Part shown: positions 1 to 32,000 of the stretch, piece by piece | Layout: every line of letters begins with the position of its first letter | Numbering within the stretch: position 1 is the first letter of the stretch | Assembly (NCBI RefSeq): GCF_000009705.1 | Contig: NC_003272.1 | Location: forward strand, 3,210,001 to 3,242,000 | Reading direction: 5' to 3' | Origin: Nostoc sp. PCC 7120 = FACHB-418 | GTDB taxonomy: Bacteria; Cyanobacteriota; Cyanobacteriia; Cyanobacteriales; Nostocaceae | Length of the DNA: 32,000 nucleotides | Position numbers and translations under genes: made by a program | Notes under the pieces: generated by a model | What the model saw: only the letters and a program-made list of their open reading frames with translations | Databases searched by the model: none | Told to the model about the DNA's origin: nothing

Positions 1-2410
1 TGGTGATTGTGAAAGAAGTTTCCTCAGACTCAATTAATTCTGTGGTGCTAAATGCCAAACTGACTTCTGGAGTCACCGAGGGAGCAGGAACTTGCTCTAG
101 GGTATCGTAGAAGGTGACAGTAGAACTGCTAGCAGCCGGATTGACTTGGTAGCCAAGGCTTTCCACAATAGTAAATGTAGCCGTTTCTGCCCCGTCAGTT
201 TCCGCTTCCTCTCGATTTGTGGGATTGAGGGTAATCGTAGCAAAAGATTCCGTCAGCCTGAACCTAAAGCCAATAGCCTCACCAGCTTCGTTGTAAACAG
301 CATCCAGAAATTCCCCACCACGACTAAAGGGTTTACCGTTGAGATTCCCCCCATAAGGGACTGAATAATCTTCCTCCAAACCACCAAAGTAATCTGTCAG
401 AACAATATCACTGGTAATAAAAACATCAATCCCCTCTTCGGGAACTTCACCACCAGCAACCAAGACAATATTCAGTGCAGAACCCGCATCTTCCCCAGAT
501 GTTTCCACCAAAGCCGGGGCTAAAATTTGAAAATCGCGGTTCTCGAAATCATTATTGTAAGTTCCGGCGATCGTTTGTAGAAAGATGGTAGGGCCTGCGC
601 CATTACCAGGGGGAATTTCCGTCGCTCCAGCTACAAAGCCAGTGGGGTTGTTGAGACTGATGTTGAGGGTATACTCACCAGTACCATACTCATCCGGGTC
701 GGTGCTGCTATAACCATTACCACTAGCAGGTTTGTTGGGGTCATACTCACTGTTGTTATACAGAGTCACGCCCACATAGTAAACACCGTCACTAGGCGCA
801 GTAAATTCAATGTAGGACTGGAAACCAGAGTCAAAAACTTCATTTGGGGCTGCACCATCATCATTTGATGCTAATTCTGTACCACTGACATCGAACAGAC
901 GCAACCAAGTATCTACCTTTCTCCCATCTGCAAATTGATTGGAGTCAGTATCAATTTTGATAGTGTCACCAGCTTTCAGTTCAACTTTGTAGAAGTCTAC
1001 ATCTTCGGAAGCATCTACATAAACTAAACCGTTGTCAGTGACGTAGCTATTATCAAAATCAAAATCCAGGGTGCTGTTAATAGTAAAGAAAGGCGCATCT
1101 GCACTCAACCTTGTATCAAAAGCTGTGTCAATTGTGTCGTTGGGTTCGCTAACTTCACTCAAAGGTGGTGCTAATTCAGGTACATCAACAATCGTAAAAT
1201 TACCAGAATTCGCAGCCTGATTCACCTGATATCCTGCACCTGGTGACAGGCTAAACACTACCTGTTCATCAGATTCAGCCACACCATCCGCCTGTATAGG
1301 TAGCTGAATTGTTGCCGACTTAGCAGTAATTTTTAAGTCAAATCCATCACTGCGGACAGCGACAATTTCCCCTCCCTCAACTTGGATAGCATCAAGGTTA
1401 AACTCGTTCAGGTTGGGAGCATTTACCGATACAGTCACACCTGCGGCTGGTGGCGTAGCACTGAGATTGAAAGTATGTAGTGATATAGTGCTTTCCGACT
1501 CAATCAGCAATTGTGGAGAAGTGGTGAGACTGACTTGAATTTGGGAGGTTGCATCATCTACAACTGTGATAGTAGCTCCTGATGCAGTTTCATTAATCGT
1601 ATAACCTGGGGCTGATTGCAAATTGAAAGTCAATTCTTCAATACCTTCAACGGCATCATCAGCAAAGGCTGACAGAGTAATACTAGCGGTTTGCTCAGTG
1701 ATTTTAAAGTAAAAACCGTTGGCAGCAAAATTAGGTGCAGGGAAAACTCCCCCCTCAACTTGAGCATTGTAAACATCGAATTCCGATATATCCCGTCCTG
1801 CGGGGTCGCCTTCGCCACCAGTTTGAGTATTACTCTTAACATAAACGAGTACACCTCCGGCTGGTGGTGGTTCACTGAGGGTAAATCTCAGTGTAGTAGT
1901 ATTACCTTCAGCTTCGCTAATAGTGGCATTTTCCACACTCAGGCTGATTTCCGGTGTCACACTAGGGGTAGGTACTTCCTCAAGGCTGGCGTAGAAGGTG
2001 ACTTCTGAGGAACTATCACCGATGCTGTAGTCATCGCCTGCTTCCAGAGTGAAAGTTGCTGTTTGCGTCCCAGCACCGTTATCTTTAACAGCAAGATTGA
2101 TTAACGCATTTGCTTGAGTCAGTTTAAATTTAAATCCAGTAGCTTCCCCATCTGCGTTGAATACTGCACCAACAAATTCACCGCCAGGAGAAAATGGTTC
2201 AAGTCCCAGATTGCTGAAGTTATCACGGAAAGCAATATCACTATTCACCGTGACAATTAATCCTTCTGCGGGAACTTCGCCATCAACACTAAACACAAAA
2301 GTTAGCAGAGAAGTACCATCTTCTAGGGATTTGACAATTGCTGATGCGACTAAATTATCTTGAGAGTCAAAAGCACCAGCGATCGCATTGAAGTTTACTA
2401 AACTTGTCAT
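1..2410 (-). CDS. Giant secreted Calx-beta/PPC repeat protein, N-terminal ~803 codons (3' end runs off the window); paralog of the 2609-12397 gene
   Basis: The minus strand is open from the window edge up to the ATG at 2408-2410. It is absent from the ORF track because no stop lies in the window. My translation starts MTSLVNFNAIAGAFDSQDNLVASAIVKSLEDGTSLLTFVFSVDGEVPAEGLIV. It contains Calx-beta-like modules (SAFADDAVEGIEELTFNLQSAPGYTI) and a PPC-like module. The module order mirrors the middle of the neighbouring giant protein. Confidence 0.85.
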   Translation of the reverse strand, partial: MTSLVNFNAIAGAFDSQDNLVASAIVKSLEDGTSLLTFVFSVDGEVPAEGLIVTVNSDIAFRDNFSNLGLEPFSPGGEFVGAVFNADGEATGFKFKLTQANALINLAVKDNGAGTQTATFTLEAGDDYSIGDSSSEVTFYASLEEVPTPSVTPEISLSVENATISEAEGNTTTLRFTLSEPPPAGGVLVYVKSNTQTGGEGDPAGRDISEFDVYNAQVEGGVFPAPNFAANGFYFKITEQTASITLSAFADDAVEGIEELTFNLQSAPGYTINETASGATITVVDDATSQIQVSLTTSPQLLIESESTISLHTFNLSATPPAAGVTVSVNAPNLNEFNLDAIQVEGGEIVAVRSDGFDLKITAKSATIQLPIQADGVAESDEQVVFSLSPGAGYQVNQAANSGNFTIVDVPELAPPLSEVSEPNDTIDTAFDTRLSADAPFFTINSTLDFDFDNSYVTDNGLVYVDASEDVDFYKVELKAGDTIKIDTDSNQFADGRKVDTWLRLFDVSGTELASNDDGAAPNEVFDSGFQSYIEFTAPSDGVYYVGVTLYNNSEYDPNKPASGNGYSSTDPDEYGTGEYTLNISLNNPTGFVAGATEIPPGNGAGPTIFLQTIAGTYNNDFENRDFQILAPALVETSGEDAGSALNIVLVAGGEVPEEGIDVFITSDIVLTDYFGGLEEDYSVPYGGNLNGKPFSRGGEFLDAVYNEAGEAIGFRFRLTESFATITLNPTNREEAETDGAETATFTIVESLGYQVNPAASSSTVTFYDTLEQVPAPSVTPEVSLAFSTTELIESEETSFTIT
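655..1165 (-). other. PPC (bacterial pre-peptidase C-terminal)-like domain inside the partial giant gene
   Basis: Translated motif series: EPNDTIDTAFDT ... EDVDFYKVELKAGDTIKIDTDS ... TWLRLFDVSGTELASND ... GVYYVGVT ... GEYTLNISLN. This is the same pattern as the two PPC-like modules in the 3262-aa protein. Confidence 0.6.
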
Positions 2411-2563
2411 AATAGGGTTTTCCGATTCATGAAATGTTTACTCAACAAGTGTTCCGGATCGGTTTTCGAGAAATACTCCGCGTAACTCTGCGTCCCTCTA
2501 AAATTAATTAAGGCATTGCTGAATTGAGGTATAAAAATCAACTTATACTTTCATTCAGCCATG

Positions 2564-2599
2564 CCAAAACGGTGAATGGTCAATAACTAACCATTCACC
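2564..2599 (-). terminator. Rho-independent terminator candidate after the 3262-aa gene
   Basis: Perfect 10-bp inverted repeat GGTGAATGGT (2571-2580) / ACCATTCACC (2590-2599) with a 9-nt loop. It begins 9 nt after the stop codon at 2609-2611. On the minus strand it is followed by GTTTTGG. Confidence 0.6.
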
Positions 2600-2608
2600 A
2601 CACAATCA

Positions 2609-5600
2609 TTAGACCGTTGTAAAAGCTGAAGAACTCAAATCACTAGATTGAACAAACTTCAACACAGCCAGAGTTTCATCACCAACTTTCACCAACGTAT
2701 CCAAACCGCTTTGAGTCAAAGTCAATTGCTCAAAGGTAAGTCCACCACTCAAACCAACCTTTTGACCCAAACTGACTTGGAAATTGTTGATAGTGTCAAT
2801 ACCTGCACCTTGAGCCACAACCACAGTATCTTGTCCACCATTCAAGAAAATGGTGTCATTACCAAGACCACCGTTAATCAGGTCATCACCAGAGCCACTG
2901 TAGATGATGTCATTACCAGCACCACCTAGTAAAGTATTATTACCATTACCACCATAGAGGATATCGTTACCGTCACCTCCATCTAAGAGGTTATTGCCAG
3001 CACCACCAGTTAAGTAGTCATTACCAGCACCACCTAATAGGGTGTTATTACCAGCACCACCAAACAGCGCGTCGTTACCGTCGCCACCATTTAAGAGGTC
3101 GTCGTCAGCACCGCCAAACAGGTAGTCATTACCCAGACCACCAAAGATGCGGTCATTGCCAGCATTACCAAACAAACTGTTGTTATTGCCATCACCAACT
3201 AGGATGTTGTCACCAGCATCACCAACAGGATTGGTTGGGGTATCACTGATAGTCAGAGCAATACTACCAGCATCAGGGCTGACTTGATACTGTTCTCCAT
3301 CCACCAAATTGAAGGTTAAGCTTTCAATACCTTCATTAGCACCATCATCAAACACCTTCAGGCTGAGGGATGCTGTCGGTTCGGTTAAAGTGACGAAGAA
3401 ACCGCCACCAGTGCCATCTGGTTCAGGGAAGCCAGCAATACCTTCCCAGGTGACAGCAGGTGTACCATCTTCATTAAAGATAACAAACTCACCTAATGAC
3501 GCTCTGGTGGGACTGAGGACAAATATTGTCAAGCCTCCCTCTGGGATTTCGCCATCTACACTGAAGTTAACAGTTAGGGTATCACCTTCTTGCAGGTTGG
3601 TTTGTGTAGTAGAGATGCTAACTACTGGCCCGACACCTCCAGGTACACCATCAATAAAGGTGACATCTGCGGAAGTTGCTGCGGGGTCTAGTGCATAAGC
3701 TTCACTGGCTAACAGTTGGTAGGTGTAGGTAGTGTCTGCTTCTTCTACGATGTCATCGAAGACGGGAATGGTAACGGTAGCAGTTGCTTGGGTTAAGCGG
3801 AACTCATAAGCTTGAGTGTCACGGTTAAAGCGTAAGTATTCAACACCTTCTGACTCAACCACTTGACGGAATTGCAGACCTTGCTCTACCGCCGAGGTAC
3901 GGAAATCTCCACCAACGCTGACTACTACACCTTCTGCGGTCAAGTTGCCTTGGACATTGAATGTCAGAACTAAGCCTGTACCTTCAGCTTCATTGACTAT
4001 TGGACTAGCTGTGAAACCGACAATCGGAGGATCACTAATAGTGAAAGTGATACTACCAGCATCAGGGCTAACTTGGTACTGTTCCCCATCAACTAAGTTG
4101 AAGGTTAAGGTTTCTACCCCTTCACCGGGGCCATCATCAAACACCTTTAGGCTCAAGGATGCTGTCGGTTCGGTTAAAGTGACGAAGAAACCACCGCCAG
4201 TTCCATCTGGTTCTGGGAAGCCAGCAATACCTTCCCAAGTCACAGCAGGTGTTCCATCTTCATTAAAGATGACAAACTCACCTAATGATGCTCTGGTGGG
4301 ACTTAGGACGAATACTGTCAAGCCTCCCTCTGGGATTTCGCCATCGACACTGAAGTTAACGGTTAGGGTATCGCCTTCGTTGAGGGCTGTCTGCTCAGTG
4401 GAGATGCTAACTACTGGCCCGACACCTCCAGGTACACCATCAGTAAAGGTGACATCTACTGTAGATGCGGCTGCGTCTACTTTGTAACTTTCACTAGCTA
4501 ATAGTTGGTAGGTGTAGGTGGTATCTGCTTCCTCTACAATGTCATCGAAGACGGGAATTGTCACTGTGGCGTTAGCTTGGGTGAGACGGAACTCATAAGC
4601 TTGGGTGTCACGGTTAAAGCGTAAGTATTCAACGCCTTCTGACTCAACTACTTGACGGAATTGTAACCCTTGGGCGACTGCTGAAGTACGTAAGTCTCCA
4701 CCAACGCTGATGACTATGCCTTCTTCTGGAATGATGCCTTGGGCATTGAAGAACAGCACCAAGCCTGGCCCGTCTGCTTCGCTCACTACTGGGCTGGCTG
4801 TCAAACCAACTACTGGTAATTCACTAATAGTGAGAGTGATACTACCAGCATCAGGGCTAACTTCATACTGTTCCCCATCAACTAAGTTGAAGGTTAAGGT
4901 TTCTACCCCTTCACCAATACCATCATCAAACACCTTCAAGCTCAGGGATGCTGTTGGTTCGGTTAAAGTGACGAAGAAACCACCACCAGTTCCATCTGGT
5001 TCAGGGAAGCCAGCGATACCTTCCCAGGTGACAGCAGGTGTGCCATCTTCATTGAAGATAACAAACTCACCTAATGATGCTCTGGTGGGACTGAGGACAA
5101 ATACTGTCAAGCCTCCCTCTGGGATTTCGCCATCGACACTGAAGTTAACGGTTAGGGTATCGCCTTCGTTGAGGGCTGTTTGCTCAGTGGAGATGCTGAC
5201 GATTGGGCCGATACCTCCAGGTACACCATCTACATAGGTGACATCTGCTGTAGCTGCTGCTGAGTCTACCGTGTAGGCTTCACTGGTTAGTAGTTGGTAG
5301 GTGTAGGTGGTGTCTACTTCTTCTACGATGTCATCAAATACAGGAATTGTCACTGTGGCGTTAGCTTGAGTTAAGCGGAACTCATAAGCTTGGGTGTCAC
5401 GGTTAAAGCGTAAGTATTCAACGCCTTCTGACTCAACCACTTGACGGAATTGCAACCCTTGGGCGACTGCTGAAGTACGTAAGTCTCCACCAACGCTGAT
5501 GACTATGCCTTCTTCTGGGATGATGCCTTGGGCGTTGAAGAACAGCACCAAGCCTGGCCCGTCTGCTTCACTGACTACTGGGCTGGCTGTCAAACCAACT

Positions 5601-8600
5601 ACTGGTAATGCACTAGGAGTCAAGTCAATAGTGAGGTCGTATGTGCCAATATTCGTTCCAGAGGTGGGGATAATCCGACCGCCGCCACTACCTGCGGTGA
5701 AGGGGTCATAGTAACGGTTAAAGTTAGCTGCAACACCTATGTAGTAAGCACCATCTGCGGTAGCGGTGAACTCTAGGTAAGCATCACGGTTAGAAACAAA
5801 TAACTCGTTACGGGCAGGGTCGTTAAATGATATGGCTAATTGTTGACCTGTGGCATCAAATAAGCGTAGTTCGGTATCAACAAACTGGGTGTTGGTAACT
5901 CCGTCAATATTAAAGGGCAGGGAGTCGATGTCAACTTTAATGGTATCGCCTGCTTTGAGTTCTACCTTGTAGATGTCAACATCTTCGGATCTGTCGATGA
6001 AGTTAGGCGCAGCATTACCAATTCTTGCTTGAATTTTGAATTGGGTATTGTCTTTAGTTAACTGTGTATCAACGGCTTGAGGAATAGTATCGTTGATCGC
6101 TGCTAGGTTGTTACCTTCTGTTTCAACTAACGGGACATCACTGGTATTGTCGTAGATTGTGAAGGTGGCAGTGTTAGCAGTGGGGCTAACTTCATAGCCA
6201 TCACCAGGGGCGATGGAGAAGACTGCTGTCTCTACACCTTCAGCAATGCCATCATTGCTTATAGGTGTTCTAACTACAGCTTGATTAGCTGTGATTTTTA
6301 GACTAAAGCCATTTTCAGCAACACTGACGATTTCTCCACCAGTAATTTCTACGCCAGTCAGGTCAAATTCACCTAAACTATCGCTATTAACGAAGATGGT
6401 GAGACCTTCTGCGGGTGGTGGGGAACTGAGGCTAAAAGTATGTACGCCTACTGTGTTCTCTGACTCAACTAGAGTTGCGGGACTGAAGGTATATCTAACT
6501 AATACTTGAGATGCTGGTGTATCAGCAATGCTCAAGGTAATTGCTGCTTTCGCTGAGTCAATTGTGTATCCTGCACCAGTTTCTAAGCTGAAGGTGAAGG
6601 TTTCGATACCTTCAACTAGACCATCATCAAAGGGTGACAGGGTGATAGTTGAGGTTTGTTGGGTTAACTTGACGTAGAAACCACCTGCACGGAAGTTACC
6701 AATGGGGAAGGATGCACCGTTAGTTTCTATGTCAAACACATCAATGTCACCCAAAGCTCCAGTCACCCCACTGTTGACGTAGACTAATACGCCTTCTGCT
6801 GGTGGTGCTTGGTCTAGGGTAAATGTGAGTGTGGTGGTAGTACCTTCTGATTCAATCAGTTGGTTTTGGCTGATTTCTATGCCTACCTGCGGCACAACTG
6901 TGGGTACAGGTGCTTGCTCTAAGGTTGGGTAGAAGGTAACTGTAGAGGTGTCCGCATCTGGGTTAATTATGGTGTTGTTTCCAGCAGCCAAGGAGAAAGT
7001 AGCCGCTTGTGGTGATTCAAGTTGCAGACTGGTGGGAATAACAATGTTGATGAAGGCGTTATTCTGTGTCAGTTTGAAGGTAAAACCTGTAGCCTCACCT
7101 GTGGCTGGGTCATAAATCGCTTCGCCAATTTGTCCGCCCACAGTGAAAGGTCTGACTCTAACGGAGTTGCCGAAGTATTGCCGCAGGATAATGTCACTGT
7201 TGATAACAACCTCTGCACCACCTTCAGGAATTGCACCATCTGCTGTTAAAGCGATCGCTAATACTGCTGCACCTGATGGGGGAGCAGTCACTAGGTATGG
7301 AGACAGAATCCTTTCACCTGTGCCGGCGGATGAGTAAGTCCCTGTGACTGTTTCGATGGAGATGATTGGGCCATCACCTGTGGGAACTGGTGCAGGGGGA
7401 TTGACAACCGTACCAACTTCTGAATTGAGGCTGAGATTGAGGGTATATGCCCCAGTAGTTGTACCTGTACCGCTTCCCTGGACGTTAGGATCGTAGGGGT
7501 TAAAGTTGGCTAGGTTGGGATTTTCAGCAGTGCGATCGTAGTTGGGATTGCTGCTGACACCAATGTAATAAACGCCGTCTGCGGTTGCAGTGAAATTAAT
7601 GTAGGAGTCGTTGCGGGAAAGGAATATCTCGTTGGGGGCTGGGGCGATGCGGTTAGCTGCTAACACGTTACCTTCAGCATCAAAGACTTGCAAGGCTGAG
7701 GAAAGGGTAGAACCATTGATCTGTGCATCGATGTCAATCGCTAGGCGATCGCCTGCTTTCAATTCAACTTTGTACAGGTCTACATCTTCGGTGTTGTCAA
7801 CGTATGTCCAACCTGCATCTGTGGGGTTAATTCGGTATCTATTTACACCGCTATAACCGATTTCCCCGGTGATTGATAGCGTGGGGTTAGCCTCACTAAG
7901 TCCGGTATCGTTGGCTGTAGCAATGGTATCATTGCTTTCTATTTCTGCACTTAGGGGTGTTAGTGCATCTACGATAGTGAAGATTGCTTGGTTGTTAGTT
8001 TCCCCAATGATGTAACCTGTTCCTGGCTGCAAGCTGAAGACGGCTGTTTCTGTACCTTCCGTGATGCCGTCATTTTTCACAGGTAAATCAATCACTGCTC
8101 GTTGTGCAGTCATACTCAAGTCAAAGCCATCTTCTCTGACTGCGACAATAGTCCCCCCAGTAACGCTAATTCCTGCCAGGTCAAATTCACTCAGATTTGG
8201 TGCGCTGACAGAAATCACTACGCCTTCTGCGGCTGGAGGCGCGCTCAAGGTGAAGGTGTGGCGGGAAACTGTGCCATTAGCCTCAATCAGAGTGGCTGGT
8301 GTTCTGGTGAGCGTGAGTGATGGTAGGGTCGATTCTGGGGTGTCTTGGATGGTAAATACCACAGTATTTTCTGTGGAGTTGACTGTGTAACCAGGATTTG
8401 CTACTACGCTAAAGCTTTGAACTTCTACCCCTTCTGTTACACCGTCAGGGAATGCCGCTACTGTAATACTGGCAGTCTGTTCGGTGATGCGGAAGTAGAA
8501 GCTATTAGCACCAATGAGAGCGGGGAACTCTCCACCTACGACTTCTGCTTGCAGGACATCAAAATCACTCAAGCTGGAGAATTGCGCGCCTCTGACTAAA

Positions 8601-11600
8601 ACTACTACACCTTCTGGTGGTGGTGGTTCACTGAGGCTGAAGTTGAGGGTAACTGTGCCGCCTTCCGACTCAACTATGGTGGTGTTGGTGGCACTGAAGC
8701 TAACTTCTGGGGTGACGCTGGGTGCTGGTACGTCTTGCAGTGTGTTGTAGACCGGGAATGTGGTGGATTCTGCCTCTGAGTTGACACTGTAGCCTTCCCC
8801 ACCTTGGATTGAGAAGGTAGCTGAGGCTAGGTCATCGGCTGCTAGTCCACTCTTGAGCCGGAAGACAATTAAGGAGTTGGGTGATGTGACTCTGACTTTG
8901 AAGCCAATACCGTTACCTGCTTCGTCGTAAATTCCCTCTAGAACTTGCGCTCCTGGTGAGAATGGTGTCCCATTTAATCCACTGACATATTTCCACAGGT
9001 CTAGGTCGGTGATGACATCAACTACTAAACCTTCTTCTGGGATTGTACCGTCTACATTCAGGGATAGGTTGAGGATGGCTGCACCTGTTCTGGTCGTGCC
9101 TTCTGCGTCTGTATATTCTGGTGATTTTACTAACCCATAAGCTAGTAGGTTATTTTGAGCATCTGCTGTTACGGGGGTAGCACTAATCCCTACTACGGGC
9201 TGTTCAATAGTCATAGTGTCGTCAATTGTTATGGTTACTTGGTTTGCTTCGGGGTTAACTTGATACTGCTCACCATCGCGGAGGGTATAGGTATAATTCC
9301 TTGGCCCATCTACTTCCCCGTTATTAAACACCGGTACTGTAATCGTTGCAGTCTGTTCGGTGATACGGAAAAGTACGGCACTGACAAATTCATTTGTGCC
9401 GACAATTGTGCCGCCTGTGGTAGTTAAACCAACAGGGTTGAGAGTATCTTCAGGATTACGGGGATTATCCACCGTCACGTTAAATTGAGCAATGGAGCGG
9501 GGTACACCACTATCTAGGTAGACGACAACGCCTCCTTCTGGGGGTGGGCTGTCGAGAGTAAAGGTGATAGTAAGGACTGTTTGTTCTGATTCAAACAGGG
9601 TGCTGGGAGTAGCAGAAACACTCACCACTGGCCCTACTCCTCCAGGTACTCCATCAGTGACGGTGAAGCTGGCAGAACTGGCTGCGGGATCTACTGTGTA
9701 ACCTTCTCCTGCTTCGAGGGTGTAGGTAAAGGTAGCGTCGCTTTCTTCTAAGATGTCGTTTAAGACAGGCAGGCGAATTGTTGCCGTTGGTTCGAGGATG
9801 GTAAAGGTGAAGCTGCTCAGGTCTGTTTCGAGGGCAAACAGATCCAATCTTCCCCCAGTAACTCCAGTCTCTACCAAGGGACGGTCAAAGCGGTAGAAAA
9901 CATTGGCTTCGGCATCAAAGCGTACTTGCGCCGCCGTGAACTGCCTCATGATGTTGGCAACATCACCTTGTAGACGCACGGTGATACCTTCGGGGGGAAT
10001 ACCGCCTGTGGTGTTGAAGGTTAATGTTAAGACTGTTCCTTCTGCTTCGCTGACTATCTCTGGCGATGCTGTGAGGCTAACTACTGGTATGGTTGATGGA
10101 GCAGTATCGTTAATTGTGAAGGTAATTGCGTTTTCACCAGGAACAAAGTCATATCCTGGTACGGGGCTAAGAGTGTAGGTAAAGGTTTCTGCACCTTCTA
10201 CAACTTCATCTCTAAATAGAGGTAAAGTGATGGTTGCGGTTTGCTGGAGTAATCTGACAGTAACAGCACTAGATGTAGCATTAGCTCTTAAAAACCTTAA
10301 TCCATCAAATGCTGCACTAAATACATCAAATTCAGCAAGCGATCGCCCTACGCCACTATCAAATGTAACTTCTAACCCTCCTTCTGGGGGTGCTTCACTC
10401 AGTTGAAAGGTTAAAACAATACTGTCGTTATTAGCCTCAACTAAAGTAGTCGGACTAGCGGTAAAGCTAATTGTTGGCATAGTTGCTGGTGGGTTAACTG
10501 TGATGCTAACTGTCGCAGGTGCAGAATTTACCTTGCTGTCGTTGGCTAGATAGGTAAAGCTGTCTGTACCTGAAAAACCTGCATTGGGTGTGTAACTAAA
10601 TGAACCATTGCTGTTTAAGGTCAGACTACCGTTGCTGGGTGCTTGCACCACTGCGGCGGTGAGTGGGTCTGACTGAGCATCGGTATCATTGCTTAATACA
10701 CCATTAGCTACGTCCACTATCAGTTCTTGACCGGCTGTTGTGATGTAGCTGTCGTTGACTGTGACTGGTGGGTCATTTGGTGGTGGCGGTGCTGCGTTGA
10801 CTGTGATATTGACAGTAGCAGGTGTAGAATTTGTCTTACTGTCATTAGCTAAATAGGTAAAGCTATCAGTACCAACAAACCCTGCATTGGGTGTGTAAGT
10901 AAATGAACCATCAGTGTTGAAGGTGACGCTACCGTTGCTGGGTGCTTGCGCTACTGCGGCTGTCAATGGGTCTGATTGAGCATCAGTATCATTACTTAAC
11001 ACACCATTAGCCGCATCCACTACCAACGCTTGATCTGCTGTTGTGCTGTAGCTGTCGTTGACTGCAACTGGCGGGTCGTTGGGTGGTGGCGGTGGTGCAG
11101 TGACTGTAATATTAACTGTCGCCGGTGCAGAATTTACCTTAGTATCGTTGGCTAAATAGGTAAAGCTATCTGTACCCACAAACCCTGCATTGGGTGTATA
11201 CGCAAACGAACCATCAGGATTGAGGGTGACGCTACCGTTGCTGGGTGCTTGCACTACTGCGGCTGTCAGTGGGTCTGACTGAGCATCGGTATCGTTACTC
11301 AACACGCCATTAGCCACAGCTACTACCAACTGTTGATCGGCTTGTGTGCTGTAGTTGTCGTTGACTGTAACTGGCGGGTCGTTTGGTGGTGGCGGTGGTG
11401 CAGTGACTGTAATGCTAACTGTCGCCGGTGCAGAATTGGCTTTAGTATCATTAGCTAGATAAGTAAAACTATCTGTACCAATAAACCCTGCATTGGGTGT
11501 ATACGCAAATGACCCATCAGCATTGAGGGTGACACTCCCATTGCTGGGTGCTTGCACTACTGCGGCTGTCAGTGGGTCTGACTGAGCATCGGTATCGTTA

Positions 11601-12397
11601 CTCAACACGCCATTAGCAACAGCCACTACCAATTGTTGACCGGCTTGTGTACTGTAACTGTCGTTGACTGTTACTGGCGGGTCGTTTGGTGGTGGCGGTG
11701 GTGCAGTGACTGTAATGCTAACTGTCGCCGGTGCAGAATTGGCTTTAGTATCGTTGGCTAAATAGGTAAAGCTATCTGTACCCACAAACCCTGCATTGGG
11801 TGTGTAAGCAAATGAACCATCAGCATTGAGACTGAGAGTACCGTTGCTGGGTGCTTGCACTACTGCGGCTGTCAATGGGTCTGATTGAGCATCTGTGTCA
11901 TTACTCAATACACCATTAGCAACAGCCACTACCAATTGTTGACCGGCTTGTGTACTGTAGCTGTCGTTGACTGTTACTGGTGGATTGTTTGGTGGTGGCG
12001 GTGGTGGAACTTGACTAGGATTATCATAGAAGTTAACAGTGACCGCGCTGAAGTTTGGATCAACTGTATATCCTGTGCCTGGTTGTACAGTATAAACTAC
12101 GCTTTGCTGTCCTTCAGGAATCCCATCTTGAAAAATGGGTACGCTGACGGTGGCAACTTGGGATGTAATGTTAAAGAAAAACCCGCTAAAGTCGAAGTCT
12201 CCCTGTGGAACACCACCACCAGTAAAGCTGATGGCAAATAAATCTAGTTGCGTTAAGGACTGGGGTACGTTACCTAAGAGATAAACTCTTACCCCTCCTG
12301 ATGGTGGCGGTTCACTTAACTCAAATCTAAAGGTAAGTACGGTGTCTTGAGTCTCTATGAGGGTTGTCGTGTTGGTTGTAAACTTGACTGTTGTCAT
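2609..12397 (-). CDS. Giant (3262 aa) RTX-type secreted adhesin-like protein: Calx-beta-like modules + 5 tandem-95 repeats + 2 PPC modules + 3 x 263-aa repeats + C-terminal GGxGxD repeats
   Basis: Single uninterrupted ORF in the supplied track. Calx-beta-type signatures recur (PIFQDGIPEGQQSVVYTV, SPFDDGLVEGIETFTFSL, PVFDDIVEEVDTTYTYQL). The C-terminus carries about 14 nonapeptide repeats (GNAGNDRIF GGLGNDYLF GGADDDLLN GGDGNDALF ...) followed by a ~70-aa non-repetitive tail. There is no N-terminal signal peptide, and I noticed no cysteine in the translation. Confidence 0.95.
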   Translation of the reverse strand: MTTVKFTTNTTTLIETQDTVLTFRFELSEPPPSGGVRVYLLGNVPQSLTQLDLFAISFTGGGVPQGDFDFSGFFFNITSQVATVSVPIFQDGIPEGQQSVVYTVQPGTGYTVDPNFSAVTVNFYDNPSQVPPPPPPNNPPVTVNDSYSTQAGQQLVVAVANGVLSNDTDAQSDPLTAAVVQAPSNGTLSLNADGSFAYTPNAGFVGTDSFTYLANDTKANSAPATVSITVTAPPPPPNDPPVTVNDSYSTQAGQQLVVAVANGVLSNDTDAQSDPLTAAVVQAPSNGSVTLNADGSFAYTPNAGFIGTDSFTYLANDTKANSAPATVSITVTAPPPPPNDPPVTVNDNYSTQADQQLVVAVANGVLSNDTDAQSDPLTAAVVQAPSNGSVTLNPDGSFAYTPNAGFVGTDSFTYLANDTKVNSAPATVNITVTAPPPPPNDPPVAVNDSYSTTADQALVVDAANGVLSNDTDAQSDPLTAAVAQAPSNGSVTFNTDGSFTYTPNAGFVGTDSFTYLANDSKTNSTPATVNITVNAAPPPPNDPPVTVNDSYITTAGQELIVDVANGVLSNDTDAQSDPLTAAVVQAPSNGSLTLNSNGSFSYTPNAGFSGTDSFTYLANDSKVNSAPATVSITVNPPATMPTISFTASPTTLVEANNDSIVLTFQLSEAPPEGGLEVTFDSGVGRSLAEFDVFSAAFDGLRFLRANATSSAVTVRLLQQTATITLPLFRDEVVEGAETFTYTLSPVPGYDFVPGENAITFTINDTAPSTIPVVSLTASPEIVSEAEGTVLTLTFNTTGGIPPEGITVRLQGDVANIMRQFTAAQVRFDAEANVFYRFDRPLVETGVTGGRLDLFALETDLSSFTFTILEPTATIRLPVLNDILEESDATFTYTLEAGEGYTVDPAASSASFTVTDGVPGGVGPVVSVSATPSTLFESEQTVLTITFTLDSPPPEGGVVVYLDSGVPRSIAQFNVTVDNPRNPEDTLNPVGLTTTGGTIVGTNEFVSAVLFRITEQTATITVPVFNNGEVDGPRNYTYTLRDGEQYQVNPEANQVTITIDDTMTIEQPVVGISATPVTADAQNNLLAYGLVKSPEYTDAEGTTRTGAAILNLSLNVDGTIPEEGLVVDVITDLDLWKYVSGLNGTPFSPGAQVLEGIYDEAGNGIGFKVRVTSPNSLIVFRLKSGLAADDLASATFSIQGGEGYSVNSEAESTTFPVYNTLQDVPAPSVTPEVSFSATNTTIVESEGGTVTLNFSLSEPPPPEGVVVLVRGAQFSSLSDFDVLQAEVVGGEFPALIGANSFYFRITEQTASITVAAFPDGVTEGVEVQSFSVVANPGYTVNSTENTVVFTIQDTPESTLPSLTLTRTPATLIEANGTVSRHTFTLSAPPAAEGVVISVSAPNLSEFDLAGISVTGGTIVAVREDGFDLSMTAQRAVIDLPVKNDGITEGTETAVFSLQPGTGYIIGETNNQAIFTIVDALTPLSAEIESNDTIATANDTGLSEANPTLSITGEIGYSGVNRYRINPTDAGWTYVDNTEDVDLYKVELKAGDRLAIDIDAQINGSTLSSALQVFDAEGNVLAANRIAPAPNEIFLSRNDSYINFTATADGVYYIGVSSNPNYDRTAENPNLANFNPYDPNVQGSGTGTTTGAYTLNLSLNSEVGTVVNPPAPVPTGDGPIISIETVTGTYSSAGTGERILSPYLVTAPPSGAAVLAIALTADGAIPEGGAEVVINSDIILRQYFGNSVRVRPFTVGGQIGEAIYDPATGEATGFTFKLTQNNAFINIVIPTSLQLESPQAATFSLAAGNNTIINPDADTSTVTFYPTLEQAPVPTVVPQVGIEISQNQLIESEGTTTTLTFTLDQAPPAEGVLVYVNSGVTGALGDIDVFDIETNGASFPIGNFRAGGFYVKLTQQTSTITLSPFDDGLVEGIETFTFSLETGAGYTIDSAKAAITLSIADTPASQVLVRYTFSPATLVESENTVGVHTFSLSSPPPAEGLTIFVNSDSLGEFDLTGVEITGGEIVSVAENGFSLKITANQAVVRTPISNDGIAEGVETAVFSIAPGDGYEVSPTANTATFTIYDNTSDVPLVETEGNNLAAINDTIPQAVDTQLTKDNTQFKIQARIGNAAPNFIDRSEDVDIYKVELKAGDTIKVDIDSLPFNIDGVTNTQFVDTELRLFDATGQQLAISFNDPARNELFVSNRDAYLEFTATADGAYYIGVAANFNRYYDPFTAGSGGGRIIPTSGTNIGTYDLTIDLTPSALPVVGLTASPVVSEADGPGLVLFFNAQGIIPEEGIVISVGGDLRTSAVAQGLQFRQVVESEGVEYLRFNRDTQAYEFRLTQANATVTIPVFDDIVEEVDTTYTYQLLTSEAYTVDSAAATADVTYVDGVPGGIGPIVSISTEQTALNEGDTLTVNFSVDGEIPEGGLTVFVLSPTRASLGEFVIFNEDGTPAVTWEGIAGFPEPDGTGGGFFVTLTEPTASLSLKVFDDGIGEGVETLTFNLVDGEQYEVSPDAGSITLTISELPVVGLTASPVVSEADGPGLVLFFNAQGIIPEEGIVISVGGDLRTSAVAQGLQFRQVVESEGVEYLRFNRDTQAYEFRLTQANATVTIPVFDDIVEEADTTYTYQLLASESYKVDAAASTVDVTFTDGVPGGVGPVVSISTEQTALNEGDTLTVNFSVDGEIPEGGLTVFVLSPTRASLGEFVIFNEDGTPAVTWEGIAGFPEPDGTGGGFFVTLTEPTASLSLKVFDDGPGEGVETLTFNLVDGEQYQVSPDAGSITFTISDPPIVGFTASPIVNEAEGTGLVLTFNVQGNLTAEGVVVSVGGDFRTSAVEQGLQFRQVVESEGVEYLRFNRDTQAYEFRLTQATATVTIPVFDDIVEEADTTYTYQLLASEAYALDPAATSADVTFIDGVPGGVGPVVSISTTQTNLQEGDTLTVNFSVDGEIPEGGLTIFVLSPTRASLGEFVIFNEDGTPAVTWEGIAGFPEPDGTGGGFFVTLTEPTASLSLKVFDDGANEGIESLTFNLVDGEQYQVSPDAGSIALTISDTPTNPVGDAGDNILVGDGNNNSLFGNAGNDRIFGGLGNDYLFGGADDDLLNGGDGNDALFGGAGNNTLLGGAGNDYLTGGAGNNLLDGGDGNDILYGGNGNNTLLGGAGNDIIYSGSGDDLINGGLGNDTIFLNGGQDTVVVAQGAGIDTINNFQVSLGQKVGLSGGLTFEQLTLTQSGLDTLVKVGDETLAVLKFVQSSDLSSSAFTTV
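2828..3223 (-). repeat. RTX / haemolysin-type calcium-binding nonapeptide repeat block (about 14 units, 27-bp period)
   Basis: Translation GDAGDNILVGDGNNNSLFGNAGNDRIFGGLGNDYLFGGADDDLLNGGDGNDALFGGAGNNTLLGGAGNDYLTGGAGNNLLDGGDGNDILYGGNGNNTLLGGAGNDIIYSGSGDDLINGGLGNDTIF fits the GGxGxDxUx consensus. Confidence 0.9.
3242..5608 (-). repeat. Three tandem near-identical 789-bp (263-aa) coding repeats, each a pair of Calx-beta-like modules
   Basis: Copies at about 4820-5608, 4031-4819 and 3242-4030. Copies 1 and 2 both begin LPVVGLTASPVVSEADGPGLVLFFNAQGIIPEEGIVISVGGDLRTSAVAQGLQFRQVVESEGVEYLRFNRDTQAYEFRLTQANATVTIPVFDDIVEE. Copy 3 is slightly diverged (PPIVGFTASPIVNEAEGTGLVLTFNVQG). Identical antisense ORF starts at 4710 and 5499 confirm the 789-bp period. 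Confidence 0.9.
5621..6135 (-). other. PPC-like domain 2 of the giant protein
   Basis: ETEGNNLAAINDTIPQAVDT ... EDVDIYKVELKAGDTIKVDIDS ... ELRLFDATGQQLA ... GAYYIGVAA ... GTYDLTIDL. Confidence 0.6.
7424..7955 (-). other. PPC-like domain 1 of the giant protein
   Basis: EIESNDTIATANDTGL ... EDVDLYKVELKAGDRLAIDIDA ... LQVFDAEGNVLAAN ... GVYYIGVSS ... GAYTLNLSLN. Confidence 0.6.
10502..12007 (-). repeat. Five tandem 300-bp (100-aa) tandem-95 / cadherin-like Ig repeats joined by polyproline linkers
   Basis: The unit PPPPPNDPPVTVNDSYSTQAGQQLVVAVANGVLSNDTDAQSDPLTAAVVQAPSNGxxxLNADGSFAYTPNAGFVGTDSFTYLANDTKANSAPATVSITVTA occurs five times. The DNA motif GGTGGTGGCGGTGGTGCAGTGACTGTAAT recurs at about 11090, 11390 and 11690, with variants at about 10790 and 11990. 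Confidence 0.85.
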
Positions 12398-13000
12398 AAA
12401 TAGTTTGCTACAGATGGGTCAATCTCGAATCTGATCGACAGAAATAACTGGGTTACTCTTCCTCCCAAGTCTTAACTAGGATCACATCGTGTAAAAAACT
12501 TAAAGCAGTTTCATTCATCTGAATATTTGACAGTTAAAACTGCGCCAGATACATATGCTTCTGGCAATCAGTAAATTTCAATTACATAGCTAAATGAATG
12601 AAGCTATTACATTGACTACGCTATCTAGTTCCTCTGTCTTCTCTTGGCTATGCTCAAATGATGTTTGCAGTAAGTCATGATATTGACAGCTTAATAAATA
12701 GCTAGATACAACGCTCCTATGTGAAAACTAGGATAATGAAATTGAGAAAATATTCAGATAATGATGCTCTTGCAGTGACCAATTACTGGTTATTAATAGT
12801 AGTTTTGGCGGTTCTGAGTAGAACAATGAATAAAGTAGGTGATTCTTTATTGCGATTTATTCTCGATAATTTGAATCACACTTCAAATAATAACACATCC
12901 GTAATTAATCGGATATATGAATTATAAAATTTCTGTAAAGTCTATTTAACTCAATATATTTTCGTAGATATAAATTGTTTGTGCAAATTTTGCACGAATG

Positions 13001-13051
13001 GGGGACTGGGGAAAGAAAGGGCGAATTTACTTCCCCTGCACCCCTGCACCC
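13001..13051. repeat. STRR-like G-run/C-run heptamer element directly downstream of the hydrolase stop
   Basis: GGGGACTGGGGAA...TTCCCCTGCACCCCTGCACCC. It contains ACTGGGG (reverse complement of CCCCAGT, STRR1-type) and tandem CCCTGCA heptamers. A sister element with the same layout sits at 30007-30061. Confidence 0.55.
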
Positions 13052-14296
13052 TTACACACCTGGTCTTGCTCTAACTGTCAGCATACCGACTGTTATTAAC
13101 AGCACACTAAGGAGCGTTCTTGGTTCGGGAACTGCGGCGGGGGGTTCATAGCGTCGTAGGGTGGTGAGTGTTGCACCGGCTAAGTTACGACTGGAACGGG
13201 CGTTAATTAATTCGATATAGGTGATGTTTTCTAAGGGTGAGTACCACATATTGGAGCGATAACCTAGAGTTTGTCCCCGATGGATGTACCAAAAGCGATT
13301 GGGGGATTCTAGAGTGCCGATGCCTAGACCGTAGGTGGTATAGTTTTGGGAGGTGATGGGACTGATGGTGGTGAGCATTTGTTGGAGGGTGTCGGGTTCT
13401 AGTAGTTTCCCACCTATGAGAGCATGAATGAAGGTGGCTAAATCGCTGGTGTTGGAAACCATTGCGCCGCTAGCCCAAGCCCAAGATAGGTTAGCGGTGG
13501 AAATATCGTTGAGTGTGCCGTTTTGGTCGAAGTCCCAATAACCTCTGACGTAACCACCGGGAATGGTTTCTTCTTCGGCAAAGAAGGTGTTGCTGAGGGC
13601 TAAGGGTTCAAGAATGCGATCGCGTATTTCTTGTGCAATACTATTATTTGTCGCTGCTTCTACCACCATACCCAACAGTAAATAATTGGTGTTGGAATAT
13701 TGCCAAGCATCTCCCGGTTGAAAACTTGCCTCTAAGCCATCAATAAAACTCACTAGTAGTTCTGGTTGCCAATTGTTGAAAAATACCCCTGGATTTACGG
13801 CAGCCCATCTAAATAATACATCTGTATAATCAGGCACGCCGCTTGTATGGTTTAGGAGTTGGCGGAGGGTAATTTGATTAGCGTTGGGAATCCAATCAGT
13901 GACAGATATTGGTAGTCTGTCTGTTAGCTTATCGTCTAAATTCAGGATGTCTTCTTCTACTAGCTGTAATGTAGTTGTTGCGACAAATGTTTTAGTAATA
14001 CTGCCAATTTGAAAGCGATCGCTCGATTGCAATTGTCTACCTGTGGCTATGTCTGCTACTCCACTAGCCCCAAACCAATTTCCTTTCGGGCTGATAATTG
14101 CTACAGCCGCGCCTGGGATGTCTCCCCGTGCTTGATCTAAGGCTGTTTGTAGCTGTTGTCCTAAGTCTCTATTGACTGTATTTCTGAAGGTAATGGACTG
14201 GCTTGATTCAGTTGTTAAGGTTGCAGCTTGGGCGATCGCTGGAGTACATAACAGGGCTGAAGTCAGAATTGTTGTGCGAAAAATTTTCAACAGCAT
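13052..14296 (-). CDS. Serine hydrolase (beta-lactamase / DD-peptidase family) with signal peptide and C-terminal PEP-CTERM sorting motif
   Basis: SxxK motif in FQIGSITKTFVATT, and a YxN motif in QYSNTNYLLLG. N-terminal signal MLLKIFRTTILTSALLCTPAIAQA. The C-terminus AVPEPRTLLSVLLITVGMLTVRARPGV reads as VPEP + hydrophobic helix + basic tail. I place the start at the ATG at 14296 rather than the TTG at 14329. Confidence 0.8.
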   Translation of the reverse strand: MLLKIFRTTILTSALLCTPAIAQAATLTTESSQSITFRNTVNRDLGQQLQTALDQARGDIPGAAVAIISPKGNWFGASGVADIATGRQLQSSDRFQIGSITKTFVATTTLQLVEEDILNLDDKLTDRLPISVTDWIPNANQITLRQLLNHTSGVPDYTDVLFRWAAVNPGVFFNNWQPELLVSFIDGLEASFQPGDAWQYSNTNYLLLGMVVEAATNNSIAQEIRDRILEPLALSNTFFAEEETIPGGYVRGYWDFDQNGTLNDISTANLSWAWASGAMVSNTSDLATFIHALIGGKLLEPDTLQQMLTTISPITSQNYTTYGLGIGTLESPNRFWYIHRGQTLGYRSNMWYSPLENITYIELINARSSRNLAGATLTTLRRYEPPAAVPEPRTLLSVLLITVGMLTVRARPGV

Positions 14297-14318
14297 ATAA
14301 GTAGAAGAAAGGTAAAAG

Positions 14319-14576
14319 TTAAAAGGCAAAAGTAATCAAGAAAAGGATATTAGCCCGATTTTCTTGAAAAGCTATGTGTTGTGAGAGTAAATCTAAGAAC
14401 TGTAGGCAATGTTCATGAATAAAAAAATGATTTCCTGGTAGCATCTGTAGAGAAAATTCACCCGTTGTATGTTGTTGCCATGCGGCTAGTTCTATTTGTG
14501 AAACTTCTGGATCTGTAATTCCGCCAAAGGTTGTAATTGCACAAGATAATGGTGCAGGCCAAATGCCCATGACCAC
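14319..14576 (-). pseudogene. Remnant of a type II thioesterase (C-terminal ~80 codons only)
   Basis: PLSCAITTFGGITDPEVSQIELAAWQQHTTGEFSLQMLPGNHFFIHEHCLQFLDLL resembles the C-terminal third of NRPS/PKS-associated thioesterase II proteins (GG..D..V....W...T......PG.HFF). The N-terminal part with the GxSxG nucleophile is missing, because the upstream gene ends at 14600. Confidence 0.5.
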
Positions 14577-14599
14577 ACCACAAAAACTGCATTATTGCA

Positions 14600-15445
14600 C
14601 TATTTCAGTCGTGTCAGTCCACTACAACTACGTTTTAATATGATTAACTTATACCATTCTTGAAAAGGTAAAATAGAAGCTTTCCAGAGATGATTATAGG
14701 TTTCCTTGGTTGTTAGTCCGGTGGCTGGAAACTCACCTGGTTGGGGATGACAATAAGAACCAAAAACTATGTCCCAAATCGGGAAGAATACGGCATAGTT
14801 TTTATTAATATGTTGGGGTTGAAATGAGTGATGGATTCTGTGGTATTGTGGACTAACAATTATGGTTGAGAAAATACCAAATCCTAAACGTAAATTCATG
14901 TGAATAAATTGCAACCACAAAATTTCTATAAAGGCTAATAAACCTGCTGCTATCGGTTGAAGATTAAATAATAAATTCATGGGAAGAATTATGAAGAAGA
15001 GAACTAAGGGTTCTTCTAGCCAATGTATTCTTCTGGAACTGGTAACATTTAAGGAAACTTCACTGTGATGAAATTTATGTTGTCCCCATAAAAATGAATT
15101 TGTGTGTTGTAGTCGGTGAAACCAATAGTAGAAAAAGTCAACTATTAAGAAATACAGAATGATCCCGATAATTGTTTCTATCCAGTTGCGGGGTGCTGGA
15201 AAATTTAGATAAGCTCCACCTAGCCAACTGCGTGTTAATCCCACTAGTGCAGCTAAACCAAGGGCATTCATTCCAAATGCCAACAAAAGATAGACAATAT
15301 ACCATTTTAAGTTGAAAATAATATGGCGAAATGGTTGATTTGGTTCGGCTGGACGCACTCTTTCTATTACAATAAATACGCCATACATTAGCATTCCCTT
15401 CAGCACATATTCCACAAAGCTGAAGATAGCACCCATCCATTCCAT
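14600..15445 (-). CDS. Fatty acid hydroxylase / sterol desaturase-family membrane di-iron enzyme
   Basis: Three histidine boxes: WFHRLQH, HKFHH and HRIHH. Multiple hydrophobic helices. Family-typical N-terminal IERVRPAEP. Confidence 0.8.
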   Translation of the reverse strand: MEWMGAIFSFVEYVLKGMLMYGVFIVIERVRPAEPNQPFRHIIFNLKWYIVYLLLAFGMNALGLAALVGLTRSWLGGAYLNFPAPRNWIETIIGIILYFLIVDFFYYWFHRLQHTNSFLWGQHKFHHSEVSLNVTSSRRIHWLEEPLVLFFIILPMNLLFNLQPIAAGLLAFIEILWLQFIHMNLRLGFGIFSTIIVSPQYHRIHHSFQPQHINKNYAVFFPIWDIVFGSYCHPQPGEFPATGLTTKETYNHLWKASILPFQEWYKLIILKRSCSGLTRLK

Positions 15446-15560
15446 GATGAATTAACCTATTTCTTGTGTAGAGAAAATGAATTTTACGATTTTGTGGTGA
15501 TTGTATTAATTTACCATAAGTCTATCTCAATTAGTTGCAAATTTATCTCAGATTATTTTT

Positions 15561-15565
15561 GGAGG
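15561..15565 (+). promoter_or_regulatory. Shine-Dalgarno (GGAGG) for the 15573 gene
   Basis: GGAGG lies 7 nt upstream of the ATG at 15573. Confidence 0.5.
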
Positions 15566-15572
15566 TAATACG

Positions 15573-16289
15573 ATGAATTGGAGTATTTTCTTGGCTGCGC
15601 TTGGTAGTACGAGTGTGGAGTTTTTCGAGGTGGTAGCGATCGCCTATGCTATTGGTAGTTCTGGTTATGTTAAAGAAGCTATTTGGGGTTCTATCGTCGG
15701 GTTAATAGCTGTGTTATCTGTGGCGATCGCTCTCGGAACTGGGTTACAATTCTTACCACTACAACCATTACAAATTGTGATTGGTGGGTTGTTGCTGTGG
15801 TTTGGTTGGGGATGGGCCAAGAAGTCTGTACGCAGACTGGCGACGGGAAGGCGTGCAGGTTGGATTGATGATCAGGTATTAGAAAAAGAAGGTATTGTTT
15901 TAGATCAGGAATCCACAGGATTTAGTAAGCTTAATTTCCTCATTATGACTAAAAGTGTGGCTTTGGAAGCCTTGGAAATCTTTGTGATTGTCATCACGTT
16001 GGGTTTAGCAACGAGTGCATGGTATGAAGCGATCGCTGCTACAGGATTCGCTTTATTATTATCATTAGTATTTGTAATTTTCTTACATCCATATTTGGTG
16101 AAACTGCCCGAAGTGCTAATCAAACTTGGTGCAGGAATCATGCTCAGTGCGATGGGGACTTTCTGGTTAGGGGAAGGTGTCGGCTTAGAATTTCCTTTGG
16201 ATGAATTGTTTATCTTGATTTTAATTGCCTTATATAGTCTAACAGCCGTAATTTCCGTGTATTGGTTCAAAAATCAACCTGTGACATGA
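15573..16289 (+). CDS. Integral membrane protein of unknown function (about 6 predicted helices)
   Basis: 238-aa ORF with a good RBS. Hydrophobic segments run throughout (IFLAALGSTSVEFFEVVAIAYAIG, IVGLIAVLSVAIALG, IVIGGLLLWFGWGW, etc.). I do not recognise the family with confidence. Confidence 0.6.
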   Translation: MNWSIFLAALGSTSVEFFEVVAIAYAIGSSGYVKEAIWGSIVGLIAVLSVAIALGTGLQFLPLQPLQIVIGGLLLWFGWGWAKKSVRRLATGRRAGWIDDQVLEKEGIVLDQESTGFSKLNFLIMTKSVALEALEIFVIVITLGLATSAWYEAIAATGFALLLSLVFVIFLHPYLVKLPEVLIKLGAGIMLSAMGTFWLGEGVGLEFPLDELFILILIALYSLTAVISVYWFKNQPVT

Positions 16290-16294
16290 AACCA

Positions 16295-16367
16295 ATTCGC
16301 AATAGCCTTTGCTACGCAACGCTACCGCGAACGGCAAGGCTAACGCCAACGCAATTAGCAATTCGCA
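16295..16367. repeat. Small intergenic repeat element flanked by direct AATTCGCAAT copies
   Basis: AATTCGCAAT occurs at 16295-16304 and again at 16358-16367. These flank AGCCTTTGCTACGCAACGCTACCGCGAACGGCAAGGCT, which has imperfectly complementary ends (AGCCTT.GC / GC.AGGCT). Confidence 0.45.
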
Positions 16368-17432
16368 ATGAACAAATTAGATGAAGATTGTCGTTACTGT
16401 TCTGTAGTTTCTAAAGCTAACCGGGAAGACCCCATTGGAACAGCCAGTACAGTAGATGAATGGTTACTGGTGGAAGTACCCCAACCTTGGAAAACCCATC
16501 TTTGGGAAGCAAAACCAGAATTTCAACCACTGCTGCAAGTTGTGGAGAAGTTAGCATCCCAACCTATACGATATTTTAAAACGCGACTTCTGGCGATCGC
16601 TCCCGATAAAACCTACACTAACCCAGAACTCGTTCACGTCTTTCATTACAAACGTCCCGCCAAGTTATTTGCTCAATACACCAAGCGGGAATATTTACTT
16701 CCCCACACCGAACTTGCACCCCTTACAGAAGCTTTATTATTCCAACCCCAGCAACTCATCCGCTTTCAGTCTTACCAGCAACCAACAGCACACATTCGAG
16801 AAATTATCATCTGTACCCATGCAAACTATGATCGAGCCTGCGGAAGATTTGGTTATCCTCTTTACCAACATTTACGCAAACAATATGCTACAGAAAACCT
16901 GCGCGTGTGGCAAACCAATCATTTTGGCGGACATCAATTTGCACCTACATTAATTGATTTCCCCCACGGACAAGTTTGGGGACATTTGGAGGTTGATATT
17001 TTAGATTGTTTAATTCATCGCCGAGGTGATGTTTCCCAGCTACGTCCTTTTTACCGTGGTTGGACAGGTTTGAGCAAATTCGAGCAAATTGCAGAGCGAG
17101 AAATTTGGATGCAGGTGGGGTGGGATTGGTTGAACTATGAAAAAACGGGACGTATTTTGGCGCAAGATGTGGGAGATATCAAAAAAAAGCTCCTGACAAC
17201 CATCTTAAAGCGTCTTCCTTGTCCCAAACTCAAGCTTCTAGTAGAACGCTGGAATGAACAAGCCACTTGGGTAAAATTGGCAATTAGCTATACCAGTAAA
17301 GACGATGATAATTGGGGTACATACACAGCCGTTGTCAAAAAAACCGGAACAGTCACTACCAAATTTAAATCCGGCGATGATGTACCCTTGGCGAGTGTGA
17401 GTCAGTATGGCGTTGAGGAGTTCGGGAAATAA
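16368..17432 (+). CDS. Sucrase/ferredoxin-like (thioredoxin-like [2Fe-2S]) family protein with Cx8C ... Hx3H motif
   Basis: The N-terminal CRYCSVVSKANREDPIGTASTVDEWLLVEVPQPW is typical of the Suc_Fer-like family. IIICTHANYDRACGRFGYPLY gives C-x8-C. NHFGGHQFAP gives H-x3-H. Confidence 0.7.
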   Translation: MNKLDEDCRYCSVVSKANREDPIGTASTVDEWLLVEVPQPWKTHLWEAKPEFQPLLQVVEKLASQPIRYFKTRLLAIAPDKTYTNPELVHVFHYKRPAKLFAQYTKREYLLPHTELAPLTEALLFQPQQLIRFQSYQQPTAHIREIIICTHANYDRACGRFGYPLYQHLRKQYATENLRVWQTNHFGGHQFAPTLIDFPHGQVWGHLEVDILDCLIHRRGDVSQLRPFYRGWTGLSKFEQIAEREIWMQVGWDWLNYEKTGRILAQDVGDIKKKLLTTILKRLPCPKLKLLVERWNEQATWVKLAISYTSKDDDNWGTYTAVVKKTGTVTTKFKSGDDVPLASVSQYGVEEFGK

Positions 17433-17471
17433 GAGACTGGGGAATTACGAATTAAAGGTTTGTAGTGAGGA

Positions 17472-17517
17472 CTTCAGTCCTCTCACAAGGACTAAAGTCC
17501 TCACTACGAACTAAATT
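17472..17517. terminator. Hairpin repeat between convergent genes (probable bidirectional terminator; common Nostocales-type GTAGTGAGGACT element)
   Basis: GTAGTGAGGACT (17472-17483) pairs with AGTCCTCACTAC (17506-17517). There is an inner AGTCCT/AGGACT pair, and ATTTTGGTTTT follows on the plus strand. The element is flanked by direct GAATTACGAATTAA copies at 17452-17465 and 17546-17559. Confidence 0.6.
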
Positions 17518-17559
17518 TTGGTTTTATCAGGTCTTTTTACTTAACGAATTACGAATTAA

Positions 17560-18540
17560 CTAAATTTGTTCCACACTTAAACCTGAAGCAATCACCGCTT
17601 GCTGACACAATTCTATGGAAGGATCACCGGCTATCACTCGTCGCTGCAAACGATGGGCGATCGCAATCATATCGGGTTGTGGCAACCAGGGAAAGACTAT
17701 CAACTCTCCTGGCTGAGAAAACATGGTAATTAGTTGCTCTAAGGTATTTGTTTGCAAGTCAGAGGGTTGGAGAACAATTAGTGTCTTTGCTTCCTCAATT
17801 AGCCACTCATGATCCCAGTCATCCTCGGTTACAGCTACGGCTAAAGCAATGGAAGGGATGTTAGCAAAAAACTCACTTGAGGCTGTGTCACCATGAAATA
17901 TTAAGTGTTGTTTACCTAACCGTAGCCATCGGCGGCTAAGTTCGGCAATGGTTTCTGGTATCGGTGGCGCGGTGATTGGTACTTCAACTATAGAGTTATT
18001 AACATCATGAGAATTGCTTTTGTCTATGGAGTTAGGTATGATAGCGATGATTTCTGACGTTGTAGTCAGAGGTAATTCTGTTTGTTCTGGAAGATTTTCT
18101 TGTTGATGCTTAATAGTTTGGACTAATTCTTTATGGGTGATGCGTTTACCAGCTTTAGCTTCTTCTATGTACTGTTCCCGCAAGTTTTCGGGTGTCGAAG
18201 GTGCAGCTAAAAGATAAAGGGCTGAGGTCGCAATGTCAATTTGTGCAAGATTTGCACGATTCCCAAAGGTTTCGTAGACATTAATGAAATTATAAGCTGT
18301 GCGGCGACTCCAACCGAATTCCGCTTTTAACCAAGTCTCAAACTGGCCATGCTTCAGTTGAGCGCGCACTTCTGCCAAACTTTGCCCAATTTCCCAAATA
18401 TCTTGAGCTGTCCGCCGTAACTGCTCTCTAATCTCGCTTGTACGTTGCTCAACTAGCGATCGCTGCTCTGGAGTGAGAATGCCATAATCAAAACTAGTCA
18501 CAATATTCTGTTTCGGATTCTTAGGCTTTGAATTAATCAT
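17560..18540 (-). CDS. DUF3102-family protein (N-terminal DUF3102-like helix bundle, uncharacterised C-terminal domain)
   Basis: The N-terminal EIGQSLAEVRAQLKHGQFETWLKAEFGWSRRTAYNFINVYETFG matches the DUF3102 pattern (HG.F..WL...F..S.R.A..F). The ATG is at 18540. Confidence 0.65.
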   Translation of the reverse strand: MINSKPKNPKQNIVTSFDYGILTPEQRSLVEQRTSEIREQLRRTAQDIWEIGQSLAEVRAQLKHGQFETWLKAEFGWSRRTAYNFINVYETFGNRANLAQIDIATSALYLLAAPSTPENLREQYIEEAKAGKRITHKELVQTIKHQQENLPEQTELPLTTTSEIIAIIPNSIDKSNSHDVNNSIVEVPITAPPIPETIAELSRRWLRLGKQHLIFHGDTASSEFFANIPSIALAVAVTEDDWDHEWLIEEAKTLIVLQPSDLQTNTLEQLITMFSQPGELIVFPWLPQPDMIAIAHRLQRRVIAGDPSIELCQQAVIASGLSVEQI

Positions 18541-19148
18541 AGTTATGGTTTTCTAGATCCATTGAGCAAAGAATTCAGTCACCTGAGATTGCTGGTAGAA
18601 CAAGCACAATGACGAGGTTATTTTAATCAGTTACAGATAATCCCTACGTTGGTAGACACACTATACGTCTAATTTTAGTGGAAAATGGGCAATTTATTGA
18701 ACTGAGACTGACAAATACTTTAACGTTAACCTAGCAATGCCTTGCTACGCATTGATTCCCAGATAGCTGGAGCTATTCTAACTGCTTTAAGATTCAACTC
18801 CCATACGCAAGATTACGTAATTTTAATGTTTGAGTTATTTTTTGCCAAATCTTGCTGTCAATATTGTGAGTAAATATCGGGATATTGCTGTTATCTCAGG
18901 TAACAACAAAAAGACTTGACAAAGTATCCCATTTATTGATTTATTGAGAATAATTATTAAAAGAGTTAAGTGGTTAATAAAAATGTCAATGTGTATTTTG
19001 TGGTATCAGGGGCAGATATATTTTGGTGGATATCTTTAACCTAGACGCAGGCTTGATTTTCCATTTGCGATCGCTCAGTTAAAAAGCACTGTAATAAATT
19101 ACGTGCATACACAATATTTTCACTATCTGAAGCCATGCGAGCTAATTT

Positions 19149-19889
19149 ATGAAAACTCCGTTGCTACCGTCGGTAAATAGTTCATTGTTAGAAGTTGACC
19201 ATATTTTTATCTGTGTTGAGACAGCACCGGAACTAGAGTTTTTTGCTAAACAGGGACTAACTGTTGCTAACACTCCTGTCAAACAACCTGATAGAGGTAC
19301 AGCCTCATATATTATTTTTTTTGATAATTTTTATATAGAATTTATCTGGATTGAGGATGAAGTCGCCGCAGAAATTTATGCAGTGCGTACAGGTATAGAT
19401 TTTTTAGCCAGATGTCTACGAAGGACTGCACCTAAGCACTTTCATGACACGAAAATTTCTCCTTTTGGGATTGCACTACGTCAGCAATCTCAGACAAAAC
19501 GTCCCCTAGAAGACTATGAATTTAGTTACTCACCACCGGGACGTTCAGAATTATTGCTAAGTTTTTCTAGTGATAATTTAGTAAATCAAACAGAACCCCT
19601 GTGTTTTTTAATTCCTGATGCCATATCTCTACCTAGACTCAAAAGAAACTTTCCTAACTTGCAACATCAGTGGATGTCTCATGCTTTGGGGTTGAAAAAG
19701 ATGACAGGGATTGAGATTAGTGCTGCTTGTGGGAATACTTTAACTCAACCTCTAGCACTGTTATCCCAAGACGGAGTGGTACAAATTGACTCTGGTTGTC
19801 CATCTATCCAGTTGACTTTTGATAATCGGGTGCAAAGAGGTGTGATAGATGCGCGAAAAATAGATATTCCTCTGGTATTAAAGTTTTAG
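19149..19889 (+). CDS. Glyoxalase-like (VOC superfamily, Glyoxalase_3-type) protein
   Basis: LEVDHIFICVETAPELEFFAKQGL ... RGTASYIIFFDNFYIEFIWIEDE resembles the LDH.F.......PE...L...GL....H.GQGT....FF.N.YLEL.W pattern of glyoxalase-like domain proteins. Confidence 0.5.
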   Translation: MKTPLLPSVNSSLLEVDHIFICVETAPELEFFAKQGLTVANTPVKQPDRGTASYIIFFDNFYIEFIWIEDEVAAEIYAVRTGIDFLARCLRRTAPKHFHDTKISPFGIALRQQSQTKRPLEDYEFSYSPPGRSELLLSFSSDNLVNQTEPLCFLIPDAISLPRLKRNFPNLQHQWMSHALGLKKMTGIEISAACGNTLTQPLALLSQDGVVQIDSGCPSIQLTFDNRVQRGVIDARKIDIPLVLKF

Positions 19890-19902
19890 GCACAAAAATC
19901 TC

Positions 19903-21645
19903 ATGAATTTGGGGAATCCTCAAATCTGGCAGCAATTTTGGCAAATTATTCAACCATACTGGTTATATCGTTGGCGAGGGGATGCGATCGCCCAATTAAT
20001 CATGCTGGTGATTTTATCCTTGGGAAGTAGTTATTTCATCATTTTTGAGATTCTCCAACGCGGAGAAATCACTTCTTCCTTAGCCGCACAGAATTTTAAT
20101 CGGTTCTACCAGACCTTTTGGTTTTTTAGCGGCGTTGTTATTATTAACGTTATATTTATCTCTCTCAAAAACTATATCCAAGCCCAAATCAGCCTTGATT
20201 GGCGAAAATGGCTGACATCTGACTATTTCCAGCAATATTTTGCCAAACAATCCTTTTATCAATTGCAGGTTAACGCTGAGATTGATAATCCAGATCAACG
20301 TTTGGCGGAAGATATCAAAAATGTCACCCAAAGATTAGTAGCACTATTTGTAATTTTTCTTGATTCTTTAGTACAGCTAATAGGTTTTATTGGTGTACTG
20401 TGGCTGATTTCTCCCTTCCTGATGTACTCCTTGGTGACCTACGCTGTAGTCGGTACACTGGTGACAACGCTGGTGTTTGGGAAAGTTTTAGTCGGAATTA
20501 ACTTAGAGCAAATCAAGCGGGAAGCGGATTTTCGCTATGGTTTAGTCAGAGTCAGAGAAAATGCAGAAGCGATCGCATTCTACAACGGACAAACCCAGGA
20601 ATCACAACAACTCAAACAGAGATTTAGTCAAGTATTTGCCAATATTAAGCGTTTAATTAGCTGGCAATTTCGGCTGAATGTCTTCCAAAACGGCTATCAG
20701 TTTCTTACCTTCATCCTACCCTTTTTGATATTAGCTCCCCGAATTTTCTCCCGTGAATTAGAAATAGGTGCAGTCACCCAATCCCAAGCAGCCTTTGAGC
20801 GAGTCGGGTTAGCACTGGGATTAATTATTACTCAATTCAATCAAATTACTACTTTAGCAGCCGGAGTTGAGCGACTTTCAGAACTAGGTAAGGCAATGCA
20901 AACAGAGGCACAAGGGAAAATTAAGTTTGCGGAAAATACAGAGATTAATATTAAAAATTTAACACTAGAAATTCCCGAAAGAGGCAACTTAATTCAAGAT
21001 ATATCTTTGAGTGTCAAACCAGGGGAATCATTAATAATTGTCGGGGAGAGTGGCGTAGGAAAGACATCATTATTGAGAGCGATCGCTGGGCTATGGTTAC
21101 ATGGAGAAGGCATAATTGAGCGTCCAGCTAATGATAGTTTGTTATTTCTCCCCCAACGTCCCTACATCACTTGGGGAAGCTTGCGACAACAATTAACCTA
21201 TCCCCAAACAACAACGAACATTCCCTCTGAAATCCTCCTCAAAACCCTCCAACAAGTACACCTACCCGACTTAGCCCAAAGCCACGGAGGCTTAGACACA
21301 GTAATTGATTGGTCAAGAGTATTATCATTAGGAGAACAACAAAGACTAGCCTTTGCCAGATTGCTCTTAATTCAACCAAAATACGCCATTTTAGACGAGT
21401 CAACAAGTGCGCTAGATGAAGAAACCGAAGCCAGTTTATATCAACAACTGCAACAAACATCAATCACCTATATCAGCGTCGGACATCGCAACACATTATT
21501 AAACTATCATCAAATGGTTTTAGAACTAGCACAGCAAAACTGGCAATTATTACCTATAGATAATTTTTGTTTCGCGCAAAGGCGCATTCGCCCTTGGCGT
21601 TCCCGCAGGGTAGACGCAAAGGATTCTCCGCGCCCCTTTGCGTGA
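19903..21645 (+). CDS. ABC half-transporter, fused permease/ATPase of the ABCD / SbmA-BacA type
   Basis: N-terminal membrane domain of about 330 aa. Walker A is GESGVGKTS, the signature is LSLGEQQRLAFARLLL, and Walker B is AILDESTSALD. It starts 13 bp after the upstream gene. The last ~24 codons (FAQRRIRPWRSRRVDAKDSPRPFA) are read from a dispersed repeat. Confidence 0.85.
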   Translation: MNLGNPQIWQQFWQIIQPYWLYRWRGDAIAQLIMLVILSLGSSYFIIFEILQRGEITSSLAAQNFNRFYQTFWFFSGVVIINVIFISLKNYIQAQISLDWRKWLTSDYFQQYFAKQSFYQLQVNAEIDNPDQRLAEDIKNVTQRLVALFVIFLDSLVQLIGFIGVLWLISPFLMYSLVTYAVVGTLVTTLVFGKVLVGINLEQIKREADFRYGLVRVRENAEAIAFYNGQTQESQQLKQRFSQVFANIKRLISWQFRLNVFQNGYQFLTFILPFLILAPRIFSRELEIGAVTQSQAAFERVGLALGLIITQFNQITTLAAGVERLSELGKAMQTEAQGKIKFAENTEINIKNLTLEIPERGNLIQDISLSVKPGESLIIVGESGVGKTSLLRAIAGLWLHGEGIIERPANDSLLFLPQRPYITWGSLRQQLTYPQTTTNIPSEILLKTLQQVHLPDLAQSHGGLDTVIDWSRVLSLGEQQRLAFARLLLIQPKYAILDESTSALDEETEASLYQQLQQTSITYISVGHRNTLLNYHQMVLELAQQNWQLLPIDNFCFAQRRIRPWRSRRVDAKDSPRPFA

Positions 21646-21670
21646 ACTCCGCGCTCCTCTGCGTTTAAAA
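21573..21670 (+). repeat. Dispersed ~100-bp repeat (family A, copy 1), MITE-like
   Basis: CGCATTCGCCCTTGGCGTTCCCGCAGGGTAGACGCAAAGGATTCTCCGCGCCCCTTTGCGT is shared with the reverse complement of 28532-28643 (CGCATTCGCCCTT...GGCGTTCCCACAGGGTAGGCGCAAAGACTC...TCTCCGCGCCCCTCTGCGT). Confidence 0.7.
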
Positions 21671-21688
21671 CTCCCCTAAATCAGTAAC

Positions 21689-21756
21689 GTAGGGTGTGTG
21701 ACGGCAACGATAAGATTTAAAACATCACGCATATATTCAACTTGCCGTCACGCACC
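21689..21756 (+). repeat. 68-bp hairpin element (family B, copy 1)
   Basis: GTAGGGTGTGTGACGGCAA ... TTGCCGTCACGCACC. The termini form a 15-bp inverted repeat with one mismatch. It is homologous to 23942-24008. Confidence 0.7.
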
Positions 21757-21767
21757 AAGCAAACATA

Positions 21768-22795
21768 ACGCCATGTGCGACTTAATATTCTGTAACAAGA
21801 TCGTCGAACTGAAGAGGGTCACAATTGTGGCGATTAAGCCAGAAACAGACGGTATGAGCTAAAATCTTGCGATTGAGACGACTGGTAAGATGCCACATAT
21901 CTCTCGCTCGAATCTTCTCTATATGAAATCTCTCAACTAATTGACCAATTACTGTTTCAATTAGGCGACGAAAGCGTTGCATTAATCGCACTGAAGATCG
22001 GCTACGAGAGTCAGACATATTAGAACGCAAAGGGGTTTGTAAAGTAATACCCACTTCTTTAAGTTCTCCTGACAAGAACTGACTTAAATAGCCCTTATCT
22101 CCGATTAATAAACCTTTAATTCGCGTGATTAAATCCCAAAGTGCGTCCCGTTCACTGCCATTTGCCGGAGTCAGGGTAAATCCACTAATAACTCCTGTGC
22201 CACTAACGATTAAATGCCCATGAAACCCATAGTACGTCTGTTTTTTAGCAGCACAAAAACCATAATCTGCAAGGGATTTAAAACTTCGGCAGTTGGGAGC
22301 GCGACTCAAGCCACACAAAGGTATTGGTAATCCATCAATCAAATGAAGTTGATCAGAGTATGCTCCTAAATACTGTGCTAATTTTTGTTGTATGAGTTCC
22401 TTGTACTGCCAACAATTAGCTGCTTGACGAATAAAAGCATAGCGACTCTTTAACTGAGGAAATAGCCCTAACCAGTGACGGTGAAAGTATTTCCAAATGT
22501 CTTTGTCAGCATCTATTCCCAAAAACTCTGCCACTACTTCCATTGTTAAAACTTCACTCTCCCTTAAACTCGGAGCAAAACCTCGTCTCTTGATTGGGTA
22601 TATCTGGGTGATTTCCATCCGCACGTCGTCAACACAGCAAAATACGGCAATGATAAACTCTTCAATAGAAAACATTTTTCCCGCATTCCATTCACTGGTA
22701 ACGATTTTCTCGCTCCAGTGCGGATTGTGGGAATTTTCTTTTCAATCGTTCATACACCTCAATTGTGTAACGAAACAATAAGTCGCACATCGCGT
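21768..22795 (-). mobile_element. IS982-family insertion sequence, apparently intact (1028 bp)
   Basis: Terminal inverted repeats ACGCCATGTGCGACTTA (21768-21784) and TAAGTCGCACATCGCGT (22779-22795) match at 16 of 17 positions. Flanking 6-bp direct repeats AACATA sit at 21762-21767 and 22796-22801. A single transposase ORF lies inside. Confidence 0.8.
21782..22675 (-). CDS. IS982-family DDE transposase
   Basis: 297 aa. Starts MFSIEEFIIAVFCCVDD and contains LIDGLPIPLCGLSRAPNCRSFKSLADYGFCAAKKQTYYGFHGHLIVSGTGVISGFTLTPANGSERDAL ... LIGDKGY, which is typical of IS982 transposases. Confidence 0.8.
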   Translation of the reverse strand: MFSIEEFIIAVFCCVDDVRMEITQIYPIKRRGFAPSLRESEVLTMEVVAEFLGIDADKDIWKYFHRHWLGLFPQLKSRYAFIRQAANCWQYKELIQQKLAQYLGAYSDQLHLIDGLPIPLCGLSRAPNCRSFKSLADYGFCAAKKQTYYGFHGHLIVSGTGVISGFTLTPANGSERDALWDLITRIKGLLIGDKGYLSQFLSGELKEVGITLQTPLRSNMSDSRSRSSVRLMQRFRRLIETVIGQLVERFHIEKIRARDMWHLTSRLNRKILAHTVCFWLNRHNCDPLQFDDLVTEY

Positions 22796-22856
22796 AACAT
22801 AGGTAATATCAATCATGATAAAATCACCCTAGCCGAAAATCACCTAAAACCTCTGC

Positions 22857-23657
22857 GTGAAAACCGACAGCATATTTTATCGCCTATTTCAACAATTCCC
22901 CAGCATCTTCTTTGAACTCATTGACAACCCTCCCGAAACTGCCAACATCTATCAATTTGCTTCCGTAGAAATCAAACAAACAGCCTTTAGAATTGATGGT
23001 GTATTTCTCCCCATCCAAGATGAAACTAAACCTATTTATTTTGTAGAAGTCCAATTTCAAGCAGATGTAGATATTTACCTGCGTCTGATTTCCGAAATTA
23101 CCCTATACTTACGCCAAAACAAACGCCAAAATCCTTGGCGGGGAGTAGTAATTTATCCTTACAGACAGATAGATACAGCCGAAAAAGCAGATTTCCTAGA
23201 ATTATTTGAGAGTCAACGTATCAAGATAATCTACTTAAATGAACTAGGTGAAGCTGGATCACTACCCATAGGCATTGCTACGATAAAATTAGTAATTGAG
23301 GCGGAAGATACAGCCATTAACACGGCTAAGGAATTAATCAACCGCACCCAACAAGCACAAAATTTGCAACTGCCACAACAACAGTTACTAGAATTAATAG
23401 AGACAATCTTAGTTTATAAATTTCCCCAAATGAGTCGCCAGGAGATAGAAGCAATGTTTGGTTTAAGTGAGTTAAAGCAAACGCGAGTTTATCAAGAAGC
23501 TAAAGAGGAAGGCAAACTAGAAGGTGAACAGGAAGGTAAACAAAAAGCCAAATTAGAAGCTATACCTAAACTGTTAGCACTGGGTTTAACCGTGGAACAA
23601 ATAGCACAGGCATTAGATTTAGATGTTACAGAAGTCCAGCAAGTAGCAGGTTTATAA
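22857..23657 (+). CDS. Rpn-family recombination-promoting nuclease / putative transposase (PD-(D/E)XK; cyanobacterial DUF4351-tailed type)
   Basis: GTG start. MKTDSIFYRLFQQFPSIFFELIDNPPETANIYQFASVEIKQTAFRIDGVFLP ... PIYFVEVQFQADVDIYLRL ... WRGVVIYPYR is the family-typical N-terminal nuclease core. The C-terminal tail is EAKEEGKLEGEQEGKQKAKLEAIPKLLALGLTVEQIAQALDLD. Confidence 0.8.
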   Translation: MKTDSIFYRLFQQFPSIFFELIDNPPETANIYQFASVEIKQTAFRIDGVFLPIQDETKPIYFVEVQFQADVDIYLRLISEITLYLRQNKRQNPWRGVVIYPYRQIDTAEKADFLELFESQRIKIIYLNELGEAGSLPIGIATIKLVIEAEDTAINTAKELINRTQQAQNLQLPQQQLLELIETILVYKFPQMSRQEIEAMFGLSELKQTRVYQEAKEEGKLEGEQEGKQKAKLEAIPKLLALGLTVEQIAQALDLDVTEVQQVAGL

Positions 23658-23913
23658 ATTTCCGCAAATGAGTCGCCAGGAGATAGAAGCAATGTTTGGT
23701 TTAAGTGAGTTAAAGCAAACACGGGTTTATCAAGAAGCTAAAGAGGAAGGCAAACTAGAAGGCAAACTAGAAGGTGAACAGGAAGGTAAACAAAAAGCCA
23801 AATTAGAAGCTGTACCTAAACTGTTAGCACTGGGTTTAACTGTAGAACAAATAGCACAGGCTTTAGATTTAGATACTGCACAAGTCCAAGAGTTAGCACA
23901 ACAAGAGCGATAA
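23412..23913 (+). repeat. Tandem duplication of the Rpn gene 3' end (unit 238 bp; second copy has a 12-bp insertion and a different 3' end)
   Basis: GTTTATAAATTTCC(C/G)CAAATGAGTCGCCAGGAGATAGAAGCAATGTTTGGTTTAAGTGAGTTAAAGCAAAC occurs starting at 23412 and again at 23650. Confidence 0.9.
23668..23913 (+). CDS. Free-standing Rpn C-terminal-domain (DUF4351-like) mini-protein, 81 aa
   Basis: MSRQEIEAMFGLSELKQTRVYQEAKEEGKLEGKLEGEQEGKQKAKLEAVPKLLALGLTVEQIAQALDLD is almost identical to residues 192-260 of the upstream Rpn ORF. The nucleotide differences are mostly synonymous. The ORF has its own ATG and stop. Confidence 0.6.
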   Translation: MSRQEIEAMFGLSELKQTRVYQEAKEEGKLEGKLEGEQEGKQKAKLEAVPKLLALGLTVEQIAQALDLDTAQVQELAQQER

Positions 23914-23941
23914 CTTCTCTTTGCTACACAAAGCTAGAGCA

Positions 23942-24008
23942 GTAGGGTGTGTTACGACAATGTGAGGATTTAAGCATGAGCGACAGTGTAAATTGCCGTA
24001 ACGCAACG
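23942..24008 (+). repeat. 68-bp hairpin element (family B, copy 2)
   Basis: GTAGGGTGTGTTACGACAA ... TTGCCGTAACGCAACG. Same orientation and architecture as 21689-21756. Confidence 0.7.
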
Positions 24009-24089
24009 TAATCAGACTCTCATATCACTTCACTGTTGAGGTAGAATCAGGGACAAATAAATTTAAAATCCCAAATTACACCTGATTAT

Positions 24090-24305
24090 ATGCTGAAAAT
24101 CAATCAACTGATAGCCCGATCGCAAACCTTGAGATTAGACAAATATAGAGATCAGCGTCCTTTGGCGTATCATCGACTAGCTAACTGGAAACTGGCTCTT
24201 AAAGCTACCCTGCTACTTGCACCAATCTTCATCCCTCTACCAGTAACTGCACAGATATCCAACATTGATATCCCATTCATGTCATTTTACGATTGGGTGG
24301 TATGA
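24090..24305 (+). CDS. Hypothetical small protein (71 aa) with one hydrophobic segment
   Basis: ORF from the track. Its stop overlaps the ATG of the next ORF in an ATGA arrangement (24302-24305). The hydrophobic stretch is LKATLLLAPIFIPLPV. No family recognised. Confidence 0.35.
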   Translation: MLKINQLIARSQTLRLDKYRDQRPLAYHRLANWKLALKATLLLAPIFIPLPVTAQISNIDIPFMSFYDWVV

Positions 24306-24508
24306 GCAATACTGACAAGCAAATCGTTGCCGATTCTATGGCATATCAAGCCGTGATGTCTGTGCTTGTGTTGAATGATCTCAAGCGTCGCGGTGACAGT
24401 GCTGGTATAGCAAAGCTACGTGAAGGTATTATTCGCAGTGCGCGGGTTCTAGGATGGGACTTCAATCGCCTGAAACTCACTAGCCAAGGCTTTGTCACCG
24501 CACGTTGA
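24302..24508 (+). CDS. Hypothetical small soluble protein (68 aa from the ATG at 24302)
   Basis: MSNTDKQIVADSMAYQAVMSVLVLNDLKRRGDSAGIAKLREGIIRSARVLGWDFNRLKLTSQGFVTAR. The 4-bp ATGA overlap with the upstream ORF suggests translational coupling. No family recognised. Confidence 0.4.
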   Translation: MSNTDKQIVADSMAYQAVMSVLVLNDLKRRGDSAGIAKLREGIIRSARVLGWDFNRLKLTSQGFVTAR

Positions 24509-24518
24509 TCGCTTTTTG

Positions 24519-26681
24519 TTAACGTTCCACATCAGCACGCAGACGCTTAACATTATCCTGTAAGACAGCAGAAGGTAAAATATAACTCCCATCAACCGCC
24601 GCATAAGTAGGAAGTTTATCTGTCACAACCTCAATAGTTGCTTGTTGTTGATTAACTTGATGTTTTTGCTGATAAATCCTATTTCCCTCTGCATCCTCCA
24701 AAGACACAGTAAACGGGATATTCAACACTGCTGATTTTTGCTCTCCCAGATTACTTGTATAAAGCTTCTGCGCTTCCACCTTCAATTTAATTTTATATTT
24801 GCCATCAGGTAACTTTTGCCAAACAGCATCAGTTAAAGATACTTGATAAGTAATAACTTCAGCAAACAATTCATTAATTACCTCTCTCTTTTCAGCCCCA
24901 GCCTTACTTAAAATTGCATCCCGTAAATCAATCACTGTTGCATAGGGAGCAGATTTATAACGATACTTATTCAAAAATTCCCGAATAGCAGATAATAAAG
25001 CCTCCTTCCCGATGATATCTTCCACCAATTCCAACACCATACCACCCTTATAACGAGCGATAGGAGTTTCATTATAAACATCAGTTAAAGGCGGTTCTTT
25101 AAAATCAATCTTTCCTAACAGACGAAAGAAATCCCGCATCAACTGTTTTCTCGCTAAAACTTGTTCTTTAGGAGTGCGTCGAGAACGTTGATAAAGTGAA
25201 CTAGCATAAGCACTCAGAGATTCATTAATTGTCATTCCCCCTGCAACATCAGCCGCCATAATTTGCTCATCCCACCAAGCTTGAGCTAACAAATATGATA
25301 ACCAATCAATGATATTTTCTTTACCTAAACCTTGGGCTTGACTTTTCCAAACTAAGACTTCAGGAATGCCAATTGTCCCAGCATCAGAAAATACCATACC
25401 ATTGTAAAAAACAAACTCCGTCACCCGCACTTGTGGAAAAGGATAAGAACCAAAAGTTTTTTCATAAAACTCTAAAGCTTCACCAATTTGAGTGGCGATG
25501 AGTTTCACATTATCTTCGTGGGTTGGATGGTAATAGATTTCAATGGGAACGCGATAATTATTATCTCGATAAACTTTGTAGCGTCCAGAATAAATAGTAA
25601 ATTCCCCACGCTTAGGAGTGGTTGATTGATAACGGAAGTATTTTCTATCTCCTTGCTTCCATTGTTTAATTAATTTCCCCGATGTGATAGCAGTTTGATT
25701 TGCTGATGTACCAATAGTAATATCTGTTTTACCCCAGCCTAAATGAGTTAACATCAGCCCTTGGGATAAACCCACCGGATCATCATGTTTTCTCATTCTG
25801 TCTTCCAGGGGTGGTAGATTTAGCTTTTGACGTAACCAAGCTTTTTTATTTTCTACCATCTTGGTGTAACCCACAAAAGGTAAGATAAAAGGACTATATA
25901 AATAAGTGCCGTTACCTACCACATCGTTAGGATAAATCATGTAGATATCATCATTATCAACCTCATTACGAAATCCTTGGGGGCGTTCAATGCGGGTGAC
26001 AAACTGCATGGTTTGTTTCTCTCCCGGCATCAGAGGTTTTTCTAGGTCATAGATGTGATATCCTAATTTATTATCAGAGGAACATAACTTTAAACCTGGG
26101 TATTTTACATCATCAATTTTTAAATTAATGAAGGTCAATAAATGAATTTCTCGTATCGGTGACTGGGTACGATTTTCTAATAAATATTCACCTTGAGCAA
26201 TAAAATAACGTTGCTCTGGATAAAGGTCAATATTTAGCCGAGTTTCAGTCACAACCGGCATAGGCAGATTTTCATACTTTTTGTATCGCCTTTCCACCTC
26301 CGCCGCCGTTTCTTCGCTGGTAGGTGGTTTGTATGCGTTAACGATAATTGTGTTGTAACCAATCCATCCTCCCACACCTGCAAACATGAATATTAAAGCT
26401 GCTAAAGCACGTTTGACTTTTTTATTAGTATTTCGCCAACCTCTTTGCCAATCTTTAACTAAATTTTGATCAAATGTCCCACGGGGATAAATAATATATG
26501 CCAGCATCATTAAAATTGCTCCCCCAATTGCCCAGTAAAGACTATACCAAAGATGTCCGATTAACAGATGTCCGTAACCGTTCATTAAGGAATATTCAAT
26601 ATCATTGGTAGCAGCAAAACGGTAGAGATTATGATATAAACCCAGGGCGTGGAGAGGAATTTTTGAGAGAGAAATTAACAC
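24519..26681 (-). CDS. Membrane-anchored M1-peptidase-like protein lacking the HExxH zinc site (ABC-2 transporter accessory or fusion-partner domain)
   Basis: GTG start overlapping the permease stop. Two N-terminal helices separated by a basic loop, then about 600 aa resembling the M1 aminopeptidase domain of the ABC permease/M1 fusion family (IEIYYHPTHEDNV; YLLAQAWWDEQI....INESLSAYAS). The only HE dipeptide in the 720 aa is in THEDN. Confidence 0.7.
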   Translation of the reverse strand: MLISLSKIPLHALGLYHNLYRFAATNDIEYSLMNGYGHLLIGHLWYSLYWAIGGAILMMLAYIIYPRGTFDQNLVKDWQRGWRNTNKKVKRALAALIFMFAGVGGWIGYNTIIVNAYKPPTSEETAAEVERRYKKYENLPMPVVTETRLNIDLYPEQRYFIAQGEYLLENRTQSPIREIHLLTFINLKIDDVKYPGLKLCSSDNKLGYHIYDLEKPLMPGEKQTMQFVTRIERPQGFRNEVDNDDIYMIYPNDVVGNGTYLYSPFILPFVGYTKMVENKKAWLRQKLNLPPLEDRMRKHDDPVGLSQGLMLTHLGWGKTDITIGTSANQTAITSGKLIKQWKQGDRKYFRYQSTTPKRGEFTIYSGRYKVYRDNNYRVPIEIYYHPTHEDNVKLIATQIGEALEFYEKTFGSYPFPQVRVTEFVFYNGMVFSDAGTIGIPEVLVWKSQAQGLGKENIIDWLSYLLAQAWWDEQIMAADVAGGMTINESLSAYASSLYQRSRRTPKEQVLARKQLMRDFFRLLGKIDFKEPPLTDVYNETPIARYKGGMVLELVEDIIGKEALLSAIREFLNKYRYKSAPYATVIDLRDAILSKAGAEKREVINELFAEVITYQVSLTDAVWQKLPDGKYKIKLKVEAQKLYTSNLGEQKSAVLNIPFTVSLEDAEGNRIYQQKHQVNQQQATIEVVTDKLPTYAAVDGSYILPSAVLQDNVKRLRADVER

Positions 26682-27646
26682 CCTCGTAAAATTAAGTTAG
26701 TTTCAAACCAAGCGCGGTTAATCCATTGTTGCCATAGTAAGGAAGATGCAGGAGAATAAGCGGGGGAATAATTTCTATTGATATTTATTGGTTGAGACTT
26801 TGTAGTCTTCACTTTGGTTTTCACAGGAGATTTTCCCATCACCTTCATTGAATAGGTGTGATAACTCCACATCCAACCAGCCACAGCAATGGTAATCCAA
26901 AGTAGACGATTCCACAGCAGTGTTCCCCCTAAAGACGGCATCAAATTATTATGCTGGAAAACTGTCCAAGTCAGGGTTTTTTCTTCAAAAGCATAAAAGC
27001 CAAAGGGGTCTAACATTGCCCAGATGCGGTATAATTCAAAGTCGATGACATCTACCCCCACCAGCATCAGAGAAACCAGGTAGAGCATGACAAGAACAAT
27101 TGCCCCAGCATAGGTAATGATAATACTTCTGGTTTTGGAAGCAATACTAAATGCGATCGCAGAAACTAAAAATAGATTGGGTAATACAAATAATACATAA
27201 CTAGCCACATAAGCTTCAGGACGAAATGCACCCAAAGCAAAGGGGTTTAATCCAGGTATAACAGTACCTAAAAGCATCCCTGGTATATAGGTAGAAAACG
27301 CCAAAAGCGTCATTCCAAATGCAGCGATGAAGCGGGTTGTTAAATAGTCCCGTTTACGGATGGGAGTAGCCAAAATTAAAGCTTCCATACGGTAATTACT
27401 ATCCCGCACAAAAGTTTCAGCCACAAAAGCCGATGCTGCCAAAATTCCAAAAATGGTATACCAAATAGTAACTTGAAAGATTTCCGCCGGACTATTGACA
27501 AAAAAGAAGGCGTTACCAGGCCCAGCTTTCGCAACTATATCGGTGAGTCCAATGGCGAAAAATAAGATAGCAATTAACCAAAACGTCGGGCGACGGAGAT
27601 GATAAAAAGTTTCAAACCGCAAAATAGCGGAAAATGCTTGTTTCAT
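26675..27646 (-). CDS. ABC-2-type transporter permease (about 6 helices)
   Basis: 323 aa and hydrophobic throughout. Its ATG overlaps the ATPase stop (ATGA at 27643-27646). The N-terminal RFETFYHLRRPTFW motif and DPFGFYAFEEKTLTWT are typical of the permease part of ABC-2/M1 fusion proteins. Confidence 0.75.
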   Translation of the reverse strand: MKQAFSAILRFETFYHLRRPTFWLIAILFFAIGLTDIVAKAGPGNAFFFVNSPAEIFQVTIWYTIFGILAASAFVAETFVRDSNYRMEALILATPIRKRDYLTTRFIAAFGMTLLAFSTYIPGMLLGTVIPGLNPFALGAFRPEAYVASYVLFVLPNLFLVSAIAFSIASKTRSIIITYAGAIVLVMLYLVSLMLVGVDVIDFELYRIWAMLDPFGFYAFEEKTLTWTVFQHNNLMPSLGGTLLWNRLLWITIAVAGWMWSYHTYSMKVMGKSPVKTKVKTTKSQPININRNYSPAYSPASSLLWQQWINRAWFETNLILRGC

Positions 27647-28524
27647 ACAGCAATAGTTTGAGATTGGGGTTTATCTAATAACGCAATGAAATAAACATCA
27701 TTTAAATCCGGTTCAACAGGTTGAAAATCCTTACCGGGTTGAGAATCACTTAAAACGCGCACCCATCTTTCTCCCCGCGACATTCGGGAAGTAATTACCG
27801 TTAATTCTTCAACATTGCTCGTTTCTGAATGCAGTGCAGTCCAAACTCTGCCATTTAAAGCATTAATTAAAGCCTGTGGACTACCACTGCGAAGGATTTC
27901 ACCCCTATTCATAATCGCCATATTCGGGCATAATTCGGCGACATCTTCGACAATATGGGTAGAGAGTAGTAAAACTCTGTCTTGGCTGATTTCTGAAAGC
28001 AAATTATGAAACCGGATGCGTTCTGCTGGATCTAAACCTGCGGTTGGCTCATCTACTATTACGAGTTTGGGTGAACCGAGTAAAGCTTGAGCAATTCCGA
28101 AACGCTGGCGCATACCACCGGAAAAAGTGCCTAATTTCTGTTGACGCTGTTCGTATAGATTGACAAGTTGCAGTTGTTGTGCAACTATTTCTCGTCGTTG
28201 TTGATGATGAATAAATCCTTTGAAGACGGCTAATTGATCTAGTAAATCTTCAGCTGAAACACTTGGATAAACGCCAAAATCTTGAGGTAAATAACCTAAG
28301 ATACTACGAGCAGATTGGGGATTTTTGAGGAAATTTACGCCGTCTAATTCTATTGAGCCAGAATCAGCATCTTGGAGAGTGGCTAGTGTCCGCATGAGGC
28401 TAGATTTCCCTGCACCGTTTGGGCCGAGTAATCCGAAGATGCCGTAATCTATTTTTAAGGATATATCTCTTAGGGCTTGGATGCCGTTGGGGTATTTTTT
28501 GTTTAATTGTTTGATGATGAGCAT
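27643..28524 (-). CDS. ABC transporter ATP-binding protein (ABC-2 subfamily)
   Basis: Walker A is GPNGAGKSS, the signature is FSGGMRQRFGIAQAL, and Walker B is LVIVDEPTAGLD. I place the start at the ATG at 28524 (MLIIKQLNKKYPNG). The 44-codon upstream extension in the ORF track is read from repeat DNA. Confidence 0.9.
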   Translation of the reverse strand: MLIIKQLNKKYPNGIQALRDISLKIDYGIFGLLGPNGAGKSSLMRTLATLQDADSGSIELDGVNFLKNPQSARSILGYLPQDFGVYPSVSAEDLLDQLAVFKGFIHHQQRREIVAQQLQLVNLYEQRQQKLGTFSGGMRQRFGIAQALLGSPKLVIVDEPTAGLDPAERIRFHNLLSEISQDRVLLLSTHIVEDVAELCPNMAIMNRGEILRSGSPQALINALNGRVWTALHSETSNVEELTVITSRMSRGERWVRVLSDSQPGKDFQPVEPDLNDVYFIALLDKPQSQTIAV

Positions 28525-28531
28525 GATTTTT

Positions 28532-28643
28532 TTAACGCAGAGGGGCGCGGAGAGAGATTTTATGAGGGAGTTCTTTGAGTCTTTGCGCCTACCCTGTGGG
28601 AACGCCTTGGCGCAGCCTCTCGTAGAGAAGGGCGAATGCGTGA
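28532..28643 (-). repeat. Dispersed repeat (family A, copy 2, inverted relative to copy 1) between the MFS and ABC genes
   Basis: The reverse complement reads CGCATTCGCCCTTCTCTACGAGAGGCTGCGCCAAGGCGTTCCCACAGGGTAGGCGCAAAGACTC...TCTCCGCGCCCCTCTGCGTTAAAA. It matches 21573-21670 apart from an internal ~21-bp extra segment. Confidence 0.7.
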
Positions 28644-28655
28644 GATAAAACCCCA

Positions 28656-29969
28656 TTAATCAACAACGCCAGAACTTTCAGGAAGCTTCTGATCAGGAAT
28701 TAAGTCTTCTACTTTTCGCAAAGTGCGCCAGGTGTAACCGAAAATACCTACTAAGACTGTGCAGATAGTCATACTGACAAATAGTAAAGTAATCCCTGAA
28801 CCAGTCCCAGTCCCAAAGATGTTGCCGAAAATCGGGGCTAAAATCCCTGTGGGACGCATGGCGGGTTCAAAGACTCTATCAGCCAGGAAACCAGCAATTA
28901 AGGGGGTGATGGCGGCTACAGTTACGCCTATGAGTTGATCGGCTGCGAGGACTCGTCCTTGTAAGCCTGGGGGAATTGTGGCATACCATATAGCGTTACT
29001 GGAACTGTAAAACAAGGGAATGAGTGTGGATGAAAGAAAATGCGCTCCCATCCACACCGATACTGTTTGCCCCAGTCCGATCAGGGTTCTAAAAATACCG
29101 TGTCCGATGAAACCTAGTAACATTCCGTGTATACGGCGATGGAATCCGCCCCAAATACTAAGGGCGATCGCCCCAATGACACCCCCAATCCCCGCCGCCG
29201 TGGTGACTGTGCCGAGAATTTCTGAGTTGCCACCTGTACGGGCTAGAATCATCGGTGTGTAAAGGACTTTACTTATATCGTTGGGAATGGCGAATAATGT
29301 GAAGGCGATCGCCATTGCTGTTAATGATGGATTTGCCCAAATATAACGAAATCCAAATGTTAATTTTTGCCATAAGCTCTCAGTATTATCCCGGTGATTT
29401 GGCTCAACGGCAGGCTGGGGAATTTTGACGATGAGTAAGGTGATGAAGGCAGCAGCAAAAGTTGTTAAGTCAATCCAGAAGATAGCCTGCAACCCCAGAC
29501 GGGGATATATAAACCCGGCTAAGGCCGGAGAAAATATGGCTGCACTGTAGTTAACGGCTGAACCTAAACTTTCTGCACGGGTAAATTGTTCTTTGGGAAC
29601 TAATAGGGATATGGAGGCAGAATAGGCGAGAACTTGTAATTGCCCAAAGCCACCGTAAAGCATGACAATTATATACAAGTGCCACACCTGTAATTGTTGG
29701 TTTAGGTATAGGATGGCGATCGCTAGGGTACACAACACGGCGACAACTTCCGCCAAAATCATCAGAAAGCGACGATTAAACCTATCTACCGCAATACCAG
29801 CAAAGGTGGTAATCAGGATTTTTGGCATCTGGGCAAAAAAGCCGACTAACGCCAAAGCTGTCGCTGAACCAGTTTTATCCCAAACCCAAATCGTCAGGGC
29901 AAACACTGTCATAAAACTACCGATGGTAGATATTATCTGTCCTAGCCAGATGATCAAAAAAGTTCGCAT
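28656..29969 (-). CDS. MFS transporter (MFS_3 / EntS-like efflux type)
   Basis: About 12 hydrophobic segments. The N-terminal MRTFLIIWLGQIISTIGSFMTVFALTIWVWDKTGSATALALVGFF is typical of the enterobactin-exporter-like MFS subfamily. The ATG at 29969 is preferred over the TTG at 29984. Confidence 0.8.
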   Translation of the reverse strand: MRTFLIIWLGQIISTIGSFMTVFALTIWVWDKTGSATALALVGFFAQMPKILITTFAGIAVDRFNRRFLMILAEVVAVLCTLAIAILYLNQQLQVWHLYIIVMLYGGFGQLQVLAYSASISLLVPKEQFTRAESLGSAVNYSAAIFSPALAGFIYPRLGLQAIFWIDLTTFAAAFITLLIVKIPQPAVEPNHRDNTESLWQKLTFGFRYIWANPSLTAMAIAFTLFAIPNDISKVLYTPMILARTGGNSEILGTVTTAAGIGGVIGAIALSIWGGFHRRIHGMLLGFIGHGIFRTLIGLGQTVSVWMGAHFLSSTLIPLFYSSSNAIWYATIPPGLQGRVLAADQLIGVTVAAITPLIAGFLADRVFEPAMRPTGILAPIFGNIFGTGTGSGITLLFVSMTICTVLVGIFGYTWRTLRKVEDLIPDQKLPESSGVVD

Positions 29970-30006
29970 AGTTTCTGGGGACAAATCAATTCAAAATTCA
30001 AAATTG

Positions 30007-30061
30007 GGGACTGGGTATTGGGTATGGAATTTTCTCCCCCTGCTCCCTGCCCCCTGCCGCC
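30007..30061. repeat. STRR-like G-run/C-run heptamer element directly downstream of the TonB-dependent receptor stop
   Basis: GGGGACTGGGTATTGGGTATGG ... CTCCCCCTGCTCCCTGCCCCCTGCCGCC. Same layout as 13001-13051. Tandem TCAAAAT heptamers are adjacent at about 29991-30004. Confidence 0.55.
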
Positions 30062-30066
30062 ATGAA

Positions 30067-32000
30067 TTAAAATTCAAAGGAGACACTACCTGTCAAAGTA
30101 AAGGGCGCACCTGGAATTACACGCACAATGTCCCGCGCACCTTCGTAGTAATTTTCATCGAATAGGTTTTGAATATTAATGGCGGCGCGGAATTTGTCAC
30201 GGCGGTAAAAGATGGAAGCATCTGTACGCAAGTAGCTAGGTAATGTGAAGGTGTTGCGTAGGTCTCCTTGGCGTTCTCCTTGCGTGAAAACACCTAATCC
30301 AAATCCTAACCCTTTGAGGCTTCCGGCTTGCAGTTCGTAGGTACTCCACAAACCAAAGGAGTTTCTGGGAACGTTTTGTAATTGTCTATCTTGAAATTCG
30401 GGGCGACTATCTTCGGTGATTTTGCTATCTGTATAGGCGTAACTGGCTGTTAAGTTCCAACCAGGGAGAATTTCCCCGGCTACGTCTAATTCTATACCTT
30501 GGCTGCGTTGCTTGCCGATTTGGATTTGGGAGAGGGGTTCGCTGAGTCCTTGGGCTGCAACGTTGGTACGTTCTAGATTATAAAATGCGAGAGTGGTGGA
30601 GAGGCGATCGCCTAATAAATTTGCTTTTAAACCCACTTCATACTGAGTTCCTCTTTCTGGTTCAAAGGGTTCGCCAACTGTTGTTATTCCTGTGTTTGTG
30701 TCTAAAACCCTGGTTCTACCAACAACGGGTGTAAAGGATCTACTGTAGCTGGCATACAAAGAAAGGTTTTCACTAGGTTTGTAAACAATACCGACACGGG
30801 GACTAAAAACTGTGTCGTTACGTTCAAAGCTTTCTTCTTCTGAGAGTAAGTCTTCATAGTCTTGGTTAACAAAATCCAAACGTCCACCCAAAACTAAAAT
30901 AATATTTTTGGATAGGGAAATTTGGTCTTGAGCATAAATCCCCAAAGAATTTTTCTCGGTATTAGTATTACCAAAAGGAATGGCAAATGATGACACACTC
31001 TCAGGACGATAGACGGGATTGAAAATATCAATGTCTCTGAGTTGTCTAAAATCTAGTCTATCTTCTGTTTCCTCTCTAGTAACTTCCACACCAAACAGTA
31101 AACTGTGTTCAATACTGCCTGTTTTGAACTTACCTAAGAGGCTATTATTAAACGTCAAACTGGTCGTACTAGATGGGTTTTCTACTAAAAAGCGTCGGAG
31201 TGTACGACCATCTCTATTTAGTCCATTTGATGTACTAGAGTTAGCGATAGGAAGCACTACGGTACTTTCTGGAACATCTAAAAAGGCTGTAGAAAATTCA
31301 CTTTTGATTGTCCAGTTATCATTGAGGCGATGGTCTAACTGATAGCCTAAACGGGTAACTAAAGACTCACTTTCAGATAATGATGGTTCACCTAAGTTAG
31401 TCTCTCGTGAAACTCTACCATTAGGGTTGGAAATAACTGTTCCTGACGCTGGTAAGTCTGGTGCTGTCTCAAAACTGCGGTATTTCAGATATTCTATGCT
31501 TGCTGTTAAATTTGTATTTTCGTTACCTATTAATCTAACAACAGGCGCAATAAAAAAGGATTCACTATTCTCGAAATCTTTAAAGCTTTCAGCAGTTTGA
31601 TAAGCCGCATTCAAACGATAAGCAACACCATCTTTATCTAAGGGGCCAGAAAAGTCGATGGTGGGACGATGTAAACCAAATTGTCCTACTTGATAGCCAA
31701 TAGAGTAGTAAGGTGTATTTAGAGGTTGTTTAGTAACTAGGTTGACGACCCCACCTAAATCACCTTGTCCAAAGAGGACGGAAGCTGGGCCTTTGAGGAC
31801 TTCTACGCGTTCAACGTTAGCAATTTCACTTTGAAACCGTAAGCTATCATCCCTTAAACCGTTGCGTAATAAGTTACGAGATTCAAAGCCCCGAATTACT
31901 GGAGTTAGTGCTGGTGCTTGGGAAGATGTCCGACCGCTACTAGCACTACTAGTATTTTTTAAGACTTCGCCAAGGCTGCGAGTTCCTTGGTCTTTAATAA
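30067..32000 (-). CDS. TonB-dependent (siderophore-type) outer-membrane receptor, C-terminal ~644 codons (5' end outside the window)
   Basis: The reading frame stays open upstream of the TTG listed in the track, all the way to 32000. My translation gives IKDQGTRSLGEVLKNTSS...VIRGFESRN...NVERVEVLKGPASVLFGQGDLGGVVNLVTKQP (plug domain), then beta-barrel repeats, and ends ...TLTGSVSFEF with a terminal aromatic residue. Confidence 0.9.
   Translation of the reverse strand, partial: IKDQGTRSLGEVLKNTSSASSGRTSSQAPALTPVIRGFESRNLLRNGLRDDSLRFQSEIANVERVEVLKGPASVLFGQGDLGGVVNLVTKQPLNTPYYSIGYQVGQFGLHRPTIDFSGPLDKDGVAYRLNAAYQTAESFKDFENSESFFIAPVVRLIGNENTNLTASIEYLKYRSFETAPDLPASGTVISNPNGRVSRETNLGEPSLSESESLVTRLGYQLDHRLNDNWTIKSEFSTAFLDVPESTVVLPIANSSTSNGLNRDGRTLRRFLVENPSSTTSLTFNNSLLGKFKTGSIEHSLLFGVEVTREETEDRLDFRQLRDIDIFNPVYRPESVSSFAIPFGNTNTEKNSLGIYAQDQISLSKNIILVLGGRLDFVNQDYEDLLSEEESFERNDTVFSPRVGIVYKPSENLSLYASYSRSFTPVVGRTRVLDTNTGITTVGEPFEPERGTQYEVGLKANLLGDRLSTTLAFYNLERTNVAAQGLSEPLSQIQIGKQRSQGIELDVAGEILPGWNLTASYAYTDSKITEDSRPEFQDRQLQNVPRNSFGLWSTYELQAGSLKGLGFGLGVFTQGERQGDLRNTFTLPSYLRTDASIFYRRDKFRAAINIQNLFDENYYEGARDIVRVIPGAPFTLTGSVSFEF

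Follow-up and report, generated by a model that had tools for sequence, protein, structure and literature searches.

A DUF2887-type Rpn gene of Nostoc sp. PCC 7120 followed by a free-standing tandem copy of its own C-terminal domain

The DNA analysed here (the window) is a 32,000-nucleotide stretch of the Nostoc sp. PCC 7120 chromosome (NC_003272.1:3210001-3242000), and all positions are given in window coordinates (offset 3,210,000, verified against three transcription units). It carries a gene for a long Rpn-family protein, here called rpnL, and immediately downstream on the same strand a small gene, asr2667, which repeats the rpnL tail. The coordinates of both genes, of the duplicated units and of the flanking elements are collected in Table 1.

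Table 1. Features of the rpnL-asr2667 locus and its flanks in window coordinates.
Feature	Position	Strand	Evidence
Conserved upstream hairpin element of the rpn cassette, split from the gene by IS982	21683..21766	+	alignment, folding
IS982-family insertion sequence in the rpn leader, transposase all2664 (21782-22675)	21768..22795	-	NF033520 E=9e-77
rpn promoter-proximal region: extended -10-like TGaTAAAAT (22816-22824), start 22831	22816..22831	+	inspection; published TSS
rpnL, 266-aa Rpn-family protein, PCC7120DELTA_RS15115, GTG start	22857..23657	+	PF11103, TIGR01784
Tandem copy A, tail still within rpnL	23412..23649	+	direct-repeat comparison
Internal initiation region in rpnL: AGGAG 23440-23444, 9 nt, ATG 23454-23456 (Met200)	23440..23456	+	conservation
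Tandem copy B, +1 shift vs rpnL frame	23650..23899	+	direct-repeat comparison
Free-standing tail gene asr2667, PCC7120DELTA_RS15120	23668..23913	+	ORF listing, TIGR01784, SD/ATG conservation
Diverged second hairpin-element copy, 3' of the module	23940..24015	+	alignment
Two small ORFs, asr2668 (24090-24305) and asr2669 (24302-24508)	24090..24508	+	TU01708

PF11103 (DUF2887) matched the 266-aa ORF over residues 3-201 (E=5e-81; 271.9 bits; cutoff 24.1) and TIGR01784 matched it with model positions 1-273 covered (150.7 bits; cutoff 52.1), full-length matches that confirm an earlier annotation made from the letters alone (the first-pass annotation), which had called the upstream ORF an Rpn-family PD-(D/E)XK protein. 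The protein consists of an N-terminal PD-(D/E)XK domain (D47, E64-x-Q66), a long helix with 4-aa repeats and a small HTH. Aligned with E. coli RpnE and three homologs from Nostocales, the protein shows no variation at D47, E64 or Q66; an EXQ motif has been described for DUF2887 (PMC3045609), and the E. coli RpnL/RpnS proteins (RpnA-E, RpnP2) have the same N-terminal domain with a D...ExQ motif. A phmmer search of PDB sequences with the 266-aa protein returned a weak repeat-protein match only and did not find 7TH0.

The 3' part of rpnL is duplicated head to tail. Direct repeats at 23412-23560/23650-23798 have a spacing of 238 and those at 23496-23648/23746-23898 a spacing of 250, from which it follows that copy B holds a 12-nt in-frame insertion; the 238-bp offset and the KLEG insertion in the second copy, both read at first pass, are thereby confirmed, with copy B delimited as in Table 1. 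The additional 12-nt (KLEG) unit lies inside the GAAGGCAAACTA repeat array (~23746-23809), and the copies are 89-90% identical in ungapped register and ~94% identical without the 12-nt indel. Tandem duplication of ~238 bp carried the rpn tail, including an internal ribosome-binding site and ATG. Because the duplicated unit stops just short (~6 codons) of the native stop codon, the junction (GCA GGT TTA TAA) is out of frame, giving the long protein a new end (...VAGL*) 10 nt ahead of the duplicated tail ORF. From the junction come the final two residues of rpnL (GL) and its stop codon (TAA, 23655-23657, closing the ORF 22857-23657), as had been proposed for the stop.

Assembly or sequencing error has a negligible probability as the source of this structure. 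The same two copies are present in the complete genome CP183817.1, in the drafts GCA_014696775.1 and GCA_003514525.1 and in several metagenome contigs, so that independent assemblies exclude the artefact about which the first-pass annotation had asked; asr2667 is entered as a gene of its own in the published transcription-unit table for NC_003272.1, and copies A and B have diverged by 14 substitutions and the 12-nt indel. Another paralog as the donor of copy B, also raised at first pass, was ruled out. At the junction the gene's own tail is joined head to tail to itself, and of all tails compared copy A lies closest to copy B (WIN_B to WIN_A, dS 0.20 vs at least 0.38 for the others); no PCC 7120 paralog closer than copy A was found among the best 120 database matches. 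The source is the tail of the adjacent gene.

The first-pass reading of the downstream ORF as a free-standing copy of the rpn C-terminal helix-plus-HTH domain stands. Its 81-aa length holds for the ORF counted from the first ATG; the second ATG (23692) is the one preceded by a Shine-Dalgarno (SD) sequence (AGGAG, 23678-23682) and gives 73 aa. Public records carry both lengths, and judging by the start signals the product is likely the 73-aa form. TIGR01784 matched the tail ORF at model positions 195-273 with 51.2 bits, 0.9 bits under its cutoff, and PF14261 (DUF4351, the Pfam label for separate RpnS genes in some species) matched neither the 81-aa nor the 266-aa ORF at E<=0.01. In an AlphaFold2 (AF2) model, the 81-aa tail folds into helices at residues 19-54 (long), 59-65 and 70-80, with pLDDT of 87-93 over residues 41-80. 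The model appears to resemble resolvase E-helix/HTH structures and 7TH0, by weak matches. Its best Foldseek match was a serine recombinase-DNA complex, and 7TH0 (RpnA-S) ranked 47th (E=2.8; target-normalised TM 0.71; rmsd 1.1 Å over 37 columns; not significant), a compatible match but no better than generic HTH matches. The tail profile likewise aligned to residues 121-182 of γδ resolvase, its C-terminal E-helix and HTH, at a statistically weak E ~0.03. Serine resolvase homology has been proposed for DUF2887 and YhgA-like tails (Laganeckas et al. 2010, PMC3045609); unlike serine resolvases and invertases, the Nostoc Rpn protein has no serine-recombinase catalytic domain, and the likeness is limited to the small helical DNA-binding/oligomerisation module. 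In the literature on asr2666-2669 we found nothing beyond a CopraRNA target list (asr2666, fdr 0.075), and no proteomic evidence.

Start signals were compared across Nostocales loci. Within rpnL, the AGGA of the internal initiation region never varies and 81/81 loci have the ATG; inside this SD, Glu is encoded by GAG in ~91% of cases vs 25% GAG among all Glu codons of the same genes. The Met200 ATG is the predicted start of a 67-aa in-gene short form, RpnS. Met192 (ATG, 23430-23432), noted at first pass, is in frame within the full-length gene. The long form starts with GTG without an SD in 76/77 loci. Upstream of the free-standing copies the SD is retained even where the stretch around it no longer codes. 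The first-pass suggestion of a duplicated gene in place of an internal start is therefore not upheld, since the in-gene AGGAG-N9-ATG is intact and conserved. The conserved contrast between GTG without SD and ATG with SD over 77-81 Nostocales loci is new here and absent from published work, and it offers a testable explanation of antidote excess. In E. coli RpnL/RpnS an in-frame internal start with a strong ribosome-binding site is likewise placed so as to give the C-terminal domain.

Both genes belong to one published transcription unit, TU01708, which spans rpn, asr2667, asr2668 and asr2669 and ends at 24704 with a 196-nt 3'UTR; the rpn transcription start site (TSS), iTSS_3232831f, gives a 26-nt 5'UTR (PMC10287535 Data Set S1, a table that incorporates the TSS set of Mitschke et al. 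2011). The -10-like element upstream of this start was read by eye and was not flagged by a consensus scan for promoters and terminators over 21600-24400, which gave fewer matches than shuffled sequence and none near the small gene. asr2668 and asr2669 have no homology to the Nostoc sp. CMAA1605 cassettes described below and lie outside the conserved cassette; the one hint of a family is that they weakly match the DUF6683 C-terminus.

Downstream tail copies were found at 17/80 Nostocales Rpn loci, with several different junctions and frames. The junction of the window is identical in two cassettes of Nostoc sp. CMAA1605 (L017 and L018), which share no flanking synteny with the window, and this common junction indicates that the duplication is old. 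In one CMAA1605 cassette the tail copies have since increased to three. Six Nostoc genomes keep a 103-aa downstream gene with a double tail (ω=0.04-0.36).

Over their shared codons copies A and B gave Sd=7, Nd=7, dS=0.169, dN=0.042 and ω=0.25 (Fisher p=0.012). The first-pass statement that they differ mainly at synonymous sites holds for the first 64 shared codons (5 synonymous, 1 non-synonymous) but fails for the last 9 (2 synonymous, 6 non-synonymous). Purifying selection on the free-standing copy, suggested in the same place, is supported by ω ~0.2-0.3 across cassettes (WIN_B vs L018_C, ω=0.21, p=1e-5; WIN_B vs L017_B, ω=0.30, p=9e-4): the free-standing copy has remained open and, by its substitution pattern, constrained at the protein level.

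Part of the low ω could come from gene conversion by the constrained in-gene copy, and the downstream copy might then be a neutral by-product of recombination or slippage in the repeat-rich tail, slowly decaying and made to look constrained by conversion. Cassettes with the same junction have between 1 and 3 copies, as unequal crossing-over predicts, and A-B dS in the window (0.17-0.20) is lower than in CMAA1605 (0.39-0.45) and than the divergence expected from the junction shared with it. Mixed A/B SNP patterns occur in L005 and L006, L097 is a clean A/B recombinant, the only downstream copy of L085 and the third copy of L078 are frameshifted, and RefSeq annotates the comparable E. coli gene, ypaA, as a pseudogene. 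We nevertheless consider neutrality unlikely. Terminal free-standing copies across cassettes have reached dS 0.4-0.5, yet retain ω of 0.2-0.3 and open frames. Homogenisation is incomplete, since derived sites (ACC GTG) common to WIN_A and L017_A are lacking in WIN_B and L017_B. SD and ATG are kept before free-standing copies even where the flanking stretch does not code, the double-tail gene has been kept in six genomes although diverged, and the E. coli YpaA protein has been seen by tagging (PMC10400941), its Nostoc counterpart being known from sequence and the transcript map.

The repeat helix varies in length by whole units. KLEG, EQKG and EGKQ units are present, and the distance between the KQTRxY and EQIA motifs is 22, 26, 30 ... 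54 aa across loci; the 4-aa repeats of the Nostoc protein begin ~19 residues past Met200, within the published range of 8-20 for RpnL/RpnS, whose repeat number in the first helix is likewise hypervariable, each repeat there combining one hydrophobic residue with charged residues or Gly. In all loci that could be measured (16/16), downstream and in-gene helices differ in length by a multiple of 4 aa, asr2667 having one KLEG repeat more than the in-gene tail. In the VAGL group all four free-standing copies have one length, and the in-gene tails vary. Two alleles, L097 and P0003, are fused; these may be real deletion variants or assembly chimeras.

These length differences suggest a further alternative, in which the downstream tails are variant cassettes kept mainly as recombination partners swapping helix length and C-terminus, or as antidotes for other or incoming Rpn proteins and not for the adjacent long form. 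The systematic mismatch, the single length kept within the VAGL group and the fused alleles all point this way, as do the loss of rpnSs by fusion with an N-terminal domain and the repeat-number-specific neutralisation reported by Zhong et al. (PMC10400941). With only ~6-7 independent junction types and random tail pairs matching in ~20% of cases, however, the mismatch is not statistically compelling; L097 is possibly an assembly chimera, and programmed or selected recombination is speculative. We rate this alternative below neutral decay in probability. Equally speculative is its stronger form, that Nostocales downstream tails are deliberately mismatched helix-length variants (0/16 match the adjacent tail), forming a reservoir for recombination that would switch nuclease oligomerisation specificity or supplying antidotes to non-self Rpn proteins; if true, they would add a cassette-type diversification layer to a defence toxin. 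The mismatch raises the question of the role of the downstream copy here and in E. coli ypaA likewise.

The closest known parallel is E. coli rpnE-ypaA. Zhong et al. 2023 reported that RpnS is also encoded by separate downstream genes, ypaA (rpnESs) and rpnCSs (PMC10400941), and the first-pass description of the Nostoc arrangement as a different genetic solution does not survive this comparison: the locus is a real module whose arrangement is not new and mirrors, with near-identical anatomy, that of rpnE-ypaA. In E. coli MG1655 (L098; rpnE 6905-7804, ypaA 7817-8002) a small gene likewise follows the Rpn gene in the same orientation and duplicates its tail in tandem, internal SD and ATG included, with a gap of 12 nt against 10 nt in Nostoc and a copy offset of 183/195 nt against 238/250 nt. 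The downstream copy has one additional 4-aa KLEG repeat in both species, both pairs match TIGR01784 (RpnE, 172.4 bits), and hhalign aligned the Nostoc tail profile to YpaA with a probability of 82.5% (E=1e-5). The two loci also differ. In E. coli the native stop codon lies within the duplicated unit and the offset is a multiple of 3, whereas the Nostoc unit ends ~6 codons before the native stop, giving the out-of-frame junction, the new stop and the GL C-terminus. The N-terminal domain of the Nostoc protein belongs to the DUF2887 Pfam branch, and the tail has no PF14261 match.

Taken with these likenesses, the locus probably belongs to the Rpn long/short toxin-antitoxin-like family, as a cyanobacterial member of DUF2887 type with a downstream gene of the RpnSs type. 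On this reading a single transcript starting 26 nt upstream of rpn would be poorly translated for the long nuclease form (GTG, no SD) and well translated for the short tail proteins, from AGGAG-N9-ATG inside rpn (67 aa) and in asr2667 (73 aa). By analogy with E. coli RpnS, whose tail oligomerises with and neutralises the long form (PMC10400941), the tail proteins would oligomerise with Rpn tails through the repeat helix and modulate or neutralise the long form. With its additional KLEG repeat, asr2667 probably has a partner specificity unlike that of the in-gene RpnS. A simple role as cognate antidote, which the first-pass annotation had assigned to the small gene, is doubtful, because a one-repeat mismatch abolishes neutralisation in E. 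coli RpnC (PMC10400941, Fig. 4D). Toxicity and phage defence of the Nostoc protein are inferred by homology alone. The suggested defence-module context did not materialise: unlike the E. coli antiphage system, the locus lies outside any recognisable defence island, its neighbours being ABC transporters, an M1-peptidase-like protein and IS982, and PADLOC (PADLOC-DB v2, a library that may lack Rpn models) matched none of the Rpn protein, the tail and the small neighbours. The Rpn gene-within-gene logic and the RpnSs arrangement, described in enterobacteria, would extend to heterocystous cyanobacteria, whose many DUF2887 proteins are uncharacterised, and RS15115/asr2667 in PCC 7120, for which the transcription start is mapped, provides a genetically tractable model.

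The IS982 element in the leader ends 61 nt before the GTG start, as first noted. It has 30-nt inverted repeats (21768-21797 and 22766-22795) and a 6-bp target duplication, AACATA (21762-21767 and 22796-22801), which is single in the uninterrupted leader of L016/L018. On its far side lies the upstream hairpin element, with a 15-bp stem (GGTGTGTGACGGCAA...TTGCCGTCACGCACC), a folding energy of -28.9 kcal/mol (z=-4.9) and 93-95% identity to sequence at ~-129 upstream of rpn in L017, L018 and L019. Rfam gave no match over the whole window at gathering thresholds or over 21600-24150 by E-value. Only the four closest relatives have the hairpin, and it was ruled out as a general feature of rpn cassettes. 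The second copy, whose arms match at +1090 and +1136 from the rpn start, folds weakly (z=-0.25) and forms with the upstream copy a direct repeat that flanks the cassette.

The tail duplication in the 266-aa Rpn-family ORF (rpn) is real and was accurately observed: the tandem copies, the stop at their junction, the 81-aa ORF, the in-frame Met192 and the IS982 61 nt from the start, as described in the first-pass annotation, are all present in the window (table below). The window covers 3210001-3242000 of the Nostoc (Anabaena) sp. PCC 7120 chromosome (NC_003272.1), and the offset of 3,210,000 was checked with the UTR lengths of three published transcription units, which give the exact window ORF ends. 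The tail inside rpn (copy A) is followed by a downstream tandem copy (copy B, gene asr2667) that carries one extra 12-nt unit, since the repeat spacing shifts from 238 to 250 nt. Removing copy A exactly regains a 272-aa single-tail gene; the event was therefore a head-to-tail duplication of rpn's own 3' part, and the junction is out of frame because the duplicated unit ended a few codons before the native stop. An assembly artefact, which the annotation had asked to be checked, is excluded by the identical two-copy structure in the complete genome CP183817.1, two draft assemblies and several metagenome contigs, and by the published table of NC_003272.1 transcription units, which has asr2667 as a gene of its own. 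The in-gene tail (residues 192-266; window 23430-23657) was a separate gene, asr2666, in the original Kazusa annotation, and asr2666 is among the CopraRNA-predicted targets of the sRNA NsrR1 (fdr 0.075; PMC6166021).

Features of the rpn module (window coordinates unless a comparison locus is named)
Feature	Position	Strand	Details
Direct repeat, first block	23412-23560/23650-23798		spacing 238
Direct repeat, second block	23496-23648/23746-23898		spacing 250
Rpn ORF, 266 aa	22857-23657	+	GTG start; stop at junction GCA GGT TTA TAA
Tail ORF, 81 aa	23668-23913	+	ORF listing
Met192 of Rpn ORF	23430		ATG, in frame
IS982	21768-22795		end 61 nt ahead of GTG start
Hairpin element copies	21683-21766 and 23940-24015; L018 (Nostoc sp. 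CMAA1605):2861-2946 and 4343-4397		also in L019

Profile matches identify the 266-aa ORF as a full-length member of the Rpn family (PF11103/DUF2887, E=5e-81; TIGR01784, 150.7 bits with the whole model covered), and it aligns with E. coli RpnE at D47 and E64-x-Q66, the PD-(D/E)XK variant known for DUF2887 and YhgA-like proteins (PMC3045609). The 81-aa ORF matches TIGR01784 positions 195-273 (51.2 bits, slightly below the whole-protein cutoff of 52.1), and a search for a PF14261 profile match to the tail returned none. Its AlphaFold2 model consists of a long helix (residues 19-54) and two short helices, and the tail profile aligns with E. coli YpaA (hhalign probability 82.5%, E=1e-5). A tail HTH profile (A4) also matched PDB entry 8vd6_A ("CAP REPEAT"; E=3e-21), which comprises five 33-aa repeats, VRELIEEGKTAEEIAEILGLSVDEIKELIGR.

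In E. coli, Rpn proteins are toxic nucleases, and short C-terminal forms (RpnS) made from internal starts neutralise them; RpnS dimerises via a helix in which the number of 4-aa repeats varies (Zhong et al. 2023, PMC10400941). In the same study RpnS is sometimes a separate downstream gene (RpnSs), with ypaA (rpnESs) following rpnE and rpnCSs following rpnC; these two originated independently from the adjacent gene, their proteins were detected by tagging, and such genes are at times lost by fusion (PMC10400941). The "different genetic solution" proposed for this locus is thus one that has already been published. Direct inspection of MG1655 gave nearly the same anatomy: rpnE (L098:6905-7804) and ypaA (7817-8002), separated by a 12-nt gap, are tandem copies, offset by 183 and 195 nt, with an internal AAGGAG-ATG within the copied unit and one KLEG repeat more in ypaA, compared with a 10-nt gap, offsets of 238/250 and an extra KLEG in the window. 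The locus differs from rpnE-ypaA in having an out-of-frame junction that alters the final residues of the long form, an N-domain from the DUF2887 branch and a tail without a PF14261 match. The locus is best filed as a cyanobacterial, DUF2887-branch addition to the known arrangement of long form (RpnL), RpnS and RpnSs; its value lies in Nostocales recurrence, a conserved translational asymmetry and a repeat-number mismatch rather than in the architecture itself.

Relatives of the 266-aa protein were scanned in one genome per species, yielding 80 Nostocales loci. In 17 of these, rpn is directly followed by one or two additional tail copies, whose varied gaps, frames and junctions imply that such copies arose independently at least about six times. 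Read from the conserved MF-ATG, most downstream copies are open; a clear frameshift affects at least one lineage (L085 and the third copy of L078). The window junction (…QQVAGL, stop, then GGTTTATAAATTTCCGCAAATG) is common to two Nostoc sp. CMAA1605 cassettes, L017 and the three-tailed L016/L018. Outside the cassette, which includes an 84-nt upstream element, these loci share neither homology nor synteny with the window. The duplication is therefore older than the dispersal of the cassettes (N-domain dS, 0.17-0.32). Six Nostoc genomes (L076, L084, L087, L093, L094, L096; e.g. L084:3874-4185) conserve a more diverged 103-aa protein downstream of rpn, made of two tandem tail-HTH units (ω=0.04-0.36); this double-tail gene has no SD before its ATG, and two of the genomes have another codon in place of the ATG and retain only a TTG upstream of it.

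The long form starts with GTG in 76 of 77 loci, and an SD-like core upstream of that start was found in none of the 77. All 81 loci encode the tail's second Met (Met200, MFGLSELK) by an ATG with AGGAG 9 nt before it (AGGA invariant); the SD-internal Glu codon is GAG in ~91% of cases against 25% overall in these genes, several loci have I, T or W in place of the first Met (Met192), and the SD is kept upstream of free-standing copies even where the stretch is non-coding. From this pattern the asr2667 product likely starts at 23692 and has 73 aa, the version given by one public annotation; the predicted in-gene short form would have 67 aa.

Across truly homologous codons, copies A and B gave Sd=7, Nd=7, dS=0.169, dN=0.042 and ω=0.25 (p=0.012). 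The description of their differences as mainly synonymous holds for the first 64 codons (5 synonymous, 1 non-synonymous) but not for the last 9 (2 and 6). Between cassettes, free-standing terminal copies gave ω=0.21 (p=1e-5), 0.30 (p=9e-4) and 0.33 (p=0.002), in agreement with purifying selection on the free-standing copy; a real caveat is that gene conversion templated by the constrained in-gene tail may partly account for the low ω. The window has a lower A-B dS than CMAA1605 does, and mixed A/B SNPs occur in some metagenome contigs, including L005 and L006. Any homogenisation is incomplete, because derived sites common to the A copies of the window and L017 are missing from the B copies.

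By homology, tail proteins would be expected to oligomerise with Rpn tails via the repeat helix and to modulate the Rpn nuclease. The asr2667 tail exceeds the adjacent in-gene tail by one repeat, and helix length differs by a multiple of 4 aa between downstream copy and adjacent tail in all 16 measurable loci; as there are only some six or seven independent origins and ~20% of pairs would match by chance, the mismatch is suggestive, not significant. In E. coli RpnC a one-repeat difference abolishes neutralisation in both directions (PMC10400941), and together these argue against a simple "spare cognate antidote" role, leaving room for the downstream tail as a specificity variant or recombination partner. 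An 847-bp metagenome contig (L097, ENA ERZ926314; also P0003) is a clean A/B recombinant with a single-copy fused allele, A-type at its 5' end (without the extra KLEG) and B-type from the I/V site onward, and represents either a natural deletion via recombination between the two copies or an assembly chimera.

A published transcript map (RNA-seq assembly and dRNA-seq TSS) places rpn and asr2667 in one unit, TU01708, together with asr2668 and asr2669; the unit begins at window 22831, 26 nt ahead of the GTG, and ends at 24704. The TSS lies between IS982 and rpn, 36 nt downstream of the IS982 end, and the insertion has therefore not silenced the unit; by our own inspection it is preceded by an extended -10-like TGaTAAAAT, which a consensus scan did not flag. 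The published transposase TSS, gTSS_3232809r (window 22809, minus strand, 5'UTR 134 nt), is in the rpn leader, 14 nt outside the IS inverted repeat and 22 nt from the divergent rpn TSS, so the transposase seems to be transcribed from flanking DNA. The co-transcribed asr2668 and asr2669 (window 24090-24508) are overlapping ORFs of 71 and 68 aa that may be remnants of a disrupted gene; asr2669 weakly matches the DUF6683 C-terminus (E=0.0075).

No defence genes were recognised near rpn, and no Rfam family matched in the region, hairpin element included. This ~84-nt element, ~129 nt upstream of rpn, forms a strong hairpin with a 15-16-bp stem (GGTGTGTGACGGCAA / TTGCCGTCACGCACC; z about -5 (-4.9)), is present only in the four closest cassettes and recurs, partial or diverged, just downstream of the module. 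The two copies thus form direct repeats around the module. For E. coli rpn genes, Zhong et al. (PMC10400941) found no flanking terminal repeats. Elsewhere in the window (2609-12397, minus strand), a 3262-aa ORF that holds two sets of internal tandem DNA repeats, five copies of 303 nt (80-82% identical) and three of 789 nt (88-91% identical), probably encodes a large repetitive surface or adhesin-type protein.

Follow-up and report, generated by a model that had tools for sequence, protein, structure and literature searches.

The region 24519..27646 (minus strand) of the window, the 32,000-nt stretch of Nostoc sp. PCC 7120 DNA analysed here, is one gene and not two: the local copy of a family of fused proteins of about 1200 residues that join an ABC-2 permease to an M1-like domain. 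The explanation that we favour as a whole, with a probability of roughly 0.7, is that this fused gene has been broken by a deletion, that its M1 head belongs to a conserved clade of catalytically dead domains, and that the intact relatives would form a siderophore-handling pump.

Intact relatives and their genomic neighbourhood

The closest ortholog is a single fused protein of 1198 aa from Nostoc parmelioides (P0001), and nearly all of the full-length homologs among the matches listed were likewise single fused proteins of about 1200 aa, which NCBI names 'ABC transporter permease/M1 family aminopeptidase'. In each, two NosY-like 6-TM ABC-2 modules stand in tandem and are followed by a 13th helix and some 600 aa of M1 fold, an arrangement that bears out the earlier proposal of a functional tie between the M1-like domain and an ABC-2 pump. 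For the full-length ortholog, 13 TM helices with the N-terminus in and the C-terminus out are predicted from hydropathy and the positive-inside rule, so the M1-like domain is probably periplasmic, as had been suggested. In the window, translation together with hydropathy and K+R counts on the ortholog delimits TM12, a basic cytoplasmic loop, and TM13 at 26340..26567 (minus strand): TM12 spans 26490..26567, the loop containing RGWRNTNKKVKR spans 26418..26489, and TM13, which is predicted to return the chain to the periplasm, spans 26340..26417. The ortholog model places helices at 517-541 and 565-592.

A model of the N-terminal fragment (pLDDT 91) adopted a 6-TM ABC-2 fold whose best solved match was NosY of NosDFY (PDB 7o0y, 7o0z, 7znq, 7qba; TM-score 0.68-0.73, normalised to target; E 1.6e-4), at a sequence identity of only 16-18%, followed by PmtCD and then ABCG2, with Wzm also matched. 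The ABC-2 assignment of the initial annotation thus held at the level of fold, whereas a Pfam ABC2_membrane match above threshold did not materialise: the 323-aa ORF of the window had no Pfam match, and the second module of the ortholog, which is deleted in the window, scored 26.0 bits against PF12730, below the cut-off of 27.

A dedicated upstream ABC ATPase is the only near-universal neighbour of the fused gene, found immediately before it in 45 of the 50 loci whose upstream flank reached 1.5 kb or more; the two genes were not adjacent in Crocosphaera and Cyanothece. The cognate ATPase of the window (27643..28524, minus strand; 293 aa; PF00005, E 8.5e-29) is 88% identical to a 293-aa ortholog that starts at the Met at 28524, the mechanical ORF extending to 28656, and its stop codon overlaps with the permease start. 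Context genes include an MFS_3/EntS-like exporter (28656..29984, minus strand; PF05977, PF07690), a TonB-dependent siderophore receptor that runs off the window end (30067..32000, minus strand; TIGR01783, 252 bits against a cut-off of 223.5), and a Suc_Fer-like (thioredoxin-like ferredoxin) gene of the CctD family (16368..17432, plus strand; PF06999, E 7e-34). Synteny with N. parmelioides was kept across the ATPase, MFS, and receptor genes. We considered the receptor as a second pseudogene, given its internal TTG start and a profile match beginning at position 149, and rejected this, as its frame is continuous to 31998 and a 98%-identical ortholog of 873 aa carries AMIN, Plug, and barrel domains.

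Siderophore or iron-stress genes lay within 10 kb of the fused gene in 39 of the 51 loci that had 6 kb or more of flank, a link through guilt by association among phylogenetically non-independent loci. Counted as such were TonB-dependent receptors (several of them AMIN), EntS-like MFS, CctD-like Suc_Fer, DevBC, NRPS, PKS, FAAL, TE-II, Fur, IsiA, flavodoxin, and OFeT genes. Nostocales loci carried TonB-dependent receptor (AMIN-type in the ortholog), MFS, and CctD-like genes; Calothrix/Rivularia-type loci had Fur and DevBCA; and in Leptolyngbya/Phormidesmis-like MAGs isiA and flavodoxin followed on the same strand after 350-580 nt. Beyond these, Pseudomonadota loci carried NRPS, TE, TBDR, and Fur genes, one planctomycete locus had PepSY_TM directly upstream, and in one locus (L067) an NRPS ended 150 nt before the ATPase. 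A Suc_Fer-like homolog was present within 10 kb in 15 related loci, whereas only 4-5 had an MFS homolog near the gene. The iron link drawn earlier from a TonB/MFS cluster is therefore real and wider than that cluster.

Varied iron and siderophore genes around the ATPase/permease pair replace the narrower TonB/MFS finding. TonB and MFS genes as a conserved part of the unit were rejected, since the MFS and TBDR arrangement was seen only in Nostoc, Trichormus, and one MAG.

The family might have no specific siderophore role and instead provide general ABC-2 export or protection (amphipathic or antimicrobial peptides), or serve surface polymers or gliding, in which case shared islands or inherited synteny would account for the iron-related genes nearby. 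The range of substrates of ABC-2 transporters is wide, and the best NCBIfam families of the ATPase, all below their cut-offs, were GldA, DrrA, NodI, and lantibiotic-protection types, similarities that fit other roles equally well. The second-best structural match of the permease, PmtCD, is a peptide exporter, and an iron-related neighbour was missing both from the other 12 of the 51 loci and from the one live-clade locus examined, in Massilia, where the ATPase again lay directly upstream. However, the iron and siderophore genes that flank the pair are of different kinds in distant lineages, so inherited synteny alone does not explain the spread, and we regard a purely general role as unlikely.

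A 469-nt deletion in the window copy

The 720-codon, GTG-initiated ORF at 24519..26681 (minus strand) had initially been read as a protein with two N-terminal helices, coupled to an upstream ABC-2 gene through overlapping stop and start codons. The ORF and all of the strings quoted from it are present in the translation, but it does not represent a natural protein: its GTG 'start' is codon Val479 of the fused 1198-codon gene, the supposed N-terminal helices are TM12 and TM13 in the fused protein, and the overlap is a frameshift from a 469-nt deletion. Orthology to the fusion family holds on either side of the break, at 95-96% identity to P0001. The ORF itself is the 3' remnant, equivalent to residues 479-1198 in the intact ortholog (96% identity over all 720 aa), while the 5' remnant (26675..27646, minus strand) corresponds to aa 1-322 (95% identity), comprises the first NosY-like 6-TM ABC-2 module, and terminates in an out-of-frame Cys-stop. 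A continuous frame of about 1200 codons with both ABC-2 modules is thus absent from the window copy.

The blastn alignment breaks at the deletion junction, 26681..26682 (minus strand), where window positions 26682 and 26681 align to positions 3258 and 3728 of the N. parmelioides locus (L001). The intervening 469 nt (L001 3259..3727) are absent from the window; they code for aa 323-478, that is, TM7-TM10 and the start of TM11, and the ABC2_membrane_4 Pfam match of the ortholog, spanning residues 324-482, is the deleted part. Related loci having both flanks aligned showed a spacer of about 468 nt. The junction is blunt, no microhomology or repeats were found at it, and the shifted frame yields the apparent '323-aa permease' and '720-aa protein', whose stop and start overlap in GTGTTAA. 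Because the deletion removes four transmembrane helices, the window copy is most likely non-functional.

An exact search for the junction in metagenome_contigs gave no match; by another route the same junction was found in an independently assembled JGI metagenome contig (L076; 3300014779, Ga0169465_1002608) that is 99.9-100% identical to the window and has an additional 46-nt frameshifting deletion inside the M1-like domain. From this shared junction and further deletion we infer that the window copy was inactivated recently and is now a pseudogene. Next to it, the DUF6683 gene has lost 424 nt, and an IS transposase has been inserted about 2.5 kb away. A megablast search of PLSDB for a plasmid origin gave no match.

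For the C-terminal and N-terminal fragments dN/dS was 0.12 and 0.095, respectively, and the polarised ratio of non-synonymous to synonymous changes was 6:22 on the window branch compared with 7:22 on the sister branch, so that relaxed selection on the remnant was rejected. The fragments may retain residual function, because the 3' remnant stays open over 720 codons and seems to be under purifying selection; a low dN/dS is equally what would be expected if the deletion is simply recent.

These data also bear on a scenario in which the deletion itself would have produced a working split system, with the 720-aa ORF made by GTG re-initiation as a stand-alone, membrane-anchored pseudo-M1 protein that cooperates in trans with the ATPase and with a homodimer formed by the 322-aa module. 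Consistent with this, all 720 codons are intact and the window branch shows no non-synonymous excess, the GTGTTAA overlap could support translational coupling, and the N-terminal fragment amounts to a whole NosY-like module, NosY itself working as a homodimer. Yet the permease/M1 gene was split in none of about 70 related loci, and the C-terminal fragment begins inside TM11, so that the 15 residues at its start cannot cross the membrane. The near-identical metagenomic strain, moreover, already carries its second frameshifting deletion in the M1-like domain, and the adjacent gene is also inactivated by deletion. A merely recent deletion would likewise leave a low dN/dS. We consider a functional split distinctly improbable and retain the reading of a broken gene. 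That the gene is instead intact in the organism and the deletion an assembly or sequencing artefact, as its single clean junction and otherwise undecayed sequence might suggest, is extremely unlikely given the recurrence of the junction in an independent assembly, the second deletion of similar size in the next gene, and the lack of junction repeats that could mislead an assembler.

The M1-fold domain and its dismantled active site

The M1-fold domain occupies 24522..26339 (minus strand) and comprises an N-terminal beta domain, a thermolysin-like domain, and a beta-sandwich, with helical domain IV absent. A model of a 96%-identical ortholog (pLDDT 88) matched IRAP, ERAP1/2, and PepN best in Foldseek searches of the PDB (E ~1e-18, probability 1.0, about 600 columns), in keeping with the M1 fold foreseen initially. 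Sequence similarity was significant at the level of profiles: profile searches against the PDB gave E values from 9e-7 to 1.6e-15, the former for the profile of the window clade against a solved aminopeptidase N (8t41). The single window sequence returned weak M1 matches only, TAF2 (6hqa) among them, and scored 18.3 bits (E 0.0019) against PF01433, below the cut-off of 27.7, with 17 bits for the ortholog. Of the strings read earlier from the sequence, RGWRNTNKKVKR of the basic loop sits at aa 80, IEIYYHPTHEDNV is found at aa 380, and YLLAQAWWDEQ...INESL occupies aa 463-489.

The zinc site itself has been dismantled. Alignment with 25 HExxH homologs placed Y463 on the first zinc histidine, L464 on the catalytic glutamate, Q467 on the second histidine, and E487 on the distal glutamate, and a profile built from the window clade alone gave the same placement on 8t41. 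We found YLLAQ-x19-E instead of HExxH-x18-E, with YLLAQ (25281..25295, minus strand) in place of HExxH and the distal glutamate E487 (25221..25223, minus strand) retained. The catalytic tyrosine of the Y-x-K-G motif is replaced as well, by Arg543 (25053..25055, minus strand), where iaRhKG aligns on itYaKG of 8t41. No HExxH or HxxEH motif occurs anywhere in the 720-aa protein, whose single HE dipeptide lies at aa 388; on these points the earlier reading, that both histidines and the catalytic glutamate are replaced and the distal glutamate kept, needed only the addition of the tyrosine. In place of the GxMEN exopeptidase motif the aligned segment reads NGMVFSDAG, and the sister clade that bears HExxH departs from the canonical motif too (FAQSFP).

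A census of 67 sequences of the clade to which the window protein belongs, hereafter the dead clade, found His to Tyr at the first position and catalytic Glu to Leu in 66 each, Arg in place of the catalytic Tyr in 97%, and the distal Glu in all 67. The second His position varied (Q37, H15, Y10, K2, R2, L1). These members come from cyanobacteria, Planctomycetota, Verrucomicrobiota, and Pseudomonadota, with the loss fixed in 66-67 of 67. In the live clade, by contrast, HExxH-x18-E and the catalytic Tyr were present in 25 of 25 sequences, and HExxH-E-Y was kept in 131 of the 146 best representatives (50% identity) of this larger sister group. Clade-specific fixed differences cluster at the site (20 of 25 within aa 414-543), which is more conserved (0.80-0.84) than the whole domain (0.74). 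As judged from these alignments the dead zinc site is a clade-wide feature and not decay in one strain; the possibility of a strain-specific decaying gene, raised at the outset, finds no match in the clade-wide substitutions or in the selection estimates given above. The earlier proposal of an M1-fold pseudo-enzyme is supported.

Fixation of the substituted residues at a site more conserved than the rest of the domain would also be compatible with a domain that is still a catalyst, one whose remodelled site binds another metal such as Fe(III), or none, and performs hydrolysis or another reaction on the transported substrate. Candidate residues are Tyr463, Glu471/Asp472, Glu487, Arg543, and, in some members, a His at 467. 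Tyr, Glu, and Asp together with an anion-holding Arg are typical hard-metal ligands, as in the transferrin and FbpA sites, and the iron-related genomic context fits as well. However, the general base is Leu in nearly every member and the transition-state Tyr is Arg, the variability at the second His position argues against a conserved ligand there, and the protein offers no alternative zinc motif. We thus consider a surviving catalyst very unlikely and treat the head as a pseudo-enzyme.

Comparison with known systems and proposed function

The nearest relatives that keep the active site, such as a protein of about 1200 aa from Massilia endophytica (P0095), make up the majority of the fusions and share the two ABC-2 modules, TM13, M1 domain, and upstream ATPase. 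They align to the window protein at 26-33% identity over the whole C-terminal 720 aa (E 1e-68 to 1e-103), with an identity gap of 43% to 33% between the window clade and the live group, and they differ from it in having HExxH-x18-E and Tyr where the window clade has Y-L-x-x-[QHY], E, and Arg. A literature search on the permease/M1 fusion, dead or live, found nothing relevant.

Like the fused pump, NosDFY combines an ABC-2 membrane dimer, an ATPase, and a large periplasmic partner domain, and in it ATP hydrolysis drives periplasmic events rather than classical export. The two differ in that NosD is a separate beta-helix protein whereas the window family has a fused M1 fold, in that separate NosY chains form the homodimer whereas a single chain carries both modules here, and in the NosDFY cargo, which is copper for NosZ. 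Peptidase domains on ABC transporters are known in both active (C39, in PCAT) and dead (CLD, HlyB-type) versions, the dead version lacking the catalytic residue and yet binding cargo. The C39-like domain of HlyB-type exporters follows the same evolutionary logic as the pseudo-M1 head, but the two are not homologous: the former is a cytoplasmic, N-terminal domain of cysteine-peptidase fold on a type IV exporter, the latter a C-terminal, probably periplasmic domain of metallopeptidase fold on a type V (ABC-2) system. TAF2, a TFIID subunit, and yeast Tma108 use the M1 fold as a binding scaffold, as the pseudo-M1 head may do, though both are soluble eukaryotic nuclear or cytosolic proteins lacking a transporter fusion, and Tma108 retains its zinc motif. 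A review of pseudopeptidases gives Tma108 as its M1 example and describes no bacterial M1 pseudopeptidase (PMC11266112).

The cyanochelin cassette CctA-J, which includes the thioredoxin-like ferredoxin CctD (bioRxiv 10.64898/2026.07.30.741596), shares AMIN-TBDT, MFS exporter, CctD (Suc_Fer-like), and DevBCA genes with the pseudo-M1 loci, and in the window the TBDR, MFS, and CctD-like genes all lie nearby. In its published form the cassette contains a substrate-binding protein and an importer of the FecCD type but no ABC-2/M1 protein (bioRxiv 10.64898/2026.07.30.741596); conversely, we detected neither a substrate-binding protein nor FecCD among the window ORFs scanned, those of 100 aa or more in 1..18000 and of 80 aa or more in 18000..32000.

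By inference, the function of the intact relatives is most likely that of an ATP-driven machine for the periplasmic handling or export of peptide-type siderophores. The ATPase would drive a type-V (ABC-2) membrane machine, and the periplasmic head would be a peptide-binding scaffold that no longer cuts, binding a (lipo)peptide siderophore of the peptide type, or its precursor, and not hydrolysing it while it is exported, extracted from the membrane, or handed over in the periplasm. Coupling of ATP hydrolysis to a periplasmic partner in NosDFY and cargo binding by the dead C39-like domain of HlyB would be its precedents. More tentatively, and doubtful as a specific claim, the zinc-less M1 head could be the ligand-binding module of an unrecognised siderophore-handling ABC machine in which a NosDFY-like type-V motor would use ATP to load, extract, or hand over siderophores of peptide or lipopeptide kind in the periplasm; in its boldest form, the remodelled Tyr/Glu/Asp/Arg site might bind the ferric complex itself, the cleft having been converted from cutting peptides to holding them.

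For annotation, the window copy is a deletion remnant and should not be read as two genes, and the dead-clade proteins publicly named 'peptidase' or 'M1 family aminopeptidase' lack the catalytic residues that these names imply. Our analysis defines a conserved, putatively inactive pseudo-M1 domain of bacteria that is joined to an ABC-2 pump of the NosY type, a metallopeptidase counterpart of the dead C39-like domains of the HlyB type. This Nostoc strain shows the fused component being lost while the receptor, MFS, and ATPase genes remain intact. If the siderophore link holds, the pump would be a missing component of cyanobacterial siderophore traffic, and the ligand-binding proposal, if true, would add a new and widespread component to cyanobacterial siderophore cassettes, found also in some Pseudomonadota and possibly, from the one PepSY_TM locus, in Planctomycetota.

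A fusion gene cut by a deletion

The 720-codon ORF of the initial annotation was present at 24519..26681 on the minus strand, with a GTG start, and all of its quoted strings were recovered (RGWRNTNKKVKR at aa 80, IEIYYHPTHEDNV at aa 380, and YLLAQAWWDEQIMAADVAGGMTINESLSAYAS at aa 463). Homolog searches returned about 120 proteins, nearly all of them 1190–1260 aa long where not truncated by a contig end. The closest, P0001 of Nostoc parmelioides, has 1198 aa and the NCBI name "ABC transporter permease/M1 family aminopeptidase". The ORF matched P0001 residues 479–1198 at 96% identity and the upstream ORF (26675..27646, minus strand) matched residues 1–322 at 95%; nothing in the window corresponds to residues 323–478. 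In the DNA alignment, window 26682|26681 abuts positions 3258|3728 of L001 (N. parmelioides DNA), so that 469 nt, a length not divisible by three, are missing. The junction is blunt, and no microhomology was found there. Related loci with both flanks aligned have a spacer of about 468 nt between the two parts. The deleted stretch codes for TM7–TM10 and the start of TM11 of P0001 and coincides with the sole Pfam ABC-2 match of that protein (PF12730, residues 324–482).

The two ORFs are one gene cut by a deletion, and the annotated gene model is wrong. The architecture first read here, an M1-like gene coupled to a separate ABC-2 gene by overlapping stop and start codons, is an artefact of the deletion: the overlap is its frameshift scar, with …CGA GGG TGT TAA read in one frame and GTG TTA ATT in the second, the supposed GTG start codes for Val479 in P0001, and the "two N-terminal helices" correspond to TM12 and TM13 in the fused protein.

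The same 469-nt junction occurs in L076, an independently assembled JGI metagenome contig (3300014779 Ga0169465_1002608) that is 99.9–100% identical to window 27865..24405, so the deletion is not an assembly quirk. A further 46 nt are gone from the M1-like domain in L076 (window 25426..25471); this second deletion divides the C-terminal frame into 416 and 292 codons and suggests that the remnant is decaying stepwise through small deletions. Against N. parmelioides, the C-terminal fragment had a dN/dS of 0.12 and the N-terminal one 0.095, close to the values of the intact neighbors (0.11 for both the ATPase and the MFS exporter), and with a Trichormus outgroup the nonsynonymous to synonymous counts were 6:22 on the window branch and 7:22 on the sister branch. 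The break is recent, and we read the window copy as a young pseudogene. It is unlikely that the two fragments instead work as a functional split system, because the C-terminal fragment begins within a transmembrane helix, this kind of split occurs in none of the other lineages, and the near-identical strain represented by L076 is already in further decay. Disruptions of the fusion gene were also apparent elsewhere, as an internal deletion of ~490 aa in a Waterburya MAG (L072) and as frame changes in a Leptolyngbya MAG (L058) and in locus L071; these could be real losses or long-read/MAG assembly errors.

Several rearrangements were detected around the gene. The DUF6683 gene directly downstream (24090..24505, plus strand) carries a 424-nt frameshifting deletion at 24293|24294 relative to N. 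parmelioides and is inactivated, with aa 1–68 and aa 210–280 of its ortholog matched in different frames. This second blunt deletion is similar in size to the first, and the gene lies 14 nt from the end of the fused gene. An IS-type DDE transposase gene (PF13612; 21782..22675, minus strand), inserted relative to N. parmelioides, occupies the position of a PIN-domain gene pair in that species and adjoins a DUF2887 gene (within 22796..23913) whose C-terminal ~80 aa are duplicated (22857..23657 and 23668..23913). Between window 24519..32000 and the N. parmelioides locus L002, dS rose from 0.16 in the M1-like part to 0.25 in the N-terminal permease part and reached 0.45 in the MFS gene and 0.55 in the ATPase gene, and the TonB receptor was 98% identical as protein and 97% as DNA; this mosaic divergence suggests recombination within the cluster. 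Farther away, a 3262-aa ORF (2609..12397, minus strand) probably encodes a giant secreted adhesin-like protein; it combines Big_9/cadherin-like repeats and PPC domains with RTX nonapeptide repeats at its C-terminus.

An M1-like domain without its zinc site

Hydropathy and K+R counts gave P0001 13 TM helices and a cytoplasmic N-terminus, placed all of its basic loops in the cytoplasm, including the RGWRNTNKKVKR loop between TM12 and TM13, and put the C-terminal 606 residues outside, which supports the periplasmic location first proposed for the M1-like domain. An AlphaFold2 model of P0001 from an 88-sequence alignment (pLDDT 88, pTM 0.85) predicts that the C-terminal domain has an M1 fold composed of a beta domain, a thermolysin-like domain, and a beta-sandwich, without helical domain IV; in Foldseek searches of the PDB it matched IRAP, ERAP1/2, PepN, and APN (E about 1e-18, ~600 columns). 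The N-terminal module, modeled on the window sequence (pLDDT 91), is predicted to be a type-V (ABC-2) transporter fold, with NosY of NosDFY as its nearest solved structure (TM-score 0.68–0.73), followed by PmtCD, ABCG2, and Wzm. A beta-domain insertion at ORF aa 249–300 (about 25782..25937) is strongly conserved (NGT..YSPFILPFVGYTKMVE.KKAWLR.KL.LPPL..RMR.HDDP) in both the zinc-less clade to which the window protein belongs and the HExxH-bearing fusion proteins. It forms only a few short helices and strands in the P0001 model (residues about 727–778) and may be a contact with the membrane modules.

Sequence similarity of the 720-aa ORF to M1 peptidases is weak when the single protein is used: PF01433 scored 18.3 bits, short of its gathering score of 27.7, and the best PDB match was tricorn-interacting factor F3 (E 3.5e-4). 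A profile of the zinc-less clade alone still matched aminopeptidase N (8t41, E 9e-7), pairing sYLLAQaWW with vlHEmaHmWF, irEals with lnEsfa, and iaRhKG with itYaKG. The 720-aa protein has a single HE dipeptide (aa 388), as first noted, no HExxH or HxxEH anywhere along its length, and no GxMEN. We aligned the zinc site in 67 members of the window's clade and 25 distant homologs (26–31% identity), all 25 of which had the canonical H-E-x-x-H-x18-E and the Tyr of Y-x-K-G. In the window's clade, the first His is Tyr and the catalytic Glu is Leu (each 66/67), the second His is variable (Q37, H15, Y10, K2, R2, L1), the catalytic Tyr is Arg in 97%, and the distal Glu is kept in 67/67. The loss first noted in one protein is therefore real and extends to a conserved clade. 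GxMEN was also non-canonical in the HExxH-bearing clade (P0095–P0120; columns of alignment A1 at window aa 427–441), which has FAQSFP instead, so that these proteins, judged by this motif, may not be strictly aminopeptidases.

Decay, named at the outset as a reading that would undo this one, does not account for the missing zinc site: the clade has members, at 42–96% identity, in cyanobacteria, Planctomycetota, Verrucomicrobiota, and Pseudomonadota, 20 of the 25 fixed differences between the two groups cluster within aa 414–543 around the former active site, and conservation of that segment (0.80–0.84) exceeds the domain average (0.74). An exhaustive search of 1.84 billion representatives returned 959 relatives at E < 1e-30. 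Among the best 146 of these, 131 had canonical zinc sites and 4, the window protein included, came from the window's clade, which therefore stands as a small and closely knit zinc-less branch within a large and presumably active fusion family. The rest of the best 146 comprised 2 near-canonical variants and 9 other degenerate sites (HMMA, HLMA, HLLA, LMLS, NFIV, RMGS), 8 of the 9 with Arg for Tyr. Representatives with such sites in alignment A5 (P0125, P0126, P0127, P0138, P0141, P0144, P0169, P0213) indicate that other lineages of the fusion family lost the motif in different ways, all but one with Arg for the catalytic Tyr. This reflects either repeated loss of the zinc site or a larger dead superclade.

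Genomic neighborhood and a candidate role in siderophore traffic

The only near-universal neighbor of the fusion gene is an ABC ATPase gene: of the 50 loci whose upstream sequence reaches 1.5 kb or more, 45 have it immediately before the fusion gene and in the same orientation. The window's copy occupies 27643..28524 (minus strand), its stop overlapping the permease start; the mechanical ORF (27643..28656, minus strand) begins with 44 extra codons (MGFYLTH...) that the 293-aa orthologs lack, and translation most likely starts from the ATG at 28524. Four loci of the Crocosphaera/Cyanothece group (L019, L022, L039, L075) have an MFS gene or PKS genes upstream of the fusion gene and no ABC ATPase within 8–10 kb upstream, so they must share a partner ATPase or encode it at another site.

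The window's exact TonB-receptor and MFS arrangement was confined to Nostoc, Trichormus, and one MAG. Of the 51 loci whose flanks reach 6 kb or more, 39 have siderophore-type or iron-stress genes within 10 kb, and this comparative context strengthens the putative iron link of the locus. These neighbors, whose family assignments were checked, included CctD-like Suc_Fer proteins (15 loci), DevB/DevC (14–15), type-II thioesterases (10), IsiA-type antenna proteins (9, five of them 350–580 nt downstream on the same strand), TonB-dependent receptors (at least 6, several with an AMIN domain), flavodoxin (5), and Fur (3), along with FAAL, PKS, or NRPS genes. An NRPS gene stops about 150 nt short of the ATPase gene in a Pseudomonadota MAG (L067), Fur, MATE, TonB-dependent receptor, and thioesterase genes lie near the fusion gene in L065, PepSY_TM is directly upstream of the ATPase in a planctomycete locus, and PKS genes precede the fusion gene in Cyanothece 51142. 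Together, AMIN-TBDT, MFS, CctD, and DevBCA match the make-up of the recently described cyanochelin transport cassette, in whose description an ABC-2/M1 protein is not mentioned (bioRxiv 10.64898/2026.07.30.741596); the cyanochelin C paper likewise does not mention it.

Based on these neighbors and the likeness to the cyanochelin cassette, we infer that the intact system handles peptide-type siderophores. It would be an ATP-driven type-V ABC machine whose periplasmic M1 cleft, without catalysis, may hold the peptide moiety of the siderophore during export, membrane extraction, or hand-over. NosDFY, an ABC-2 core with a periplasmic partner, is the closest solved machine. The closest conceptual precedent is the pairing of HlyB, whose C39-like domain is dead, with PCATs, whose C39 domain is active. 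Within the same family, the nearest relatives are the HExxH-bearing fusion proteins, which are annotated but uncharacterized. Known non-catalytic M1 proteins are eukaryotic, namely TAF2 and Tma108 (PMC11266112). The window protein has the predicted fold of M1 peptidases but fails their defining catalytic features; the most fitting description is that of a pseudo-peptidase variant within the permease/M1 fusion family. The copy in this Nostoc strain is a remnant of that variant and the locus itself a broken gene; the fusion family, so far undescribed, is a testable candidate for a component of siderophore traffic.
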